A stretch of 64,000 bases of DNA, taken from assembly GCA_963734705.1 (NCBI GenBank), contig CAVTII010000015.1, forward strand, positions 400,778 to 464,777, read 5' to 3'. Positions 1-64,000 of this stretch are shown piece after piece. The notes under the pieces are model-generated. The model had not been told where the DNA came from. It searched no databases and worked only from the letters and a program-made list of their open reading frames with translations. Both the position numbers and the translations under genes were made by a program. How positions within the stretch are numbered: the stretch's first letter is position 1; the number at the start of each line of letters is the position of its first letter. Origin of the DNA: an uncultured Acidobacteriota bacterium (GTDB lineage: Bacteria > Acidobacteriota > Terriglobia > Acidiferrales > UBA7541).

Positions 1-1
1 G

Positions 2-826
2 GATCCGAACGATCCTTACAACATTTACAAGCCGCTGCGGAAAAAGGCGGGGCTGGCGGAGATTGTGGCCGCGCTCGTTGTGGTGCTGCTGCTGATCGGC
101 GGCGGAGGATTCGCGTGGTATCAGAATTGGCTGCCGTTTTTGCATCATCGCGTGCCGGCGATGCCAACCTTGCCGAAGAACGCGCCGGTTGCGAAACCGG
201 CTGCGGTTGCGAACACGGCGAAGGCGCCTGGTAACCCAAACGGTGGCGCAGCGAACGCACAGCCTGGTGGAAACGCCGCGACTGCGGCTACGCCGAGTGC
301 GGCGGGGACTCCACTGGCGGCGGTTGAGAGCAAGCCTGGGACTGGCAGCGACGTGAAGGCTGAGCTGCCCGCGGAGAAAGCTGTGGAAGCGGTTGTAGCA
401 GAAGAAAAGCCGGCGGAGAAGACGGATAGCAAGAAGGAATCTGCGTCTGCGGCGAAGGCTTCGAACAAGAAAGCCGCAGCGAAGAATCATGGGAAGGCGG
501 AGACGAGTACGGAGTCGAAGCCAAAGCCGGCCGTGGTGGATGACGTGAGCGACGCGCCGATTGAGCCGGCGAAATTGTTGCACTCGGTTTCGCCGGTCTA
601 CCCGCCGGACGCAATGCGCGGCTACATCACGGGCGATGTGCGGCTTGAAGCAGAAGTGGACGCAGCGGGGCATGTGGGCGCGATGAAAATTTTGGTGGGG
701 CCCGAGGCGCTGCGGCAGGCGGCAAAGGACGCGCTGAAGCAGTATGAGTATGCACCGGCGACGCAGGGAGGCAAGGCAGTGGCGTCGAAGGTGGTGGTGA
801 CGGTGAAGTTTTGGTTTGATCCGTAG
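2..826 (+). CDS. TonB family protein (TonB_C domain); 5' end outside window
   Basis: The frame is open from the window edge (track ORF 65..826). It has a TM-like AALVVVLLLIGGGGFAWY, an Ala/Pro/Lys-rich spacer, then the TonB C-terminal signature SPVYPPDAMRGYITGDVRLEAEVDAAGHV...YEYAPATQGGKAV...VKFWF. TAG stop. Confidence 0.8.
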   Translation, partial: DPNDPYNIYKPLRKKAGLAEIVAALVVVLLLIGGGGFAWYQNWLPFLHHRVPAMPTLPKNAPVAKPAAVANTAKAPGNPNGGAANAQPGGNAATAATPSAAGTPLAAVESKPGTGSDVKAELPAEKAVEAVVAEEKPAEKTDSKKESASAAKASNKKAAAKNHGKAETSTESKPKPAVVDDVSDAPIEPAKLLHSVSPVYPPDAMRGYITGDVRLEAEVDAAGHVGAMKILVGPEALRQAAKDALKQYEYAPATQGGKAVASKVVVTVKFWFDP

Positions 827-922
827 GGGAATAAAGTTATCAGTAATCGGTAATTAGTAATCGGAAAGAGGCGCCGCGTGACGCGGATTGCCAGAGTCTT
901 GGATTTGGCCTAAAGTGAGGCT

Positions 923-1147
923 ATGAAGTACGAGGGAATTATTACTATCGAGCCGGGAAAACGCGGGGGCAAGCCCTGCGTGCGTGGCTTGCGCATTACG
1001 GTCTATGAAGTGTTGGAATTGTTGGCGAGCGGAATGTCCCACGCGGAAGTGATCCAGGATTTTCCTGATTTGACGGAACAGGATATCCTCGCGTGCCTCA
1101 GTTATGCTGCCGATCGGGAACGCCGAGTGGAATTGCTTAAGGCGTGA
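923..1147 (+). CDS. DUF433 domain protein (antitoxin-like)
   Basis: 74 aa. The sequence GKRGGKPCVRGLRITVYEVLELLASGMSHAEVIQDFPDLTEQDILACLSYA is the typical DUF433 fold signature. ATG start; its stop overlaps the next gene's start as GTGA. Confidence 0.8.
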   Translation: MKYEGIITIEPGKRGGKPCVRGLRITVYEVLELLASGMSHAEVIQDFPDLTEQDILACLSYAADRERRVELLKA

Positions 1148-1401
1148 AACTGCTGTTCGACGAGAATCTCTCTCCTCGACTTCCCCAATTACTAGCGAAA
1201 TCTTACCCAGACTCTCTTCACGTCCGCGACTGCGGTTTAAAGTCTGCAACCGACACGGAAGTGTGGGAGTATGCGAAAGCCAATGGCTACACCATCGTGT
1301 CGAAGGCCTTCGATTTTCAAGAGAGAAGCATATTGTGGGGGCCTCCACCGAAGGTGATTTGGCTCCGAATGCTGAATTGCAGGAGCGCAGAAGTAGCCTA
1401 G
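1144..1401 (+). CDS. DUF5615 (PIN-like/Mut7-C-like) putative toxin, apparently truncated by an in-frame TAG
   Basis: MKLLFDENLSPRLPQLL...GYTIVSKAFDFQERS...PPKVIWLRMLNC matches the DUF5615 pattern. The GTG start overlaps the DUF433 stop by 4 bp. The frame stays open after TAG 1399..1401 until TGA 1477..1479. Confidence 0.7.
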   Translation: MKLLFDENLSPRLPQLLAKSYPDSLHVRDCGLKSATDTEVWEYAKANGYTIVSKAFDFQERSILWGPPPKVIWLRMLNCRSAEVA

Positions 1402-1576
1402 GTGTTGAGTGCTTCCCGATTGATGGTAGAACGATTCATTGAATATGGACCGGGGACTTGCCTGGTTCTTGGCCGATGAAACTTCCCGTCTTCCGAAACA
1501 AATTTCAAAGCTAAGAAGAAGTGGTGTCGGATGTTTGAATGTCCTTGATTGTGGGTCGCTTCGAGATTCGGGAAGA

Positions 1577-1601
1577 GCCGACCTGAAGGTCGGCCAGTAC
1601 A
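1577..1601 (+). repeat. REP hairpin family a (GCCGACCTGAAGGTCGGCC + AGTACA)
   Basis: Perfect 8-bp stem and the same unit as at 11803, 19096, 20021 and 21817. Confidence 0.8.
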
Positions 1602-1642
1602 TTTGGAGTTGAAGGAAAGCATTTTGGGGATTGCGGATGGCT

Positions 1643-1665
1643 GGACAGGCGAAAGCCTGTCCTAC
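1643..1665 (+). repeat. REP-like hairpin GGACAGGC-GAAA-GCCTGTCC + TAC
   Basis: Perfect 8-bp stem with a GAAA loop, followed by TAC. Confidence 0.6.
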
Positions 1666-1676
1666 GGGAGGGGAGC

Positions 1677-1719
1677 GGCCCGCCTCCCTCTACGAGGGCA
1701 AGCAGAAGGCGGGCCCTAC
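1677..1719 (+). repeat. REP family d variant (GGCCCGCC ... GGCGGGCC + CTAC, long loop)
   Basis: The outer stem GGCCCGCC/GGCGGGCC is identical to the copies at 19153 and 48026. CTAC tail. Confidence 0.6.
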
Positions 1720-1777
1720 GGAGACGGATTAGAACTTACGGCTTAGGGCTTACGGCATATGGCTTACGGCTGGGCGC

Positions 1778-2179
1778 TTAGTTTGTGGGGACTACTTTGG
1801 CTACGGGGGGCTTAAGCTCGACTTGGACTTGCTGGAAGTCGGAGGGGCCAATGTTTTGAGCTTCGTGGGTGGTGGCGTCGCTCCAGCCGGCGGTGCCCGC
1901 TTTGACGACGCGTTCCATGGATTTGCCGCTGGGCAGAGTGATCTTCAGTTTTCCATCGGTCAGGAAATAGGAAACATTTTCGGGGTGCGAATGCATGGGA
2001 GCGACTTGGCCAGGCTTGATGTCCACGGCGAGAACGCGGACGTGTTCGTTTTCGAAGATGACGCGATGGGAATCGCCGGCGACCTGGATGACGTCTTGAG
2101 GCGGCGCGGGGCGAGAGGTGGCGTAGAGGGCGGAAGAGGTTAGGAGAGTGGCGGCGATGAGGGTACGGGAGAGGTTCAT
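1778..2179 (-). CDS. secreted cupin domain protein
   Basis: Start chosen at MNLSRTLIAATLLTSSALYA (signal peptide), with GGAG upstream. Cupin motif PMHSHPENVSYFLTDGKLKITLPSG...EAQNIG. Confidence 0.75.
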   Translation of the reverse strand: MNLSRTLIAATLLTSSALYATSRPAPPQDVIQVAGDSHRVIFENEHVRVLAVDIKPGQVAPMHSHPENVSYFLTDGKLKITLPSGKSMERVVKAGTAGWSDATTHEAQNIGPSDFQQVQVELKPPVAKVVPTN

Positions 2180-2273
2180 GGTGGCTCCTGGCGGATCGGA
2201 TGTGGGAACGGCGGGATGATACAACAGAAAGTTTAAAGTCGACAGTCTGCAGTCGACAGTTTCCGGAATCCGA

Positions 2274-2299
2274 GTAGAACAGGCTTAAGCCTGTTCTAC
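2274..2299. repeat. perfect 26-bp palindrome GTAGAACAGGC-TTAA-GCCTGTTCTAC
   Basis: Read directly from the sequence, in the divergent region between the cupin gene and the kinase gene. It starts with GTAG and ends with CTAC. Confidence 0.7.
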
Positions 2300-2463
2300 C
2301 TTTCCGACGCTCGCGCGCCATTCGCATTTACCGAAATACTATAATGTGCAGCGGTGTACTTTCCGGATAAAGAACGTTTGGGAAAGGAATAGTTGAGTTT
2401 TATTGGGAAGCGAGGAGGATAGGAGAATCCGGCATTTGGGAACCTGTACGTGAGGCTCAGCTC

Positions 2464-4980
2464 GTGGAAAGAAAAGAGTCTTCCCGATGGCGAGGGAGTG
2501 TCTATCCAGCATTGGCCGCGGCGGTGGTTTTTGCGCACGTGGCGGTGTTGGCGGCTGCCCCGGCATGGCGCGGCTTGGGGAGCGACGTTTTGTGCACCAT
2601 CAGTGGCCTGGTGGTGGCATGCACGGCGGCATGGGCGGCGCGGCGAGCGAATGGATTTGTGCGCATGTTCTGGATGTTCCAGGCGTGCGGATTGTTTTTG
2701 TACACGGCGGCGCAGGGACTGGCAACGGTTTATGACAGCATCCTGCACAAACCGCTGGATCAGCCCTGGCCTAGCGATCTGCTGTTTTTCCTGTGGATGA
2801 CACCGGCGTTTCTTTCCCTCTTTCTGAACGAAAAAGCAAAATCACAACGAATCGAATGGGTGCGCTGGCTGGATTTCGCGCAAGTGGGAATCCTGGTGGT
2901 GTCGCTGCACGTGTTTGCGTTTGAGGTGCCGGAGCACTGGAACATCCAGGGATTTTCGTTCGAGAGACTGGAGTTTGTGGCCACGTGCATTCGCAATGTT
3001 GGACTGGTGGCCTTGTTCGCCTGGCGGTCGAACCGTGCGCGGGAGAAGCAGGCAAAATCGCTTTTCGGGAGGATGGCGCTTTTTCTGGGGGCGTTCAGCC
3101 TGGCGGAATGCTCGTATCTCTACCTTCAGGTGTTCGAGAGGCTGCGGGTGGCTTCGTTCTGGGATCTGCCCTGGACGATATCGATGGCGTTGGGGACCGT
3201 GCTGATATTTGCGTCGAGTCCCGCCGATATCGTGGCGCGGGAGGAAGCGCCGCGGGCCAAGAAACGCGAACGGTTGTATGCGCGGGCGGCCTTGAAGCTG
3301 GTGCCGCTGTTCTTCCCGATGGCGGTACTTCTGATGGCGGCGCATATCGCCGAGCAGCAATTTGCGATCGCGGTGATTGCAGTGCTGGCATCATTTGCAT
3401 GTTCCAGCGCAAGGATTGTGCTGACCGAGCGGCAACAGGTGCGTTCGGATGCGGCGCTGGGGGAGCGGAACGCGCTGCTGAAATCGGTGTTTGAAGGCAC
3501 TGGTGACGCCGTTTTCGTGAAGGATGCGGGGGGCCGGTATTTGATTGTGAACAAGCAGGTGGCGGCGTTCTTCGAGAGGCCGATTGAGGAAATTATCGGA
3601 AAGACGGCGTTTGAACTGACAGATGCGGAATCCGCGCGGAACCTGACGAAGTATGACGACAAGATTCTGGAGACCGGGGGGAGCAATACGGTTGATTTTC
3701 AATTGCTACAGGAAGGAACGCCACGGCATTTCCTGGTGACCCGGGCGCCTTACCGCGATCCCAGCGGCGCGATTATCGGCGTGATCGGCGTGTCGCGGGA
3801 CATCACGCAGTACAAGGGAATTGAAGACCGGCTGCGGCAGTCGCAGAAGATGGAGGCGATTGGCACGCTGGCGGGCGGCGTGGCGCACGACTTCAATAAT
3901 ATTTTGATGGTGATTGGCGGGTACAGCTCCGTGCTGGCGGAAGCACTGCGGACCAATGCGAAGCTGCACGGGCACGTGGAACAGATCCAGAAGGCGGGGG
4001 AGCGCGCGGCTTCGCTGACGCGGCAATTGCTGGCGTTCAGCCGGAAAGAGACGATCCAGCCGGCGCCGCTGAATGTGAACGACGTGGTGGCGGGGATTGA
4101 AAAATTGCTGCATCGGTTGATTGGCGAGCACATTGCCATTTCGACGCAATTGCAGATGAGCCTGGGAATGGTAATGGCCGATGCGGGCCAACTGGAGCAG
4201 GTGATTCTGAATCTGGCGGTTAACGCGCGGGATGCGATGCCGGACGGCGGGCAGTTGTTCATCGAAACGCGAAACACGCTTTTGGGATATGGCTCGGCGC
4301 AAGGGCCGAATGGGGTGAAGCCCGGGGAATACGTGGAGTTGACGATTCGAGATACGGGCGTGGGGATGGGCGCGGCGGTGCGGGCGCACGTCTTCGAACC
4401 ATTTTTCACCACAAAGCCGGCGGGAAAAGGGACCGGGCTGGGGCTTTCGACGGTGTATGGGATCGTGCAGGAGGCGGGCGGCTACGTGACGTTTGAGAGC
4501 GAGCCTGGAGCGGGGACGAGCTTTCACGTTTTTCTGCCGCGCGATTATTCGGCTGCGAAGAAACCGGAATTCGCGGAAGAAGGCAGCGGGCGATTGCACG
4601 GCGGAGAGACGGTGCTGCTGGTGGAGGACGACGCCTCGGTTTGCGAACTGGTGCGCGCGGTGCTGACAAAGCAGGGTTATACGGTGCTGGCGGCGCGGCG
4701 TCCGCAGGAGGCGGAAACGATTTGCCGGGAGCATGGACAGGGAATTGATCTGCTGCTGACGGACGTGATTCTGCCAGAGATGAGCGGGCCGGGGCTGGCG
4801 AAGCGGCTGGTGGAAGGGCGCGCGGGGATGCGGGTGCTGTTCATGTCCGGATACATCGATGATTCGGTGGTGCGGCAGGAGATTCGAGAAAAAGGGATTG
4901 CGTATCTGCAGAAGCCGTTTACGCCGGGGAGTCTGGTGAAGAAGGTGAGAGAAGTGTTGGATGCGGTGGTGGCGCGGTAG
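2464..4980 (+). CDS. hybrid sensor histidine kinase (multi-TM sensor, PAS, HisKA, HATPase_c, REC)
   Basis: The N-terminus is hydrophobic. PAS: LLKSVFEGTGDAVFVKDAGGRYLIVN. H-box: GGVAHDFNNILMVIGGY. ATPase boxes: NLAVNARDAM, DTGVGM, GTGLGLS. C-terminal REC: VLLVEDD...LLLTDVILPEMSG...QKPF. The exact start (GTG) is uncertain. Confidence 0.9.
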   Translation: MERKESSRWRGSVYPALAAAVVFAHVAVLAAAPAWRGLGSDVLCTISGLVVACTAAWAARRANGFVRMFWMFQACGLFLYTAAQGLATVYDSILHKPLDQPWPSDLLFFLWMTPAFLSLFLNEKAKSQRIEWVRWLDFAQVGILVVSLHVFAFEVPEHWNIQGFSFERLEFVATCIRNVGLVALFAWRSNRAREKQAKSLFGRMALFLGAFSLAECSYLYLQVFERLRVASFWDLPWTISMALGTVLIFASSPADIVAREEAPRAKKRERLYARAALKLVPLFFPMAVLLMAAHIAEQQFAIAVIAVLASFACSSARIVLTERQQVRSDAALGERNALLKSVFEGTGDAVFVKDAGGRYLIVNKQVAAFFERPIEEIIGKTAFELTDAESARNLTKYDDKILETGGSNTVDFQLLQEGTPRHFLVTRAPYRDPSGAIIGVIGVSRDITQYKGIEDRLRQSQKMEAIGTLAGGVAHDFNNILMVIGGYSSVLAEALRTNAKLHGHVEQIQKAGERAASLTRQLLAFSRKETIQPAPLNVNDVVAGIEKLLHRLIGEHIAISTQLQMSLGMVMADAGQLEQVILNLAVNARDAMPDGGQLFIETRNTLLGYGSAQGPNGVKPGEYVELTIRDTGVGMGAAVRAHVFEPFFTTKPAGKGTGLGLSTVYGIVQEAGGYVTFESEPGAGTSFHVFLPRDYSAAKKPEFAEEGSGRLHGGETVLLVEDDASVCELVRAVLTKQGYTVLAARRPQEAETICREHGQGIDLLLTDVILPEMSGPGLAKRLVEGRAGMRVLFMSGYIDDSVVRQEIREKGIAYLQKPFTPGSLVKKVREVLDAVVAR

Positions 4981-5026
4981 GGGGTGGATGGGAGGAAGAA
5001 GAAGGAGAAGAAGATTTGTGACGTTA

Positions 5027-5081
5027 GATCGTAAGAGCCCACCCTTAGAAGGCAAGGGTGGGGCGCCCTCAAGTTCATTTC
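5027..5081 (+). repeat. interspersed repeat GATCGTAAGAGCCCACCCTT-loop-AAGGGTGGGGCGCCCTCAAGTTCATTT
   Basis: A second copy lies at 25621..25685. Both are just downstream of a + strand gene stop. Confidence 0.75.
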
Positions 5082-5152
5082 GGGCTGAAGTAGAAGTGAA
5101 GGAAACTCAAGAAGGCGGCCTGAAGCCGACCTTAGAGCGTCGGAACCCAGGA

Positions 5153-5177
5153 GCACAGGCAGGAGTGCCTGTGCCAC
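5153..5177 (+). repeat. REP-like hairpin GCACAGGC-AGGAGT-GCCTGTGC + CAC (GTGG variant)
   Basis: Perfect 8-bp stem. A second copy lies inside leuS at 22178. Confidence 0.7.
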
Positions 5178-5184
5178 TGGGGGA

Positions 5185-6315
5185 TTAGAAGAGTTTGACG
5201 GCTAGGCGCTGGGGGTTGGAGGTGATGGGGATTAGGGTCAGGAGGGAGTCGGTGCGGAGGCGGAGGATGGCGAGGTCGCCGGAGGAGTCGTCGGCGACGA
5301 GGAGCATGGTGGGCTTGGCGGCGGGATCGGAAGAGTCGAATCGCATGACGCCGGGGGAGGCGCCGACGTTGATGGGTTTGCCGACGCGGCGATTGACGAT
5401 ATCGACGGGAAAGATGCGAGAGGCAGCGCGATCCGCGATATACATTTCGGAGGCGTCTTCGGTGAGGATGGCGCTGGCGGGGGCATCGCCGACGAGAACT
5501 GTATCGCCGACTTCGTGCGTCCAGATATTGATGGCCTGCACGACGTGGGCTTCGGGCGAGAGGACGTAAAGTTCGCCGCCATCGGGTTTGAGGAGCATCT
5601 GGGAAGGGCGGCCGGCAAGTTCGAGATTGGTGAGCAGTACACCGCGCTGTAAATCCACCACAGACAAACGATTTTGCGAGCGGCTCATGACGAAAGCGAG
5701 GGAGCTGGTGGGGAGAATTGCGACTTCATCGGGCTGCGCAACAACGGGGATGGAGGCGCGCATCTGTAGAGTGGCGGGATCGTGGAGCGTGAGCGTGGCG
5801 CTGCCGCGATTCACGACCACGATGGTTTTTTGATCCGGCGTGATGCGCGCTTGCACGGGTTCAGAGCCGGCGCGCGCGCGGCCGGCGATGGAGCGCGAGG
5901 CGGTATTGATGGCGATGAGCTGGTCGGATGCGGCGGAGGTGGTGAAGACGCGCTTGCCGTCGGCAGAGAAATCGAGCTCGAGGGGCGATGGGCCGACGGG
6001 AATTTTGGCGAGTTCGTTGGAGCGCGTGTCGAGCACGAAGAGATAGCCGCCTGCGCTGCTGACGCCCCAGACTTCGGGGCGGAGGGCGTGCTCGCGAAGA
6101 TCGGAGATGCCGGGGCCTGCGGCAATTTTGTTGATCACGCGGAGCGAGGCGAGATCCACAACGGAGAGAGAGCCGTCCGAGGTGGCGACGTAGGCGTTGA
6201 GGTGCAGGCCGGGGCGAAGGAAGGAGGGGCGATGCTCGCCAAGAAGAATAACGATGGAGAAAAGGAGCAGGACGGTGAGCAGAAAGTAGACGCGGAAATT
6301 TCGGGAATGGGGCAT
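5185..6315 (-). CDS. YVTN-family beta-propeller repeat protein (membrane-anchored/secreted)
   Basis: Start chosen at MPHSRNFRVYFLLTVLLLFSIVILL (signal/anchor). The sequence has repeated ~40-aa units of the type G..P..l..s.DG+.lyv.n..s..lsviD. Confidence 0.75.
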   Translation of the reverse strand: MPHSRNFRVYFLLTVLLLFSIVILLGEHRPSFLRPGLHLNAYVATSDGSLSVVDLASLRVINKIAAGPGISDLREHALRPEVWGVSSAGGYLFVLDTRSNELAKIPVGPSPLELDFSADGKRVFTTSAASDQLIAINTASRSIAGRARAGSEPVQARITPDQKTIVVVNRGSATLTLHDPATLQMRASIPVVAQPDEVAILPTSSLAFVMSRSQNRLSVVDLQRGVLLTNLELAGRPSQMLLKPDGGELYVLSPEAHVVQAINIWTHEVGDTVLVGDAPASAILTEDASEMYIADRAASRIFPVDIVNRRVGKPINVGASPGVMRFDSSDPAAKPTMLLVADDSSGDLAILRLRTDSLLTLIPITSNPQRLAVKLF

Positions 6316-6555
6316 TGCTGAAAATGATTTTACAGGAGAGTGGAAGAAAGGCGAGGGTATGAATTTTCTAATGCAGGAAAAGGTGACCAGCGCGAAGAAA
6401 TAGCGACAGTTGGAACAGGGGTGTCTGGGCGGCACAAGAGTTTTGCAATGGGGCCGCAGGCCAAATGTCAATGCGCTCAAGGCAAGCAGGTTAACGGGGT
6501 TAGTAGCAGGGGATTTGGCGGGTGAGATGCGTGACTCCACAGGGGAGTTGCGCGC

Positions 6556-8805
6556 ATGGACAGATATTTCTGGCGATGGCGAAACGGAGACGGCGGGGCC
6601 GTGTGGCGCCGGTTGCTGCTGGTGTGCGCGCTGGGTGCGCCGGGTGTTTGGGGGCAAGGCGCGCAAACGCCGCCAAAGGACCTGACCAGCACGAGCCTGG
6701 AAGACCTGATGAACGTGGAAGTGACATCGGTCTCAAAGAAGGAGCAGAAGCTTTCGGAAGTGGCGGCGGCGATTTACGTGATTACGCCGGAGGATATCCG
6801 GCGATCCGGGGCGAGGAACATTCCGGACTTGCTGAGGATGGTGCCGGGGCTGGATGTGGCGCAGATTGACGCGAGCAGGTGGGCGATTTCGGCGCGGGGT
6901 TTCAATTTACAATTTTCGAACAAGTTGCTGGTGCTGATTGATGGGCGGGCGGTCTACACGCCGTTGTTTGGAGGAGTGAACTGGGACACGAAGGATGTGC
7001 CGCTGGAAGATATCGAGCGGATTGAAGTGATTCGCGGGCCGGGCGGAACGATCTGGGGAGCGAACGCGGTGAAAGGGGTGATCAACGTGATCACCAGGCA
7101 GGCGGCGGACACGCAGGGAGTTTTATTGACGGGCGGCGGCGGAACGGTGACGCAGTCGTTCGGGACCGTGCAGTACGGCGGAAGGATCAAACAGGACACG
7201 AGCTATCGCGTATTCGGGAGTTATCAGAGCACGGACCATTATCTGGATGCGGCGGGGCTGGATGCGAATGACGGCTGGCACCTGGCGCACGGTGGCTTCC
7301 GCGAGGATTCAAAACTGGGCGCGAAGGACACGCTGACGACGCAGGGCGATATCTACACCGGTGAGGCGGGGGCGACGATTGTTCATTCGGAATTTACGCC
7401 GCCGGACAATGTGAGCCTAATTCGGCTGGAAAGTTTATCCGGCGGAAATATTCTTGGCCGGTGGAACCATGTTTTTTCGGAGCGAAGCGACACCACGCTG
7501 CAGGAAGCAAAAGACGATCTGGAGCGCCGCGTGGAAGCGCGGACGGCGGAATTACAGCATGAGGTGCGGGAACGAATTCAAGCGGAAGAGAAGTTGCAGA
7601 AATCGCTGAAGGAACTGGAAGACCTGAAGTTCGCGCTGGACCAGCACTGCATTGTGGCGAGAACGGATGCCCGAGGCGTGATCACGTCGGTGAATGAAAA
7701 GTTCTGCACCGTCTCAAAATATGCGCCGGAGGAACTGATCGGGCAAACGCACAAGATTGTGAATTCGCGGCATCACTCGAAGGAATTTTTCGATGAGCTG
7801 TGGAGAACCATCTCCAGCGGACAGACATGGAGGTGGGTGGACACGACGATTGTTCCGTTCCGCGGCGCGGATGGCAGGCCCTTCCAATATATTGCAATCC
7901 GAATGGACATCACCAACCTGAAGCGCATCGAAGAGGAGTTGCGCGGGTCAAAAGATGTGGCGGAACAGGCGAGCCGGGCGAAGAGCGAGTTTCTGGCGAA
8001 CATGAGCCATGAAATCCGGACGCCGCTGAACGGCATCATGGGCATGACGGATTTGGCGTTGGATACGCAATTGACGCAGGAGCAGCGGGATTACCTGGAG
8101 ACAGTGAAGAGTTCTTCGGACTCGCTGCTGACGGTGATCAACGACATTCTGGATTTTTCGAAGATCGAAGCCGGCAAACTGGACCTGGAGTGCGCGGAGT
8201 TTGAGCTGCGCGACGTGGTGGAGAGCACTCTGAAGACGCTTGCGATGCGCGCAGGCGAAAAGAAACTGGAATTATTGTGCGAGATTGCGGCGGATGTGCC
8301 GGAGATGGTGCGTGGGGATGCGGTGCGAATACGGCAGGTGCTGACGAACCTGACGGGCAACGCGATCAAATTTACGGAACACGGCGAAGTGGCACTGCGA
8401 GTGGAGAAGGACGCGGGCGCACACGCGGGGCAGGAACTTTCGTTGCGGTTTACGGTGGCGGATACGGGAGTGGGGATACTGGCGAGCAAGCTGAAGTTGA
8501 TTTTCGATCCGTTTTCGCAGGCGGACACTTCCACGACGCGGAAATACGGCGGGACGGGACTGGGGCTGACGATTTCCGCGCGGCTGGTGGAAATGATGGA
8601 CGGGAAAATCTGGGTGGAGAGCGAATTGGGGCGCGGGAGCCAGTTCCACTTCACAGTGAAACTGGAGGTGAGCGGGAGCAAGGAAAGCCAGGCAATCTGG
8701 AACACGGCTGTGGAGCAATTGCGCGGGCTGCGCGTGCTGGTGGTGGACGACAATCCCACGAACCGGCGAATTCTGGATGGGATGCTGAGGAATTGGTTTA
8801 TGTAG
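6556..8805 (+). CDS. chimeric ORF: signal peptide + TonB-dependent receptor plug and first barrel strands fused to coiled-coil/PAS/HisKA/HATPase_c kinase core; ends at in-frame TAG
   Basis: Plug: [54 protein letters not shown]...[26 protein letters not shown]. The sequence switches at ~7504 to [19 protein letters not shown]-box: [20 protein letters not shown]. ATPase: [26 protein letters not shown]. The REC domain starts at [16 protein letters not shown] and then hits TAG. Confidence 0.85.
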
Positions 8806-8895
8806 CCGGCATGCGCGGAAAGCGGAGAGCAGGCGCTGGCGAAGCTGCAAGCGGCTGCGGAGGCGGGTGAGGCTTTTCCAATTATTCTGACCGAC

Positions 8896-9672
8896 ATGCA
8901 GATGCCGGAGATGAATGGTTTTGAGCTTGTGGAGCGCATCCGGGAAACTCCCGGATGGAATGCGGCGACGATTGTGATGCTGAGTTCGGCGGGAGGCAGC
9001 GGCGACCGAGAGCGGAGCCGGGAGCTGGGAGTAGCCGCGTATTTGTTGAAGCCAATCCGTCAGGCGGAATTGCGCGACACGATTGTGCGGGTGATGGGGG
9101 CGCGTGAAGGGAAAGCGGCGGCCCAGGCGCAGGAACCGGTGGCAGAGCCAGCGTCGGAGAAGCGTGATGCGGCGGACATTCTGCGTGTGCTGGTGGCGGA
9201 AGATAACGCGGTGAACCAGAAATTGATTGTGCGGCTGCTGGAGAAGCGCGGGCATCGCGTGACGGTGGCGGGCAATGGGCGCGAGGCGGTGGACGCGGCG
9301 GCGCGGGCGAGCTTCGATCTGGTGCTGATGGATATGCAAATGCCGGAGATGGACGGGTTTGAGGCGACGGCGATGATCCGCGTGGGGGAGCGGCGCTCTG
9401 GGGCGCATCTGCCGATTGTGGCGTTGACGGCGCATGCGATGAAGGGGGATCGCGAGAAATGTCTGGCGGCGGGGATGGATGATTATTTGTCGAAGCCGAT
9501 TCAGCCGGGGGAGTTGGAGGAGGTTTTGGCGCGGTTTGCGGGGGGAAGGAAACAATTGTCAACAGTCGGCAGTTTACGGTCGGCGAAAAGAAGCTCGCAG
9601 ATAGCAGGAGGCACCCGCCTTCGCCGCAAAGAACGCGGCTACGGCGGGCAGGCAGAGGGAGCGGAGATTTGA
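8896..9672 (+). CDS. remainder of the same hybrid kinase (end of REC1 + complete REC2), as callable from the first ATG after the TAG
   Basis: It is in the same frame as 6556..8805, and codons 8806..8895 read PACAESGEQALAKLQAAAEAGEAFPIILTD. REC2: VLVAEDNAVNQKLIVRLL...LVLMDMQMPEMDG...LTAHAMKGD...DDYLSKP. Confidence 0.8.
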   Translation: MQMPEMNGFELVERIRETPGWNAATIVMLSSAGGSGDRERSRELGVAAYLLKPIRQAELRDTIVRVMGAREGKAAAQAQEPVAEPASEKRDAADILRVLVAEDNAVNQKLIVRLLEKRGHRVTVAGNGREAVDAAARASFDLVLMDMQMPEMDGFEATAMIRVGERRSGAHLPIVALTAHAMKGDREKCLAAGMDDYLSKPIQPGELEEVLARFAGGRKQLSTVGSLRSAKRSSQIAGGTRLRRKERGYGGQAEGAEI

Positions 9673-9879
9673 CTGAGCGGGATTATTTTTGGGGATGTAT
9701 CGGGGGTCACAGAGGGAAGGGTGGTGTTGGGGCATGATGCAGGCTGGAGGCATATGCCAATTCAACTGGGACGGGATATTCTGAGGGAGAAAGACGCCAC
9801 GCGGGAACAGATCGAAGTTACGAATCTACAGACGGCCGAACTGCAGCAAATTCAACGGGAACAAATCGGGCAGGAGTCG

Positions 9880-11538
9880 ATGACGGTTGTGCCGGTGCAT
9901 CCGAAGGGGAGGCGCGCGCGGGTGCTGCTGAGCGCTGTCTTTGGGCCTTACGCACAGGATGATGAATTTGGCAGCCGGGCGATGAACCCGATGGAGCTTT
10001 ATCACAACCAGGTGACGCGGGCGCAGGGGAGCTTTTCGCTGCGGATGTTTCACCGGTCGTGGGGGATCATGCTGATCCAGGCGAATATTGCGGCGCCGTG
10101 CACGGTGCTGGATTTTCCGACGCGGGAGGACTTTGCGCGGGAATTGCGCGAGCAGCTCTACGACGTTGTGGGGATTTCCTCGATCATCGTGAATGTGGGC
10201 AAGGCGCGGGAAATGTGCCGGATGGTGCGAGAGATTTCGCCGGGGTCCGTGATTGTGCTGGGCGGGCACGTGGCGGCGGTGCCGGGGATTGAAACGATGG
10301 TGGACGCGGACTACATCGTAAAGGGCGAGGGGATTGCGTGGATGCGGCGATATCTGGGCGAGGACGATGGCGCGCCGATTCGGCACCCTTCGATTGTGTC
10401 CGGGTTGAAGACGCGAATCATGGGCGTGAGCCTGCCGGAGCGCAAGGGCGGGACGGCGGCGACGATTATTCCTTCGGTGGGCTGCCCGATGGGGTGCAAT
10501 TTCTGCACGACGTCGGCGTTTTTTGGAGGTAAAGGAAAGTTTGTGAATTTTTTCGAGACCGGCGATGAAGTGTTTGAGGTGATGAGCCAGTCTGAACGCG
10601 AACTGGGAGTGCAGACGTTTTTTGTGATGGACGAGAATTTTCTGCTGCACAAGAAACGGGCAATGCGGCTGCTGGAGCGGATGAAAGAGGCGGGAAAGAC
10701 CTGGGGGCTTTCGGTCTTTGCTTCCGCGAACGCGATTCGCAAGTACACGATGCAGGAACTGGTGGAGCTGGGAATTTCGTGGGTATGGATGGGACTGGAA
10801 TCGCCGGAGGGAAAATACGGAAAGCTGCAGGGCACCAACGCGGGCGAATTGACGCGGGAATTGCGCGAGCACGGGATCCGCGTGCAGGGTTCGACGATCA
10901 TCGGGCTGGAACATCACACACCGGAAAATATCGGCGGGGAGATTGAGCGCGCGGTGAGTTACCAGACGGATTATCACCAGTTCATGTTGTACACGCCAGT
11001 GCCGGGCACGCCGCTGCATGCGGAGATGACGGCGCAGGGGCGGATGCTGCCGGGCGTGAATCTGGCGGACATTCACGGGCAGGACAAATTCAATTTCCGG
11101 CACGCAGCGATTTCACGGGAAGAGTCCAAGCGGCTACTGGATTGGGCATTTTGGCGGGATTTTGAGATGAACGGGCCGAGCCTCTACCGGATGTGCCAAA
11201 CGATGCTGCAGGGCTGGCGTAGATACAAGGATTATCCGGACGCGCGGGTGCGCGAGCGGTTCGCGCGCGAAGTGAAGAAGCTGGGGAGCGGGTATAACGC
11301 GGCGCTGTGGGCGATGGAGAAGGAGTTTCGGAGAGTGAATGAGGGCGTGAGCGAGCGGATCCACGGATTGCGGCGCGAGGTGGAGAAGGAATTCCCGGTG
11401 ATCGCGCGGGCGACGGCGGCGGTGGCGGGGCCTTATTTATTGTGGGCGGCGCGGAGGGAAGAGAGAAGATTGGCCGCGGGGAAGACGTATGAGCCGCCGA
11501 CGTTTATTGAGCGGAAGAATTGGGTGGAGGCGGGGTAA
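9880..11538 (+). CDS. B12-binding domain radical SAM protein (class B)
   Basis: Start chosen at MTVVPV, preceded by AGGAG. The N-terminal part is a Rossmann-like B12-binding domain (VVGISSIIVNVGKAREM...VIVLGGHVA). Radical SAM cluster motif: CPMGCNFCTTSAF. Confidence 0.8.
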   Translation: MTVVPVHPKGRRARVLLSAVFGPYAQDDEFGSRAMNPMELYHNQVTRAQGSFSLRMFHRSWGIMLIQANIAAPCTVLDFPTREDFARELREQLYDVVGISSIIVNVGKAREMCRMVREISPGSVIVLGGHVAAVPGIETMVDADYIVKGEGIAWMRRYLGEDDGAPIRHPSIVSGLKTRIMGVSLPERKGGTAATIIPSVGCPMGCNFCTTSAFFGGKGKFVNFFETGDEVFEVMSQSERELGVQTFFVMDENFLLHKKRAMRLLERMKEAGKTWGLSVFASANAIRKYTMQELVELGISWVWMGLESPEGKYGKLQGTNAGELTRELREHGIRVQGSTIIGLEHHTPENIGGEIERAVSYQTDYHQFMLYTPVPGTPLHAEMTAQGRMLPGVNLADIHGQDKFNFRHAAISREESKRLLDWAFWRDFEMNGPSLYRMCQTMLQGWRRYKDYPDARVRERFAREVKKLGSGYNAALWAMEKEFRRVNEGVSERIHGLRREVEKEFPVIARATAAVAGPYLLWAARREERRLAAGKTYEPPTFIERKNWVEAG

Positions 11539-11598
11539 GTTTTTAAAAGCGAAGAAGAGGATTTATCACAAAGGGAGCAGAGGGGCCACAGAGGTCAC

Positions 11599-11665
11599 AG
11601 AGAAGAAAAAAGAAGAGAAGAGAAAGAGAAGAGAAGAGAAGAGAAGAGAAGAGAAGAGAAGAGGA
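11599..11665 (+). repeat. 67-nt all-purine tract with (GAGAA)n microsatellite core
   Basis: The stretch contains only A and G, with about nine tandem GAGAA units. Confidence 0.9.
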
Positions 11666-11666
11666 C

Positions 11667-11698
11667 CCCAAGAGGGCACGATGTATCGTGCCCCTACA
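11667..11698 (+). repeat. REP family b (CCCCAAGAG-GGCACGATGTATCGTGCC-CCTACA)
   Basis: Near-identical copies lie at 15021, 23841 and 40031. Confidence 0.85.
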
Positions 11699-11802
11699 GC
11701 GGTGGCCATCTCTGCCGAGGATATTGATTCAGGGGCGTAGAGGCACGGAAGTAATACAGGAAAGAAGGGTGGACAGGCTGAAACCTATGCTACTGGGAGG
11801 TT

Positions 11803-11828
11803 GGCCGATCTGAAGATCGGCCACTACA
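11803..11828 (+). repeat. REP family a (GGCCGATCTGAAGATCGGCC + ACTACA)
   Basis: 9-bp stem and CTACA tail, just beyond the 3' end of the RAYT gene. Confidence 0.85.
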
Positions 11829-11861
11829 CAAGGCAAGAGGCGTGTGCGCATAGAAGGTTTG

Positions 11862-11886
11862 TGTAGTGGCCAGTCTTTAGACTGGC
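11862..11886 (-). repeat. inverted-orientation REP (TGTAG + TGGCCAGTC-TTTA-GACTGGC)
   Basis: This is the only copy I found with GTAG 5' of the hairpin on the + strand. It overlaps the RAYT stop codon. CCACTACACAA (11821) and TTGTGTAGTGG (11858) form an inverted pair. Confidence 0.65.
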
Positions 11887-12398
11887 GGGGTCGACCTCCA
11901 AACTGGAAAAAATTGTTGGCCGGTTCTCGATTTCTTGATCCACTCGATTGTCTGAGATCCGGAAAACGGATAATCCTCCGGGCGCGTGCAGAGTTGCTTG
12001 CGAACCGGGTTGGCCCAGATGTAGCAAGCGACGCCCTCAATTTCATCTCCTTTCCGCAGGATGTGATCGTAAAAGCTCATTTCCCATAGACGGCGGTTGC
12101 TTTCTTTTTTGAAATCGTAGGCCGTGCGCAGTTTGAACACCCGCACGAGCTCGAAGAGATTCGAGGTGGGCTGGGTTCCATGGGCGAGGAAATGCAGGTG
12201 GTCTGGCATGGCGGAATAGGCATGGAGAAGGAAGAACCGCTTGGCGGCGCACTCACAGAGAGTTGAAAGGACGCGTCTTGCCGTCGGAGGATTTTCGAGA
12301 TAGGGCGAGCGTCGATCACAACAGATAGTTACGAAACGAGCCTTTGTGCCCACGTAGCTCAGAAGTGGGAGGCGGATCGCTTTTCGGTGCACCGGCAT
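11877..12398 (-). CDS. REP-associated tyrosine transposase (RAYT, IS200/IS605 Y1 transposase-like)
   Basis: 173 aa. HUH motif in AMPDHLHFLAHG and catalytic-Tyr region GVACYIWANPVRKQL. The gene is flanked by REP hairpins. Confidence 0.8.
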   Translation of the reverse strand: MPVHRKAIRLPLLSYVGTKARFVTICCDRRSPYLENPPTARRVLSTLCECAAKRFFLLHAYSAMPDHLHFLAHGTQPTSNLFELVRVFKLRTAYDFKKESNRRLWEMSFYDHILRKGDEIEGVACYIWANPVRKQLCTRPEDYPFSGSQTIEWIKKSRTGQQFFPVWRSTPPV

Positions 12399-12473
12399 GA
12401 GACGGACATATAACGTAAATTAAATAGTATTGATAGATATATGTTTGCGCGAGGCGTCGGAGGGCCGACCTTC

Positions 12474-13845
12474 AGAGTCCGTGTGAGAACTCGTCTTGAC
12501 TGGTAATTTATACTGCGGGGGAGGCGAGGGGCGATGAGCAAATTTTTGGAATACCACCCGGATCAGGCGTATCTGTTGCCGCCGAGTGTACGGGATGTGC
12601 TGGGCGAAGGGCATTTGTGTTTTTTTCTGAGGCGCGTGATGGCCAGGATGAACCTGGACCGTTTTCGCGAGGACTATGGGAGCGAGGGCGGGCCGGCCTA
12701 CGCGCCGGAGATGCTGGCGTCGGTGTGGCTGTATGCCTATGCGTTGGGGGTGACCAGTTCGCGGCGGCTGGAGCAGCGCATCCGCGAGGATTTGGCGTTT
12801 CGTTATTTAGCGGGTGGGGCGACGCCGGATCATTGGACGCTGAATGCATTTCGCCGCCGCCACGGGTGCGGGCTGAACGATTTATTCACGCAGGTAGTGG
12901 AGTTGGCGCGAGCCAGCGGGCTGGCGCGACTGGGGCATGTGGCCATCGATTCGACGCGCATTGCCGGAAACGCTTCGCGGAACCGAATCGACAGCGAGCA
13001 GGCGCTGCGTGACGAACGGGCACGCTTGCGGCGGGAGATTCGCCGCTGGCAGAAGCAGTGTGACGGGGAGGATCCGAACGAAGGAGCCGGGGTGCAGGTA
13101 AGTCGGGAAGCGCTTAGCGAGCTGGAGCGGCAGTTGGGAGAAATACCCGTGCGGCTGCAACGCCTGCAGAAAAGCGGGATGCAGAAGATTTCGCGGAGCG
13201 ATCCGGACAGCCGGTTTTTGCGGGAGCGCGGTGGATTCGTGCTGGGTTATACCGGGACGCTGGCGGTGAGCGGGGATCATTTGATCGTCGCGCAGCGGGT
13301 GAGTCAGGAGACCAACGACAATGAAGCGCTGCTGCCGATGATCGATCAGGTGCAACGACGATGCGGCGAATGTCCGCAGCGAGTGAGCGCCGACAGCGGA
13401 TTTTTCTCGCACGCCAACCTGGAAGCATTGGAAGAACGGAGCATCGACGGCTATGTGCCGGACAACAATATGGCGCGGGTGCTGAATCGCGGCGGTCGAC
13501 TGCATCATCCTGCAAGGCACCCGGCGCATCAACGCATGCGACGGAAGCTACGCGACCCGGCAGGCCGGGCAGTCTATGCACGACGCAAGGCAATCGTGGA
13601 ACCAGTGAACGGAGTGCTAAAAGAACAACGAGGAATGCGGCGCTTTCGGATGAAGGGCCTCGAAAAAGTCAAAGTGGAGTGGACCCTGGCGAGCATCGCC
13701 TACAACCTTACCCGCATCTGGCGCAGTAGCTAGCCATTGCGCGGCGCAAAGCAATCCTCACCCCGCGCCCTGCAAAGCAGAATCCGTCTTTTCCCAGCAC
13801 CACGCCCGCCACAAAAATAAAAAACAGAGTCCTCACACGGACTCT
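12474..13845 (+). mobile_element. IS1182/IS5-like insertion sequence (~1.37 kb) inserted in a REP hairpin loop
   Basis: Terminal inverted repeats AGAGTCCGTGTGAGAACTC (12474) and the reverse complement of GAGTCCTCACACGGACTCT (13827..13845). The flanks GGCCGACCTTC / AAAGATCGGCCACTACA are the two halves of a family-a REP. Confidence 0.75.
12534..13733 (+). CDS. DDE transposase, IS1182-family-like
   Basis: 399 aa. The N-terminus resembles the InsH-type transposase N-terminus (YHPDQAYLLPPSVRDVL...HLCFF...YAPEMLASVWLYAYALGVTSSRRLE). The DDE region has HVAIDSTRI...VSADSGF...IVEPVNGVLK. Confidence 0.75.
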   Translation: MSKFLEYHPDQAYLLPPSVRDVLGEGHLCFFLRRVMARMNLDRFREDYGSEGGPAYAPEMLASVWLYAYALGVTSSRRLEQRIREDLAFRYLAGGATPDHWTLNAFRRRHGCGLNDLFTQVVELARASGLARLGHVAIDSTRIAGNASRNRIDSEQALRDERARLRREIRRWQKQCDGEDPNEGAGVQVSREALSELERQLGEIPVRLQRLQKSGMQKISRSDPDSRFLRERGGFVLGYTGTLAVSGDHLIVAQRVSQETNDNEALLPMIDQVQRRCGECPQRVSADSGFFSHANLEALEERSIDGYVPDNNMARVLNRGGRLHHPARHPAHQRMRRKLRDPAGRAVYARRKAIVEPVNGVLKEQRGMRRFRMKGLEKVKVEWTLASIAYNLTRIWRSS

Positions 13846-13870
13846 AAAGATCGGCCACTACACAAGGCAC

Positions 13871-14899
13871 TTAGTTGACTTGGCGGTGGAGGACGGCGGC
13901 GATTTGTTGGATTTCGAATTGGAGGTCGGCGAACTCGCTCGGGAGGATGGATTGAATGCCGTCGGAGAGGGCTTTGTCGGGCTGGTGGTGGACTTCGACG
14001 AGGAGGCCATCGCAGCCGACGGCTACGGCGGCGCGGGAGAGCGGGAGAACTTTGTGGCGTTTGCCGGTGCCGTGGCTGGGATCGACCATGATGGGAAGAT
14101 GGCTGCGTTTTTTGACGGCGGGCACGACGGCGAGGTCGAGGGTGTTGCGGGAAAAATCGGAGAAGGTGCGCACGCCGCGTTCGCAGAGGATGACGTTGTA
14201 ATTGCCTTCGCTCATCACGTATTCGGCAGCCATCAGGAATTCATCGAGCGTGGCAGCCATGCCGCGTTTGAGAAGCACGGGAAGTTTGGCGCGGCCGGCG
14301 CGTTTGAGGAGCGAGAAGTTCTGCATGTTGCGGGCGCCAATCTGGATGACGTCGGCGTATTCCTCGACGAGGTCGAGCGATTCGTTGTCGATAGCTTCGG
14401 TGACGATGCCGAGGCCGTAATGTTTGCGGACTTTTTCGAGGATTTTGAGGCCGGCGAGGCCGAGTCCCTGGAAGCTGTAGGGCGAGGTGCGCGGTTTGTA
14501 GGCGCCGCCGCGGAAAAGGCGCACGCCGGTGGGCTTGAGGAGTTCGGCGGTGCGCAGGCACTGCTCTTCGGTTTCGACGGCGCAGGGACCGGCGACCATG
14601 GCGAGATGCGGGCCGCCGACGAGGACGTCACCCGACGGAGTGGGGATGCGCACGATGGTGGAATCGGATTTAGCGTCGAGGGAGACGAGTTTATAGGGCT
14701 TGGTGACGGGAATGCATTCGACGACGCCGGGCATGGATTCGAGAATGCCGAGGTCGAGCGCATCTTTATTGCCGGTGATGCCGATGGCGGTGCGGCCGGC
14801 GCCGGGGAGCGGATGCGCTTTGAGGCCGAGGGATTCGATTTTTTCGCAGACGGAACGGACTTCGGCTTCCGTGGCGTGAGATTGCATGACGACTAACAT
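13871..14899 (-). CDS. aroF: 3-deoxy-7-phosphoheptulonate (DAHP) synthase, type I-beta with N-terminal ACT-like regulatory domain
   Basis: Start chosen at [14 protein letters not shown] with AAGGAA upstream. Conserved motifs: [47 protein letters not shown]. Confidence 0.85.
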
Positions 14900-15020
14900 G
14901 GGCGATTCCTTTGGGTGCGAAGAGAGGAGTGTACTAGAGGGAATTGGGAGGGGCAAATTTGGGAGGGGATTTCACCACGGAGGACACAGAGGGCGCGGAG
15001 TTCGGAGGGGGCCGGGGGAA

Positions 15021-15053
15021 CCCCAAGAGGGCACGATGTATCGTGCCCCTACA
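15021..15053 (+). repeat. REP family b
   Basis: CCCCAAGAGGGCACGATGTATCGTGCCCCTACA, identical to the copy at 11667. Confidence 0.85.
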
Positions 15054-15183
15054 ATTTTTAAAGGTGTGAGTGGGGAGTCCGAACGTGTGAGTGTGGGGTT
15101 GGAATGTGGGGTGACGTTTTTGGTGCGGGGAATTATGATGTGGGCGGACGGGGAGTTAATTAATTGGGGATTGGGAGGCGGAC

Positions 15184-16182
15184 TTGGGGAAGAAATTTTT
15201 GGTGAGGGCGATTGGGTTGGTAGTGGCGGGGATTTTGGTGGGGGGCGCGGCGTGGGGCCAGGGGAAGAAGATGCCGCAGCCGGGGCTGGTGGTGTTGAGC
15301 AAGGATGAGAGCCGGTTGCTGCTGCTGGATCCGGAAACGTTCAAGGTGGCGGGATATGAGTCTACAGGCGCGTATCCGCACGAGGTGGCGGTGACGGAGG
15401 ATGGGAAGCTGGCGATCACGACGAATTATGGGGCGCACGCGGATGGAGATTCACTGTCTGTGATTGATCTGGACAAGCTGCAGGAAGTGGGACACGTGAC
15501 GTATCCGGGATGCAAAGGTCCGCACGGGATTGTGATTCAGGGGAACAAGGCGTATTTCACGAACGAGGGCGACAAGACGGTGGTGGTGTTTGATTTTGTG
15601 GCCAACACGCTGGACCAGCAGATTGTGGAGGGGCAGAAGCGTCCGCACATGCTGGTGCTGACGAAGGATGGGCACACGATTTTTGTGTCGAATGTGGAGT
15701 CGAATAGCGTTTCAGTGCTGACGACGAAAGACGGCAAGTCCTGGGATCAATCGAATATTGGGACGGGAAAAGGGCCGGAAGGGGTAGATATTTCGCCGGA
15801 TGACAAGGAGGTGTGGGCGGCGAATTCGGGGGATGGAACGGTGTCTGTGATTGATGTGAAAAAGAAAAAAGTGGTGGAGAAGATTGATGTGCAGACGAAG
15901 CACTCGAACCGGTTGAAGTTTACGCCGGATGGAAAGCTGGCGCTGATTTCGGATATGGGCAGCGGGGAACTGGTGATTGTGGATACGGCGACGCGGAAGC
16001 AGGTGAAGCGGCTGCCGCTGGGGAAGAGCGCGGAGGGGATTTTGGTGCTGCCGGATGGGTCGCGGGCGTTTGTGGCGGTTAGCGGGGACGATAAGGTGGC
16101 GGTGGTGGATTTGAAGACGCTGGAGGTGACGACGTCGTTTCCGGCGGGGAAGAATCCGGATGGGCTGGCTTGGAGGAAATGA
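15184..16182 (+). CDS. YVTN-family beta-propeller repeat protein, secreted
   Basis: Signal peptide KKFLVRAIGLVVAGILVGGAAWGQG. Repeated units: GPEGVDISPDDKEVWAANSGDGTVSVID and so on. Non-ATG (TTG) start per the ORF track. Confidence 0.75.
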   Translation: MGKKFLVRAIGLVVAGILVGGAAWGQGKKMPQPGLVVLSKDESRLLLLDPETFKVAGYESTGAYPHEVAVTEDGKLAITTNYGAHADGDSLSVIDLDKLQEVGHVTYPGCKGPHGIVIQGNKAYFTNEGDKTVVVFDFVANTLDQQIVEGQKRPHMLVLTKDGHTIFVSNVESNSVSVLTTKDGKSWDQSNIGTGKGPEGVDISPDDKEVWAANSGDGTVSVIDVKKKKVVEKIDVQTKHSNRLKFTPDGKLALISDMGSGELVIVDTATRKQVKRLPLGKSAEGILVLPDGSRAFVAVSGDDKVAVVDLKTLEVTTSFPAGKNPDGLAWRK

Positions 16183-16332
16183 AGAAAGAAGGAAGTGAAG
16201 AGGTAATGAGGTAAGGAAGTAAGGAAAAGGCGTCGGATAAAGATTACCGCAGAGGCAGCAGAGGGGCCACAGAGAGCGCAGAGAAGAAAAGACGAGGGCG
16301 GAGTTGAATGGATGTTGGTGGCGGCTCGCCGT

Positions 16333-16941
16333 TTACTTTCTGGAGATGCGAATTTCTTCCCGCAACTTATCGAATTCTTCGGCGTGGTGGGATTGCGCGG
16401 CCTGTCCGAGCTTGTAGCAGATCAAGAATGCGCTCGCGAAAGAGATGCTCCTGCGAACTGCTTCTTGCACTCGCGGGAAAATAAGATCGAAATGAATTTC
16501 CAGCAAGTGCTCCAGCAGAAGCGTTGCGATCGCCTGGCTCAGGTCTTCCGCGTCGGGCACAGAACCCCATTTTAGGGCAAAATGCCAGACCGGTTCAGGT
16601 TGCGATTCGATAAAATCCTCGATTTTCATGATCGCTTGCCATCGGAGATCGGTCTCGCCCTTAGGCGCGGGCTTGCCGGGGAGGAGCGCTTCCGCGGCCT
16701 GGATTGCGAAGTAAACATTTTTTTCAGCACGCAGGCTGTCGCTGAAGAATTCAAGGACACCCTGCACGTGCCCGTCCGTCAGGCCTTCATATAGACCCAA
16801 GATTTCATCCACCGTAAGACCATCTTGCAGATTATCAAAGAGAGCTGAAACCGGAATGCGAGTGCCGTGAAAGACCCAAGCCCCGCCAAGTTTGCCGGGT
16901 ATGCTTTCCACTGCTGCGCATTGTGACCAGTCGAGTGCCAT
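16333..16941 (-). CDS. DUF433 domain fused to an unknown ~120-aa helical C-terminal domain
   Basis: N-terminal IPGKLGGAWVFHGTRIPVSALFDNLQDGLTVDEILGLYEGL matches DUF433. I do not recognise the C-terminal half. The gene lies in a lower-GC patch. Confidence 0.7.
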   Translation of the reverse strand: MALDWSQCAAVESIPGKLGGAWVFHGTRIPVSALFDNLQDGLTVDEILGLYEGLTDGHVQGVLEFFSDSLRAEKNVYFAIQAAEALLPGKPAPKGETDLRWQAIMKIEDFIESQPEPVWHFALKWGSVPDAEDLSQAIATLLLEHLLEIHFDLIFPRVQEAVRRSISFASAFLICYKLGQAAQSHHAEEFDKLREEIRISRK

Positions 16942-17239
16942 TTATTGGAGTTTAAAAACGTGGGGGTATAGTGTCAATTTTTAAGAGTGCGAGAGTAGCT
17001 AAGCACTTTAGATCGCGTTCTTACAAGCAACCTTCCAAACGTCCTTTAACATAGATTTTTGTAAGAATGTCGGTTGGCGATGCGTCATTGATCTGCCCAG
17101 AGTTTTTCCCCTGAAAATCGAAAGCAATATAAATATTGTGCTCGCTACAGACCCAAGGGGCGTCCTCTTCCGCTATTTTGACCCAGTCTGTCCAGGCCGC
17201 GCAGGCACCCAGAGAAGCCTGCTGGAATTGTACTCCTCG

Positions 17240-17437
17240 CTATTTCAGGTATTCCTCAACGGGCTTGCGAGTCATCCCAGGAGCTAAGTCGCGAGTATAT
17301 GTGGCTAGAATCGCCTGATACCCAGCGTTACGTATTTCCTCTTTCTGCTTGCGGCGGGACGAACGGACGAGAAAGATCAGAGTTAAGAGGCCAAAGAATG
17401 CGATTGAGGCAGTGAGGAAAATTCTTCGCATCAGCAA
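17240..17437 (-). CDS. small membrane-anchored protein (65 aa as called; frame continues after in-frame TAG to 17021)
   Basis: TTG start. TM segment IFLTASIAFFGLLTLIFLV. After TAG the same frame reads RGVQFQQASLGACAAWTDWVKIAEEDAPWVCSEHNIYIAFDFQGKNSGQINDASPTDILTKIYVKGRLEGCL and then TAA. Confidence 0.45.
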   Translation of the reverse strand: MLMRRIFLTASIAFFGLLTLIFLVRSSRRKQKEEIRNAGYQAILATYTRDLAPGMTRKPVEEYLK

Positions 17438-17631
17438 TTATCATAACGCGGAAAGCGCAGCGAACGCGTAACCCGTCACGAGTGTGCTCAAACCGAGCAT
17501 CTTTGCCTGTACCATATGATCGAACAAACTAAAGAATAAATGAACAGGGACAATGGGAGAGGACTATACTGAGGCGAAAGTGGGCCCGATAAACCGTCGG
17601 CGCGGAGTGGCGCCGGGATTGGAGATCGGCC

Positions 17632-18051
17632 ATGCGATTGTTACTTGGGTGTGTGGTGGCGGTTCTGCTGTGGCAACAACCTTCCGCAGATACGAAGAAA
17701 CCAACTGAAGATAAAACCGCGGTGCAGGCGCCTAGCGCTGCGGAGACTACGGGCGGGTCGGTTGCCGTGAAGGCGACTCCGGCTTCGCTGGCGTCCGGGA
17801 AGAAGATTTATTCGACGGACTGTTTGATGTGCCATGGGAAAGAAGGCGCGGGCGACGGAGATCTAGCAGTAGATATGAAGTTGAGTTTGAAGGATTTTCG
17901 CGACCCGGCGGTGTTGAAGGATGTGAGTGAAAAAGAGATGTATGAGCTGATTGATAAGGGCAAAGGGAAGATGATGGGGGAAGAGGGACGGTTGAAGGCG
18001 GAACAGATTTCGGATGTGGCGAAATATGTGCGGTCGCTGGGGAAGAAGTGA
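17632..18051 (+). CDS. class I c-type cytochrome, secreted
   Basis: Signal peptide MRLLLGCVVAVLLW. Heme motif CLMCHG, with a distal Met in GKGKMMG. Confidence 0.8.
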   Translation: MRLLLGCVVAVLLWQQPSADTKKPTEDKTAVQAPSAAETTGGSVAVKATPASLASGKKIYSTDCLMCHGKEGAGDGDLAVDMKLSLKDFRDPAVLKDVSEKEMYELIDKGKGKMMGEEGRLKAEQISDVAKYVRSLGKK

Positions 18052-18251
18052 GGGAAGAAAGAAGTTTTAAGTTTTAACTCGAGAAACGCCCGTGAGGGGC
18101 GTAGGAGCTTTGGAAGATTTCGAAGTATGCGTACGGCGGCCAGCGAGGTAGCTGGCAGTAGTCCTGGTGTAAATCCTTAATACAAGTCAAAAGTGATTTC
18201 AAACACGACGCGAACGGGGACAGGTTCACCCTTGGAATCCCGTGCAGGTTT

Positions 18252-18992
18252 TCAGCGCCATGCGCCAATGGTGTTCATCGAGTTGCTGTCGAATTTCGGA
18301 TCGGGAGATTTGACAATCCGAGCGTTCACGACCTTCTCTTCCGGAGTTATAAGACCCGAGACCATAACGATCCCTGAAATGCGAGCATTTCGCATTTCGG
18401 GGGGATAAGGGGGATTCGGCATGAAATAGCACTTCGGTGTAGAGATCCCATCCATACCCATGAAATAGAAAGGCCAACCAGAGGCCCCAGCACCCGCGGG
18501 GAGCGCCCCAATCGTGGATTTTTCCGGCTCAGAATAGGAGTCCTTGTACAATTCTTTTCCCGAGAGATCTTTCAAGCTGAACGACACGACCTGGTCGGAA
18601 TTCGTGGATTGAGCCGTGCCGAAGAGAACGGCATCCAGTTGGAATTGCGCCGCGAACTTGGAGAGTGCGGCGGGGTCAGTCAGAGAATAATCGGTCAAAT
18701 TGTTCTGCAATAGAAACGCGTGGGCGTCCGCGCGATTCTGCACGAAATACTTATGGGATTTTGTGGCGAGAAGCTTTGAAAAGGATGCCGCGAACATGGC
18801 TCCCGCGCCGGAGGGTTGGCCGGAAGCGTCGGGAAAGTCCGGGACGTAGATCCTTTTCAGATGTGCGGAATTGATAGATTTGGACAGTCGTTCGACGACG
18901 GGAGAGCGGTCTTGCGCGATGGTGGGATGAAGGGCAACGACTGCTAAGAAAATGACCAGCGGAATTGCGAGGAAGAAACGTGAAGGCAACAT
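18252..18992 (-). CDS. secreted protein with C-terminal TonB_C-like domain, cut 24 codons short by an in-frame TGA
   Basis: Signal peptide MLPSRFFLAIPLVIFLAVVAL. The TonB_C-like region is PNPPYPPEMRNARISGIVMVSGLITPEEKVVNARIV...NTIGAWR, then TGA, then in the same frame KPARDSKGEPVPVRVVFEITFDLY and TAA at 18177..18179. Confidence 0.7.
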   Translation of the reverse strand: MLPSRFFLAIPLVIFLAVVALHPTIAQDRSPVVERLSKSINSAHLKRIYVPDFPDASGQPSGAGAMFAASFSKLLATKSHKYFVQNRADAHAFLLQNNLTDYSLTDPAALSKFAAQFQLDAVLFGTAQSTNSDQVVSFSLKDLSGKELYKDSYSEPEKSTIGALPAGAGASGWPFYFMGMDGISTPKCYFMPNPPYPPEMRNARISGIVMVSGLITPEEKVVNARIVKSPDPKFDSNSMNTIGAWR

Positions 18993-19095
18993 CGCTCCGG
19001 GTTGGATTGAGTCGGAATCGGGAGTGAGTTTGGGGGAAGTTTAGATTAGTGTCAAGGAGGCTGGAGAGGCCAAACTGCGTGTTAGTCGGATGGAT

Positions 19096-19121
19096 GGCCG
19101 ACTTAAAAGTCGGCCAGTACA
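19096..19121 (+). repeat. REP family a (GGCCGACTTAAAAGTCGGCC + AGTACA)
   Basis: Hairpin plus tail, read directly from the sequence. Confidence 0.8.
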
Positions 19122-19152
19122 TTGGGAGGGGACGCCTACAACCACGGGGAGC

Positions 19153-19178
19153 GGCCCGCCACGGTCGGCGGGCCCTAC
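19153..19178 (+). repeat. REP family d (GGCCCGCC-ACGGTC-GGCGGGCC + CTAC)
   Basis: Identical to the copy at 48026..48051. Confidence 0.8.
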
Positions 19179-19210
19179 GTGGATGTGGTTTGGGACTTGG
19201 AATCGAAGAG

Positions 19211-19234
19211 GCTGGCATGAAAGCCAGCGCTACA
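19211..19234 (+). repeat. REP family c (GCTGGC-ATGAAA-GCCAGC + GCTACA)
   Basis: Copies lie at 36903, 37805 and 38750. Confidence 0.8.
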
Positions 19235-19358
19235 TTACGTCGGATTGAGCGTCGGCCGGCGCTGGATGGTGGCGGAGTGGGCTTCGGACTTGGGTGAAAG
19301 GGGTGTGTTAGAATGGGGGTTTAATGAGAGAGAGGAATTTGTGGTGAGCGAGACGGGG

Positions 19359-20522
19359 ATGGCGGAATTTCCAATTATCGAGAACACGAAGTTTGAGCCG
19401 GAGGATGAGTATATTCCGGTGCCGCACGTGGAGCCTGGGCCTCCTGCGTGGATGGACGGGAGCCTGCGGATCGGCATACATACTTCGATTTCTGGGAGTT
19501 ATCTGAACGCGCTGGAATCGGCGAAGAAGCTGGGGGCGAACGCGCTGCAGATTTTTTCGGCGAGCCCGCGGATGTGGCAGACAGCGAACGTGCGGATTCC
19601 AGAGTCGGATGTGAAGGCGTTTCGGGCGCGGCGGGAAGAGTTGGGGCTGGGTCCGCTGGTGATTCACGCGAATTATCTGATCAATCTGGCGGCGGGACAG
19701 CCGATGCTGCGGACGCGGTCGATCCAGGCGTTTCATGAAGAGTTGGTGCGCGGGCGGGAACTGGGCGCGGACTTTGTGGTGGTGCATCCGGGGGCGCGCG
19801 GAGAGTCGACCATCGAGCAGGCGATTTCGACGATTGTGGACAGCGTGAAGCAGGCGGCGCGGCGCGTGCCGCTGGGGAAGATGCGGATTTTGATTGAGAA
19901 CACCGCGGGGATGGGGACGGCGGTGGGGTCGCGGCTGGAAGAGGTGGCGGCGATTTTGTACGAATTGAATCGCGGCCAAGGGACGGCGGAAGGGGCAGCA
20001 CAACAGAATTCTACGGAAAACCGACCTGAAGGTCGGCCACTACAATACGCGGCTTGTTTGGACACGGCGCATTTGTTTGCGGCGGGGTATGACATCAAGA
20101 GCGAGGCGGGGTTCGAGCAGACTCTGGAGACGATTGACCGGATATTGGGATTGGAGAATGTACCGGTGTTCCACGTGAACGATTCGAAGATTCCGCTGGG
20201 TGGGCGCGTGGATCGTCACGAGAATATTGGGGATGGAAAGATCGGCGCGGAGGCGTTTGCGCGGATCTTGCGGGCGAAGCGACTGGGGAGCGCGGGGCCG
20301 GAGGGATTGGCGGGTCGGGCGTTCTTGCTGGAGACGCCGATTGATGATCCGGGCGACGACCGGAAGAATGTGGCGAAATTGTGGGCACTGGCGGGCCTGG
20401 AAGGGCCGGAGGCGGAGAAGGGATATTCGATGATGACGCCGGGGCTGAAGAAGATGATTGCGAAGGGGAAGAAGGCGAGTGCGCGGCATTTGCCGGCGGC
20501 GAAGAGTAAAAAGAAGAAGTAA
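19359..20522 (+). CDS. nfo: deoxyribonuclease IV (endonuclease IV) with internal repeat-derived insertion and Lys-rich tail
   Basis: Motifs: IGIHTSISGS, LQIFSASPRMW, VIHANYLINL, VVVHPG, ILIENTAG, CLDTAHLFAAGYD, VFHVNDS, DRHENIGDG. The start is uncertain (19359 or 19452). Confidence 0.85.
   Translation: MAEFPIIENTKFEPEDEYIPVPHVEPGPPAWMDGSLRIGIHTSISGSYLNALESAKKLGANALQIFSASPRMWQTANVRIPESDVKAFRARREELGLGPLVIHANYLINLAAGQPMLRTRSIQAFHEELVRGRELGADFVVVHPGARGESTIEQAISTIVDSVKQAARRVPLGKMRILIENTAGMGTAVGSRLEEVAAILYELNRGQGTAEGAAQQNSTENRPEGRPLQYAACLDTAHLFAAGYDIKSEAGFEQTLETIDRILGLENVPVFHVNDSKIPLGGRVDRHENIGDGKIGAEAFARILRAKRLGSAGPEGLAGRAFLLETPIDDPGDDRKNVAKLWALAGLEGPEAEKGYSMMTPGLKKMIAKGKKASARHLPAAKSKKKK
20021..20044 (+). 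repeat. REP family a copy inside the nfo coding sequence
   Basis: CCGACCTGAAGGTCGGCCACTACA is read in frame as RPEGRPLQY. Confidence 0.8.
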
Positions 20523-20601
20523 GGAAGCAAGGAGATGGCAGGAGTTTGCACGCAGTTCGCGTAATTCGTGATGCGATGAGTTGTTCGGGGGATCGTTGGT
20601 A

Positions 20602-20684
20602 GCCACGGTCCCTCCGCTCCGCAGCCGGCGCGCCGAAATGCGGCGCGCAAGAAAAGACCGGCTGCTTCGGTCGGGATGACGGGG
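20602..20684 (+). repeat. interspersed repeat GCCACGGTCCCTCCGCT-[hairpin]-TTCGGTCGGGATGAC
   Basis: Shared ends with the copies at 23691, 30908 and 31051. The internal hairpin differs between copies. Confidence 0.7.
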
Positions 20685-20770
20685 TTGGGGGCCTGAGGCG
20701 TGAAAGAATTTTGGCAGGTTGGGTGGGGGCTTAGGCCCCCACTTCGTTAAGAGGCGGAGGCGGACGAGAC

Positions 20771-23617
20771 GTGGGGGACTACAAGCCGCAGGAGATTGAG
20801 GCGAAGTGGCAGAAGCGGTGGGAAGAGAACCGCGTATTTGAGGCGGAAGCGGAAGTGGGGGAGCGGCAGCCTGCGGCTGGTGCCGGGGAGAGTGCGGACA
20901 AGATTTCGGAGAAGACTGCGGAGAAGAGGTCGGAGGAGCCCGGTTCGAAAGGCGAACCTGGGGCTCAGGCTGGCCGGCCCTTCGTAGCTCAGGGTAAACA
21001 AGATGCAGGCGCTACCAAGAGGAAATATTATGTGCTGGAGATGCTGCCGTATCCTTCGGGGACGCTGCATATGGGGCACATGCGCAACTACACAATTGGG
21101 GACGTGGTTGCGCGGGTAAAGAGAATGCGCGGGTACAACGTGCTGCACCCGATGGGGTGGGACGCGTTTGGCCTGCCGGCAGAAAATGCGGCGATCAAGA
21201 ACCACACGCATCCGCGTGTGTGGACCAATAAAAACATTGCGGAATTTCAGAGGGTGCTGCGGCGCTTCGGGTTCAGTTATGACTGGCGGCGGGAAATTTC
21301 CACGTGCGAGCCGGAATATTACCGGTGGAACCAATGGTTTTTCCTGCGCATGCTGGAGCGGGGGATTGCGTACAAGAAAAAGAGCCGGGTGAACTGGTGT
21401 CCGAAATGCTGCACGGTGCTGGCGAACGAGCAGGTGGTGAACGGGGGATATTGCTGGCGGCATGAAGATACGCGCGTGGAAGCGCGGGAGATTGAGCAGT
21501 GGTTTTTGAAGATCACGGCGTATGCGGAGCAGTTGCTGGAGGATCTGAAGCAGTTGGAGGGTGCGTGGCCGGATCGCGTGATCGCGATGCAGAGGAATTG
21601 GATTGGGAAGTCGGTGGGGGCGAAGGTTTGGTTTGCGATAGAAGGGGAAAAGAGTTTCATCACAGAGGACACGGAGGGCACAGAGAAGGAAGGGAAGAGG
21701 CGGATTGAGATTTTTACTACGCGGATTGACACGATTTATGGGGCTAGCGCGATTATTTTGGCGCCGAATCATCCGATGGTGGTGGGGTTGGTGGGGGCCG
21801 CAGTGGCGGATCCGGAGGCCGACCTGAAGGTCGGCCACTACACTTCGGAGGGGCGAGCTGCGAAGTTGGGGGCGATGAAGGCGTCTTCGGTTAAGGCGGA
21901 GGATATTGCTACTGCGGAGAAGGATGGGTTTTTTACGGGGCGGTATGCGATCAATCCGTTTAGTCGGGAGCGGGTGCCCATTTGGGTGGGAAATTTTGTG
22001 CTGATGGAGTATGGGACCGGGGCGATTATGGCGGTGCCGGCGCATGATGAGCGGGATAACGAGTTTGCGGTGAATTTTGGGTTGCGGATTCCGGTGGTGG
22101 TGGCAGAAGAGAAGAACAGAAAACCTAACGCAGAGACGCTGAGGGCACAGAGTTCCGCGGAGGAAGAAACCCCAAGAGCACAGGAAGGAGTGCCTGTGCC
22201 ACATTTGTTTACGGAGTATGGGTATAGCGTGAATTCGGGTAAGTATTCGGGGTTGCGGTCGGAAGAGGCGATTGAGCGGATGGCGGCGGATGGGGAGGCC
22301 GGCGGATTTGGGAAGAAGGAGACGATTTTTCGTCTGCGGGATTGGGGAATTTCGCGGCAAAGATATTGGGGCACGCCGATCCCGGTGATTTATTGCGACA
22401 AGGATGGGATGGTGCCGGTGCCGGATGACCAGTTGCCCGTGGTGCTGCCGGCGAATCCGAAGTTGACGGGGGAAGGGCAGTCTCCGCTGGCAACGGATCC
22501 GGACTTTGTGAATGTGAAATGCCCGAAGTGCGGCGGGCCGGCGCGGCGCGATGCGGATACGATGGACACGTTTGTGGATTCGTCGTGGTATTTCTACCGG
22601 TACACGGATGCGAAAAACGATCGGGCGCCGTTTGATCCGGCGAAAGCGGGATATTGGTTTCCGATTGACCAGTATATCGGCGGGATCACGCACGCGATTC
22701 TGCACCTGCTCTATTCGAGGTTCTGGTGCAAAGTGATGCGAGATCTGGGATTGGTGAAGCACGACGAGCCGATTGCGCGGCTGTTTACGCAGGGAATGGT
22801 GCAAAAGGGCGGCGTGGCGATGTCGAAATCGCGCGGGAATGTGGTGGGCGCGGAAGAGATGGCGGAGAAGTATGGGGCGGATACGGGGAGAATTTATACA
22901 CTGTTTGCGGCGCCGCCGGAGAAGGATCTGGAGTGGAGCGAAGAGAGTATTGAGGGTGCGTGGAGGTTTTTGAATCGGGTATATCGAGTTATCGACAAGC
23001 ATGCGGGCTCCGCGAGAGAAGTGGCGAGTGGCGAGTGGCGGGTGGCGAGTGAAGAGAAAAAGGATAACGCAGAGACGCTGAGCGCGCAGAGGTTCGCAGA
23101 GAAAGAGAAGTGGACGGAGAAGGAGAAGGGGTTGCTGCGGAAGGCGCACCAGACTTTGCGGAGGGTGACGCAGGATTTTGAGGGGCGGTGGCATTTTAAT
23201 TCGGCGATTGCGCAGATTATGGAATTGGTGAATGCGATTTATGCGGCGGAGCCGCTGGAAGAGGGCGTGCGGGCGGTGGTACGGAAGGAAGTGCTGGAGT
23301 TGGTGACGCTGATGCTGGCGCCGATGACGCCGCATCTGGCGGAAGAGTTGTGGGAGAAGCTGGGGCATGCGAATGGGTTGTGGACCGTGGGATGGCCGGA
23401 GTTTAATGCGGATTTGGCGAAACAGGATGAGGTGGAAATTCCGGTGCAGGTGAATGGAAAGGTGCGGGCGCGGCTGACGGTGCCGGCGGGGTCGGGGCAG
23501 GATGTGGTGATGGAGAAGGCGATGGCGGATGCGGTGGTGAAGGGGTATTTGGCGGGGAAGACGGTGCGGAAGGTGATTTTTGTGGGGGATAAGATGTTGA
23601 ATTTGGTGGTGGGGTAG
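20771..23617 (+). CDS. leuS: leucine--tRNA ligase
   Basis: Motifs: [47 protein letters not shown], the KMSKS motif as VAMSKSRGN, and the editing (CP1) domain. GTG start. It contains several repeat-derived in-frame segments. Confidence 0.95.
20968..21016 (+). repeat. composite repeat ...CCCTTCGTAGCTCAGGGTAAACAAGATGCAGGCGCTACC inside leuS
   Basis: The same unit occurs intergenically at 28383..28425, 29812..29855 and 41475..41521. Confidence 0.8.
21817..21842 (+). repeat. REP family a copy inside leuS
   Basis: GGCCGACCTGAAGGTCGGCCACTACA is read as ADLKVGHYT. Confidence 0.85.
22178..22202 (+). repeat. REP-like hairpin (GCACAGG-AAGGAGT-GCCTGTGC + CAC) inside leuS
   Basis: Same as 5153. It is preceded by ACCCCAAGA and a CACAGAG module, as in the intergenic composites. 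Confidence 0.8.
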
Positions 23618-23690
23618 GAAACGCCTTTACCGCGGAGGGAGCGGAGAGTTGGGAGAAGCGGCCGGCGTGTTGTGGCTGGGTTGGTTGGGT

Positions 23691-23747
23691 GCCACGGTCC
23701 CTCCGCTGCGAGTCGCAGAAGGCGCGACTCTCCGGTCGGGATGACAG
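23691..23747 (+). repeat. interspersed repeat GCCACGGTCCCTCCGCT-[hairpin]-TCCGGTCGGGATGACAG
   Basis: Same family as 20602. Confidence 0.7.
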
Positions 23748-23840
23748 ATGGGGAGAAGATTGGAAGAGAAAGTATTAACACCGAGAACACAGGGGCGGAG
23801 CACAGAGGGCACGGAGAAGCGGGGAGCGGAGGAAGAGTAA

Positions 23841-23873
23841 CCCAAGAGGGGCACGATTTATCGTGCCCCTACA
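23841..23873 (+). repeat. REP family b
   Basis: CCCAAGAGGGGCACGATTTATCGTGCCCCTACA. Confidence 0.85.
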
Positions 23874-23960
23874 TGTTTGCGGATGGCGTTAACCGGTGCG
23901 CGGAGTGGGTGGTTAGAATCGGTGGGGATGCGAGGTGCGGGGATGGAAGGGACGTCGAAG

Positions 23961-25547
23961 ATGGCGCAGAGTGAGGCGAAGGGGATGCTGAAGACGGAGC
24001 GGGGCGGGATTGTGGTGCTGGATTTTGGGGGGCAGTATACGCAATTGATTGCGCGGCGGGTGCGGGAGCAGCAGGTGTTCAGCGCGGTGTTGCCGTGCAC
24101 GAGTTCGGTGGAAGAGATTCGGAGGCACGAGCCGGCGGGAATTATTCTGTCGGGTGGGCCGAGTTCGGTGTACGACAAGGACGCACCGGTGTGCGATGCC
24201 GCAGTGTTGGCGCAGGGGATTCCTGTCCTGGGGATTTGTTATGGAATGCAGTGGATGGCGAAGAATCTGGGCGGGAAAGTTGAGCCGGTGCAGCGGCGGG
24301 AGTACGGACCGGCGCAATTCAATATGGAAAGGGCGGAGAGCCATATCCTGGGCGGGCTGCCGGAGACTCTGAAGATCTGGGCGAGCCACGGGGACAACGT
24401 GCTGGCGCTTCCGCCGGGATTTCATTTGACAGGGAAGACGGCGAACGCGATTGCATCGGCGGAAGATCCGAAGCGGAAGATGTACGCGGTGCAATTCCAT
24501 CCGGAAGTGAATCACACGGATCACGGAACGGAGATCCTGCGGAATTTTCTGTTTCGCGTGTGCAACGCGGAGCCGAAGTGGAGTGGGAAGGCGTTCATTG
24601 CAGAGACGGTGGAGGCGATCCGCGCGAAGGTGGGAACACATCACGCGATTTGCGGGTTGAGCGGCGGGGTGGACTCAACGGTGGCGGCGGTGCTGGTGCA
24701 TCGCGCGATGGGCGACCGGCTGACGAATATTTTCGTGAACACCGGGCTGCTGCGCAAGAATGAGTTTGAACACACGCTGGAGATGTACCGCGAGCGACTG
24801 GGGCTGCGGGTGATCGGCGTGGACGCGACGGAGCATTTCCTGGGGAAGCTGGAGGGCGTGAGCGACCCGGAGCAGAAGCGGAAGATTATTGGACGTGAAT
24901 TCATCACGATTTTTGCGGCAGAAGCGGAGAAGCTGCAGAAAAGCGCGTCGGGGGATATCAAGTTTCTGGTGCAGGGGACGCTGTATCCGGATGTGATCGA
25001 ATCGGTGTCCGTGAAGGGGCCGTCGGCGACAATCAAGTCGCATCACAATGTGGGCGGACTGCCGGAGAATATGCCGTTCGCGCTGGTGGAACCGCTGCGG
25101 GATTTATTTAAGGATGAAGTGCGGCGGATTGGAAAAGACTTAGGATTGCCGGAAGAGATTCTGGTGAAGCACCCATTCCCGGGGCCGGGGCTGGCGGTGC
25201 GGCTGCTTGGCGCGATCACAAAAAAAGATCTGGAGACGCTGCGGGACGCGGACGCGATTGTGGTGGAAGAGATCCGGCGGGCGGGACTGTACGAAAAGGT
25301 GTGGCAGGCGTTTGCGGTGCTGCTGCCGGTGCGCAGCGTGGGTGTGATGGGAGATGGGCGGACGTACGGACTTACGGTGGCGGTGCGCGTAGTGCAGTCG
25401 GATGACGCGATGACGGCGGACTGGGTGAGGTTGCCGGGGGATGTGCTGGAGCGGATGTCGACACGGATTGTGAATGAGGTGAGTGGGGTGACGCGGGTGG
25501 TGTATGACGTGAGTAGTAAGCCGCCTAGTACGATTGAGTGGGAGTAG
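23961..25547 (+). CDS. guaA: GMP synthase (glutamine-hydrolysing)
   Basis: GATase: [34 protein letters not shown]-PPase P-loop: [11 protein letters not shown]-terminal PPSTIEWE. Start chosen at MAQSE (23961); the ORF is open from 23877. Confidence 0.95.
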
Positions 25548-25620
25548 GGGGGAGGAAGTCGACAGTCTGCAGCTGACAGATTATAGCTAAGAGAAGAGGG
25601 GAGCGAAAGGTTGGGCGCTT

Positions 25621-25685
25621 GATCGTAAGAGCCCACCCTTTCCGCAGAAGGCGCGGAAAGGGTGGGGCACCCTCAAGTTCATTTG
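25621..25685 (+). repeat. interspersed repeat, same family as 5027
   Basis: GATCGTAAGAGCCCACCCTT...AAAGGGTGGGGCACCCTCAAGTTCATTT. Confidence 0.75.
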
Positions 25686-25881
25686 AGTGAGAGATTTGGG
25701 TCGGCGAGAGGCGGGAACTGGCGGGGCTGGGAAGAGTGAATATGGAGTGGAATCGCGAGCACGGGATTAAAGGTTTCTAATGTTGCAGGGCAGAGAAAAA
25801 GGAAAAGCCGCTCACGGCTGGAGTGGAGCGGCTCCTTTGGGCGATTAGTTGTCTCTACGCGGGCGGGGCGTGGACTGCAAG

Positions 25882-26253
25882 CTAGCGATTGGCCATTTTC
25901 TGCGCCATATACAGCAGCAGCTTGCGATCCTCGTCGTCGGCCTTGCTCAGCAAGCGGCGAAGCTTGTTGAGATAGCGAGCCTCTTTCCCGGAAGTGCCCC
26001 AGGCGATGTCGTCAGACGACTTGCGCTTGGGGAGATTCGGGAGTTGAGGAGGCTCTTCGCCGTCGTAGAAGAGTTGATAAAGTGGGCATTCGAGAGCGCG
26101 CGCCAGTTTTTCCAACGTCTCAATGGCAGGAACGGTATGGCCGTTCTCGACACGAGAGATATAACAACGAAGGAGACCAGTGCGCTTCTCGATATCACCC
26201 TGGGAGAGTTTCTTTTCTTCGCGCAGAGCGCGAAGACGGTCGCCGATAATCAT
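25882..26253 (-). CDS. XRE-family helix-turn-helix transcriptional regulator
   Basis: IGDRLRALREEKKLSQGDIEKRTGLLRCYISRVENGHTVPAIETLEKLARAL. Confidence 0.85.
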   Translation of the reverse strand: MIIGDRLRALREEKKLSQGDIEKRTGLLRCYISRVENGHTVPAIETLEKLARALECPLYQLFYDGEEPPQLPNLPKRKSSDDIAWGTSGKEARYLNKLRRLLSKADDEDRKLLLYMAQKMANR

Positions 26254-26377
26254 GGGTGGAGTATTCCATAAAGAGTACCGGGTAGCAAGTCGAAACTAGC
26301 AAGAAATGTGGATAACTGGGGAGTAGGGGTGGGCGCTGGGGTGGACACGGAAAGGGAAATAGCGTAACCAAATACAT

Positions 26378-27037
26378 ATGGCACGCGTCCCAAAAACAGA
26401 GGCTTTGGCCCTGCCGGAGATGGGGAAACCCCGGGCGGCGGGCGCTGGGGCGGCTCTCCGGGCCGAAGAGGACAGGGAGCTGGTCAGGCGGGCCCAGAAG
26501 GAGGACAAGCAGGCGTTTGAGGCCCTGGTGATGCGCCACCAAAGCCGGGTTTTCGCGGTTGCGGGAGGAATCCTAAGGAACCGCGAGGACGTGGAAGACA
26601 TCGCGCAGCAGGTATTCCTGAAGGCTTATTTTTCGATAAAGCGATTCGATCAAAGAGCGGCGTTTAGCACGTGGTTGTATAAGATAACGGTGAACGAATG
26701 CTGGGATTTGCTGCGGAAGAAGAAGGTGCGGCCACTGGTGTTTGAAGCGGAGTTGAGCGAAGAGCAGGCGCAGACGTACCAGGCCTCGTCGGAGCAGTCC
26801 GACGGGCGGCCGGATACGAGCGAGCGGCTGGCGACCCAGGAACAAGTGGAAGAGATGATGAGCTGCCTGGACGAGCGGGACCGCACAATGCTGGTGCTGA
26901 AGGAAGTGCAAGGGTTTTCGGTGGAAGAGATCGCGGAGATCATGGAGATTAACGCGAACACGGTGAAGGTGAGGTTGTTCCGGGCGCGGCAGAAGATCAC
27001 GGAGCGAGCGAGAAGGAAACGGGGACCACAACGATAG
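26378..27037 (+). CDS. ECF (sigma-70 family) RNA polymerase sigma factor
   Basis: Region 2: FEALVMRHQSRVFAVAGGILRNREDVEDIAQQVFLKAY...FSTWLYKITVNECWDLLR. Region 4: VLKEVQGFSVEEIAEIMEINANTVKVRLFRARQK. Confidence 0.9.
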   Translation: MARVPKTEALALPEMGKPRAAGAGAALRAEEDRELVRRAQKEDKQAFEALVMRHQSRVFAVAGGILRNREDVEDIAQQVFLKAYFSIKRFDQRAAFSTWLYKITVNECWDLLRKKKVRPLVFEAELSEEQAQTYQASSEQSDGRPDTSERLATQEQVEEMMSCLDERDRTMLVLKEVQGFSVEEIAEIMEINANTVKVRLFRARQKITERARRKRGPQR

Positions 27038-27088
27038 AGAGAAAAGCGGGCCAAACAGGATACGGGCTGAAAAAGAGGTAACGGAAAC

Positions 27089-27592
27089 ATGGGCAACTTG
27101 TTGCAGCGGGAAAATGAAAATTGCGGGCGGTTCCGGGATGCGCTGGATGCGCTGCCGTTGGGTGAGAGTCCGCGGAGAAGCGCCGGAGAATGGCGCGCGA
27201 AATTGCCGGAAGCGGAAGCGCGGCATGGCGCCGAGTGCGCGGCGTGCCTGACGGCGCTGGAGGAGTTTGCGGAGACTCGGAATTTGGTGGCGGGTATGCC
27301 GCTGGCGCAGCCGGGGCCGTGGTTCACGGCGCGGGTGATGGCGGCGATTAACGCTCGTGAACGCGAAGAGGAAACTCGTGATGGCGTGTGGATCAGCGTG
27401 CGGAGACTGGCGCCGCGGATGGTGGCGTTCAACGCGCTGCTGCTGATTCTGGGAGGAAGCTGGGCGGTGCAGCAGCAAAGCAACGATACGGCAACCGTGG
27501 ACCGGCGCACCGGAGACGTGGTGTTTGACTCGCCGGGGGCGCCGACGTGGTATGACGATGGATTGAACACCATGAACGAGGTACGGCCGTGA
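27089..27592 (+). CDS. putative anti-sigma factor (zf-HC2-like N-terminus, one TM)
   Basis: It lies immediately downstream of the ECF sigma gene. It has H...C..C (HGAECAACLTALEEF) and a TM segment MVAFNALLLILGGSWAV. Confidence 0.6.
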   Translation: MGNLLQRENENCGRFRDALDALPLGESPRRSAGEWRAKLPEAEARHGAECAACLTALEEFAETRNLVAGMPLAQPGPWFTARVMAAINAREREEETRDGVWISVRRLAPRMVAFNALLLILGGSWAVQQQSNDTATVDRRTGDVVFDSPGAPTWYDDGLNTMNEVRP

Positions 27593-27999
27593 CGGGTGAA
27601 GTGAGAAAGAAGGCGGCGCTCTGGCTGGCGCTGGTGTTTGTGCTGGGCGCGGCAACGGGCGGAGTGTTTGGGTTCAACCTGGCACACCGGAGTTATGCGT
27701 CAACAAAGGCGCCCGTGCTGAATGATGCGGAGCGGCGGGCGAAGAAAGTGGACGAGATGACGCGGGAGATTGGGTTGGACGCGGAGCAATCGAAGAAAGT
27801 GGACGCGATCATCACCGGGGCACAAGCAGAGATGCGTTCGATCCGGGATAAGGGCGAAACGGAAGTGGACGCGGTGCGGATGAAGGCGCGGGACGAAATG
27901 CGGACGCTTTTGACGCCGGAGCAGAAAGCGAAATTTGAGGAGTATGTGAAGCGATTGGACGAGGAGCATAAGAGGACGAAAGAGGGGCAGGGGCATTGA
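27589..27999 (+). CDS. periplasmic Spy/CpxP-like (LTXXQ motif) protein
   Basis: It overlaps the previous stop by 4 bp. It has a signal/anchor ALWLALVFVLGAATGGVFG and motifs LDAEQSKKV and LLTPEQKAKFEEY. Confidence 0.65.
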   Translation: MTGEVRKKAALWLALVFVLGAATGGVFGFNLAHRSYASTKAPVLNDAERRAKKVDEMTREIGLDAEQSKKVDAIITGAQAEMRSIRDKGETEVDAVRMKARDEMRTLLTPEQKAKFEEYVKRLDEEHKRTKEGQGH

Positions 28000-28038
28000 T
28001 CGAAAGATAGAAAATAGAAATTGGAAAATAGAAAGTAC

Positions 28039-28066
28039 GGGAGGCCTGGGGCCTCCCGTTTTTTTT
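28039..28066 (+). terminator. rho-independent terminator
   Basis: GGGAGGCC-TGG-GGCCTCCC followed by GTTTTTTTT, 40 nt after the stop at 27999. Confidence 0.85.
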
Positions 28067-28122
28067 GGTGGAACGTCGGTGAGGCGGGTTTATTCGGTGC
28101 CGGGTTGTGAGGTGGGTGGGTT

Positions 28123-28208
28123 GTGTCGCGCCTACGGCGCTTGGGATGTTTCGGGGTTTTTTCCCCAGCTTACGCGCTGGGCTAGATTGTTTTGCGCTTA
28201 CGGCGCTT
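28123..28208 (+). repeat. ~86-bp three-hairpin interspersed repeat (GCGCCTACGGCGC ... CCCAGC-N-GCTGGG ... GCGCTTACGGCGC)
   Basis: Copies lie at 36626..36710 and 38551..38638. Confidence 0.75.
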
Positions 28209-28468
28209 GTTTGGGAGCGGGATTGGTATTCGCGACGAATTTAGGTGTCAGCAGAAAGAGCGGGAAGGCTCGAGAATCCAAGCAATCGACATAAAGCAGC
28301 CCTTACGGAATCGAAGGTTGGGAGAAGAGGGCGACCGCCTGCGCCGCAAAAGGCGCGGCTACGGCGGGCTGGCCCTTGCTCGCCTGGCCTTCGTTGCTCA
28401 GGGTAAACAAGATACAGGCGCCACCATGGCGTGCAGCTACGCGGAGCACGGGACACGAGACATGTGGG

Positions 28469-29617
28469 TTAGTGGTCGAGGTAGAAGCCGTCGCGGGTTT
28501 GGACGGTGAGGTCTTTGGGTTTAACGGCGAGGGAGAGTTTGTGGTAGCCGGGCGTGGCGTCGGGCTTGTCGGGAGTGTAGCCGAGGACGTATTGGTTGCG
28601 GAGTTCTTGATCGATGGCGGCGTAAATTTTGTCGAGTGGTTCTTTTTTGGAGACTTCGAAGAAACGGCCGCCGGAGGTTTTTGCGAGTTGTTGCAGGACT
28701 TTTTTGCCGTCCGGGCGTGACTCTTCGGTGCGACGCGGATAGCCTCCGCCGTGACCGCCCATCCCCCCGCCGCCCATACCGCCGCCATGGCCGCCCATGC
28801 CCCCGCCCATGTGAGGCCCCCCGTAGCCACCACCGCCGCCGTAACCTTCTTTGTCTTCGAAGAGGATGCAGTAGACGAGCGTGTCGGCGCGTTGCGCGGT
28901 TTCGATGGCTTCATCGAGAGATTCCTTGCTGCCGCGGTCCACGCCATCGGTGAGGATGATGAGGGCTTTGCGGCCTTGTTGTTTTTTCATGAGCTCGACG
29001 GAGGCTAGATAGACTGCGTCATAGAGGAGTGTGCCGGCGCCGCTGTGGCCATGGGAGCCGTGGCCGCCGCTTCCACCGCCGGAGTTTCCTCCGCTAGTGG
29101 ATGTTTGAGAGAACTGCGGAGAATGGAAGTGGTCAATGGCAGCCTCGAGTTTCTGGCGCGAGGAGGTGAGGTCCTGGAGGAGTTCGACTTCGTAATCGAA
29201 ATGGATGACGAAGGCTTTGTCTTTATCTTCACGGAGAAGATGGTCGAGAAAAGAGCGGCTGGCGGAAAGTTCCTGAGCGAGGACGCGGCGCTGGCTGAGG
29301 CTGGTGTCCACGAGGAGGCCGAGTGTGAGGGGGAGATCGGATTCTTTGGCGAAATAGGTGATGGTTTGTGGCTTGGTGTCCTGAGTGAGGACGAAGTCGT
29401 CTTTGGAGAGATTGTTGACGAGGGCGCCGTGTTTATCGCGAACGGTGGCGAGGAGATTGACCGCATTGACGTTGACAGTGATGGGAGCGGACTGTTGGGC
29501 GAGTACGAGAGGGAGGTTAAGGAGGAAAAGGAAGAAAAGGAGATAGAGGAACGGATGTGAGGGAGTGCGCGATGTTTGGCGAACGGAAGAGTTTGGGCGT
29601 GCGGGGGGTTGGGTCAT
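28469..29617 (-). CDS. VWA domain protein of the VWFA-related Acidobacterial type, with Gly/His/Met-rich inserts
   Basis: Signal/anchor FLYLLFFLFLLNLPLVLAQQ. N-terminal ITVNVNAVNLLATVRDKHGALVNNLSKDDFVLTQD is typical of this family. VWA: LVDTSLSQ...ALIILTDGVDRGS. The start is uncertain (29617 or 29662). Confidence 0.75.
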   Translation of the reverse strand: MTQPPARPNSSVRQTSRTPSHPFLYLLFFLFLLNLPLVLAQQSAPITVNVNAVNLLATVRDKHGALVNNLSKDDFVLTQDTKPQTITYFAKESDLPLTLGLLVDTSLSQRRVLAQELSASRSFLDHLLREDKDKAFVIHFDYEVELLQDLTSSRQKLEAAIDHFHSPQFSQTSTSGGNSGGGSGGHGSHGHSGAGTLLYDAVYLASVELMKKQQGRKALIILTDGVDRGSKESLDEAIETAQRADTLVYCILFEDKEGYGGGGGYGGPHMGGGMGGHGGGMGGGGMGGHGGGYPRRTEESRPDGKKVLQQLAKTSGGRFFEVSKKEPLDKIYAAIDQELRNQYVLGYTPDKPDATPGYHKLSLAVKPKDLTVQTRDGFYLDH

Positions 29618-29762
29618 TTCGCGTTGGGAGGGGGTGGCCGGTCCGGGGACCGGCCACTGCATTGATGTCTCCTGCAGGATTGCTCGGTTGCTGTAGGGTA
29701 TTCCCGGATGAGGGGAAGAAAGTTCCCGGGAGTTGGGTGGGGGTTTGGTATGCTCCCCCCTT

Positions 29763-29893
29763 CGCCCGCCTTCGCCGCGTGAGGCGCGCGGCTACGGCGG
29801 GCTGGCCCGGGGTGCCTGCCCTTCGATGCTCAGGGTAAACAAGATGCAGGCCCTACCGGTGGCGCGGCCCGCTTCAGAAAGCGGGCGCTACGG
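29763..29893 (+). repeat. tandem block of three repeat modules (CGCC-TTCGCCGC..GCGGCTACGGCGGG; CCCTTCGATGCTCAGGGTAAACAAGATGCAGGCCCTACC; GGCCCGC-TTCAGAAA-GCGGGCGCTAC)
   Basis: Each module recurs elsewhere (9612, 28331, 38824, 41428). Confidence 0.7.
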
Positions 29894-29906
29894 AGAGAGA
29901 AAAGGG

Positions 29907-30866
29907 ATGAAGCGGAAATTTTTGGTGGATACGGATACGGCTTCGGATGATGCGGTGGCGCTGATTATGGCGCTGCGGTCACCGGAGGTGGAGGTGGTTG
30001 GGATTACTGCGGTGGCGGGGAATGTGGAGGTGCGACAGGCGAGCCGGAATGCGTTGTATACGGCGGAACTCTGTGGCGCGAATGTACCGGTGTTTACTGG
30101 GGCGGAGAAGCCGCTGACGCGGGCGCATAAGAGTGCGGACTGGTTCCACGGGAAGGATGGGTTGGGGGATCACGGGTATGCAGCGCCGCGGCGGGAGTCG
30201 GAAAAGTTGGCGGCGTGGGATGCGATTGTGGAGTTGGTGGAGGCGCATCCGGGATTGGTGATGGTAACGCTGGGGCCGCTTACGAATGTGGCGTTGGCGC
30301 TGCAGCGCGCGCCGGAGATTGCGCGGAAGGTTGGCCGGTGCGTGGTGATGGGCGGGGCGCCGTGCTGCGAAGGGAATGTGACGCCGGCGGCGGAATACAA
30401 CATCTGGTGCGATCCGGAGGCGGCGCGAATCGTGGTGCGGAGCGGGTTGCCGGTGGAGTTGGTGGGATGGCATTTGTGCCGCGGAGATGCGGTGTTGAAT
30501 CCGCAGGATATTGACAAAGTTTTGGGCTTCGGGACGCCGCTGGCGAAATTTGCGATTGAGTGCAACAGCCGGGCGAAGGAGGCGTATTTTGTGCAGACCG
30601 GGGAGCACGGAATTTCGTTGCCGGACCCGGTGGCGATGGCAGTGGCGTTGAAGGAAGAGATTGTGACGTCGGCATCAGAGCATTGGATGGATGTGGAGAC
30701 GGAGAGCGCTCTGACGCTGGGAATGACGGTGGTTGACCGGTTGAATGTTGCGGAGGATGAGCGGAATCGCGAGGTGTGGGCGAGGAAGAGGGGGAGGAAG
30801 GCGAAGATTGTTTGGGAGATTAAAAATGAGGAGTGGAAAGCGGAGTTGTTTGCGAGGTTGAGGTAA
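29907..30866 (+). CDS. nucleoside hydrolase (inosine/uridine-preferring family)
   Basis: Start chosen at MKRKFLVDTDTASDDAVALIMAL (DXDXXXDD motif). Further motifs: VVGITAVAGNV, TLGPLTNVA. Confidence 0.85.
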   Translation: MKRKFLVDTDTASDDAVALIMALRSPEVEVVGITAVAGNVEVRQASRNALYTAELCGANVPVFTGAEKPLTRAHKSADWFHGKDGLGDHGYAAPRRESEKLAAWDAIVELVEAHPGLVMVTLGPLTNVALALQRAPEIARKVGRCVVMGGAPCCEGNVTPAAEYNIWCDPEAARIVVRSGLPVELVGWHLCRGDAVLNPQDIDKVLGFGTPLAKFAIECNSRAKEAYFVQTGEHGISLPDPVAMAVALKEEIVTSASEHWMDVETESALTLGMTVVDRLNVAEDERNREVWARKRGRKAKIVWEIKNEEWKAELFARLR

Positions 30867-30907
30867 AGGAAGTTAAGGAGGTAGAGGAGCGGAGGGAGGA
30901 AAAGCGG

Positions 30908-30959
30908 ATCCCTCCGCTTCTGCCAGCGAAAGACGCTGGCCTTCGGTCGGGATGACAGG
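30908..30959 (+). repeat. interspersed repeat ATCCCTCCGCT-[hairpin]-TTCGGTCGGGATGACAGG
   Basis: Same family as 20602. A further diverged copy lies at 31051..31117. Confidence 0.65.
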
Positions 30960-31274
30960 TTTTTTTGGGCGGGAAAGTGGGGGAGTTTTTTGTCGTAGCG
31001 CGTTGGCAGAGGGCGGTGGAGGAGAGATATTGCTGCGGTGATAGGTTGAGATCCTTCGGCCCGCTTAGGGCGCCCTTCGCGAAAGCGCTTGGGGCGAGCG
31101 GGCCTCAGGATGACAGGTTTTTTTTCGGTGCGGTGAGAGAAGAGGGATTTTTTTTGGGGCGGGTCGGAGTGGTGACGAGTTTTGGGAGCGGCGGTAGGTT
31201 TCGGGATTGAGGAATGCTTGAAATCGAAGAGGGATGGGCAAGCCCATCCCCTACAAGGAAAGGAGAGGAGGAAT

Positions 31275-32336
31275 ATGTACATAGGTGGGGGGTATATGCG
31301 GAATGGTTGGGTGGCCGTGGCGCTTGTGATTGGGATGCTGGTGACGGGAAGTATGTTGGGGGCGGCGGCGAAGGGGAGCGGGGAGGGAAAGGCGACGCTG
31401 CTGGTGGTGAACCAGGGCGATGCGAATTTGAGTCTAGTGGATCCGGTGGCGGAAAAGGTGGTGGGCGGGATTTCTGAGGAGTTGACGGACGTGCACGGAC
31501 ACGAAGTGGCGGCTTCGCCGGATGGGCAGACGGCGTACGTGCCGATTTACGGAAGCACCGGTGTGGGGAAGCCAGGCATTGACGGGCACGAAATGCTGGT
31601 GATGGATATCAAGAAAAAGAAGATTACCGGCCGCGTGGATTTTGGGAGCGGCGTGCGGCCGCACTGCGTGGTGTATGACCCGGTGAGCAAGATGCTTTAC
31701 GTGACCACAGAGCTGAAGAACAGCGTGACGATTGTGGATCCGAAGACGCTGAAGATTGTGGGAGAAATCCCGACGGGGCAGGCCGAGTCTCACATGCTGG
31801 CGATTTCGCCGGATGGGCAGCGGGGGTACACAGCGAATGTGGGGCCGGGGACAGTGTCCGTGCTGGATATTCCGGGACGCAAAACGATCGCGGTGATTCC
31901 GGTTTCACAGACGGTGCAGCGGATCGCGCTTTCGCGCAGCGGAGGGACGGCGTTCACGGCGGACCAGACGAAGCCGCAACTGGTGGTGATTGATACGGCG
32001 ACGGACACGGTGAAGCGGCGGATCGATTTGCCTTCGCTGGCGTACGGAACGGCGGCGACGCTGGATGGGCAATGGCTGGTGGTGACGACGGATCATGCCG
32101 TGGCGGTGGTGGACCTGGGGATACTGGAAGTGTCGCAGATGATTGATGTGCCGGGGAAACCGCAGGAGGTGCTGATGTCGCCGGATGGAAGAGTGGCGTA
32201 CATTTCGTGCGAGATGGGCGCGGAAAATGGCAAGGTGGCGGTGCTGGATTTGCACGAGTGGAAGGTGAAGGCGTTGATCGATGCGGGGAAGTATCCGGAT
32301 GGATTGGCTTGGGCGGAAGGGGGAGAAACGAAGTAA
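31275..32336 (+). CDS. YVTN-family beta-propeller repeat protein, secreted
   Basis: ATG preceded by AGGAGAGGAGG. Signal peptide WVAVALVIGMLVTGSMLGAAA. It is a paralogue of 15184..16182 and 5185..6315. Confidence 0.75.
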   Translation: MYIGGGYMRNGWVAVALVIGMLVTGSMLGAAAKGSGEGKATLLVVNQGDANLSLVDPVAEKVVGGISEELTDVHGHEVAASPDGQTAYVPIYGSTGVGKPGIDGHEMLVMDIKKKKITGRVDFGSGVRPHCVVYDPVSKMLYVTTELKNSVTIVDPKTLKIVGEIPTGQAESHMLAISPDGQRGYTANVGPGTVSVLDIPGRKTIAVIPVSQTVQRIALSRSGGTAFTADQTKPQLVVIDTATDTVKRRIDLPSLAYGTAATLDGQWLVVTTDHAVAVVDLGILEVSQMIDVPGKPQEVLMSPDGRVAYISCEMGAENGKVAVLDLHEWKVKALIDAGKYPDGLAWAEGGETK

Positions 32337-32517
32337 GGAAATAAGGAAGTAAAGAAGTAATGAAATAAAGAAGTAATGGGATAAGAAAAAGGCGGGATTG
32401 GAGAAGACGGCCTGCTACAGTCGGCGGGCCCTACCGGATGATTGCGGAGACGCGGCAGCACCGGGATGGAATGGGAGTGGGATTTGAAATAGGATGGGGC
32501 GGGACAGGAGGCAGGAC

Positions 32518-33093
32518 ATGAGACGGAATTGGGCGGGGAAATTTGTTTGGGCGATGGTGTTGGCGGCTGGATTGGTGACGTGCGCGGCGGCGCAGGAGAA
32601 GATGGCGCCGGAGGCGTACTCGGGAGTGGCGGTTGGCACCGGCGGGTCGGTGGGCGGGAAGACGGTGCAATTTGATTTTCGGGTGACGAGCTGGACGACG
32701 GACGATGAGGTGCAGAAGTTCGCGCAACTGGTGAAGGATCAGGGAACGGATGCGCTGAGGCGGGCGCTGGAAAAGGAAGACAAGGGGCGCATCAACGCGG
32801 TGGGGACGACGGGGACGCAGATCGGGGTGGCGCGGAAACGCCAGGTGGCCGACGGGACGGTGATCACGATTGTGACGGCGCGGTATATGCCGTTTGTGGA
32901 GCTCTATAATTCGGGCCGGTCCAAGGACTATCCATTTGCGTATATCCAGGTGAAGCTGAACGAAAAGGGCGAAGGAACCGGGCAGATTATGGCGGCGGCG
33001 AAGATCAAATTTAACAAGAAGAGCGGGAAGTATGAGATTGAGAGTTTCGGGAATCAGTATATTAAGGCGGTGAATGTGCGGCCGTGGAAATAG
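32518..33093 (+). CDS. secreted protein of unknown function
   Basis: Signal peptide MRRNWAGKFVWAMVLAAGLVTCAAAQ. I recognise no motif. A terminator follows. Confidence 0.6.
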   Translation: MRRNWAGKFVWAMVLAAGLVTCAAAQEKMAPEAYSGVAVGTGGSVGGKTVQFDFRVTSWTTDDEVQKFAQLVKDQGTDALRRALEKEDKGRINAVGTTGTQIGVARKRQVADGTVITIVTARYMPFVELYNSGRSKDYPFAYIQVKLNEKGEGTGQIMAAAKIKFNKKSGKYEIESFGNQYIKAVNVRPWK

Positions 33094-33137
33094 GAAGCGA
33101 ACAGATAGCAGCTAGCAGATAACAGGAAGCAGGAGGG

Positions 33138-33168
33138 CCGGGCTTGGTTGTGGGCCCGGTCTTTTTTT
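33138..33168 (+). terminator. rho-independent terminator
   Basis: CCGGGC-loop-GCCCGG followed by TCTTTTTTT. Confidence 0.65.
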
Positions 33169-33239
33169 GTGCGGAAGGGGCACTGGTGGATTGAACACAG
33201 GTGGAGGTGGGTGGGGCGAGGTTGTGATTTGATTAAAGT

Positions 33240-33575
33240 ATGCAAGGATTACGCCCGCAGGATCGGCGACAGAGCCGACGCCTGAAAATTGGACAGCCGC
33301 TGAAGCTGCGCCCAACAGACCCGCAGGTTGCGGTGTTTGAAGATTTCAGCACCACGAAAAATGTGTCCCGCGAGGGGATTTATTTTCTGACGCAGAAGAA
33401 GGCGTACCTGGAGGGGATGCGGCTGTTTGTGACGCTGCCCTACCACGGGCCGAACGACATGCGGAACCACGAGTACGTGGGACAGGTGCTGCGGGTGGAC
33501 ATGAGCCGGGAAGGCCAGTGGGGGGTTGCGCTGCAACTGCTGACGCCGCTGACGAGTAATGAAGTAAAGAAATAA
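33240..33575 (+). CDS. PilZ domain protein (c-di-GMP binding)
   Basis: It has the RRQSRR (RxxxR) and NVSREG (D/NxSxxG) motif pair at the correct spacing. Confidence 0.75.
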   Translation: MQGLRPQDRRQSRRLKIGQPLKLRPTDPQVAVFEDFSTTKNVSREGIYFLTQKKAYLEGMRLFVTLPYHGPNDMRNHEYVGQVLRVDMSREGQWGVALQLLTPLTSNEVKK

Positions 33576-33783
33576 AGAAAAAGCGGAAGAGGGAATTCAC
33601 CACAGAGGGCACAGAGCACACGGAGAAATTCGGAGTTCAGGAAGAAGTTGGATGGTCCCACCGTTGTTAAAGTGAAATCCAGGACAATTTAAGTGAATTG
33701 AAATCCAGCGGAGTGGCGACGCATGGCGGTGAGCGGGCGTGCTAAGCTCGCAGGTCCAGCCAAATTACCGGTGCGAGGAGCGT

Positions 33784-36612
33784 ATGGGGGAAGAAAACGC
33801 CAAGCCTGGGCCTGATCCGGAAACCGGCAAGAGAAGCGACGCAAATTCCAAAGAGACAAACGAACAGCAGAGCGCACAGCCAAATCCAGAGCTGGAGGAG
33901 ACGTTCGAAGGGACGGCTCGCACCGCTGGAGGGAATGAAACCACTCTGGAGGGTGGAGGGCGAACGCCTAGCGGCGCGGGGCTGGGCGCTCGCTCGATTG
34001 GACCCTACACGCTGCTGCGCATACTGGGCGAAGGCGGCATGGGACAGGTGTGGCTGGCGGAACAGACTACGCCGGTGAAGCGGCGCGTGGCGCTGAAGCT
34101 GATCAAGGGCGGACTCTACGACAACCGGGTGATGCAGCGGTTTGATGCCGAGCGCCAATCGCTGGCGGTGATGAATCACCCGACGATCGCGAAGATTTTC
34201 GATGCGGGCTCAACGGCGGATGGGCAGCCGTATTTCGTAATGGAGTACGTGGATGGGCCTTCCATCACGCGTTATTGCGACAATAAAAAGTTTAAAATTC
34301 GCGAGCGGCTAGAATTGTTTATGAAGGTTTGCGAAGGCGTGCAGTACGCGCACCAGAAGGCGATCATTCACCGAGACCTGAAGCCATCGAACGTGCTGGT
34401 GGAAGAGGTGGACGGCAAACCGGTGCCGCGGATTATTGATTTCGGAATCGCGAAAGCAATTATCGCCGAAGGAGATGAGGAGCGCGCGCAGATGACGCGG
34501 GCGGGCGCGCTGATCGGGACGCCAGGATTTATCAGCTCGGAACAGGCGGATCCGGGTTTGCAGGACGTGGATACGCGCGCGGACGTTTACTCACTGGGAG
34601 TGATTCTTTATGTGCTGCTGACGGGCTGTTTGCCGTCTGACCACAGAGAGTGGACCAACCGGCCGATTGATGAAGTGCTGCGGCAATTGCGGCAGGAAGA
34701 CCCGCCAAGTCCAAGCGCGAAACTGAGAGACGACCGGAAGACAGCGACGGAAAGCGCCGAGAAACGATCCAGCGACCAGGAGCAGTTGGTGAGCCAACTG
34801 CGCGGGGACCTGGACTGGATCACGATGAAGGCGGTGGAGAAAGACCGCACGCGGCGGTATGGAAAGCCGACGGAGCTTGCGGCGGACATCGAGCGGTATC
34901 TGACGAACCAGCCGGTGACAGCGCGAAAGGCGAGCGCGGGGTACCGGCTGCAGAAATATGTGCGGCGGCACCGGCTGGGCGTGGCGGTTGGACTGGGGGC
35001 GGCGGCATTGCTGGTGGTTTTCGCAGGGATGCAGACTGTGGAGTTGCGGCGGATCCGGCGGGAGCGTGACCGGGCAAACCGGATCGCGGAGTTTATGTCC
35101 AACATGTTTCGTGTTTCAGACCCGAGCGAGTCAAGAGGGAATACGGTGACCGCGCGGGAGATTTTGGATAAGGCGGCGGCGAATATTGACAAGGGACTGA
35201 CGCAAGATCCGGGAGTGCGTACGCAGTTGATGGATTTGACGGGGACGGTGTACCAGAATTTGGGATTGTATTCCAGGTCGCAGGCGCTGCTGGAGCGCGC
35301 CGTGGAGATTCAGAAGCAGGCGCTTGGGCCGGAGAAGGAGGAGACGCTGAAGTCGGAATCGGATCTGGCATGGACGCTGGATCACGAAGGGGAGTACGCG
35401 GAAGCGGAAAAACTGGAGCGGGAAGTGTTGGCGGCCGAGCACCGCACGATGGGTGCGACGGACCCGCAAACCATCCGGACCATGAACAACCTGGGGTGGA
35501 CACTGCACCGAGGAGGCCATCCGGCAGAGGCGGAGAAGGTGGAGCTGGGGTCCAGCGTGGCGGCGCGGAAAGCGTTTGGAGCGCAAAGTCCGCTGACGAT
35601 TGCCGCGGAGGCCAACCTGGCGGTGATTCTGTCTTCCGAAGAAAAATATCCGGAGGCGGAAAAACTGCAGCGAGAGCTGCTGGAAGCCTACCGGAAACTC
35701 TATGGAGCGGACCAGCCGGAGACTTTGCAGGTGATGGACAACCTGGCAACCACGCTGAGCCATGAGAAGAAATACGCGGACGCGGAGAAACTGGAGCGCG
35801 AGACTTTGGAGGCGGAGCGACGCGTGTTGGGTCCAGACCATCCGTTTACCGCCGAAACGATCGACAACCTGGCGTACACGCTGCTGCGAGACGGACACTA
35901 CGCGGAAGCGGAAGCAATGCAGCGGGAATCGCTGGAGATTGAAAAGCGCGTCTTAGGGCCGGAACACCCAGACACGCTGCTGACGATGCTGAATATCGCG
36001 GTGACGCTGAATGCAGTGGGCAAGGTGGCGGAGGGAGACAAACTGGCACGGGAAACGCTGGGAATCTCACAACGCGTGTTGGGGCCAGCGCACCCGTTCA
36101 CGCCGAACACGATGCAATATTTTGTGGAGGAATATACGCCGCTGCACAAATACAAAGAAGTGGAGATGGAGCAGCGCGAGATTTTGGTGGTGGAGGAGAA
36201 GAATTTTGGGCCAGAAGATCCGAGGCCTTTAAGTGAGATGCAGTCGATCGCGTTTACGCTGGCGAATGAGAAACGATTTGAGGATGCGCAGAGGATGCTG
36301 GGGGCGGTAAGGGAGATTCAGAGGAAGAAATTGGGCATGGATGATGCGCGGACGGCGGGGACGACGTACAACATGGCGTGCATTGCCGCGCGTGCGGGGA
36401 AGAAGGAGGAGGCGCTGGCGTATTTGCAGGAGGCGATGGAGAACGGGTTGGGGGCGGATGTGGCGGCGGGGATGGGGGAGGATACGGATTTGGCGGGATT
36501 GCGGAGGGATGTGAGATTTGCGGGTTTGGTGGAAGAGGGAAGAAGAGGGGAACGAAGTAAAGAGGAGGGATGCGGGGATATTTTTGCGGGGAGCGAGAAT
36601 CTTGGGTCGTGA
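33784..36612 (+). CDS. Ser/Thr protein kinase with one TM segment and C-terminal TPR repeat array
   Basis: Kinase motifs: GEGGMGQVWLA, VALKLIK, HRDLKPSNVLV, DFGIAK, GTPGFISSEQ. TM: LGVAVGLGAAALLVVFAG. Then about 12 repeats of the type YAEAEKLEREVL...LG.DHP.T. The start is uncertain. Confidence 0.9.
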   Translation: MGEENAKPGPDPETGKRSDANSKETNEQQSAQPNPELEETFEGTARTAGGNETTLEGGGRTPSGAGLGARSIGPYTLLRILGEGGMGQVWLAEQTTPVKRRVALKLIKGGLYDNRVMQRFDAERQSLAVMNHPTIAKIFDAGSTADGQPYFVMEYVDGPSITRYCDNKKFKIRERLELFMKVCEGVQYAHQKAIIHRDLKPSNVLVEEVDGKPVPRIIDFGIAKAIIAEGDEERAQMTRAGALIGTPGFISSEQADPGLQDVDTRADVYSLGVILYVLLTGCLPSDHREWTNRPIDEVLRQLRQEDPPSPSAKLRDDRKTATESAEKRSSDQEQLVSQLRGDLDWITMKAVEKDRTRRYGKPTELAADIERYLTNQPVTARKASAGYRLQKYVRRHRLGVAVGLGAAALLVVFAGMQTVELRRIRRERDRANRIAEFMSNMFRVSDPSESRGNTVTAREILDKAAANIDKGLTQDPGVRTQLMDLTGTVYQNLGLYSRSQALLERAVEIQKQALGPEKEETLKSESDLAWTLDHEGEYAEAEKLEREVLAAEHRTMGATDPQTIRTMNNLGWTLHRGGHPAEAEKVELGSSVAARKAFGAQSPLTIAAEANLAVILSSEEKYPEAEKLQRELLEAYRKLYGADQPETLQVMDNLATTLSHEKKYADAEKLERETLEAERRVLGPDHPFTAETIDNLAYTLLRDGHYAEAEAMQRESLEIEKRVLGPEHPDTLLTMLNIAVTLNAVGKVAEGDKLARETLGISQRVLGPAHPFTPNTMQYFVEEYTPLHKYKEVEMEQREILVVEEKNFGPEDPRPLSEMQSIAFTLANEKRFEDAQRMLGAVREIQRKKLGMDDARTAGTTYNMACIAARAGKKEEALAYLQEAMENGLGADVAAGMGEDTDLAGLRRDVRFAGLVEEGRRGERSKEEGCGDIFAGSENLGS

Positions 36613-36625
36613 CTGGGTGAGAATG

Positions 36626-36710
36626 TGTCGCGCCTACGGCGCTGGGATTTGGGTGGGTGATGACCCAGGGCTGCGCGCTGGGCAAGACTCTTGCGCGGCT
36701 CCGCAGCTGG
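36626..36710 (+). repeat. ~86-bp three-hairpin repeat (family as 28123)
   Basis: TGTCGCGCCTACGGCGCTGGGA...CCCAGGGCTGCGCGCTGGGC...GCGCGGCTCCGCAGCTGG. Confidence 0.7.
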
Positions 36711-36770
36711 AGCGGAAAAGGGTACGCGTTCGCGACGGAAGGCGGGAGGTAGGTGATGAAGAGGGGATTC

Positions 36771-36870
36771 GCTGGCCAATCTGGAGATTGGCGCTCCTTT
36801 AAGGAGGAGTTGCTGGCCGATCTGGAGATTCAATCCGCACAATTCGCGGGATGGCGAAGAGTTGGGGCTC
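36771..36870 (+). repeat. two copies of the ~60-bp GCTGGCCAATCTGGAGATT...GGCGCTCC repeat; the first (36771..36797) lacks the internal hairpin
   Basis: Compare the copies at 45568, 55975 and 58063. Confidence 0.75.
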
Positions 36871-36902
36871 GGAGGAGCGGGCTGGGTACTGGGGAAAAGG
36901 CG

Positions 36903-36926
36903 GCTAGCATGAAAGCTAGCGCTACA
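36903..36926 (+). repeat. REP family c (GCTAGC-ATGAAA-GCTAGC + GCTACA)
   Basis: Hairpin plus CTACA tail. Confidence 0.8.
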
Positions 36927-37102
36927 TAGAGAGGGGCAGCGGTTGCACGAGGGGCGGATTGCGATTGGGGAGCTACTGGTGCCAGGGGGGGAAGTGGGGG
37001 GCTAGCGGGGGACGTTTTGGGAGTATAGGTGCTTCGTACAGGCGGCCGAGGAGGACGGCGACGAGTCGCGTAGGAGGGGCGAGGGTTGGCTAAGCTTTCC
37101 TG

Positions 37103-37654
37103 TCACTGCTTTCGGTAATGAAGCGCAACACAACCTGACTTCAGAATCTTTGACTCCACAAGTTTCAATTGTAGTTTCTCGGGCAGGCTACTACCCTCCA
37201 ACAGGTGTCTCCCTTTCCCTGCAACTATTGGCTGAACGACAAAATGAAATTCATCAACCAGACCAAGCTCAACCAGTTGGGAAGGAATACTTACACCGCC
37301 GACCAAAATATTCTTGCCAGGCCGCTGTTTCAATTTAAGCATCTCGTCTTGCAGCTTCGCGCGAACAATTCTTGTATTTCCTTCGGCAGTTTCTAAGGAT
37401 TGCGAGAAAACGACTTTGTTTAAGGAGTCGAATGTTCGGGCAAATTCGTTCTCTGCTTTTGTCCCAGACTGGTTTTTTGCGATATCCGGCCAATAAGGAA
37501 CCATCAATTGATAGGTTTTACGCCCATAGACGAGCAGGTCGGTATCCCGCAGGAGCAGCGTGAAGTGTTCGAGTAATTCTTTATCGGCATTTGTAATGGT
37601 GTGGTCGCAGCAGCCATCCAGGGTAATGTTGATTGCGAAGATTAGGTTTCTCAT
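37103..37654 (-). CDS. dihydrofolate reductase-like (RibD C-terminal domain) family protein
   Basis: MRNLIFAINITLDGCCDH...LLVYGRKTYQLMVPYWP...NILVGGVSIPSQLVELGLVDEFHFVVQPIVAGKG. Clearly lower GC than the flanks. Confidence 0.8.
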   Translation of the reverse strand: MRNLIFAINITLDGCCDHTITNADKELLEHFTLLLRDTDLLVYGRKTYQLMVPYWPDIAKNQSGTKAENEFARTFDSLNKVVFSQSLETAEGNTRIVRAKLQDEMLKLKQRPGKNILVGGVSIPSQLVELGLVDEFHFVVQPIVAGKGRHLLEGSSLPEKLQLKLVESKILKSGCVALHYRKQ

Positions 37655-37804
37655 TCCCGCCTCGGATCAAGCAGCATGGTGTTCGAACATGGAAACAATA
37701 ATCCCGGACCGCGCGCGATTCCAACAGAAAGATTGAGTGGAAAAGCCGTGGTGGTTCGTGGGCCGGTGGAGTTCGCGCGTTCGCCGGAGAGTAGGTCACC
37801 AAAG

Positions 37805-37828
37805 GCTGACATGAAAGTCAGCGCTATA
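37805..37828 (+). repeat. REP family c (GCTGAC-ATGAAA-GTCAGC + GCTATA)
   Basis: Hairpin plus a degenerate tail. Confidence 0.7.
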
Positions 37829-37874
37829 TTTTGGCCGATCGGTCTGGGTTGGCGGGTCGGGCGGTCGGAAATGG

Positions 37875-37906
37875 AAAAAGGCGGCCCTTGATCTGGCCGC
37901 CTTTTT
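37875..37906 (-). terminator. rho-independent (bidirectional-looking) terminator
   Basis: AAAAAGGCGGCC-CTTGATCT-GGCCGCCTTTTT, 42 nt downstream of the minus-strand stop at 37948. Confidence 0.8.
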
Positions 37907-37947
37907 GGTTTGGGAGGAGTGGGATCGGTTGTTTGCGTTCGCTAGCG

Positions 37948-38376
37948 TTAACGGTGACCGCCGCCGTGGTACGAGGCGCCGCCGTGGTGGGCGGAGTTGC
38001 CGTGGAAATTGGTGCTGGCGTGGTAGTTGCCGCCGACGTAGCCGCGGGCTACTGGGGCGTGATAGACCGCGTGAGGCGCGTAGACGGGGCGGCCGTAGTA
38101 ACGGTTTCCGTAGTAAGGATGGCCGTAGTAGCCGTGATACCAGGGACCGGCGCCGATGAAGACGCCATTCGCGAAGTAGTTGGCGCCGTAATATCCGTAG
38201 GGCGCGCAGGCGTAAGGATAATAACCGTAGTAACCGTAGGCGCAGGCAGGGGCGGCCCCAACCGCGACTCCAACGGGACCAACTCCGATGCCAACACCGA
38301 CGCGAACTTGGGCGTTCGCGTTTCCAGCGGCGAAGAGAAGAATTCCCAACAAGGCTGCATATTTCAGGTATCGCAT
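37948..38376 (-). CDS. secreted Gly/Tyr/His-rich low-complexity protein
   Basis: Signal peptide MRYLKYAALLGILLFAAGNANAQ, then YGYYGYYPYACAPYGYYGANY...WYHGYYGHPYYGNRYYGRP...HHGGASYHGGGHR. Confidence 0.7.
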   Translation of the reverse strand: MRYLKYAALLGILLFAAGNANAQVRVGVGIGVGPVGVAVGAAPACAYGYYGYYPYACAPYGYYGANYFANGVFIGAGPWYHGYYGHPYYGNRYYGRPVYAPHAVYHAPVARGYVGGNYHASTNFHGNSAHHGGASYHGGGHR

Positions 38377-38550
38377 GGTGTCCCTCGATTCCGGTCCCGG
38401 TTAAGTGGTGCTGATCCTGGCCGGAGAGCTTGTCCGGTTGGTGCCGGTAAGCTGCTTACATTCGATTAAACACGGGGGTGGGGGAAGAGTTTTGATTTAT
38501 CGGTATGTGGTGTTTTATCAGTTGGTTATGGGTGGTTTGGAGAGAGAAGG

Positions 38551-38638
38551 TGGCGCGCCTACGGCGCTTTCGGCGTTTGGAGAGGGATTACCCCGGGCTT
38601 GCGCCCGCGGCTAGATTGTGGCGCGCCTCCGGCGCTGG
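38551..38638 (+). repeat. ~86-bp three-hairpin repeat (family as 28123)
   Basis: TGGCGCGCCTACGGCGCT...CCCCGGGCTTGCGCCCGCGGCTAGATTGTGGCGCGCCTCCGGCGCTGG. Confidence 0.7.
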
Positions 38639-38643
38639 GGAGG

Positions 38644-38684
38644 GGCGGAAAGGCGGAAAGACGGAAAGACGGAAAGACGGAAGA
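38644..38684 (+). repeat. tandem 8-mer (G/A)(G/A)CGGAAA x5
   Basis: GGCGGAAAGGCGGAAAGACGGAAAGACGGAAAGACGGAAG. Confidence 0.85.
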
Positions 38685-38717
38685 GCGGCCCGCTCGGGGC
38701 GAGCTGGAGCCGAGATT

Positions 38718-38773
38718 GCCTGCAAGATGCAAGCGCTACCGGCGGGGGAGCTGACATGAATGTTAGCGCTACA
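38718..38773 (+). repeat. adjacent REP family e (GCCTGCAAGATGCAAGC+GCTACC) and family c (GCTGACATGAATGTTAGC+GCTACA) copies
   Basis: Two hairpin-CTAC units 10 nt apart. Confidence 0.75.
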
Positions 38774-38865
38774 TTGAGTCGTGCGGGGCTGGATTGACGG
38801 ATAGGGGTAGATTGGGGAGGAGCGGCCCGCCTTCGTCGCGAAAGGCGCGGCTACGGCGGGGAGCG

Positions 38866-39870
38866 TTAGAGCTCGACGATGAGTTTGCCTATGTTTTCGC
38901 CGCGGAAGAGCATGTTGATGGCTTCGGGGGCTTTTTCGAGGCCGTGAACGAGGGTTTGGCGGTCTTTGAGTTTGCCGGTCATTTTCCACATGCCGAGTTT
39001 CTGGCCGACTTCCATAAAGCGGGAAATGTAATCGAGAATGAGGAAGCCTTCGACGCGAAGGCGCTTGATGATGATCTGGCCAAAGCTGGCCAGACCGGGA
39101 TCGTGTTTGGTGTAGCCAGAAATGAGGCCGCAGAGAACGACGCGGCCGTGGAGATTCATGCGGTCGAGGACGGCTTGCATGATTTCGCCGCCGACGTTTT
39201 CGAAGTCGATGTCCACGCCTTTCGGGGTTGCGGCGGCGAGTTGGGCTTTCCAGTCGGGATGCTTGTAGTTGATGGCGGCGTCGAAGCCGAGATCGTCTTT
39301 AATCCATTTACATTTTTCATCGGTGCCGGCAATGCCGACGACGTGGCAGCCGTGAATTTTGCCGAGCTGGCCGACGATGCTGCCGGTGGCTCCGGCGGCG
39401 GCGGAGACGACGAGCGTTTCGCCGGACTTGGGCTGGCCGACTTCGATGAGGCCGAAGTAGGCAGTGAGGCCGTTGACGCCGAGAAGGTTGAGGAAATTGG
39501 TGTCCGATAGAAATGGAATCGAGGGGAGTTTTTGGAAGCTTCGTTTCTCGGCGCCGGTGATGAGAACGTATTCCTGAAGGCCGGTGAGGCCGGAAACTTT
39601 ATCTCCCTTTTTGTAGTCGGGATGGCGGGATTCGACGATTTCCGCGAGGCCGAAGGAACGCATGACTTCGCCGATCTGGACGGGAGGCATGTACTGGGGG
39701 AAATCGGTCATCCAAACGCGCATGGTGGGATCGATGGAGAGATATTTTACTTTGGCGAGGGCTTGGCCTTCGGCGACGGTGGGGATGGGGGATTCGGTGA
39801 GTTGGAGGACGTCAGGAGTGATGAGGCCGGTTGGGCGGGTGGAGAGTTTCCATTGACGGTTGGTGGGCAT
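38866..39870 (-). CDS. NADP-dependent oxidoreductase, medium-chain dehydrogenase/reductase family (YncB/CurA-like)
   Basis: 334 aa. Cofactor motif VSAAAGATGSIVGQLGK. Overall pattern of alkenal/one oxidoreductases. Confidence 0.8.
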   Translation of the reverse strand: MPTNRQWKLSTRPTGLITPDVLQLTESPIPTVAEGQALAKVKYLSIDPTMRVWMTDFPQYMPPVQIGEVMRSFGLAEIVESRHPDYKKGDKVSGLTGLQEYVLITGAEKRSFQKLPSIPFLSDTNFLNLLGVNGLTAYFGLIEVGQPKSGETLVVSAAAGATGSIVGQLGKIHGCHVVGIAGTDEKCKWIKDDLGFDAAINYKHPDWKAQLAAATPKGVDIDFENVGGEIMQAVLDRMNLHGRVVLCGLISGYTKHDPGLASFGQIIIKRLRVEGFLILDYISRFMEVGQKLGMWKMTGKLKDRQTLVHGLEKAPEAINMLFRGENIGKLIVEL

Positions 39871-39980
39871 GGGGAAAGAGTAGGGAAGGAGGGAGAGGAA
39901 GTAAAGGAGGGGATTAGAAATTCAAAATTCGAAATTCGCGAGGAGAAGAGGGGCCGCATCGGAATGCGCGGCCCCTGCTT

Positions 39981-40003
39981 GCCTGCAAGATGCAGGCGCT
40001 ACC
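39981..40003 (+). repeat. REP family e (GCCTGCA-AGA-TGCAGGC + GCTACC)
   Basis: Perfect 7-bp stem. Confidence 0.8.
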
Positions 40004-40030
40004 AAAAAGGTAAAGGAACGGAGAAGAGAA

Positions 40031-40057
40031 GAGGGCACGATGTATCGTGCCACTACA
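40031..40057 (+). repeat. REP family b
   Basis: GAGGGCACGATGTATCGTGCCACTACA. Confidence 0.8.
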
Positions 40058-40065
40058 GATTTGGG

Positions 40066-40707
40066 TTAGGGGGTTTTTAGGAGGCGCATCAGGTCGGCGG
40101 CGGATTTGGTGGCTTTTTTGATTTGGGAGACGCTGCGGACGCCGTTGTGGGCAGAGTCAAGCTGATCGGTGAGTATGTCTGCGTTGGCGTTGATGACGCA
40201 GAGGAGATTATTGATGGCGTGAGAGATGGCGTCGAGCTTGGAAGAAGGAAGACGGTCCATTCCCGCGGCGGTTTGTTCAAGAGGAAGTGTCATGTGCGTG
40301 CCCTTTCGATAAGACAGTCGAAGCGTGGCGCTGTTGATCGCGGTGACGACGGCGTGCTGCAGGGAAGCGGCGGAGACGTCCGCGAGAACAATGGAACAGG
40401 CGGCGCCTGCTTGCGAGGCTGCGAACTGGAATTGGGGATCGGCGATGGGGAGCAGAGCGATGAGTGGAACAGAACCCAGCCCGTCGTGGAGCTTCCGGGC
40501 GGCCAGAAGCTCCTGCGCGGACGGGTGGCTGAGGTCAAGCAAAAGAGCTTGCCACTCCTCGGAATCTAAGCGACGTAGAGCGTCGCGAAGAGACGGAGAT
40601 CGGTGAATCTGAAAAGGCGCGGAGGGCGACTCGACGATGGTTTGCGAAAGCTTGAGCCAAAATGGGAGCTCCCCCAGGAACAGCACTTGCGAACTTGCGT
40701 TTGACAT
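40066..40707 (-). CDS. degenerate receiver-like domain fused to a stand-alone HisKA/DHp helix pair (no ATPase domain)
   Basis: The REC-like segment runs from VLFLGELP to ALLLDLSHP to IALLP and lacks the acidic pair and the conserved Lys. The C-terminal H-box is LDAISHAINNLLCVINANADIL. The protein ends ~45 aa later with no N/G1/G2 boxes. Confidence 0.65.
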   Translation of the reverse strand: MSNASSQVLFLGELPFWLKLSQTIVESPSAPFQIHRSPSLRDALRRLDSEEWQALLLDLSHPSAQELLAARKLHDGLGSVPLIALLPIADPQFQFAASQAGAACSIVLADVSAASLQHAVVTAINSATLRLSYRKGTHMTLPLEQTAAGMDRLPSSKLDAISHAINNLLCVINANADILTDQLDSAHNGVRSVSQIKKATKSAADLMRLLKTP

Positions 40708-40823
40708 CTTTCGTTCTGACCACTCCTAACTTTGACCCGCTCGATTGCCGGGGATGCATACACATCCAGCAAACTGCGGAGATTCCGAGCGCAGACCACG
40801 CGCAAAATCGTCGGGGACACACC

Positions 40824-41213
40824 TTACAAAACGGACTCCGGGAACAAACGGCGAATTTCCAGCAGTAGGCCGTCCGGAAGACGGCTTTTGGCGATAAAAC
40901 AATCCGCGCCATGGCTACGGCACTCTTCTTCGAGAGTGGGGCCGTTGATTTCGGAATAGATGATGACGCGCAACGCCGGAAGTGAACGGCGAAGCTCTTG
41001 GGCCGCCTGCAGGCCGTTGAGACGCGGCATTCGGAAATCGAGAAGCGCGAGATCCGGCTGGTGACGCGAAGCCATTTGGACGGCGTTCATGCCGTCGCTG
41101 GCAGTGCAGACCACGTCAAAGCCGCCCGCAAATTCCAGATAGTCACAGACGGATCTGAGGGCCGTGGGCGAATCATCGGCAATCAGGACGCGAATGGGAC
41201 TGGCGGGCGACAT
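40824..41213 (-). CDS. single-domain response regulator (CheY-like)
   Basis: IRVLIADDSPTALRSV...PDLALLDFRMPRLNG...VIIYSE...ADCFIAKS. Confidence 0.9.
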   Translation of the reverse strand: MSPASPIRVLIADDSPTALRSVCDYLEFAGGFDVVCTASDGMNAVQMASRHQPDLALLDFRMPRLNGLQAAQELRRSLPALRVIIYSEINGPTLEEECRSHGADCFIAKSRLPDGLLLEIRRLFPESVL

Positions 41214-41427
41214 TGCTACTCCGAGGCGGAATTTATTAAAGCGTGTTAATAGTGGGGGAAAAGAGGGGTTGGGGAAATTGGGGAGATTGCGTAGTGAAAA
41301 AGCACTAGAAGATAGCCGTAAGCTTTAAGCCGTAAGCTATTAGTCAAAAGCCCTGAGCTTTAAGTTTTGGGACGGTAGTTTTTTGCTTCTGGCCTTCAGC
41401 AGCGGGGAAACAGAGCGGAACAGAACG

Positions 41428-41522
41428 GCGGGCCGCATCCCTCCTTCGGCGGGCAGGCGGAATGCGGGGCCCTGACTTGCCTGCCCTTCGACGCTCAGGG
41501 TACACAAGATGCAGGCGTTACG
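41428..41522 (+). repeat. composite repeat block (GGCGGGCCGCATCC...GGAATGCGGGGCCC; CCCTTCGACGCTCAGGGTACACAAGATGCAGGCGTTAC)
   Basis: Same modules as 28331..28425 and 29763..29855. Confidence 0.7.
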
Positions 41523-41550
41523 AAGAGCGGGCTTGCGGCTTGCGTTGCGG

Positions 41551-42192
41551 CTAGGTGTGGATGATTTTGTTGCGGATGGCGTACATGACCAGGTCGGCTA
41601 GGGAGTGGAAGTCGAGTTTTAGCATGATGTTGGCGCGGTGGGCTTCGGCGGTGTTGACGCTGATGTTGAGGAGGCTGGCGACCTCTTTGTTGGATTTGCC
41701 TTCGGCGAGGAGTTGAAGGATTTCGCGTTCGCGCGGGGTCAGGCGGGAGCGCGAGGATTTGGCGGGATCGGAGGGGCCGGCGCCATCGGCGGCATCGGAG
41801 ACGCGCGTGGAGAAATAGGGTTTGTGCTGGCGGAGAGCGTCGACGGCGGCGAGGAGCACGCGGTCGGCTTCGTCCTTGAGGATGTAGCCGCGGGCGCCTG
41901 CTTCGACGACCTGCTGAACGAGTTCATCGGACTGGTGCATGGTGAGGATCAGGATTTCGCAATTCGGAAGGGCTTTGTGAATGCGGCGGGCGGCTTCGAC
42001 GCCGTTTAAAAGCGGCATGCCGATATCGAGGATCAGAATATCGGGCTTGAACTTGGCGGCTTTTTCGACCGCTTCGCGGCCGTCCGAGGCTTCGGCACAA
42101 ACTTCCCATCCTTTATGAGATTCAAGTAAAGCACGAAGGCCGGCGCGCACCACAGCGTGATCATCCGCGATGAGAAGGCGTAGAAGGTTCAT
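41551..42192 (-). CDS. NarL/LuxR-family response regulator (REC + HTH)
   Basis: Start chosen at MNLLRLLIADDHAVVRAGL. Motifs: ILILDIGMPLLNG, and the HTH region LTPREREILQLLAEGKSNKEVASLLNISVNTAEAHRANIMLKL. Confidence 0.9.
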   Translation of the reverse strand: MNLLRLLIADDHAVVRAGLRALLESHKGWEVCAEASDGREAVEKAAKFKPDILILDIGMPLLNGVEAARRIHKALPNCEILILTMHQSDELVQQVVEAGARGYILKDEADRVLLAAVDALRQHKPYFSTRVSDAADGAGPSDPAKSSRSRLTPREREILQLLAEGKSNKEVASLLNISVNTAEAHRANIMLKLDFHSLADLVMYAIRNKIIHT

Positions 42193-45100
42193 AGAAAGCG
42201 TCCTTGAGGGCGGGGGCGGAGAGGAAAATGCGGGCGCGAACGGTGGTGCCACGGGTATCGGAATCAATCTCGAGATAGCCACCGAGCTGTACCATGCGTT
42301 CGCGCATGCCGGGAATGCCAACACCCAAGCGGGGAGGACGCGGAGGTTCGCCGTTGTGAGGAATGGACATGCCGTGACCGTAGTCGGTGATTTCGAGAGT
42401 AACCGCTTCGGAGTCTTCTTGGAGAGAAACTTTTGCCTTTTTGCTGCCGGAGTGGCGCTGGATGTTGGACAAGCTTTCCTGGGTGATACGGAAGAAAGCG
42501 GTTTCGGCCATTTGCGGGAGGCGGCGGAAGCGAGGCGGCAGGTCGAGCGAAGTGTCGATGCCGCTGCGCTCGCTGAAGCCGTTGACATATTCCTTGAGGG
42601 CGGTGACCAGGCCGAGATCGTCCAGCAGCGGTGGATGTAAAAGATAGGAAAGGGTGCGAATTTCGCGGGACATCTGCTGGAGAAGTTCGCGGGCTTTATC
42701 GAGGGCGCGCTTGGAGGTATCCGTGAGCGGCTGGCCGGAGTGGCGGAGTTGCGCGAGGCTGAGGTTGACGGCGAGAACGGTTTGCGCCATGCCGTCGTGC
42801 AGTTCGCGGCCGATGCGGCGGCGTTCTTCGTCCTGGAGTTTGAGGAGTTCGGTGGAGAGTTGATGAATGGAGCGCTCCGCGTTTTTCATCTCGGTGATGT
42901 CGGAAAAAGAAGTGATCACGCGGAGGATGGAGCCGCCGGGACCGAACTGGGGAACGGCGTTGCCAAAAATCCAGAAAGGGTCCTGGGATTTCGGGCGGCG
43001 CCAGCCCATGACGATGTTGCGCACGGGAAGTTTGGTGCGTAAGACAGTGGGGGCGGGGAGATTTTCGGGGGCAATGACGCGGCCGGTGAGGTCCACGGGA
43101 GTGAAACCGGTGTCCATGGAGTGGCGGCCCTGCATCATTTCGAGCGTGAGGTCGAACATGGCAAGCGCGGCTTCGTTGGCGAACTGGATGGTGGCATCCG
43201 GGTTGTGGAGCACCACACCGACGTGGAGATCGCGGACGAGCGTGCGGAAACGTTCCTCGCTTTCACGAAGGGCATCGAGCACGCGGCGCTGTTCGGTGAG
43301 ATTGGTGAGGGAAAGAAGAATGGCGTTTACTTCGCCGGCGGCGTTGATTTGCGGAACGGCATCGAGAAGGGTCCAGACAATTTCGCGGGATTTCAGATAG
43401 CGCCAGCCGATGACGCGACTGTGAATGGCCTGGCGGGAGCTGACGACAGTGGGGATGAGGCCCTCGGAATCGGGGAGGAGGGAGCCGTCCTCGTTGAGGG
43501 GTTCGATTCCCAGATCGAACGGAGTTTTCCAGAGAACGTCTTCGAGCTTCAAGCCGAACATGTCGAGCGCGGCCGGATTGGCGTAGACGATTTCGGCATT
43601 GGGGCTGGCGGAGACGATGGCCACGTGGAGGTTTTCGACAAAGGAGCGGAAACGCTTTTCACTGTCGCGCAAGGCTTCGGTGGCGCGGCGCTGTTCGGTG
43701 ACATCGGTGAGAGAAATCAGGATGCCCAGGAGTTCGCCGGAGGGGCCGTGCTGGGGGACAACGTCAATCACTGTCCATCCAAAGTCGGTATGGCCCTTCC
43801 GCCGATAGCCGACGATTTGATTGAGCGAAGCTTTGCCGGTACGCAGAACGGTGGCAACAGGACGTTCGGATTCCGGGATCGGAGTGCCGTCCTCGCGAAA
43901 GGCGTTGAGGCCAAGATCATAGATGGATTTGCCGACGAGTTGATCCTTGGGAACGCCGATGAGACTGAGGATGGCTTGATTGGCGAAGAGAATTTTTGCG
44001 TTGGCGTCACACGTGACGATGCCAACGTGAACGTCGTTGACGAGGGTGCGGAAGCGCTCTTCGCTATTGCGGATCAGGTCTTCAGCGGCCTTGCGATCGG
44101 TGATATCGCGGACGACGATAAGCGAGCACTGCTGGCGGTCAAGAGTGATCAGTGAGCCGGAAAGCTGTCCGGTGCGGTTCTGCCCGGATTTTGTACGGAA
44201 AATAAATTCCAGATTGTGGACTTCGCCGTGTTGCCGGAGGTCTTGAAGGAATTGCTGGCGGGCGGGCGCCGAGACCCAGAGGCCGAGGTCGACAGGATTT
44301 TTGTTGAGAACTTCCTCGCGGGAATAGCCAGTGAGTTGCGTATAACCGTCGTTGACTTCGAGATAATTTCCCTCGGGAAACGTGCTGATGGAGAAGCCGT
44401 CTGGACTATTGCGGAAGGCGGTGAAAAATATCTGCTCGGAGCGGTGCAGGGCCCGTTCGGTGGCGAGGAGATTATCGGAGATGCGGCGCTGGCGGCGATT
44501 GGTGAGGATGAGCCGGATAGAGGAACAAAGGACCGAGGCGGCAACGATGGGCCAGGCGAGAAAGCCGTGCTCGCGGGCAACGGCGCCAGCCAGGAGGATG
44601 ACAAGCAAGGGCATCACGATGGGAAATAACTGTGAGCCGAGGAAGCGGTCCACGCGCGTGGGAGAAGCCGGAAATGGGGCGGGGTCGCGCTCTTTCCAAG
44701 ATGCGGCGAGGCAAATGATCAGCACGTAGGGGAGCATCCACAACAGATCGCCCCAGGTGGCATCGCCGGTGGCGGCGGCGAGGGTGATCAGATAGGTGGA
44801 ATCGGCGGCGACCGAGGCCAGGAAGGTGAGGGCGAGGACGAGCGAGAAGATGCGAAACCAGTGGGGAGACGCGCCGCGCGAGCGGAACAGGAACGCGAAG
44901 GCAATCAACAGATCGCGGACGATATAGACGAACAGGATGCCGCGGACGAGGGCGATCTGGTCTGATTCCCAGCGTGCCGTGAAATAGAAGAAATAGAGAT
45001 AGGCGGCGAGTGCGACGATGGCGATTTGCACGAAGTCCAAGACGCGGAGGAAATCGAGTCCGGCAGTCTGCTCCTCAGAGCGGGGAAGCAGGATCATGAT

Positions 45101-45460
45101 TACCGGGGCGGCCCAGACGAACATGAAGATATCCGAGGGTTCCGCGTTCATCGTAGAGCCTGGGACGAAGCTCTGATAATAGGTGCTGAGAATCATGCCG
45201 CAGGATTCCAGGGAGAATGCTATGCCGAGCAGGAGCCAGATCTGGCGAACGTAGCCGGAGGCACGAACAGCGACGTAGTAACAGACGGCGGCGGCGAGAA
45301 GGAGGACGAAGGTGTCCAGTGCGTTGGAAAGCAGGAGGCGGGCGAAGCGGGATTGTACGAACTCGAGATCGTAAATGAGGAGGAGAGCCGCGGTGATGGC
45401 GGCGAATAGGGCAAAACGAGGAAACTTGCCAGAGGGTAGCAAGCTGACCTCTCCTGGCAC
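42161..45460 (-). CDS. sensor histidine kinase: multi-TM sensor, four PAS domains, HisKA_3, HATPase_c
   Basis: The N-terminus has ~8 hydrophobic segments. There are four PAS repeats, each ending in ...DITE/DVTEQRR. H-box: ERRRIGRELHDGMAQ. ATPase: ESLSNIQRHS, DYGHGM. It overlaps the response-regulator start by 32 nt. The start (GTG) is uncertain. Confidence 0.9.
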   Translation of the reverse strand: MPGEVSLLPSGKFPRFALFAAITAALLLIYDLEFVQSRFARLLLSNALDTFVLLLAAAVCYYVAVRASGYVRQIWLLLGIAFSLESCGMILSTYYQSFVPGSTMNAEPSDIFMFVWAAPVIMILLPRSEEQTAGLDFLRVLDFVQIAIVALAAYLYFFYFTARWESDQIALVRGILFVYIVRDLLIAFAFLFRSRGASPHWFRIFSLVLALTFLASVAADSTYLITLAAATGDATWGDLLWMLPYVLIICLAASWKERDPAPFPASPTRVDRFLGSQLFPIVMPLLVILLAGAVAREHGFLAWPIVAASVLCSSIRLILTNRRQRRISDNLLATERALHRSEQIFFTAFRNSPDGFSISTFPEGNYLEVNDGYTQLTGYSREEVLNKNPVDLGLWVSAPARQQFLQDLRQHGEVHNLEFIFRTKSGQNRTGQLSGSLITLDRQQCSLIVVRDITDRKAAEDLIRNSEERFRTLVNDVHVGIVTCDANAKILFANQAILSLIGVPKDQLVGKSIYDLGLNAFREDGTPIPESERPVATVLRTGKASLNQIVGYRRKGHTDFGWTVIDVVPQHGPSGELLGILISLTDVTEQRRATEALRDSEKRFRSFVENLHVAIVSASPNAEIVYANPAALDMFGLKLEDVLWKTPFDLGIEPLNEDGSLLPDSEGLIPTVVSSRQAIHSRVIGWRYLKSREIVWTLLDAVPQINAAGEVNAILLSLTNLTEQRRVLDALRESEERFRTLVRDLHVGVVLHNPDATIQFANEAALAMFDLTLEMMQGRHSMDTGFTPVDLTGRVIAPENLPAPTVLRTKLPVRNIVMGWRRPKSQDPFWIFGNAVPQFGPGGSILRVITSFSDITEMKNAERSIHQLSTELLKLQDEERRRIGRELHDGMAQTVLAVNLSLAQLRHSGQPLTDTSKRALDKARELLQQMSREIRTLSYLLHPPLLDDLGLVTALKEYVNGFSERSGIDTSLDLPPRFRRLPQMAETAFFRITQESLSNIQRHSGSKKAKVSLQEDSEAVTLEITDYGHGMSIPHNGEPPRPPRLGVGIPGMRERMVQLGGYLEIDSDTRGTTVRARIFLSAPALKDAFYEPSTPSHRG

Positions 45461-45567
45461 GGACGGCGAGCCGAGCCAACTGGGGAAGATACGAGTTCAG
45501 TGTACACCACGGGGAAGAGTTGTCAGTAATCGGAAGGAGGGATCGGGGCCTTGGGATGGGGGCCTGG

Positions 45568-45628
45568 GCTGGCCAATCTGGAGATTCAACCCGCAGACTT
45601 CGCGGGTTGGTGAAGAGGTGGCGCTCCC
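45568..45628 (+). repeat. ~60-bp interspersed repeat GCTGGCCAATCTGGAGATTCAACCCGC-loop-GCGGGTTGGTGAAGAGGTGGCGCTCCC
   Basis: Copies lie at 36771/36812, 55975 and 58063. Confidence 0.8.
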
Positions 45629-45792
45629 ATGAGGAACGGCCGCCTCCCGCCTTCGCGAAAACGGCTGCGGCGGGCAAGCGGAAGGCAGGCCCTGCGGGGG
45701 GCTGAGGGGTTGGTTGAAAATTGGGTAAAGGGAGGTAACGGAGGGGTTTCGGAGGCATCGGAGAGTTAATGATGTGGATGAGGTGGGCGGTA

Positions 45793-46710
45793 ATGAAAAA
45801 TTGGGGATGGAAGGCAAGGTGGGTGGGCCCGGCGGCGGGAGTGTTGGCGGGATTGCTGTGGTTGGGAGGAGCGTTGTGTGTTGAGGCGCAGACTCGAGGG
45901 GATGAGGGGGGAGGCGGAGGTTCGGAGGAGATACCGCTGGAGAAGTGCGACGTGCTGCCGGTGGTGCAGGTGACGGTGGATGGGAGTGAAATGCGGTTTC
46001 TGGTGGATACGGGAGCAACGACGATTCTGAATTTGGGTTCGTTTACTTCCGGGCGGTCGAAGGAGATTCAGGTGAGTTCTTGGAGCGGGACAGCGGCGAC
46101 GAGCGCGCGGGAAGTACGGTTGCCGGAACTTGCGTTGGGAAGCCACCGGTTGAAGGATTTGAAATTGCCGGCGATTGATTTAAGTCCGATTGGGAAAGCG
46201 TGCGGCGGAAAAATTGACGGGATTCTTGGCGTGGATTTGCTGGACAGAATGGGAGTGACGATCGATTTGAAGAGGCAGGTGGCTTCGATAGGGACGGAGC
46301 CGGCGGGTGCTCGGGCGATGTATGGGCTGATGGAGTCGCAGATGCATCAGTGTACCGATGCGTTTGAACAAGGGAAGGCGAAGGAGCTGGAAGAATGCTT
46401 TGATCCGGAGATTGTGCTTTATACGCCGGATGGGGAGTATCGCGGGCGCAAGCAGGCGGTGGAGTATTTGCAGGCGCGGTATATGAAGTATGCGCCCAAT
46501 CTTTCGTACTCGATGGTATTGAAGGATGTGCAGAGTTTTGGGGATGCGCTTTGGTATTCGTACGATTATGAGATTACGGCGCCGAAGGAGCATGTGGTGG
46601 GGCACGGGATGTCTATGTGCAGGCGGACGGCGGGGAAGTGGTATGTTTTGAATTTGCATAATTCGTTGGTGGGGACAGAAGCGGCGGGGAAGAGTTCACC
46701 ACAGAGGTAG
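45793..46710 (+). CDS. secreted retropepsin-like aspartyl protease domain fused to SnoaL/DUF4440-like (NTF2 fold) domain
   Basis: Signal WVGPAAGVLAGLLWLGGALCVEAQ. Asp-protease motif FLVDTGATTILN ... GILGVDLL. The C-terminal half has FDPEIVLYTPDGEYRGRKQAVEYL...GKWYVLNLH. Confidence 0.65.
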   Translation: MKNWGWKARWVGPAAGVLAGLLWLGGALCVEAQTRGDEGGGGGSEEIPLEKCDVLPVVQVTVDGSEMRFLVDTGATTILNLGSFTSGRSKEIQVSSWSGTAATSAREVRLPELALGSHRLKDLKLPAIDLSPIGKACGGKIDGILGVDLLDRMGVTIDLKRQVASIGTEPAGARAMYGLMESQMHQCTDAFEQGKAKELEECFDPEIVLYTPDGEYRGRKQAVEYLQARYMKYAPNLSYSMVLKDVQSFGDALWYSYDYEITAPKEHVVGHGMSMCRRTAGKWYVLNLHNSLVGTEAAGKSSPQR

Positions 46711-46815
46711 CGGAGGTCCGCAAAGTTAACCGAGATTTGGGAGTTGGCGCTAGATGGTTTTGTTGGGTTGAATTTGGACGGTTGAGGATCGAGAAAGCAA
46801 ATAGGAGAGACTGAG

Positions 46816-47832
46816 ATGGCGAAGAATTTGGTGGCGCAGGTTGGTAAGGCGGGCGGGGAGTTTGAGTTGGTGGAGCGGGATATGCCGGTGCCGGGGGCGG
46901 GAGAGATCCGGATCAAGGTGCTGGCTTGCGGAGTGTGTCACAGCGATCAGGCAACGAAGGAAGGGATGTTTCCATTTATCACATTCCCGCGCGTGCCGGG
47001 GCATGAGGTGGCGGGGATTGTGGACGAAGTGGGCGCGGGCGTGACGGAATGGAAGAAGGGGGATCGGGTAGGGGCAGGCTGGCACGGCGGACATTGTTTT
47101 GTGTGCGAGTCTTGCCGGCGCGGAGAGTTTGTGACCTGCAAGAACGAGCAGATCAATGGTGTGACGCGGGACGGCGGATACGGGCAATACATGATCGCGC
47201 GGCATGAGGCGGTGGCGCGGCTGCCGGAGTCCATGAATGCGGCGGAGGCGGGGCCGCTGCTGTGCGCGGGGATCACCACGTTTAATGCGCTGCGACACAG
47301 CGGCGCGGGGCCCGGAGATCTGGTGGCAGTGCAGGGAATCGGTGGGCTGGGGCATCTAGGAATTCAGTTCGCGGCGAAGTTCGGGTATCGCGTGGTGGGG
47401 ATCGGGCGCGGGCCAGAGAATGGAGCGCTGGCGAAGAAACTGGGCGCTTCGGTTTACATCGACAGCAAGAATTCGAATGCGGCGGAGGAGTTGCAGAAGT
47501 TGGGAGGGGCGCAGGTGATCCTGGCAACGGCGCCGAGCGCGAAGGCGATGTCTGAACTTGTGGGCGGATTGAAGGCGGGCGGCGAGCTGCTGACCATAGG
47601 TGTCTCCGGGGAGCCGCTGGAGGTTTCGCTGGCGCCGCTGATTATGGGGAAGAGGCGGATTCAAGGATGGCCCTCGGGAACGGCGATGGATTCGGAAGAT
47701 ACGCTGCAGTTTTCGGAGATGACCGGAGTGCGGGCGATGATTGAGAAATATCCGCTGGCGAAGGTGAAAGAGGCGTACGAGCGGATGATGTCGGGGAAGG
47801 CTGAGTTTCGGGTGGTGTTGACGATGGAGTGA
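46816..47832 (+). CDS. zinc-dependent alcohol dehydrogenase (AdhP-like)
   Basis: Motifs: GVCHSDQ, PGHEVAGIVDEVG, CxxCxxC...C structural zinc site (CFVCESCRRGEFVTC), GIGGLGHLGIQFA. Confidence 0.9.
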   Translation: MAKNLVAQVGKAGGEFELVERDMPVPGAGEIRIKVLACGVCHSDQATKEGMFPFITFPRVPGHEVAGIVDEVGAGVTEWKKGDRVGAGWHGGHCFVCESCRRGEFVTCKNEQINGVTRDGGYGQYMIARHEAVARLPESMNAAEAGPLLCAGITTFNALRHSGAGPGDLVAVQGIGGLGHLGIQFAAKFGYRVVGIGRGPENGALAKKLGASVYIDSKNSNAAEELQKLGGAQVILATAPSAKAMSELVGGLKAGGELLTIGVSGEPLEVSLAPLIMGKRRIQGWPSGTAMDSEDTLQFSEMTGVRAMIEKYPLAKVKEAYERMMSGKAEFRVVLTME

Positions 47833-47993
47833 TCGAGAGGAGATAGCCGACAGTCCACAGTCGACAGCTGACAGTTTTCGGATTTCGGAGAAGAGTTTGG
47901 GCGGAGGGGCGATGGCGCTTCTCCGCTTTTTGTTTGTGGAGGACGCACGATGAATAAGAGGTGGGCTCGCCTGGGAAGGCTTTGCTTTGGCTT

Positions 47994-48051
47994 GCCTGCA
48001 AGTTGCAGGTGCTACCAATGCGGGCGGCCCGCCACGGTCGGCGGGCCCTAC
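47994..48051 (+). repeat. adjacent REP family e (GCCTGCAAGTTGCAGGT+GCTACC) and family d (GGCCCGCCACGGTCGGCGGGCC+CTAC) copies
   Basis: The family d copy is identical to 19153..19178. Confidence 0.8.
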
Positions 48052-48077
48052 TAGCGGCTGGGCTATCGCGAAATGGT

Positions 48078-48557
48078 TTAGAAGGGGATATCTTCGTCGG
48101 AGATTTCCGGGGCGGAATTGGGGCCGAATTCTTCGGAGGGGGCTTCGTGGCCGAAGTCGTCGCCGCCGCCGCTGCTGCGGGCTGCGCCAGCGGCGGCACC
48201 TGCGCCGGCTCCCGCGGCCATGCCATCGCCGCGGCCGCCGAGCATGCGAAAATTGGTGGCTACGATTTCGAAGCTGGTGCGCTTCTGGCCTTCCTTATCC
48301 TGCCATTCGCGGGACTGGATGCGGCCCTCGATAAAGACGAGCGAGCCTTTTTTCAGATATTGCTGCGCAATTTCCGCTTGTTTGCCCCAGACAACGATCT
48401 TGTGCCATTCGGTGCGCTTCTGGCGTTCGCCGTTACGATCTTTATAGGATTCATCGGTGGCGACGGAGAAATTGGCGACGGCCTGGCCGCCGGAGGTGAA
48501 GCGGGTTTCGGGATCGCGGCCAAGGCGGCCGACGAGGATGACTTTATTGACGGACAT
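48078..48557 (-). CDS. ssb: single-stranded DNA-binding protein
   Basis: [17 protein letters not shown]...[14 protein letters not shown]...[12 protein letters not shown], a Gly-rich linker, and the acidic tip DEDIPF. Confidence 0.95.
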
Positions 48558-49177
48558 GCAAATTTCTCCTGTTCAGGCGGGGAGCGGTGGACGAGATGAT
48601 GCGTCACGATGCTCCTGGGGCCAGGGGTCCTCGCGGGATCGCCAGGGAAATTACCAGCACACGAGCTTCCCCTGAAGGAGGGAGGATAACACGGTGGCGA
48701 AGAAAAATAAAATGTGGACGGTGACTGATACTTCTGACAATGGTCCCGGCGGGTGTTGGGGCGGATAGTGTTGCGAGGTCGTGGACGACCTGAATGGGAA
48801 ATGCGGACGGAGGCGTGCGTCCCGGGAAGTACATGAGGGGCGATTTGGCGGCGGATTGGGCCTAACAGTTATGGACAAAGAAATCGGTGAACGAAGGAGC
48901 GGGCATCCCGGTGAGAGCAGGATGTAACCAAAGTACGAAAAATGGCAAGTAACGAGGAGTTAGTAGAAGCGGGAAGCCCTGGTTGAAGATCACAGACGGA
49001 GTCCTTGGGAAAATAGAAAATGTTGGAACCCGGGAACTTTGTGCATTAGAGTAGGTAAGACTAAATTAAGCCCAATGTGGGTCGACCGCTCCAGAAAAAG
49101 GAAGATCACGCCAAGAAACTGAAGTGAAGGCAAATCCCAGCCACCGCCTGGCCACGGGAAAAAACTGGTAGAAAAAA

Positions 49178-50818
49178 GTGAACCGAAGACTCGGTGTCTT
49201 GGGCGCCGTGGCTTTTGCTGTATTCGCAGCGAGCGCGCCCGCACAACAAAAGGTACCAGCAAGCAATAGCCAGAGGGATGCGCTCTATGCGCAGTCTGAA
49301 TGGCTGAAGACGACGTTTACGGACGACGGCTATGCACCCGACGTGCGTCTGGTGCTGCCGCCGCGCCTGGATTTGCCGATGACCGATCCTATTTTGCTGC
49401 CGGGTGATGAGCCGGCGAGCGCTGCGAAGAAAACCCCGTTCGGCGGGAAGAATTCGAGTTCCGGATCCAGTTCCTCTTCTGAGTCCAGCATCAAGCCGGT
49501 AAAACCAGCCGAAGAAGACACGAAGGTGCATTGGGGACCTGCGCTGATGGAAGCCCTGCTCTACACAGGGACGATGCACGCATTCAATCTTTCGCAGCAG
49601 CCGGGAACGCGGGACACGCTAAACGGGCATTGGCTGCAACATTACGCAAGTTCGGTTTCTGAATTGCGTGGCTGGAGCGACAGCGACACCTTCATGGCTC
49701 CCTATGTGGGGCACCCGATCGAAGGGTCTGTGTTCGGGTACATTTTCCGGCAGAACGATCCGAAATATAAAACGGTGCAGTTCGGGGACGGGCGGGATTA
49801 TTACGTGAGCCTGCTGCGCTCGATGGCGTATTCGGCGGTGTGGCATACGCAGTGGAAGATCGGACCGGTCAGCGAGGCGTCGCTGGGAAATGTGATGCTA
49901 CACGCCTCACCGGGATTCATCACGCTGGTGGACACGCCAACGCTGGGGGCGATCACCATGCTGGCGGAAGACGCCGCGGACCGGTATTGGATCATGGGAC
50001 TTGAGAATCACACCAGCAACCGGGCGGCGATTATTCTGGCGCGGAGCTTTCTGAATCCGGGACGAAGCATGGCGAACATGATGGCGTTCCGTCCGCCCTG
50101 GGTGAGAGACACGCGAATGAATTTGGGCGGCGAGAGCTACGAACTGCGGAAAGAACTGGTGCGCGAGTACAAGGAAGAGGGCGGCGGGAAGCCGTTTGAG
50201 TTCATCAAGCGGACGCCAGTGGATTATGGCGTGGATTTCAAAAAGGATTTTCCGCGGGAAGCGCCGATTGAACTGGAGGCGTTTTCCTACTACGAGAGTT
50301 TCCTGGGTGGCGGGAGTTGCGTTGGCGGAGGCGGGCAGGGCGCGGCGCGGATCAATCCGCAATGGCAGATTGTGACCGAGGTGAGCGGCTGCCTGGTGAT
50401 GCACATGCCGGCGAGCAATTTGAGCGGCGATTCACTGTTCTATGGTGCGGGACCGCGGTGGACTCCGCGAGCTTCGGAGAAGATTTCGCCGTTCGCGGAG
50501 GTGATGATTGGCGGGCGCAGGGTGACCCACGAAATTGATAACACGGAACTGCGGACGGAGTTGATGAAAGAGTGGAACGACGGCAAGGGAACGCTGCCGC
50601 ATTATCCGACGCGATTTGACTGGTCCGTGGAGCGGCAGGCGAATGGGTTGGCACTGCTGGCCGGAAGCGGCGTGGACGTGGTGTTCACGCGGGCGTTCGC
50701 TTGGCGGGTGGTGAACGTGGAGTATACGCACACGTGGATTCCGGACGTGGATATGATTCACGCGCAGAATGCGATCAAGGTGACGACGGGAGCGGTGTTG
50801 CGGATTGGGACGTGGTAG
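49178..50818 (+). CDS. secreted protein of unknown function, probable outer-membrane beta-barrel C-terminus
   Basis: GTG start. Signal peptide MNRRLGVLGAVAFAVFAASAPAQQ. It has a Ser-rich linker, and the C-terminus ends ...TTGAVLRIGTW (aromatic terminal residue). Confidence 0.6.
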   Translation: MNRRLGVLGAVAFAVFAASAPAQQKVPASNSQRDALYAQSEWLKTTFTDDGYAPDVRLVLPPRLDLPMTDPILLPGDEPASAAKKTPFGGKNSSSGSSSSSESSIKPVKPAEEDTKVHWGPALMEALLYTGTMHAFNLSQQPGTRDTLNGHWLQHYASSVSELRGWSDSDTFMAPYVGHPIEGSVFGYIFRQNDPKYKTVQFGDGRDYYVSLLRSMAYSAVWHTQWKIGPVSEASLGNVMLHASPGFITLVDTPTLGAITMLAEDAADRYWIMGLENHTSNRAAIILARSFLNPGRSMANMMAFRPPWVRDTRMNLGGESYELRKELVREYKEEGGGKPFEFIKRTPVDYGVDFKKDFPREAPIELEAFSYYESFLGGGSCVGGGGQGAARINPQWQIVTEVSGCLVMHMPASNLSGDSLFYGAGPRWTPRASEKISPFAEVMIGGRRVTHEIDNTELRTELMKEWNDGKGTLPHYPTRFDWSVERQANGLALLAGSGVDVVFTRAFAWRVVNVEYTHTWIPDVDMIHAQNAIKVTTGAVLRIGTW

Positions 50819-50867
50819 AAGAGAGGTAGCAGCTAGCAGATAACAGATATCAGGAAGCGGTTTGTGG

Positions 50868-50892
50868 GGAGGCCTTGGGGCCTCCTTTTTTT
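50868..50892 (+). terminator. rho-independent terminator
   Basis: GGAGGCC-TTGG-GGCCTCC followed by TTTTTTT. Confidence 0.85.
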
Positions 50893-51009
50893 GTATGGTC
50901 GCGAGGGGGATTTTGCACGGGTGGTGCTTTCGCAGTGAACTTGTTTCAGAGCGGTGTGCAATTGAGAGATGCGGGATTGCGAGATCTTTTGTATGGAAGG
51001 CTCGCGCGG

Positions 51010-51366
51010 CTAGGCAGCGTAGTTGGCGACAACCCGCGTAACCTTCTGGTTTTCGGATAGCTCCATGAACTCTGCTGCGAGTATGCCTTTGTGATTTTTG
51101 TATAAGAGCACCATGCTGCTGATACCTACGAATATGTTTTCCAGGTGGAAGCGCAGGTCGGGATACGCCTGGAGGCCTCTCTGGAAGTAGGCTCGCACAT
51201 TTTGCTTGCCGATTACTTTTCCAGTGGGCGTTCCCAGGAGTTGCGCGGCAACTGGCGAGGTCAATTCAACTGCATCTTGATAGTGGGTCATGATCAAGTC
51301 CAGATCATGGGCGTTCCAGGCGGCGATCCAATGTTCGGCGAGCTTCCGGGCTTCTTCTTGCGTCAC
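51010..51366 (-). CDS. SnoaL-like / NTF2-fold protein
   Basis: AEHWIAAWNAHDLDLIMTHYQDAVELTSP... is the typical SnoaL_2 pattern. Confidence 0.7.
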   Translation of the reverse strand: MTQEEARKLAEHWIAAWNAHDLDLIMTHYQDAVELTSPVAAQLLGTPTGKVIGKQNVRAYFQRGLQAYPDLRFHLENIFVGISSMVLLYKNHKGILAAEFMELSENQKVTRVVANYAA

Positions 51367-51449
51367 GACATTTTCTCCAGCAGTTTATTTTCACGAAAAA
51401 CGAGAGTGCGCAGATTTAGCGGCCAAGATATAACGGCAGCCAGATCCGT

Positions 51450-51866
51450 CTACATCCAGCCGAGCTCTTTCAGGGCCAGACCGGCATGCCAGATTTTTGT
51501 CATGTGGACAATTTTGTCGCCATCAAACTGCATGACGTAAACATAGTCGGTGCTGGTGGTTCGTCCCGTTGGGGGAACCGGGCCACCTGCACCTGTGTGG
51601 GTTGCGTGGAAGACGCCATAGGCCGACACGTTGTGGCGAGCTGCATCGGTGGCGAAAGACTTCACCTCATACCTGGCGTCTGGAAGAACGGTCATTATCC
51701 CTTTCATCCAATCGGTGTACTTTTCAAGAGTTTTGACTTCAAGCAGAGGCTCGGCTTGTGCGGAAAACGTGGCGTTGGGTGCGCAGTAGGCTCGGCAAAC
51801 TTCCCACCCTTTGCCGGTCTCGCAGGCTGCGAAGAATGCTTCGGCAATGTTCGTGATTTCTGACAT
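51450..51866 (-). CDS. SnoaL-like polyketide cyclase / ester cyclase family protein
   Basis: Start chosen at MSEITNIAEAFFAA. It continues ...YVYVMQFDGDKIVHMTKIWH. Confidence 0.65.
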   Translation of the reverse strand: MSEITNIAEAFFAACETGKGWEVCRAYCAPNATFSAQAEPLLEVKTLEKYTDWMKGIMTVLPDARYEVKSFATDAARHNVSAYGVFHATHTGAGGPVPPTGRTTSTDYVYVMQFDGDKIVHMTKIWHAGLALKELGWM

Positions 51867-51936
51867 ACATAGTCTCCTTTTCGATTCGGAGAATACCACG
51901 GGCCGAAGGTGGTTGATTCCTATTCGACTGATCGGC

Positions 51937-53247
51937 TTAAGGCCTCAGCATGATGACGCGGGCGATTGTGAAATAGATGACCAGGCCGGTTACATCGACG
52001 AGGGTGGCGACGAAGGGGGCGGAGGCACTGGCGGGGTTTAGGCCGAGGCGGCGGAGGATGAAGGGCAACATGGAGCCGGCGAGGGTGCCGAAGGCGACGA
52101 CGCCGATGAGGGCACAGAAAATAGTCAGCGCCAGAATGGCTGTTCGTGCGCCATAGGTGCCGAAGAGTTTTTGCCAGACAAAGATGCGCGTGAGCCCGAT
52201 GATGCCGAGAATGACGCCCAGGGCGAGGCCGGAAATTAATTCCCTGCGGATGACGCGGAACCAGTCGCGGAGCTTCACGTCTCCCATCGCCATGGCTTGA
52301 ATGATGAGAGAGGTGGCCTGCGAACCGGAATTTCCGCCGCTGCTGATAATCAGGGGGAGAAAGAGGGCCAGGACAACGGCTTTGGCGATCTCTTCTTCGA
52401 AGAAGCCCATCGCCGTGGCGGTGAACATTTCTCCGACGAAGAGGATGGCAAGCCATCCCGCGCGTTTGCGAACCATCTCGAGCAGGGAAGTGTGCAGGTA
52501 GGGAGTGTCGAGCGCTTCCATGCCGCCGATGTTCTGGATGTCGCGGCTGGCCTGTTCTTCGACTACGTCGACGATGTCGTCGACGGTGACGATGCCGACC
52601 ATGCGACGATCCGCCTCGAGGACAGGAACGGCAAGCAGGCGGCCTTCGCGGACGATCCGGGAGACTTCTTCCTCGTCGGTCTGCGGCGTGACGGAGACCA
52701 GGTCTTTCGTGGTCATGATTTGTTGAACGATGCTGCCGGGATCCGCGGTGAAGAGTTGGCGCAGGGAGACTACACCGAGCAGGTGTTGCTCCTGGTCCAA
52801 GACGTACGCGTAATACATTTGGGCGACCGTCGGGGCCTCTTTGCGCAGATAAGAGATGGCGACGTCCACGGTTGAGTCTGGGCGCAACCGCGCGAACCGC
52901 GGGTTCATCAGGCCGCCGGCTTCATCTTCTTGATAGGCGAGCAGGGCAATTACTTCTTTGCGCGTGGGTTCGTCGAGAAGGGCGAGGAGCTTTTCGCGCT
53001 GCGCGGGGCCGGCTTCCTGGATAGCGTCGGCAGCATCGTCTGGCGCGAGCAGGCGGATCCAGACGTGGCGCTGGTCTTCTGGGAGCCCCAGGAGCAAGTA
53101 GACCTGGTCATGAGCGCTGAGGGCGAGGAAAAAATCCGCCCGCTCGCCGGTGTGCAATTCACGAAATTGTTTCAAACGCTGGGCGTGGGAGAGGTACGGC
53201 CAGCGATCGCGGAGTTGATCCGTTGCGGATGCAAGTTGGGTGGTCAT
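51937..53247 (-). CDS. mgtE: magnesium transporter MgtE
   Basis: It has the MgtE N-domain, a tandem CBS region (HLLGVVSLRQLF, RLLAVPVLEADRRMVGIVTVDDIVDV), and a TM domain with LPLIISSGGNSGSQA and FVATLVDVTGLVIYF. Confidence 0.9.
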   Translation of the reverse strand: MTTQLASATDQLRDRWPYLSHAQRLKQFRELHTGERADFFLALSAHDQVYLLLGLPEDQRHVWIRLLAPDDAADAIQEAGPAQREKLLALLDEPTRKEVIALLAYQEDEAGGLMNPRFARLRPDSTVDVAISYLRKEAPTVAQMYYAYVLDQEQHLLGVVSLRQLFTADPGSIVQQIMTTKDLVSVTPQTDEEEVSRIVREGRLLAVPVLEADRRMVGIVTVDDIVDVVEEQASRDIQNIGGMEALDTPYLHTSLLEMVRKRAGWLAILFVGEMFTATAMGFFEEEIAKAVVLALFLPLIISSGGNSGSQATSLIIQAMAMGDVKLRDWFRVIRRELISGLALGVILGIIGLTRIFVWQKLFGTYGARTAILALTIFCALIGVVAFGTLAGSMLPFILRRLGLNPASASAPFVATLVDVTGLVIYFTIARVIMLRP

Positions 53248-53472
53248 TTTAATTTCGCCTCAGAGGTTGATTGGGCAGAGGATGGCGGGCCACTTTAGCA
53301 TGGGGACAAACACGGGGCGGTTACAATGCCAGTGCCAGCAGGCTGTACGATTCATTGAGTGTGCTGGTTCAGGCTGCTGGCTCGGGAAGGGCTTTGATCG
53401 GGTATAGCAGGAGTTTGGGACTGAGGTAATCTTGGACGCCAGACTACAGGTGAGCAAGGACTGAAAAAAGCG

Positions 53473-54000
53473 ATGATCCGACTGTCTCGAAATAGTGCAC
53501 GCTACTTGCGCGTATGCTTTTTTCTGGCGGCATACCTTTCTGCAGGTTGTTTTGGTCCGGCGTTCGCGCAGTCAAACGAAGCGAGCGCTGCTTCGGAGTG
53601 TGGCGGAGGAACCACGGTAGACACACTGGGGCCGGAGAAGGCGAAGCTCGCGCGGACTTTTCTCTCTGAACTTAAAACTGCCGTAGAACTGGACCAACGG
53701 TCGAAAGTTGCGAACATGATCCGATTTCCGGTACCGGTGGGCACGCCCAAGAGACGTTTGCAAATCAAGGACCGCGAAGAATTTTTGTACAACTACGAGC
53801 CCATAGTTACCTCGAAAGTGAAAGCCACTCTTGCTAACGAGGTGTCGTCCAAATGCCTGTTCGCGAATTGGCAGGGATTCATGGTTGGGGACGGCGAAGT
53901 GTGGTTCGATGAGATAAGTCCGGGAAATTTGAAAGTCATTACATTTAACATCGACGAGGATTTTTCGCCGCGGCATCCAGCGAAGAGCGCGGCCAACTGA
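53473..54000 (+). CDS. secreted protein of unknown function
   Basis: Signal peptide YLRVCFFLAAYLSAGCFGPAFAQ. Lower-GC region. I recognise no motif. Confidence 0.55.
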   Translation: MIRLSRNSARYLRVCFFLAAYLSAGCFGPAFAQSNEASAASECGGGTTVDTLGPEKAKLARTFLSELKTAVELDQRSKVANMIRFPVPVGTPKRRLQIKDREEFLYNYEPIVTSKVKATLANEVSSKCLFANWQGFMVGDGEVWFDEISPGNLKVITFNIDEDFSPRHPAKSAAN

Positions 54001-54020
54001 ATCGGTCAAGATTTATGTGG

Positions 54021-54521
54021 CTAAGTACTCCCCATGTATTGCTTCTCTAGTTGAAGCATGCTCTCCCGGGATGACGAGTAAAACTCGTGAAATCGGGGAC
54101 CATCAATCCGGAGGATGGCGGGGATTGTTTTCCCGTAATGGACGCGCAACAGAATTTCGGCCCTGTCACCGATAATCTTTCCCTTGGGGTCCAGTTTCTT
54201 CTCTCGTTTGATGACCTTGGCTGCTTTGAGTATCTGTTTGTCAAAATAATCCTGAGCATCGGCAAAGTCGGGGAAATCGTCGTACAAGACCGTCAGCGCG
54301 CTTCCGTCCGAGCCTTTGAAGTTTGTGAAACCGAGATGAACCTTGTTCTCATCGAGTAATTCTCCCATTACAATGTTCTGAAATTCGATACGCGCGGGAG
54401 CTTGTTTGGTGGGTGCTTGAGCCTTTTCCTGTCCTGCGAGGCCCGACACTCTGGCCGCGAGAATCGAAATACCTCTATATCCCACGCAAGCGAGCCGGAA
54501 TTTTATTTTGGATTTGTACAT
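54021..54521 (-). CDS. protein of unknown function
   Basis: 166-aa ORF in the lower-GC region, convergent with 53473..54000. I recognise no motif. Confidence 0.5.
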   Translation of the reverse strand: MYKSKIKFRLACVGYRGISILAARVSGLAGQEKAQAPTKQAPARIEFQNIVMGELLDENKVHLGFTNFKGSDGSALTVLYDDFPDFADAQDYFDKQILKAAKVIKREKKLDPKGKIIGDRAEILLRVHYGKTIPAILRIDGPRFHEFYSSSRESMLQLEKQYMGST

Positions 54522-54657
54522 CTAGGGGTTCTCCCAGAGGCGGGGTTCGCGCCGTTGCACATCCAGATGTGGGACACGTGGTGCAGCTTCATGTTGGGGC
54601 CGGCGCGGTTCCCAAGGCTTATGCTGGCTCGGAACCAGGTTGAGTCTAGAAGCCATC

Positions 54658-55427
54658 TCATAAATACCTCAGGAGGATGATGGCGCAAGCCAACTGCACC
54701 ATCCCGAGGAAATTCTCTGGGTAGTATTCCCAGCGAATGACCACACGACGAAAATTATGAAGCCAGGCGAACAAACGCTCAATTTTCCACCGCCGACGGT
54801 AGCGGCGCAGCACGCGCCCATCTTGGGTGGCCTTCCGGCTGCGTGTGGAGTTGTGCGGCGCAACCAACTCGACGCCGAAGCGTTCGCGAATCTGCGCATC
54901 CAAAGGATCGCTGTCGTAGGCGCGGTCGCCGATCAAGCGTTCGGGAGTTTCCGCAAGGAAGCATCGCTGGAGCGTGGGCTCGACGAGTTTTGTTTCATGA
55001 GGCGAAGCGCTGGCCACGTGTACGGCGAGAGGAAGACCATGGCCGTCGCTGATCGCCATGATTTTGCTGCCTTTGCCGCGCCGAGTAGGGCCGACAGCAG
55101 AGCCCCCTTTTTCGCCGAACTGAAGGTGGCATCGATGAACGATTCGCTCAGGTCCAGCTTCCCTCGATCGCGTAAGTCTTCCGCCAGTTTCTGCAGCAGC
55201 CGAGTGAGCAACCCGGACCGCTGCCACTGCTGGAAGCGACGATGACAGGTTTGGTAGGGAGGATAACGACGCGGCAGATCGTGCCAAGGAGCGCCGGTGC
55301 GCAAGACCCAAAAAACTCCGTTCAGCACCGCTCGCGTATCTTGCCACGGACGGCCACGCCCATCGTCCCTGCGTTTCGGACGAAACAGTGTTTCGAGCAC
55401 CGCCCACTGGGCGTCGGTGAGGTCCAT
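54658..55427 (-). CDS. IS5-family transposase, two overlapping frames (probable programmed -1 frameshift)
   Basis: orfA (55427..54933) has MDLTDAQWAVLETLF...GRPWQDTRAVLNGVFWVLRTGAPWHDLP. The orfB frame continues with GGSAVGPTRRGKGSKIMAISDGHGLPLAV...LIGDRAYDSD...RRWKIERLFAWLHNFRR. Confidence 0.8.
55103..55112 (-). other. A5G5 run at the orfA/orfB frame junction (candidate slippery site)
   Basis: The coding strand reads GCG AAA AAG GGG GCT, and orfB is in the -1 frame from here. Confidence 0.55.
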
Positions 55428-55483
55428 GCTCTTGATTTACGCTAGTTTGCATAACTCACAAGCTTCCAATGACCTGAAAGTGT

Positions 55484-55879
55484 TTATGAGATAACTTCTA
55501 GTGTTCCGTTGACTGTGACGTGGTGGGTTTCGACGATTTGTTCGTTTGAAGGGTATTCGACGATGTGCGGTACCCATTCGCCTTCCATTGTCAGTTTTTT
55601 GCCGACGATGTGGCCTGAAAGGGAGATGCCGTCCTTGTTGGGTTCGCCTTGATAAAAATAGAGTTGCCCGTCGATCAAATTGCCTTCATGGCGCTTTACG
55701 GCCAGTTCATCTCCAACGACATCACCGGCTTCTTCGACATAACGGGCATCCGAGTACACCTGCATCTGTGCGGTGTGTTCGCAGGCGTCTGGGGATTCGT
55801 CTTGGGCAAGGTTGAATGGGGCGGAGAGGAGTATGGCGAGGAATGCTGGGACGGGAAGCCGGATGTTGCGGCGATGCAT
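55484..55879 (-). CDS. secreted protein of unknown function whose last 5 codons and stop come from the IS end
   Basis: Signal peptide MHRRNIRLPVPAFLAILLSAPFNLAQ. The C-terminus ...HHVTVNGT|LEVIS* crosses the IS boundary at 55501. Confidence 0.55.
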   Translation of the reverse strand: MHRRNIRLPVPAFLAILLSAPFNLAQDESPDACEHTAQMQVYSDARYVEEAGDVVGDELAVKRHEGNLIDGQLYFYQGEPNKDGISLSGHIVGKKLTMEGEWVPHIVEYPSNEQIVETHHVTVNGTLEVIS

Positions 55880-55974
55880 GGGAGGAATGCTAGCACGGGC
55901 GAGTGCGGATTTTTCCAATTGGCGATGCCTTGTGTGCAGTGGGCGACAAGCGTCGGAGAAGGAGGGGTTGGAAG

Positions 55975-56034
55975 GCTGGCCAATCTGGAGATTCATCCCG
56001 CGAAAAGCGCGGGATGAAGGGGAGGGGGCGCTCC
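55975..56034 (+). repeat. ~60-bp interspersed repeat (family as 45568)
   Basis: GCTGGCCAATCTGGAGATTCATCCCGCGAAAAGCGCGGGATGAAGGGGAGGGGGCGCTCC. Confidence 0.8.
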
Positions 56035-56235
56035 TTCGGGAGGTGCGGGTGAGGCAAAGAGGCTGCTTCGCGTAGATCGGTGAGGGTAAACAGTCTGCGG
56101 GTTAGAGGCGGGTGTATTGATGGGTGGGGGTTCGGGGGCTATGTTAACGACGGTAGCTAGCCGCTTTTGTTAGCGAATGTGGGGAGCAGTGCGTGGGGCT
56201 CCGAGCGGTATTGGTTCCCTTAATACAGGAAGCCA

Positions 56236-57366
56236 ATGACGCAGACAAGTCCAATTCAACAGCCGGTTGGGGACAAGAAGGTTAGCCAGAACAACGAACT
56301 GTTCCGCCTGCTGGTGGAGAGCGTGAAGGATTACGCAATTTTTGTGATCAGCCTGGACGGCCATGTACTGACATGGAATCTTGGGGCGCAGGCATTGAAG
56401 GGATATGCGAAAGAAGAAATCATAGGGAAACACTTTTCTGTTTTTTATCCGCCAGAGGCGGTGCAAACCGGGTGGCCCACGCGGGAATTGTTACTTGCGG
56501 ATAAAGAAGGGCGATTCGAGGATGAGGGGTGGCGGGTCCGAAAGGATGGCTCGTCTTTTTGGGTTTCCGTTGTGATCACAGCATTGCGGTGCGAGGATGG
56601 GAAGCTGACGGGATTTGCCAAGGTTACGCAGGATATGACCGAGCGGCGTGAAGCGGAAGAGCGCATCCAGAATCTGAACCGGGAATTGCGCAACCGCATT
56701 ACGCAATTGAATGAATCCCAGCGAGTTGTGGAATTGAGGCCGCTGGAATTCCAGAGACTATCGGCACGGGTTCTTAGCATTCAGGATGAGGAACGCCGGC
56801 GGGTGGCGCGCGACCTGCATGATGACCTTGGGCAGCAGCTTGCGGTGCTGAAAATGATTCTGGACACGAATCCGGACAATGAGGCCGGCGAAATCGTGGA
56901 CTCGGCGATAAACACGGTGCGCAATTTGTCGTATCTGCTCCACCCACCGCTGCTGGATGAAACGGGTTTGCACGCGGCGCTGCATTGGTTTGTAGAGGGC
57001 TTGGCGAAGAGAAGCGGGATTGAAATCGAGCTGAACCTGAACCCGGTGAGCTTTCCGCGGCTGACGATGGAACTGAAAACAGCAATTTTTCGAGTGGTTC
57101 AGGAATCGCTGACGAACGTTTACCGTCACGCAAACGCGGCCAAGGCCCGGGTGGAACTCGATAAGCGGGCCGAGTGGATATCCATACGTATTCGCGATTA
57201 CGGGAAGGGGTTGGCGCGGGACGTTGACGGCGCAACGCCTTCGCCCAAGAACAGTGTGGGTATTGCGGGAATGCGGGAACGTGTGCGGCAATTGGGCGGG
57301 GAACTGACAGTTTCTAATTGTGAGCCGGGGACTTTGGTGGAAGCGAAGATTCCGTTGTTTTCTTGA
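56236..57366 (+). CDS. cytoplasmic PAS / HisKA_3 / HATPase_c histidine kinase (no TM, no adjacent regulator)
   Basis: PAS: FRLLVESVKDYAIFVISLDGHVLTWN. H-box: ERRRVARDLHDDLGQ. ATPase: ESLTNVYRHA, DYGKGL. Confidence 0.9.
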   Translation: MTQTSPIQQPVGDKKVSQNNELFRLLVESVKDYAIFVISLDGHVLTWNLGAQALKGYAKEEIIGKHFSVFYPPEAVQTGWPTRELLLADKEGRFEDEGWRVRKDGSSFWVSVVITALRCEDGKLTGFAKVTQDMTERREAEERIQNLNRELRNRITQLNESQRVVELRPLEFQRLSARVLSIQDEERRRVARDLHDDLGQQLAVLKMILDTNPDNEAGEIVDSAINTVRNLSYLLHPPLLDETGLHAALHWFVEGLAKRSGIEIELNLNPVSFPRLTMELKTAIFRVVQESLTNVYRHANAAKARVELDKRAEWISIRIRDYGKGLARDVDGATPSPKNSVGIAGMRERVRQLGGELTVSNCEPGTLVEAKIPLFS

Positions 57367-57501
57367 GGCTGCGCTTTTTAGAGAGACTTGCAAGCACTCC
57401 CTTACAACACGGGACAATATGCACCGCGACTCCGCCGCGGTGGCACGGACAATTGCATTCGCGCCTGCTTTTCATCGATTGTTGCTCCACGCTGCGCCTG
57501 G

Positions 57502-57894
57502 TCACGCGCGCAGGTCTAGTTCGATGGCGTCGATCAGGGGGACTAGCCACTTGAGAAGGGCTTGGTGGGTGGGGTGCTGGACGTAGGCGTCGAGGGCGGC
57601 CTGATCCTTGAACTGCATGATGCCGCCGAAGGTGTAGCCCTTTCCGCGAGGGGAAATGTTTGGGCCGACGTGGGTTTGGAGAAGCCCGGGGATTTGCCCC
57701 TGGAAGGCAGCGATGTCTTTCGCGGCTTTTTCTTTTTGTGCGTCCGAAGTACCGGGCTTCCACTGAAATGCGAATACGTGAAAGACAGTTCCGGAGGCTT
57801 CGTCGCCCGCGGGCAGGCTGGCGGGGAGAAGAGTGGCCAGCGAGGCGGTGAGGCTGGCGTTACGGATCAGAGTGCGGCGTGTGAGCGTCGACAT
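57502..57894 (-). CDS. Dabb (stress-responsive A/B barrel) domain protein with Tat-type signal
   Basis: Start chosen at MSTLTRRTLIRNASLTASLA (twin-Arg). Dabb pattern: VFHVFAFQWKPG...HVGPN...GYTFGGIMQFKDQAALDAYVQHPTH. Confidence 0.7.
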   Translation of the reverse strand: MSTLTRRTLIRNASLTASLATLLPASLPAGDEASGTVFHVFAFQWKPGTSDAQKEKAAKDIAAFQGQIPGLLQTHVGPNISPRGKGYTFGGIMQFKDQAALDAYVQHPTHQALLKWLVPLIDAIELDLRA

Positions 57895-58062
57895 GTGTGT
57901 ATCCCTTATTGGCGGAGCAATCCACTTTGCAAGAGTGTGTGGTCGCATGAATCATACACAACTAGTGCGGTGAAGTGCGGAAGAGTGGGGTAGACGGAAA
58001 TATTTTACTTCGTGGCGATTTCGGCGGTTTGCTTCCGAACTAACACCAGGATTGACGGGAAG

Positions 58063-58126
58063 GCTGGCCAATCTGGAGATCGGTGCTCCCCAGAGTGGAT
58101 CGGGCTGAAGGGGAGGTGGCGCTCCC
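58063..58126 (+). repeat. ~60-bp interspersed repeat (family as 45568, divergent core)
   Basis: GCTGGCCAATCTGGAGATCGG...GGGCTGAAGGGGAGGTGGCGCTCCC. Confidence 0.7.
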
Positions 58127-58165
58127 TTGAGGGCGGACGGCTGCGGGTGGCGGGCGCTTGGCGGG

Positions 58166-58549
58166 TCAGCGGAGGAAAAAGATCAGGGTGTAGATTCCCA
58201 AAGTTGTGCCGAGGGGGATGTCGGACACGGAGAGCAGGCCGGCGACGATTGACAGGGAGCGTGCTGAAGACTTTCCGGCGAGGAGGGTTAATCCTGCGAG
58301 GATGCCGAAGAGTCCGGAGAGGATGGTGATGAGTATGGCGACGGCATAAAAGAAGTGGAAGAGACTCATCAAGGGTATGTAATCGGGCACGCGGGTGAGG
58401 AGTGCGCCAAACATTACGGTGGCGGTTCCACTGTAGAGAACTAGCACAATCGCCACAGCCAGACGGAGGATTCCGTAAACTATCCACAATGACGCTAAGG
58501 CACCCCAGTTCCTGCCTGGAATTCTTGCGGCCACGGTATTTGTTGACAT
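58166..58549 (-). CDS. small integral membrane protein (4 predicted TM)
   Basis: The 127-aa sequence is highly hydrophobic: LASLWIVYGILRLAVAIVLVL, and so on. Confidence 0.6.
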   Translation of the reverse strand: MSTNTVAARIPGRNWGALASLWIVYGILRLAVAIVLVLYSGTATVMFGALLTRVPDYIPLMSLFHFFYAVAILITILSGLFGILAGLTLLAGKSSARSLSIVAGLLSVSDIPLGTTLGIYTLIFFLR

Positions 58550-58978
58550 GCGGTCCTCCCGACCAATCGCCGGCCTGCCTCGCCGAAGCGAAGGACTAAA
58601 ATTTCAACGCGGGTATTGTGATGGCGCCTGAAGTGTACCCGCTTTATGAAAGCTTTCTATCGGGGAAAGAATGTAGCGGAAGTTGGGGACGACACTTGCT
58701 ATGCTGGGTGGCCGGGCAAGTTCGTTCCCGTACCCAGAGAGGCGATGTGCGCGATCACCCCGCGCCCGCCGGACAAAGATGGTGGCTATGGATTATTCTC
58801 CGCGAGATAGCCACGGAACAAACTTAAAATCATTGGGTTGGGGATTCCCCTAGTTGTTCCCACGAAGGGGCGACTCTAGCATTTACAGGCGTGAATGGAT
58901 TATCCGAGGCGGGAAAATCAGTCTCGGATGCATGTGAACCTGAAAATAAGTAGGAATCTCACCACCCGGGAGAGTGAC

Positions 58979-59566
58979 ATGGCAACAGTTGCGAAGGCGA
59001 CACCGTCCGTGCCAGAAGAACAAGATTGGACGAAACCAAAGGCGATGGCGATACCGAAAGAGGGCTACTTCCAACTTCAAAACGGGAGGTATGGCCCAGT
59101 ATATCCACGAACTCCAGCCTGCTATGGATTTACCCTCATCGCGAAAATCAAACCAGGCAGGGAAGAGACCATCCGTGCGTATGGCAAGACCATCGAAAAG
59201 GCGATCGCAGATATTCCTGATGCCCTGGCGACGCTTAAGCTCCACTACCTTCGTTGGGTTCTGTTCGACATCGGGAAAGAAACATATTTCATGTACCAGG
59301 GGATCTTTGACACAGATTTCGACAAGTACACGGAGGACGCCGTAGCCCTGTTCACAAAGTTAGGAGTGAACACGACTTTTGAGAACCTGGAAGGTTTTCC
59401 GGAAGACTGGAAGACCAACGTACCAGCGTTCGTCAAGTTCGTTCGTGAACATCAATGTCCAAGCTTCCTGGAATACGGGGAATATCCATACGTGACGGCG
59501 GACGAAATCAAGAAAGCCCTTAAGCTCAAGGCGGCCTTCACCGGCATGCTCGACCTGATGCAATAG
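58979..59566 (+). CDS. protein of unknown function, first gene of the DyP operon
   Basis: ATG preceded by GGGAGAG. 195 aa. I cannot name a motif. 33 nt upstream of the DyP gene. Confidence 0.6.
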   Translation: MATVAKATPSVPEEQDWTKPKAMAIPKEGYFQLQNGRYGPVYPRTPACYGFTLIAKIKPGREETIRAYGKTIEKAIADIPDALATLKLHYLRWVLFDIGKETYFMYQGIFDTDFDKYTEDAVALFTKLGVNTTFENLEGFPEDWKTNVPAFVKFVREHQCPSFLEYGEYPYVTADEIKKALKLKAAFTGMLDLMQ

Positions 59567-59599
59567 CAAATTATTTTTCACGCGTGACGGAGAGGAGCC

Positions 59600-60988
59600 G
59601 TGGGCATCTTGCAACGATTGCATGGGATTTCCGCTGAACCAGCCGGACGAACGGAAGAACGAGATTTGCTTGAGTTCGAGGATATTCAACATTTCTTAAT
59701 GACGAGGCCACCCGCGCGGGCTGCACGATACGAGTTTTTGTCGTTTAGGCGCGCGACCGGTGGACGTGCGTGGCTGGCGGGCCTACTCGACAAGGTGGGC
59801 ACCGCGAAGGCCGTTGGATCCAGTGCGCTGGACTCCCGATGGGTAACCGTCGGGTTCACTTGGAGCGGCCTTAGGGCGCTTGGAGCGACAGAAGCATCGT
59901 TGGCTTCTTTCCCGGATGAGTTCCGTCAAGGTATGGCTGCCCGGGCCGATATCCTTGGATTAACGGGCGGTAACCAGCCGAATCTTTGGGTTGGAGGGAT
60001 GGCAACTCCGAACCTGCATGCCATTGCCATATTATTCGCCCGCGATGTGGCCGAGCGCGAGCGATGCGCAGTGGAGCATGCAAGCTATCTGAAGCAGTGT
60101 GACGGAGTAGAACTTCTTTCTGCCCTCGATCTGGAGGCCATTCCCCCCTTCGACTACGCCCACGAACACTTTGGCTACCGCGATCGACTTTCGCAGCCGG
60201 TCATCGAGGGAACGGGAGTGGAGCCCACACCAGGATCTGGCCCAGCGCTGAAACCAGGCGAGTTTTTTCTCGGATATTCGGACGAAGAAGGTCCTGCCGC
60301 CGGAATGCCGCAGCCGGAGATTCTCTCACGCAACGGCAGCTATGTTGCCTATCTGAGAATGCAAGAGCATGTAGGCGCATTTCGCGATTTTCTCCGCGCC
60401 CATGGCGAAACGCCGGAGCAGCAGGAGTTGATAGCGGCAAAATTGATGGGGCGATGGCGGAGCGGCGCTCCGCTGGTCCTTACGCCGGATCAGGATGATC
60501 CAGGGCTCGGTGCCGACTCTCAGCGCAACAATGATTTCAACTACGCAAAAATGGACCCTTACGGCTATGGCTGCCCGATGGGAGCGCATATCCGGCGGAT
60601 GAACCCGCGCGATACCGCCGTGAACATGAATCGACGGAAGATGATCCGGCGCGGGGGAACCTACGGGCCGGAGTTGCCGGAGGGCACTCCCGAGGATGGA
60701 ATCGAGCGGGGGATCGCCGCGTTCGTCGGCTGTGCAAGCCTTGTCCGTCAATTTGAATTTGCGATGAATGTGTGGGCGAACGATCCAAACTTTCACGAGT
60801 TGGGCAACGAGCGCGATCCGATTTTCGGTACACAAGACGGCAGCTTTGACATGACCATCCCGAAGCGGCCGGTTCGGAAAAAAATTAAGGGCCTGCCAGC
60901 CTTCACCACGATTCGAGGCGGCGCTTACTTCTTTTTACCGGGTATAAAGGCACTGCGATACCTGGCGTCGCTGAGCGATGGCCTTTAA
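59600..60988 (+). CDS. Dyp-type (dye-decolourising) heme peroxidase
   Basis: GTG start preceded by GGAGAGGAG. Motifs: HFGYRDRLSQP, FLGYSDEEG, GSYVAYLRM, and the proximal-His motif CPMGAHIRRMNPRD. It continues IRRGGTYGP...FAMNVW. Confidence 0.85.
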   Translation: MGILQRLHGISAEPAGRTEERDLLEFEDIQHFLMTRPPARAARYEFLSFRRATGGRAWLAGLLDKVGTAKAVGSSALDSRWVTVGFTWSGLRALGATEASLASFPDEFRQGMAARADILGLTGGNQPNLWVGGMATPNLHAIAILFARDVAERERCAVEHASYLKQCDGVELLSALDLEAIPPFDYAHEHFGYRDRLSQPVIEGTGVEPTPGSGPALKPGEFFLGYSDEEGPAAGMPQPEILSRNGSYVAYLRMQEHVGAFRDFLRAHGETPEQQELIAAKLMGRWRSGAPLVLTPDQDDPGLGADSQRNNDFNYAKMDPYGYGCPMGAHIRRMNPRDTAVNMNRRKMIRRGGTYGPELPEGTPEDGIERGIAAFVGCASLVRQFEFAMNVWANDPNFHELGNERDPIFGTQDGSFDMTIPKRPVRKKIKGLPAFTTIRGGAYFFLPGIKALRYLASLSDGL

Positions 60989-61026
60989 ATGAAAGGTTGT
61001 TGGAAAGTTCAGAAAGGCAGGCAATC

Positions 61027-62088
61027 ATGAGTTCCACTCCTCAACCGCCGCGTACGTACAATCAGAATCATGCAGCCCGCAAGTACACTCCGGGCAAGCG
61101 GAGAGTTTCCATTTACTGGACCTGGAGTTATCCGTGGGAAGCCAACCGGAACCCCGCTGAATTAGACAATCGCTTCTCCAGCATGACCGAAGTGCGGAGA
61201 GTTGCCTGGCCCGCGTATGAAGGAGTGGAATGGGATGAAATGCATTTCCTGCAGGGAATCGCCGGGACTCTGGAACTGTTTCACCGCTCCACGCTCGCGT
61301 TTCAGAAGGTGGTGGGTGAAGTCACCGGGCATTCGGTTGCGGTATTCCAAAGAATCGACCAAGCCGGGTACAAGCTTCCGATCGACGAGCGGATCCTGGC
61401 GGACACCGATACGCTAATGGTGTTCGGTCTCGACCACCTGGTTTCCGAACAAGAGGCGGCCTCTGGGGAGATCGAGGCGATTCGCGAGTGGCTGAAACGA
61501 GAAGGAACTTGCCTGTTGCTTGGCCCTCATCACGATGTGGGATTTACCGAAGACCTGAAGCAGCGCCAAATGGAATATACCCACCACGGAGATGCCCTTG
61601 TACCTCGCCAGCAGCGTTTCGGGCAATATACGCGTTCGCTGATCAAGGCACTTGGTGTGCCGGTGATAAATCAATTTGGACTTCGCCCGGCCGTCGTCAA
61701 GGGCACTAGCCAAATTGCGCCGCTCACAATCAACAAGGACCTGGATAAGCTCGGCCTCCTCAACGGAGTTCGCACATTTAATTTCCATCCGCATCTGCCA
61801 CATTACGCGCTGACCGCCGATGACACAAAATCGGTCCACGTGCTTACGCGCCAACCGATTGATCTTGACCGGCCCCATCCTTTCACCCAGGCGGGCAACA
61901 CCGAGTTCAACTCTTTTATATGGATGCCTCCGAACACACAACGCGCGGGAGACATCCTGCTGGCAGATTCCACGATCTTTACTACCTTGTTTGGTGGCGT
62001 GGAATCTTTGGAAACCTTTTGGAAAAACCTGGCGATGATGCCATTGGCAAGCGGGTCGCAAGCGGGGAAAAGCCAGGCCATCGCCTGA
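61027..62088 (+). CDS. protein of unknown function (353 aa)
   Basis: The ORF is open from 60997; the first ATG-type start MSSTPQ is at 61027. The segment TDTLMVFGLDHLV...EGTCLLLGPHHDVG is faintly reminiscent of ThuA/GATase1-like folds, which is a guess. Confidence 0.55.
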   Translation: MSSTPQPPRTYNQNHAARKYTPGKRRVSIYWTWSYPWEANRNPAELDNRFSSMTEVRRVAWPAYEGVEWDEMHFLQGIAGTLELFHRSTLAFQKVVGEVTGHSVAVFQRIDQAGYKLPIDERILADTDTLMVFGLDHLVSEQEAASGEIEAIREWLKREGTCLLLGPHHDVGFTEDLKQRQMEYTHHGDALVPRQQRFGQYTRSLIKALGVPVINQFGLRPAVVKGTSQIAPLTINKDLDKLGLLNGVRTFNFHPHLPHYALTADDTKSVHVLTRQPIDLDRPHPFTQAGNTEFNSFIWMPPNTQRAGDILLADSTIFTTLFGGVESLETFWKNLAMMPLASGSQAGKSQAIA

Positions 62089-62131
62089 TCCGGAACTCGG
62101 GGCGCGTAGGCACTGCACGAGGAAAGGTCGT

Positions 62132-62980
62132 ATGGAACTCCTGACTAAGGCAGTGCCGATCGCGATGCTCGCCTTCGTGGTTTCAAGCATGCTGGCGGTT
62201 GGTTTGAGTCTCACCATCGGGCAGATCGTGGCGCCACTGCGCAATGGCAAGCTTGTTTTCTTCGCGTTGCTTGCGAATTTTGCGCTGATGCCGGCGGCGG
62301 CGTTAGGCATTGCCAGACTTCTCCGGCTAGACCAACCGCTCGGCGTCGCACTGCTTTTGCTGGGCACAGCTGCTGGGGCGCCGTTCCTTCCCAAGCTGGC
62401 AGGGATCGCGAAAGGGAACGTTGCATTTGCCGTCGGGTTGATGGTGCTACTCATGGTGCTGACGGTGGCCTACATGCCTCTTGTCCTGCCGTTGCTTCTT
62501 GAAGGCGTTTCGGTAGACCCGATGAAAATAGCGCGCTCTCTGGTTCTGCTCATGATGCTTCCGCTGGGTGCGGGACTTGCCGTGAACGCCTGGTTCGTAA
62601 GAGTCGCGGAAAAATTGCGCGCGCCGCTTGGCCGGACCTCCACTCTAAGCCTGGTATTCCTGATTCTGCTCATGCTGGTGACGAACGTTCAGAATCTCGT
62701 CTCCTTATTCGGAACACGCGGCATTCTGGCGAGCATTCTATTTCTATTTGTCGGTGCTGGGGTTGGATGGCTTCTGGGCGGTCCGGGCTCGGGAACCAAG
62801 GGAGTGCTGGCCCTCGCTACTGCACAACGCAATATTGCCGCTGCGCTTGTCGTTGGTGGGAAGGATTTCGACGACCCGAAGGTGCTGGTTATGATTGTGG
62901 TGGTTGCCGTCGTCGGGCTGCTTATTCTGATGCCGCTGGCTCGCGTGCTTGGGAGCCGGAGTGCGGAAAGTCCGGCTTAG
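62132..62980 (+). CDS. bile acid:sodium symporter (BASS) family transporter
   Basis: It has about 8-9 TM segments. The pattern LLLLGTAAGAPFLPKLA ... ATAQRNIAAALVV is typical of SBF-like transporters. Confidence 0.7.
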   Translation: MELLTKAVPIAMLAFVVSSMLAVGLSLTIGQIVAPLRNGKLVFFALLANFALMPAAALGIARLLRLDQPLGVALLLLGTAAGAPFLPKLAGIAKGNVAFAVGLMVLLMVLTVAYMPLVLPLLLEGVSVDPMKIARSLVLLMMLPLGAGLAVNAWFVRVAEKLRAPLGRTSTLSLVFLILLMLVTNVQNLVSLFGTRGILASILFLFVGAGVGWLLGGPGSGTKGVLALATAQRNIAAALVVGGKDFDDPKVLVMIVVVAVVGLLILMPLARVLGSRSAESPA

Positions 62981-62994
62981 GCCAACAGGACTGC

Positions 62995-63936
62995 ATGAGA
63001 CCGGCCTTGGCATTCCGTTTCTTCACTCTGATTACTTCCGTTATAGCCGCCAACTTCATTTTCTTGATTCCCGTGAAAGCGCAAGTCAGAGGCGTTTACC
63101 CCGTAGGCATGAATGCCACCAATTCTGGAGTGACACCTGAAGCGGGAATCACCTATTCAAACCTATTTGTCTTTTTCTCCCGTGATGAAGAAAAGGGCCC
63201 TGACGGGGAAATAGTGGCAACCGGCCAGAACTCGATATTGATGGATCTGAACACTTTTGTCTGGGTAAGCAAAAAGGAGATCGGATTTCTGGGCGGAGCA
63301 GTGTTTTCGGCATCCGCAACGCTTCCAATTGCAAACAACTCTCTCACTTCGGATATCCAGGGTTCCATCAGCGGTGGTGGTGGGTTTGCGGATTCTTACT
63401 ATCAACCAGTTATTTTAGGCTGGCGCAAGCAGCGCGTTGCCGTTCGGGCAATCTACGGGTTTTTGGCCCCCACGGGAAGATTCAGTGCGGGTGCCAATAC
63501 GAATGTCGGTTCGGGTTACTGGACCAACGTGGTTGCGAGTGGCCAGACGATCTATCTCGATTCGGCCAAAACCACTGCGCTGTCCGTTTTTCAGATGTAC
63601 GAATTTCATGGCACCCAAGAGGGCACAATGGTCCACCCCGGCCAGACGCTTAATTTGGATTATTCGCTGACCCATACCTTCCCCCTGAATGGTGCCTTGC
63701 GCCTTCAGCTCGGATTGGTGGGCTATGGCCAATGGCAGACTACCGCTAAGGAAGCCCCAAACATTACGCCGGAAGAGGCGGCCGCGCGCTACAAGGTCAA
63801 CGCGTTGGGGTTTGCCGCCAACGCCCTATTACCGGAGCGGAAGGTAAGTTTAGGTGTTAAGTATTTCCACGAATTCGAGTGCAAATCTACCTACCAGGGA
63901 TACACACTCCAGATTTCGGCCGCGGTAACGTTCTAA
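62995..63936 (+). CDS. outer-membrane channel of the MetA-pathway/phenol-degradation-like family
   Basis: Start chosen at MRPALAFRFFTLITSVIAANFIFLIPVKAQ (signal peptide). The sequence has alternating beta-strand pattern and ends in terminal ...SAAVTF. The longer ORF from 62767 overlaps the transporter gene. Confidence 0.65.
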   Translation: MRPALAFRFFTLITSVIAANFIFLIPVKAQVRGVYPVGMNATNSGVTPEAGITYSNLFVFFSRDEEKGPDGEIVATGQNSILMDLNTFVWVSKKEIGFLGGAVFSASATLPIANNSLTSDIQGSISGGGGFADSYYQPVILGWRKQRVAVRAIYGFLAPTGRFSAGANTNVGSGYWTNVVASGQTIYLDSAKTTALSVFQMYEFHGTQEGTMVHPGQTLNLDYSLTHTFPLNGALRLQLGLVGYGQWQTTAKEAPNITPEEAAARYKVNALGFAANALLPERKVSLGVKYFHEFECKSTYQGYTLQISAAVTF

Positions 63937-64000
63937 GCCAGATAAATCGAGGTAGTGCCGCGACGGCGATTGTGAGCTGACTTGAGGTCTTCCATCCGAG

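Follow-up and report, generated by a model that had tools for sequence, protein, structure and literature searches.

Interspersed repeat DNA has probably colonised five loops of the leuS gene in an uncultured Terriglobia lineage

The leucyl-tRNA synthetase (LeuRS) encoded in a 64,000-nt window from a soil acidobacterium of an uncultured Terriglobia lineage (the window being the whole stretch of DNA analysed) carries five extra segments that are in frame and resemble repeats lying between the genes of the same window. We consider it probable that these segments are the genome's own interspersed repeat DNA, which has colonised leuS by the course proposed in the Discussion. The repeat origin, the lineage specificity, the use of several reading frames, the turnover, the orientation bias and the flanking of a RAYT gene by one of the REP families concerned are direct observations. 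About 12% of the window LeuRS is repeat-derived, spread over five loops, three of which are inside the editing domain.

Results

Five lineage-specific segments in LeuRS

The leuS gene (20771-23617, forward strand) is an uninterrupted ORF of 948 aa, intact as described in the initial annotation, and every sequence string quoted there is present where it had been placed. The protein is ~112 aa longer than insertion-free orthologues. In an alignment with 23 acidobacterial LeuRS (~830-836 aa, best identity 66%), the five segments occur only in the window protein and in 0 of the 23 orthologues, and the same five gaps open against T. thermophilus LeuRS (1h3n). The segments are therefore lineage-specific. 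Their positions are given in Table 1 together with those of the related repeats.

Table 1 Features of the window discussed in the text; S1 to S5 denote the hot spots
Feature	Position	Strand	Extra segment relative to orthologues	Description
REP-b copy	5146..5177	+		intergenic; CCCAGGAGCACAGGCAGGAGTGCCTGTGCCAC; 94% identical to the 3' end of ins4
REP-a inverted pair at the 3' end of RAYT	11802..11886			11802-11829 (+), 11861-11886 (-)
RAYT (REP-associated tyrosine transposase)	11877..12398	-		173 aa; HUH motif PDHLHFL, Y motif CYIWANPV
REP-a on the other side of RAYT	12457..13866	+		split in the loop by an IS; halves 12457-12475 and 13843-13866
Cassette ordered like ins4	14970..15053	+		intergenic; 9-mer array, ACCCCAAGAG, hairpin, CTACA
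REP-a in nfo (AP_endonuc_2), upstream of leuS	20017..20043	+		translated NRPEGRPLQY, in a frame unlike that in leuS
ins1 (S1)	20846..21016	+	51 aa; aa 26-76, nt 20846-20998	three-part mosaic; repeat family D4
ins2 (S2)	21653..21703	+	~13 aa; aa 295-311, nt 21653-21703	array of 9-nt units NNCRCAGAG, non-palindromic
ins3 (S3)	21809..21859	+	12 aa; aa 352-363, nt 21824-21859	holds a perfect REP-a
ins4 (S4)	22120..22207	+	19 aa; aa 461-479, nt 22151-22207	complete composite element
ins5 (S5)	23021..23098	+	17 aa; aa 760-776, nt 23048-23098	(GTGGCGA)x4 at 23021-23048, 9-mer array at 23066-23091
REP-c long form as in ins1	41455..41521	+		intergenic; more copies at 28313-28425 and 29804-29857

Composition of the inserts

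Ins1 consists of a 12-nt tandem stretch (20889-20935), a hairpin (20936-20966) and the long form of REP-c (20967-21016), which has the 3' end GCAGGCGCTACC. Two relatives (L082 and L083) have the short REP-c form GCCTGCAAGATGCAGGCGCTACC at this site instead, and both forms are found intergenically too (39981; 28369, 29801, 41466). The array of ins2 lies four codons upstream of the TTRID editing-site motif. In ins3, the REP-a (21817-21841) reads GGCCGACCTGAAGGTCGGCC followed by ACTAC and is translated as ADLKVGHY; its 8-bp stem and 4-nt loop fold at -19.2 kcal/mol (z -2.9). Ins4 is made up of a 9-mer array (22127-22152), the module ACCCCAAGAG (22169-22178) and a REP-b hairpin (22178-22199) followed by CAC. 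This REP-b has a 7-bp stem and folds at -12 kcal/mol (z -2.5), and the module order is that of the intergenic cassettes 14970-15053, 11563-11699 and 23775-23873.

The description of the segments as palindromic elements applies to part of this material. Palindromic portions are limited to ins3, the 3' end of ins4 and parts of ins1, in which the foldable units are the hairpin and the outer stem of REP-c. The label fails for ins2 and ins5, which fold no better than shuffled sequences (z ~0), and for the 5' half of ins1, in which no hairpin was seen (z ~0).

Intergenic copies

BLASTN of the leuS segments against the window (128 kb search space) gave E values of 1e-11 to 1e-4 overall, with 0 matches for shuffled-sequence controls. 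The 3' part of ins1 matches 41455-41521, 28313-28425 and 29804-29857 (E 2e-11 to 2e-10), ins2 matches 33581-33627, 14970-15009, 16256-16307 and 11578-11617 (E 5e-5 to 1e-3), and ins3 matches 1577-1608, 20021-20049, 19087-19131 and 11803-11829 (E 7e-6 to 5e-5). Ins4 matches both ins5 (E 1.5e-8) and the REP-b copy at 5146-5177 (94% over 32 nt, E 8e-7). No match is in the opposite orientation, the partner copies lie almost exclusively between genes, and the intergenic copies, when conceptually translated, yield the same peptides as the leuS segments. Cassettes similar to that at 14970-15053 are found at 11563-11699, 23775-23873, 33581-33627 and 16244-16307.

Alignments and BLASTN thus agree with the initial annotation that the five in-frame segments are built from intergenic repeat modules in the same orientation, and the similarity to the other copies in the window is beyond chance (E 2e-11 to 1e-3). 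The identification with intergenic repeats does not extend to the (GTGGCGA)x4 array (23021-23048), which has no second copy anywhere in the window, or to the 5' half of ins1, for which BLASTN gave no significant intergenic match there.

The repeats at 29763-29891 were considered as a coding part of an IU_nuc_hydro ORF (29733-30866). This assignment was rejected, as its Pfam domain begins only at residue 64 and there is an ATG at 29908; the repeats therefore lie upstream of the coding region.

A RAYT gene flanked by REP-a

The RAYT ORF matches Pfam Y1_Tnp (E 1.6e-8), the NCBIfam equivalog NF047646 (91.1 bits against a cutoff of 80) and E. coli TnpA-REP (4er8; E 1.2e-4), and has a syntenic, 55% identical orthologue in one relative (L086). 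It is flanked by REP-a, the same REP family that is present in ins3. The IS that splits the REP-a on one side contains a DDE_Tnp_1 ORF (12534-13733) and has inverted ends at ~12476 and 13842. A positional link to RAYT was seen for REP-a only, and not for REP-b, REP-c or REP-d.

The foot of REP-a (..GGCC-ACTAC) and that of REP-c (..GCAGGC-GCTACC) contain CTAC, which is GTAG on the other strand. REP-b has the foot CCAC (GTGG on the other strand) rather than CTAC; a GTGG-type variant foot was also reported by Di Nocera et al. 2013 (PMC3733652). Hairpins of the kind found in REPtrons, with a stem of ~6-9 bp and a small loop, are formed by REP-a, REP-b, the ins1 hairpin and the outer stem of REP-c. 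Further REPtron features are the GTAG foot, the many dispersed and mainly extragenic copies, and a RAYT flanked by its cognate REP-a. The exact 25-nt REP-a occurs in 91 metagenome contigs, mostly outside real coding regions. Inverted doublets of the REPIN/BIME type are nearly absent from the window and ten syntenic loci, where clusters are head-to-tail and the sole clear inverted pair adjoins RAYT. We infer that RAYT mobilises the repeat units.

Strand polarity

The orientation of the repeats is almost uniform and tracks an extreme GC skew. Similarity searches found all repeat matches in the window on the same strand. Perfect hairpins with CTAC number 15 on the forward and 2 on the reverse strand of the window, and 54 and 5, respectively, across 10 syntenic loci; for the 9-mer arrays, the strand counts are 14 and 0. 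Of the 91 metagenome contigs that contain an exact REP-a, 80 have CTAC on the G-rich strand and 7 on the C-rich strand.

Other genes and other reading frames

REP-a also occurs in nfo, where relatives have 1-6 tandem units at the site and outgroups have none. It is read as RPEGRPLQY in nfo and as ADLKVGHY in leuS; therefore, the insertions arose as DNA and not as selected peptides. In L082, REP-b is found in the N-terminus of guaA, translated as KSTGRSAGAT. The 9-mer array is translated in three ways (TEGTE, HRGHR and AETQRAQ), and REP-a is never read in the frame that has a TGA.

True intragenic cases among the metagenome contigs are LeuRS (L124 and L175) and a MiaB-like ORF (L173) with an internal double REP-b. 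We had also considered the long stop-to-stop ORFs that cover REP-a in these contigs as intragenic, and rejected them because they mostly represent N-terminal read-through of the T-poor strand.

Turnover at the hot spots among relatives

We compared 120 close metagenomic LeuRS from JGI, ENA and NCBI assemblies, including contigs of 1-5 Mb on a long-read scale. The same five codon positions are filled, always in frame, with 0-132 aa per site. About 12 peptide modules recur at S1, S2, S4 and S5 in differing combinations, and across all 120 proteins only four stray pattern matches to repeat modules fall outside the hot spots. On a tree built from 736 core columns, none of the outgroups has any extra residue at the five sites.

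Content changes even between near-identical genes. For L082 and L083 (core identity 97.8%, dS 0.16), the difference is a 14-aa module at S2 plus a module swap at S4, and the S1 content of the window is unrelated to that of L081 (95.7% core identity). A protein identical to the window LeuRS is encoded on an independent JGI contig (P0001).

Purifying selection acts on the LeuRS core (dN/dS 0.13), whereas constraint is relaxed in orthologous insertions, with a dN/dS of ~0.65 at S1 and ~1.2 at S4; values over whole hot spots are confounded by non-homologous modules (apparent dS 0.6-1.6), and only clearly orthologous pairs were interpreted. The segments are probably near-neutral. S3 has a dN/dS of ~0.1 and looks constrained, and its allele class has common flanking residues; it may represent one old insertion rather than recurrent events. 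In filled and empty (L084, L085) alleles of S1 and S3, which were aligned by codon, we saw no TIR or TSD of the kind that marks a MITE, the flanks varying too much for junctions or a target motif to be defined.

Fold and translation

The five sites correspond to gaps relative to the solved LeuRS structure 1h3n and lie between predicted secondary-structure elements, which indirectly supports the surface linkers proposed in the initial annotation. However, the AlphaFold2 model built on the 120-relative alignment is poor (pLDDT 60.5, pTM 0.50, catalytic core <50; alignment too shallow). Its use was confined to two readings, the pLDDT <50 of ins2 and ins4 and the placing of the five sites between predicted secondary-structure elements.

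Judging from the conserved frame and the avoidance of stop codons, the segments are probably translated and kept in the mature protein. An Rfam gathering scan of the window returned no intron family, its only match being Acido-Lenti-1 (38591-38636). The inserts are also unlike introns or inteins in that they encode 12-51 aa, keep the frame and avoid stops across 120 alleles.

Discussion

Origin of the segments

We propose that two kinds of unit colonised leuS: hairpins of the REP type, which have a CTAC foot, and purine-rich tandem modules of 9 nt and 7 nt, which occur together with the hairpins in intergenic cassettes. Such units would enter, or be copied to, many places in the genome. For the hairpin units, the agent would most likely be RAYT, an HUH/Y1 enzyme of the single-strand type whose gene lies 9 kb upstream of leuS, and its action on single strands would explain the near-uniform direction of the copies relative to GC skew. 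In an essential gene, the surviving copies would be those that are in frame, free of stops and located in tolerant loops, where they would be translated as hydrophilic and probably disordered loops. A site that bears a repeat would then become a hot spot at which more units are added alongside. Tandem units could slip, the 9-nt unit and the 21-nt difference between the long and short REP-c forms being frame-neutral, and modules could be exchanged through recombination, ectopic or allelic, with the numerous copies elsewhere. The outcome would be an enzyme that is strongly conserved apart from five hypervariable loops. The non-hairpin modules (ins2, ins5, the 5' half of ins1 and the (GTGGCGA)n array) may have spread by another route. 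Points that speak against the proposed course are the positional link to RAYT of REP-a alone, the CCAC foot of REP-b and the scarcity of inverted doublets.

A serious alternative, though one we regard as doubtful, is that the segments are repeat-derived but arose without a transposase, through slippage, ectopic gene conversion and allelic recombination, with RAYT as a bystander. This alternative overlaps the proposed course in the turnover phase, and several observations suit it: ins2 and ins5 are unstructured tandem arrays, units of 9 nt and 21 nt preserve the frame, allele differences are whole-module swaps equal to the differences between intergenic sub-families, and the flanks of the S3 allele class (LASRA.. 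versus IAGT..) suggest whole-allele exchange. However, slippage cannot seed a site that is free of repeats, and the hairpin units bear the CTAC/GTAG foot that defines RAYT substrates, in the presence of a RAYT flanked by them. The strict strand polarity tied to GC skew is expected of single-strand transposition and not of gene conversion.

Three further explanations were weighed. That the segments are lineage-specific functional additions to LeuRS, such as interaction loops, selected at the protein level and only secondarily similar to intergenic DNA, is in our judgement very improbable: S3 is kept in many relatives, with a low dN/dS and a high pLDDT in the model, and compensating additions are conceivable because LeuRS of this phylum has lost the leucine-specific domain, but nfo and guaA use other reading frames of the same DNA, modules are interchangeable among sites and come and go among near-identical genes, S1 and S4 have dN/dS values close to 1, and the majority of copies are intergenic. 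It is slightly harder still to credit that the segments are removed before the mature protein is formed, by an intron, an intein or a bypass-like process, leaving a canonical product. More than 100 independent alleles are in frame and free of stops at five sites, which would be needless if they were excised; at 12-51 aa the segments fall short of intein size, the Rfam scan of the window returned no intron family, and hairpins could serve as processing signals in principle, with nothing direct to indicate it. Both the window and its relatives derive from metagenomes and repeats are prone to misassembly, which could collapse them or join them chimerically within leuS; the identical protein on an independent contig, and in-frame insertions at the same five codon positions in 120 JGI, ENA and NCBI relatives, including contigs of 1-5 Mb, leave an artefact next to no probability. 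Colonisation by the genome's own repeats is the reading we retain.

Implications

The locus indicates the extent to which selfish repeat DNA can invade an essential, highly conserved enzyme. More than 100 natural leuS alleles chart positions that tolerate 0-132 residues, which is of use for LeuRS engineering and for understanding the birth of loops and linkers. With RAYT, REPs, strand polarity and predicted translated copies within one 12-kb stretch, the old question of the mechanism and the strand of REP movement becomes testable in a new phylum. Translated repeats also lengthen proteins and create spurious small ORFs, and they need to be recognised in the annotation of acidobacterial metagenomes.

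A broader idea, speculative and on balance unlikely, is that RAYT-linked, strand-polar repeats sustain a continuing process that diversifies loops of housekeeping proteins in frame, in which units open in several frames on the G-rich strand colonise co-oriented genes and seeded sites become hot spots of cassette exchange. If so, turnover at the hot spots would outpace saturation of synonymous sites, and the process would be a natural, genome-wide counterpart of a domain-insertion scan, perhaps mechanistically coupled to the extreme GC skew of the clade.

Relation to known systems

The RPEs of Rickettsia, described by Ogata and colleagues in 2000, are reportedly selfish palindromic repeats found in frame in functional and often essential genes, at positions that the fold tolerates. 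RPE-1 is one long element (~100-150 bp) that is not known to have a transposase. The likeness to RPEs drawn in the initial annotation is borne out by lineage-specific in-frame repeat insertions in an intact ORF with a core dN/dS of 0.13; on the last two features, leuS would have stayed functional with its palindromic insertions in place. Unlike RPE-1, the units here are CTAC-foot REPs of 25-50 nt that form variable mosaics alongside a cognate RAYT, and the hosts are unrelated.

In-frame insertions of the REP/RAYT type, which the initial annotation had implied to be new, are already on record. Di Nocera et al. 2013 (BMC Genomics 14:522; PMC3733652) described GTAG- and CGTC-tagged REPs that lie wholly within ORFs of known function and leave the frame unbroken, and equated RPE-4 and RPE-6 with CGTC REPs. 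These intragenic REPs are a minority, most REPs being extragenic and RAYT-associated; they occur singly or in clusters that encode 43-82 aa, sometimes twice per gene, and the ORFs that bear them include tRNA synthetase genes of X. oryzae, E. litoralis and S. alaskensis (PMC3733652). Under the definition of that survey (a REP wholly within an ORF of known function >120 aa, frame kept, shorter homologues without it), ins1, ins3 and ins4 of leuS and the nfo copy are intragenic REPs. Quentin et al. 2018 (PMC6006769) likewise reported, in subclass 2.4, in-frame REPs within tnpAREP genes, in loops between conserved motifs. Our search of the literature on in-frame repeat insertions in Acidobacteria or Ca. 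Acidoferrum found nothing specific.

The leuS locus is thus a known kind of event that is unusually dense and changes fast between close relatives; what is new are the five hot spots, the non-palindromic companion modules and the fast turnover. It shares with the intragenic REPs of Di Nocera et al. the GTAG-foot hairpins in frame within a gene of known function. It differs in having five separate sites in one gene, in mixing several hairpin families with non-palindromic 9-nt and 7-nt arrays, in content that turns over among near-identical genes, and in copies that, with few exceptions, stand singly or head-to-tail and face one way instead of forming inverted dimers; the host lineage also lies outside their survey. 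In contrast to the tnpAREP insertions, which are in a transposase gene, the genes affected here are the housekeeping genes leuS and nfo, guaA at its N-terminus in relatives and a MiaB-like gene in L173.

The REP/BIME-RAYT systems of E. coli and Pseudomonas (REPtrons, REPINs; Nunvar 2010, Bertels & Rainey 2011, Ton-Hoang 2012) resemble the window in the single RAYT flanked by its own REPs, the GTAG foot, REP sub-families with compensatory stem changes, mosaic clusters and an IS within a REP. Canonical REPs are extragenic and typically form inverted pairs, whereas the copies described here have a ~10:1 polarity along an extreme GC skew and are predicted to be translated inside genes. The Y1 HUH enzyme of IS200/IS605 works at the replication fork on single strands that bear hairpins, and an orientation bias relative to replication results (PMC6006769). 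The polarity of the repeats matches this bias, although, unlike IS200/IS605, the repeat elements have no transposase gene of their own.

Five extra segments in LeuRS

The leuS gene is an intact open reading frame of 948 aa (20771-23617, + strand); solved structures of bacterial LeuRS match its product with E ~1e-247. Five stretches of it lack a counterpart in T. thermophilus LeuRS (1h3n) in a HMMER alignment. The 80 acidobacterial leuS loci gathered from species-representative genomes reach at most 66% identity, over matches of ~830-836 codons. When 23 of these were aligned with the window protein by MAFFT, five segments and no more, ins1-ins5, proved unique to the window; together they add ~112 aa. 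The initial annotation, whose quoted sequence strings were all found in place, was right in describing an intact gene with in-frame segments, which it counted as at least five.

The insertion sites, with the corresponding hot spots of relatives (S1-S5), were placed with the conserved motifs of the 1h3n alignment as landmarks. S1 lies directly ahead of the strand leading to the HIGH motif. S2, S3 and S4 fall inside what we take to be the CP1 editing domain, S2 four residues ahead of the presumed threonine-rich peptide TTRID and S4 after the AHDERD motif, and S5 would occupy a helix-loop of the anticodon-binding domain, past KMSKS. All five are gaps relative to 1h3n and lie between predicted secondary-structure elements (the AlphaFold model is poor). 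The leucine-specific domain is absent from this LeuRS and all aligned acidobacterial orthologues; the 16 residues 672-687 (22784-22831) stand in place of ~60 in T. thermophilus, which is reminiscent of the GKDG linker in the LeuRS of Mycoplasma mobile (PMC3643597).

Segments of leuS, their BLASTN matches, example cassettes and the RAYT region
Feature	Position	Strand	Remarks
ins1 / S1	aa 26-76, nt 20846-20998	+	51 aa; 0-132 extra aa in aligned relatives
ins2 / S2	aa 295-311	+	~13 aa net; relatives 0-97
ins3 / S3	aa 352-363	+	12 aa; relatives 0-23
ins4 / S4	aa 461-479	+	19 aa; relatives 5-114
ins5 / S5	aa 760-776	+	17 aa; relatives 0-77
ins1 3' part, intergenic matches	41455-41521, 28313-28425, 29804-29857	same	E 2e-11 to 2e-10
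ins2 matches	33581-33627, 14970-15009, 16256-16307, 11578-11617	same	E 5e-5 to 1e-3
ins3 matches	1577-1608, 19087-19131, 11803-11829, 20021-20049	same
ins4 matches	ins5; 5146-5177	same	80% over 56 nt; 94% over 32 nt
Example cassettes	14970-15053; 11563-11699; 23775-23873		last one directly downstream of leuS
RAYT ORF	11877-12398	-	173 aa; matches Pfam Y1_Tnp
REP-a inverted pair, one flank of RAYT gene	11802-11886
REP-a copy, other flank of RAYT gene	IS at 12476-13842		split in loop by the IS

Repeat origin of the segments

Each segment was queried against the whole window by sensitive BLASTN, which returned significant matches on the same strand and nearly all at intergenic places, in agreement with the initial annotation. 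The intergenic partners are cassettes of constant order, a 9-nt array (NNCRCAGAG)n followed by ACCCCAAGAG, a hairpin and CTACA; ins4 is a whole cassette with the same order. Conceptual translation of the intergenic copies yields the LeuRS segment peptides, including LADLKIGHY. Within the window, the (GTGGCGA)x4 array lacks a second copy and the 5' half of ins1 lacks a significant intergenic match. Only part of the inserted DNA is palindromic: good folding was obtained for ins3 (-19.2 kcal/mol, z -2.9) and for the hairpin of ins4 (z -2.5), and not for ins2 and ins5. The repeat-origin interpretation of the leuS segments is right.

The hairpin families, such as REP-a (in ins3) and REP-c (in ins1), have a common 3' CTAC foot, the complement of the REP GTAG foot, of which REP-b (in ins4) shows the variant CCAC; perfect hairpin+CTAC elements number 15 on the + strand of the window and 2 on the - strand. 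The window also encodes a REP-associated tyrosine transposase (RAYT), which scores 91.1 bits against the corresponding NCBIfam equivalog (cutoff 80), aligns to E. coli TnpA-REP (4er8), HUH and Y motifs included, and has a syntenic orthologue in the relative L086. REP-a flanks its gene on both sides. A role of the RAYT is likely where the hairpin units are concerned, and unproven for other modules. The IS in the loop of one flanking REP-a (DDE_Tnp_1/DUF772 transposase ORF 12534-13733; inverted ends gagtccgtgtgaga...) is a further case of IS targeting REP.

Reading frames and other genes

The same DNA is read in different frames. In nfo, the AP-endonuclease gene upstream of leuS (19245-20522; true start probably near 19356, GMAEFP), REP-a at 20017-20043 is in another frame than in leuS and is translated NRPEGRPLQY. 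Relatives have 1-6 tandem REP-a units, read GRPEGRP.. (~6 in L082), at this site, the only hot spot of nfo, which is flanked by EEVAAILYELN and AACLDTAHL; it is empty in two ingroup loci (L085, L086) and every outgroup. The guaA N-terminus of L082, GKSTGRSAGATSMP, is REP-b in a third frame, and in a MiaB-like methylthiotransferase encoded on metagenome contig L173, two REP-b units (RAQAGVPVPQ, AQPGMVVP) lie within an internal insertion ~60 aa long. Among LeuRS relatives the 9-mer array is read in all three frames (TEGTE, HRGHR, AETQRAQ); the TGA-containing frame of REP-a is never used. The insertions originated as DNA, not as peptides. The leuS segments are probably translated; the main argument, an indirect one, is that more than 100 alleles keep clear of frameshifts and stop codons.

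Turnover among relatives

A protein search found an identical LeuRS on an independent JGI contig and 119 further relatives (64-88% identity, 842-1114 aa). In the alignment, the insertions of the relatives occupy the five positions seen in the window, and their lengths vary widely; outgroups have none at S1-S5. Across the 120 proteins the inserts are composed of about a dozen recurrent modules, among them TPRAQAGVPVPH, KKTQDPGAKTAPGAP, FTTEGTE.., NAETQRAQSS, SKPAPL.TKGAAP, DPPFAKGAKGRPP, AGRQDAGAT and one 11-aa module, which recur at S1, S2, S4 and S5 of different proteins; outside the hot spots, only four stray matches to loose patterns occur.

Short-distance changes were read from codon alignments with nine syntenic loci. 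Of L082 and L083 (97.8% core identity, dS 0.16), one has a 14-aa module at S2 that the other lacks, and NAETQRAQSS is exchanged for FTTEGTEGPQSSQRR at S4; L081 (95.7% core identity to the window) has S1 content unrelated to that of the window. A 21-nt piece distinguishes window ins1 from L082/L083; it is exactly the long/short difference of intergenic REP-c. The REP-a of relatives at S3 comes in sub-family variants whose stems have changed in a complementary way (GAC..GTC vs GGT..[ACT]CC). Judged from small counts, dN/dS of clearly orthologous inserts is ~0.65 at S1 and ~1.2 at S4, against 0.13 in the core, and S3 is constrained (~0.1). The mechanism is best described as one in which REP/BIME-type elements would colonise tolerant loops of LeuRS and cassettes would then turn over locally. 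More distant Acidobacteriaceae LeuRS (L025, L032, L051, L073) have their own, unrelated S2 insertions, e.g. LGTRDQGLE or an acidic stretch of 30-40 aa; insertions seem to be tolerated in general by the loop preceding TTR(I/P)D.

Strand polarity

Repeat matches in the window are all same-strand, hairpin+CTAC elements over ten loci number 54 on the + strand to 5 on the - strand, and 9-mer arrays 14 to 0 (1.4 and 0.16 expected). Across 1-48000 the GC skew of the + strand lies between +0.25 and +0.32, also inside - strand genes (0.29 in DAHP synthase, 13871-14956; 0.25 in 42161-45460) and in intergenic DNA (0.27), and it falls to ~0.1 or below beyond 48 kb. All nine ingroup loci (L081-L089) have skews of 0.27-0.36; most of the insertion-free outgroups have -0.14 to 0.22. 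On metagenome contigs with exact REP-a (n=91), the CTAC strand is G-rich in 80 and C-rich in 7; repeat orientation therefore tracks strand asymmetry, not gene direction. Such polarity is as expected of a single-strand, replication-linked mechanism (PMC6006769), without being proof of one.

Relation to known systems

The initial annotation knew of no description of in-frame REP/RAYT-type elements, but such descriptions exist, and the basic phenomenon is already in the literature. GTAG and CGTC REPs wholly within ORFs of known function were reported by Di Nocera et al. 2013 (PMC3733652); tRNA synthetase genes were among the hosts, some clusters coded for 43-82 aa, double insertions also occurred, and R. 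conorii RPE-4/-6 were equated with CGTC REPs. Quentin et al. 2018 (PMC6006769) described REPs in frame within tnpAREP genes. Unlike in those cases, a single essential gene, leuS, contains five hot spots, its mosaics include non-palindromic 9-nt and 7-nt modules, fast module exchange is documented over >100 natural alleles, inverted doublets are nearly absent and polarity is coupled to extreme GC skew. The host also differs: it belongs to an uncultured clade of Terriglobia close to Ca. Acidoferrum, where we found no literature report of this phenomenon.

Other repeats in the window

The sole Rfam gathering-level match in the window, Acido-Lenti-1 (RF01687; 38591-38636, +, 38.6 bits), coincides with a copy of an intergenic repeat that also lies at 28163-28207, 36599-36643 and 36664-36708; because of this coincidence, the Acido-Lenti-1 'sRNA motif' may be a dispersed repeat. 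Directly downstream of + strand genes, an 8-nt unit (GGAAGTAA-like) is repeated 3-9 times at 16175-16226, 32321-32388 and 33547-33587; two of these arrays come after paralogous beta-propeller/lactonase genes (15184-16182 and 31182-32336). The 9-mer arrays at stop codons may act as 3'-UTR elements. Those at 11576, 16248, 23631, 23801, 33601, 46700 and 9651 are directly 3' of, or overlap, the stop codons of + strand genes, and two provide C-terminal codons.
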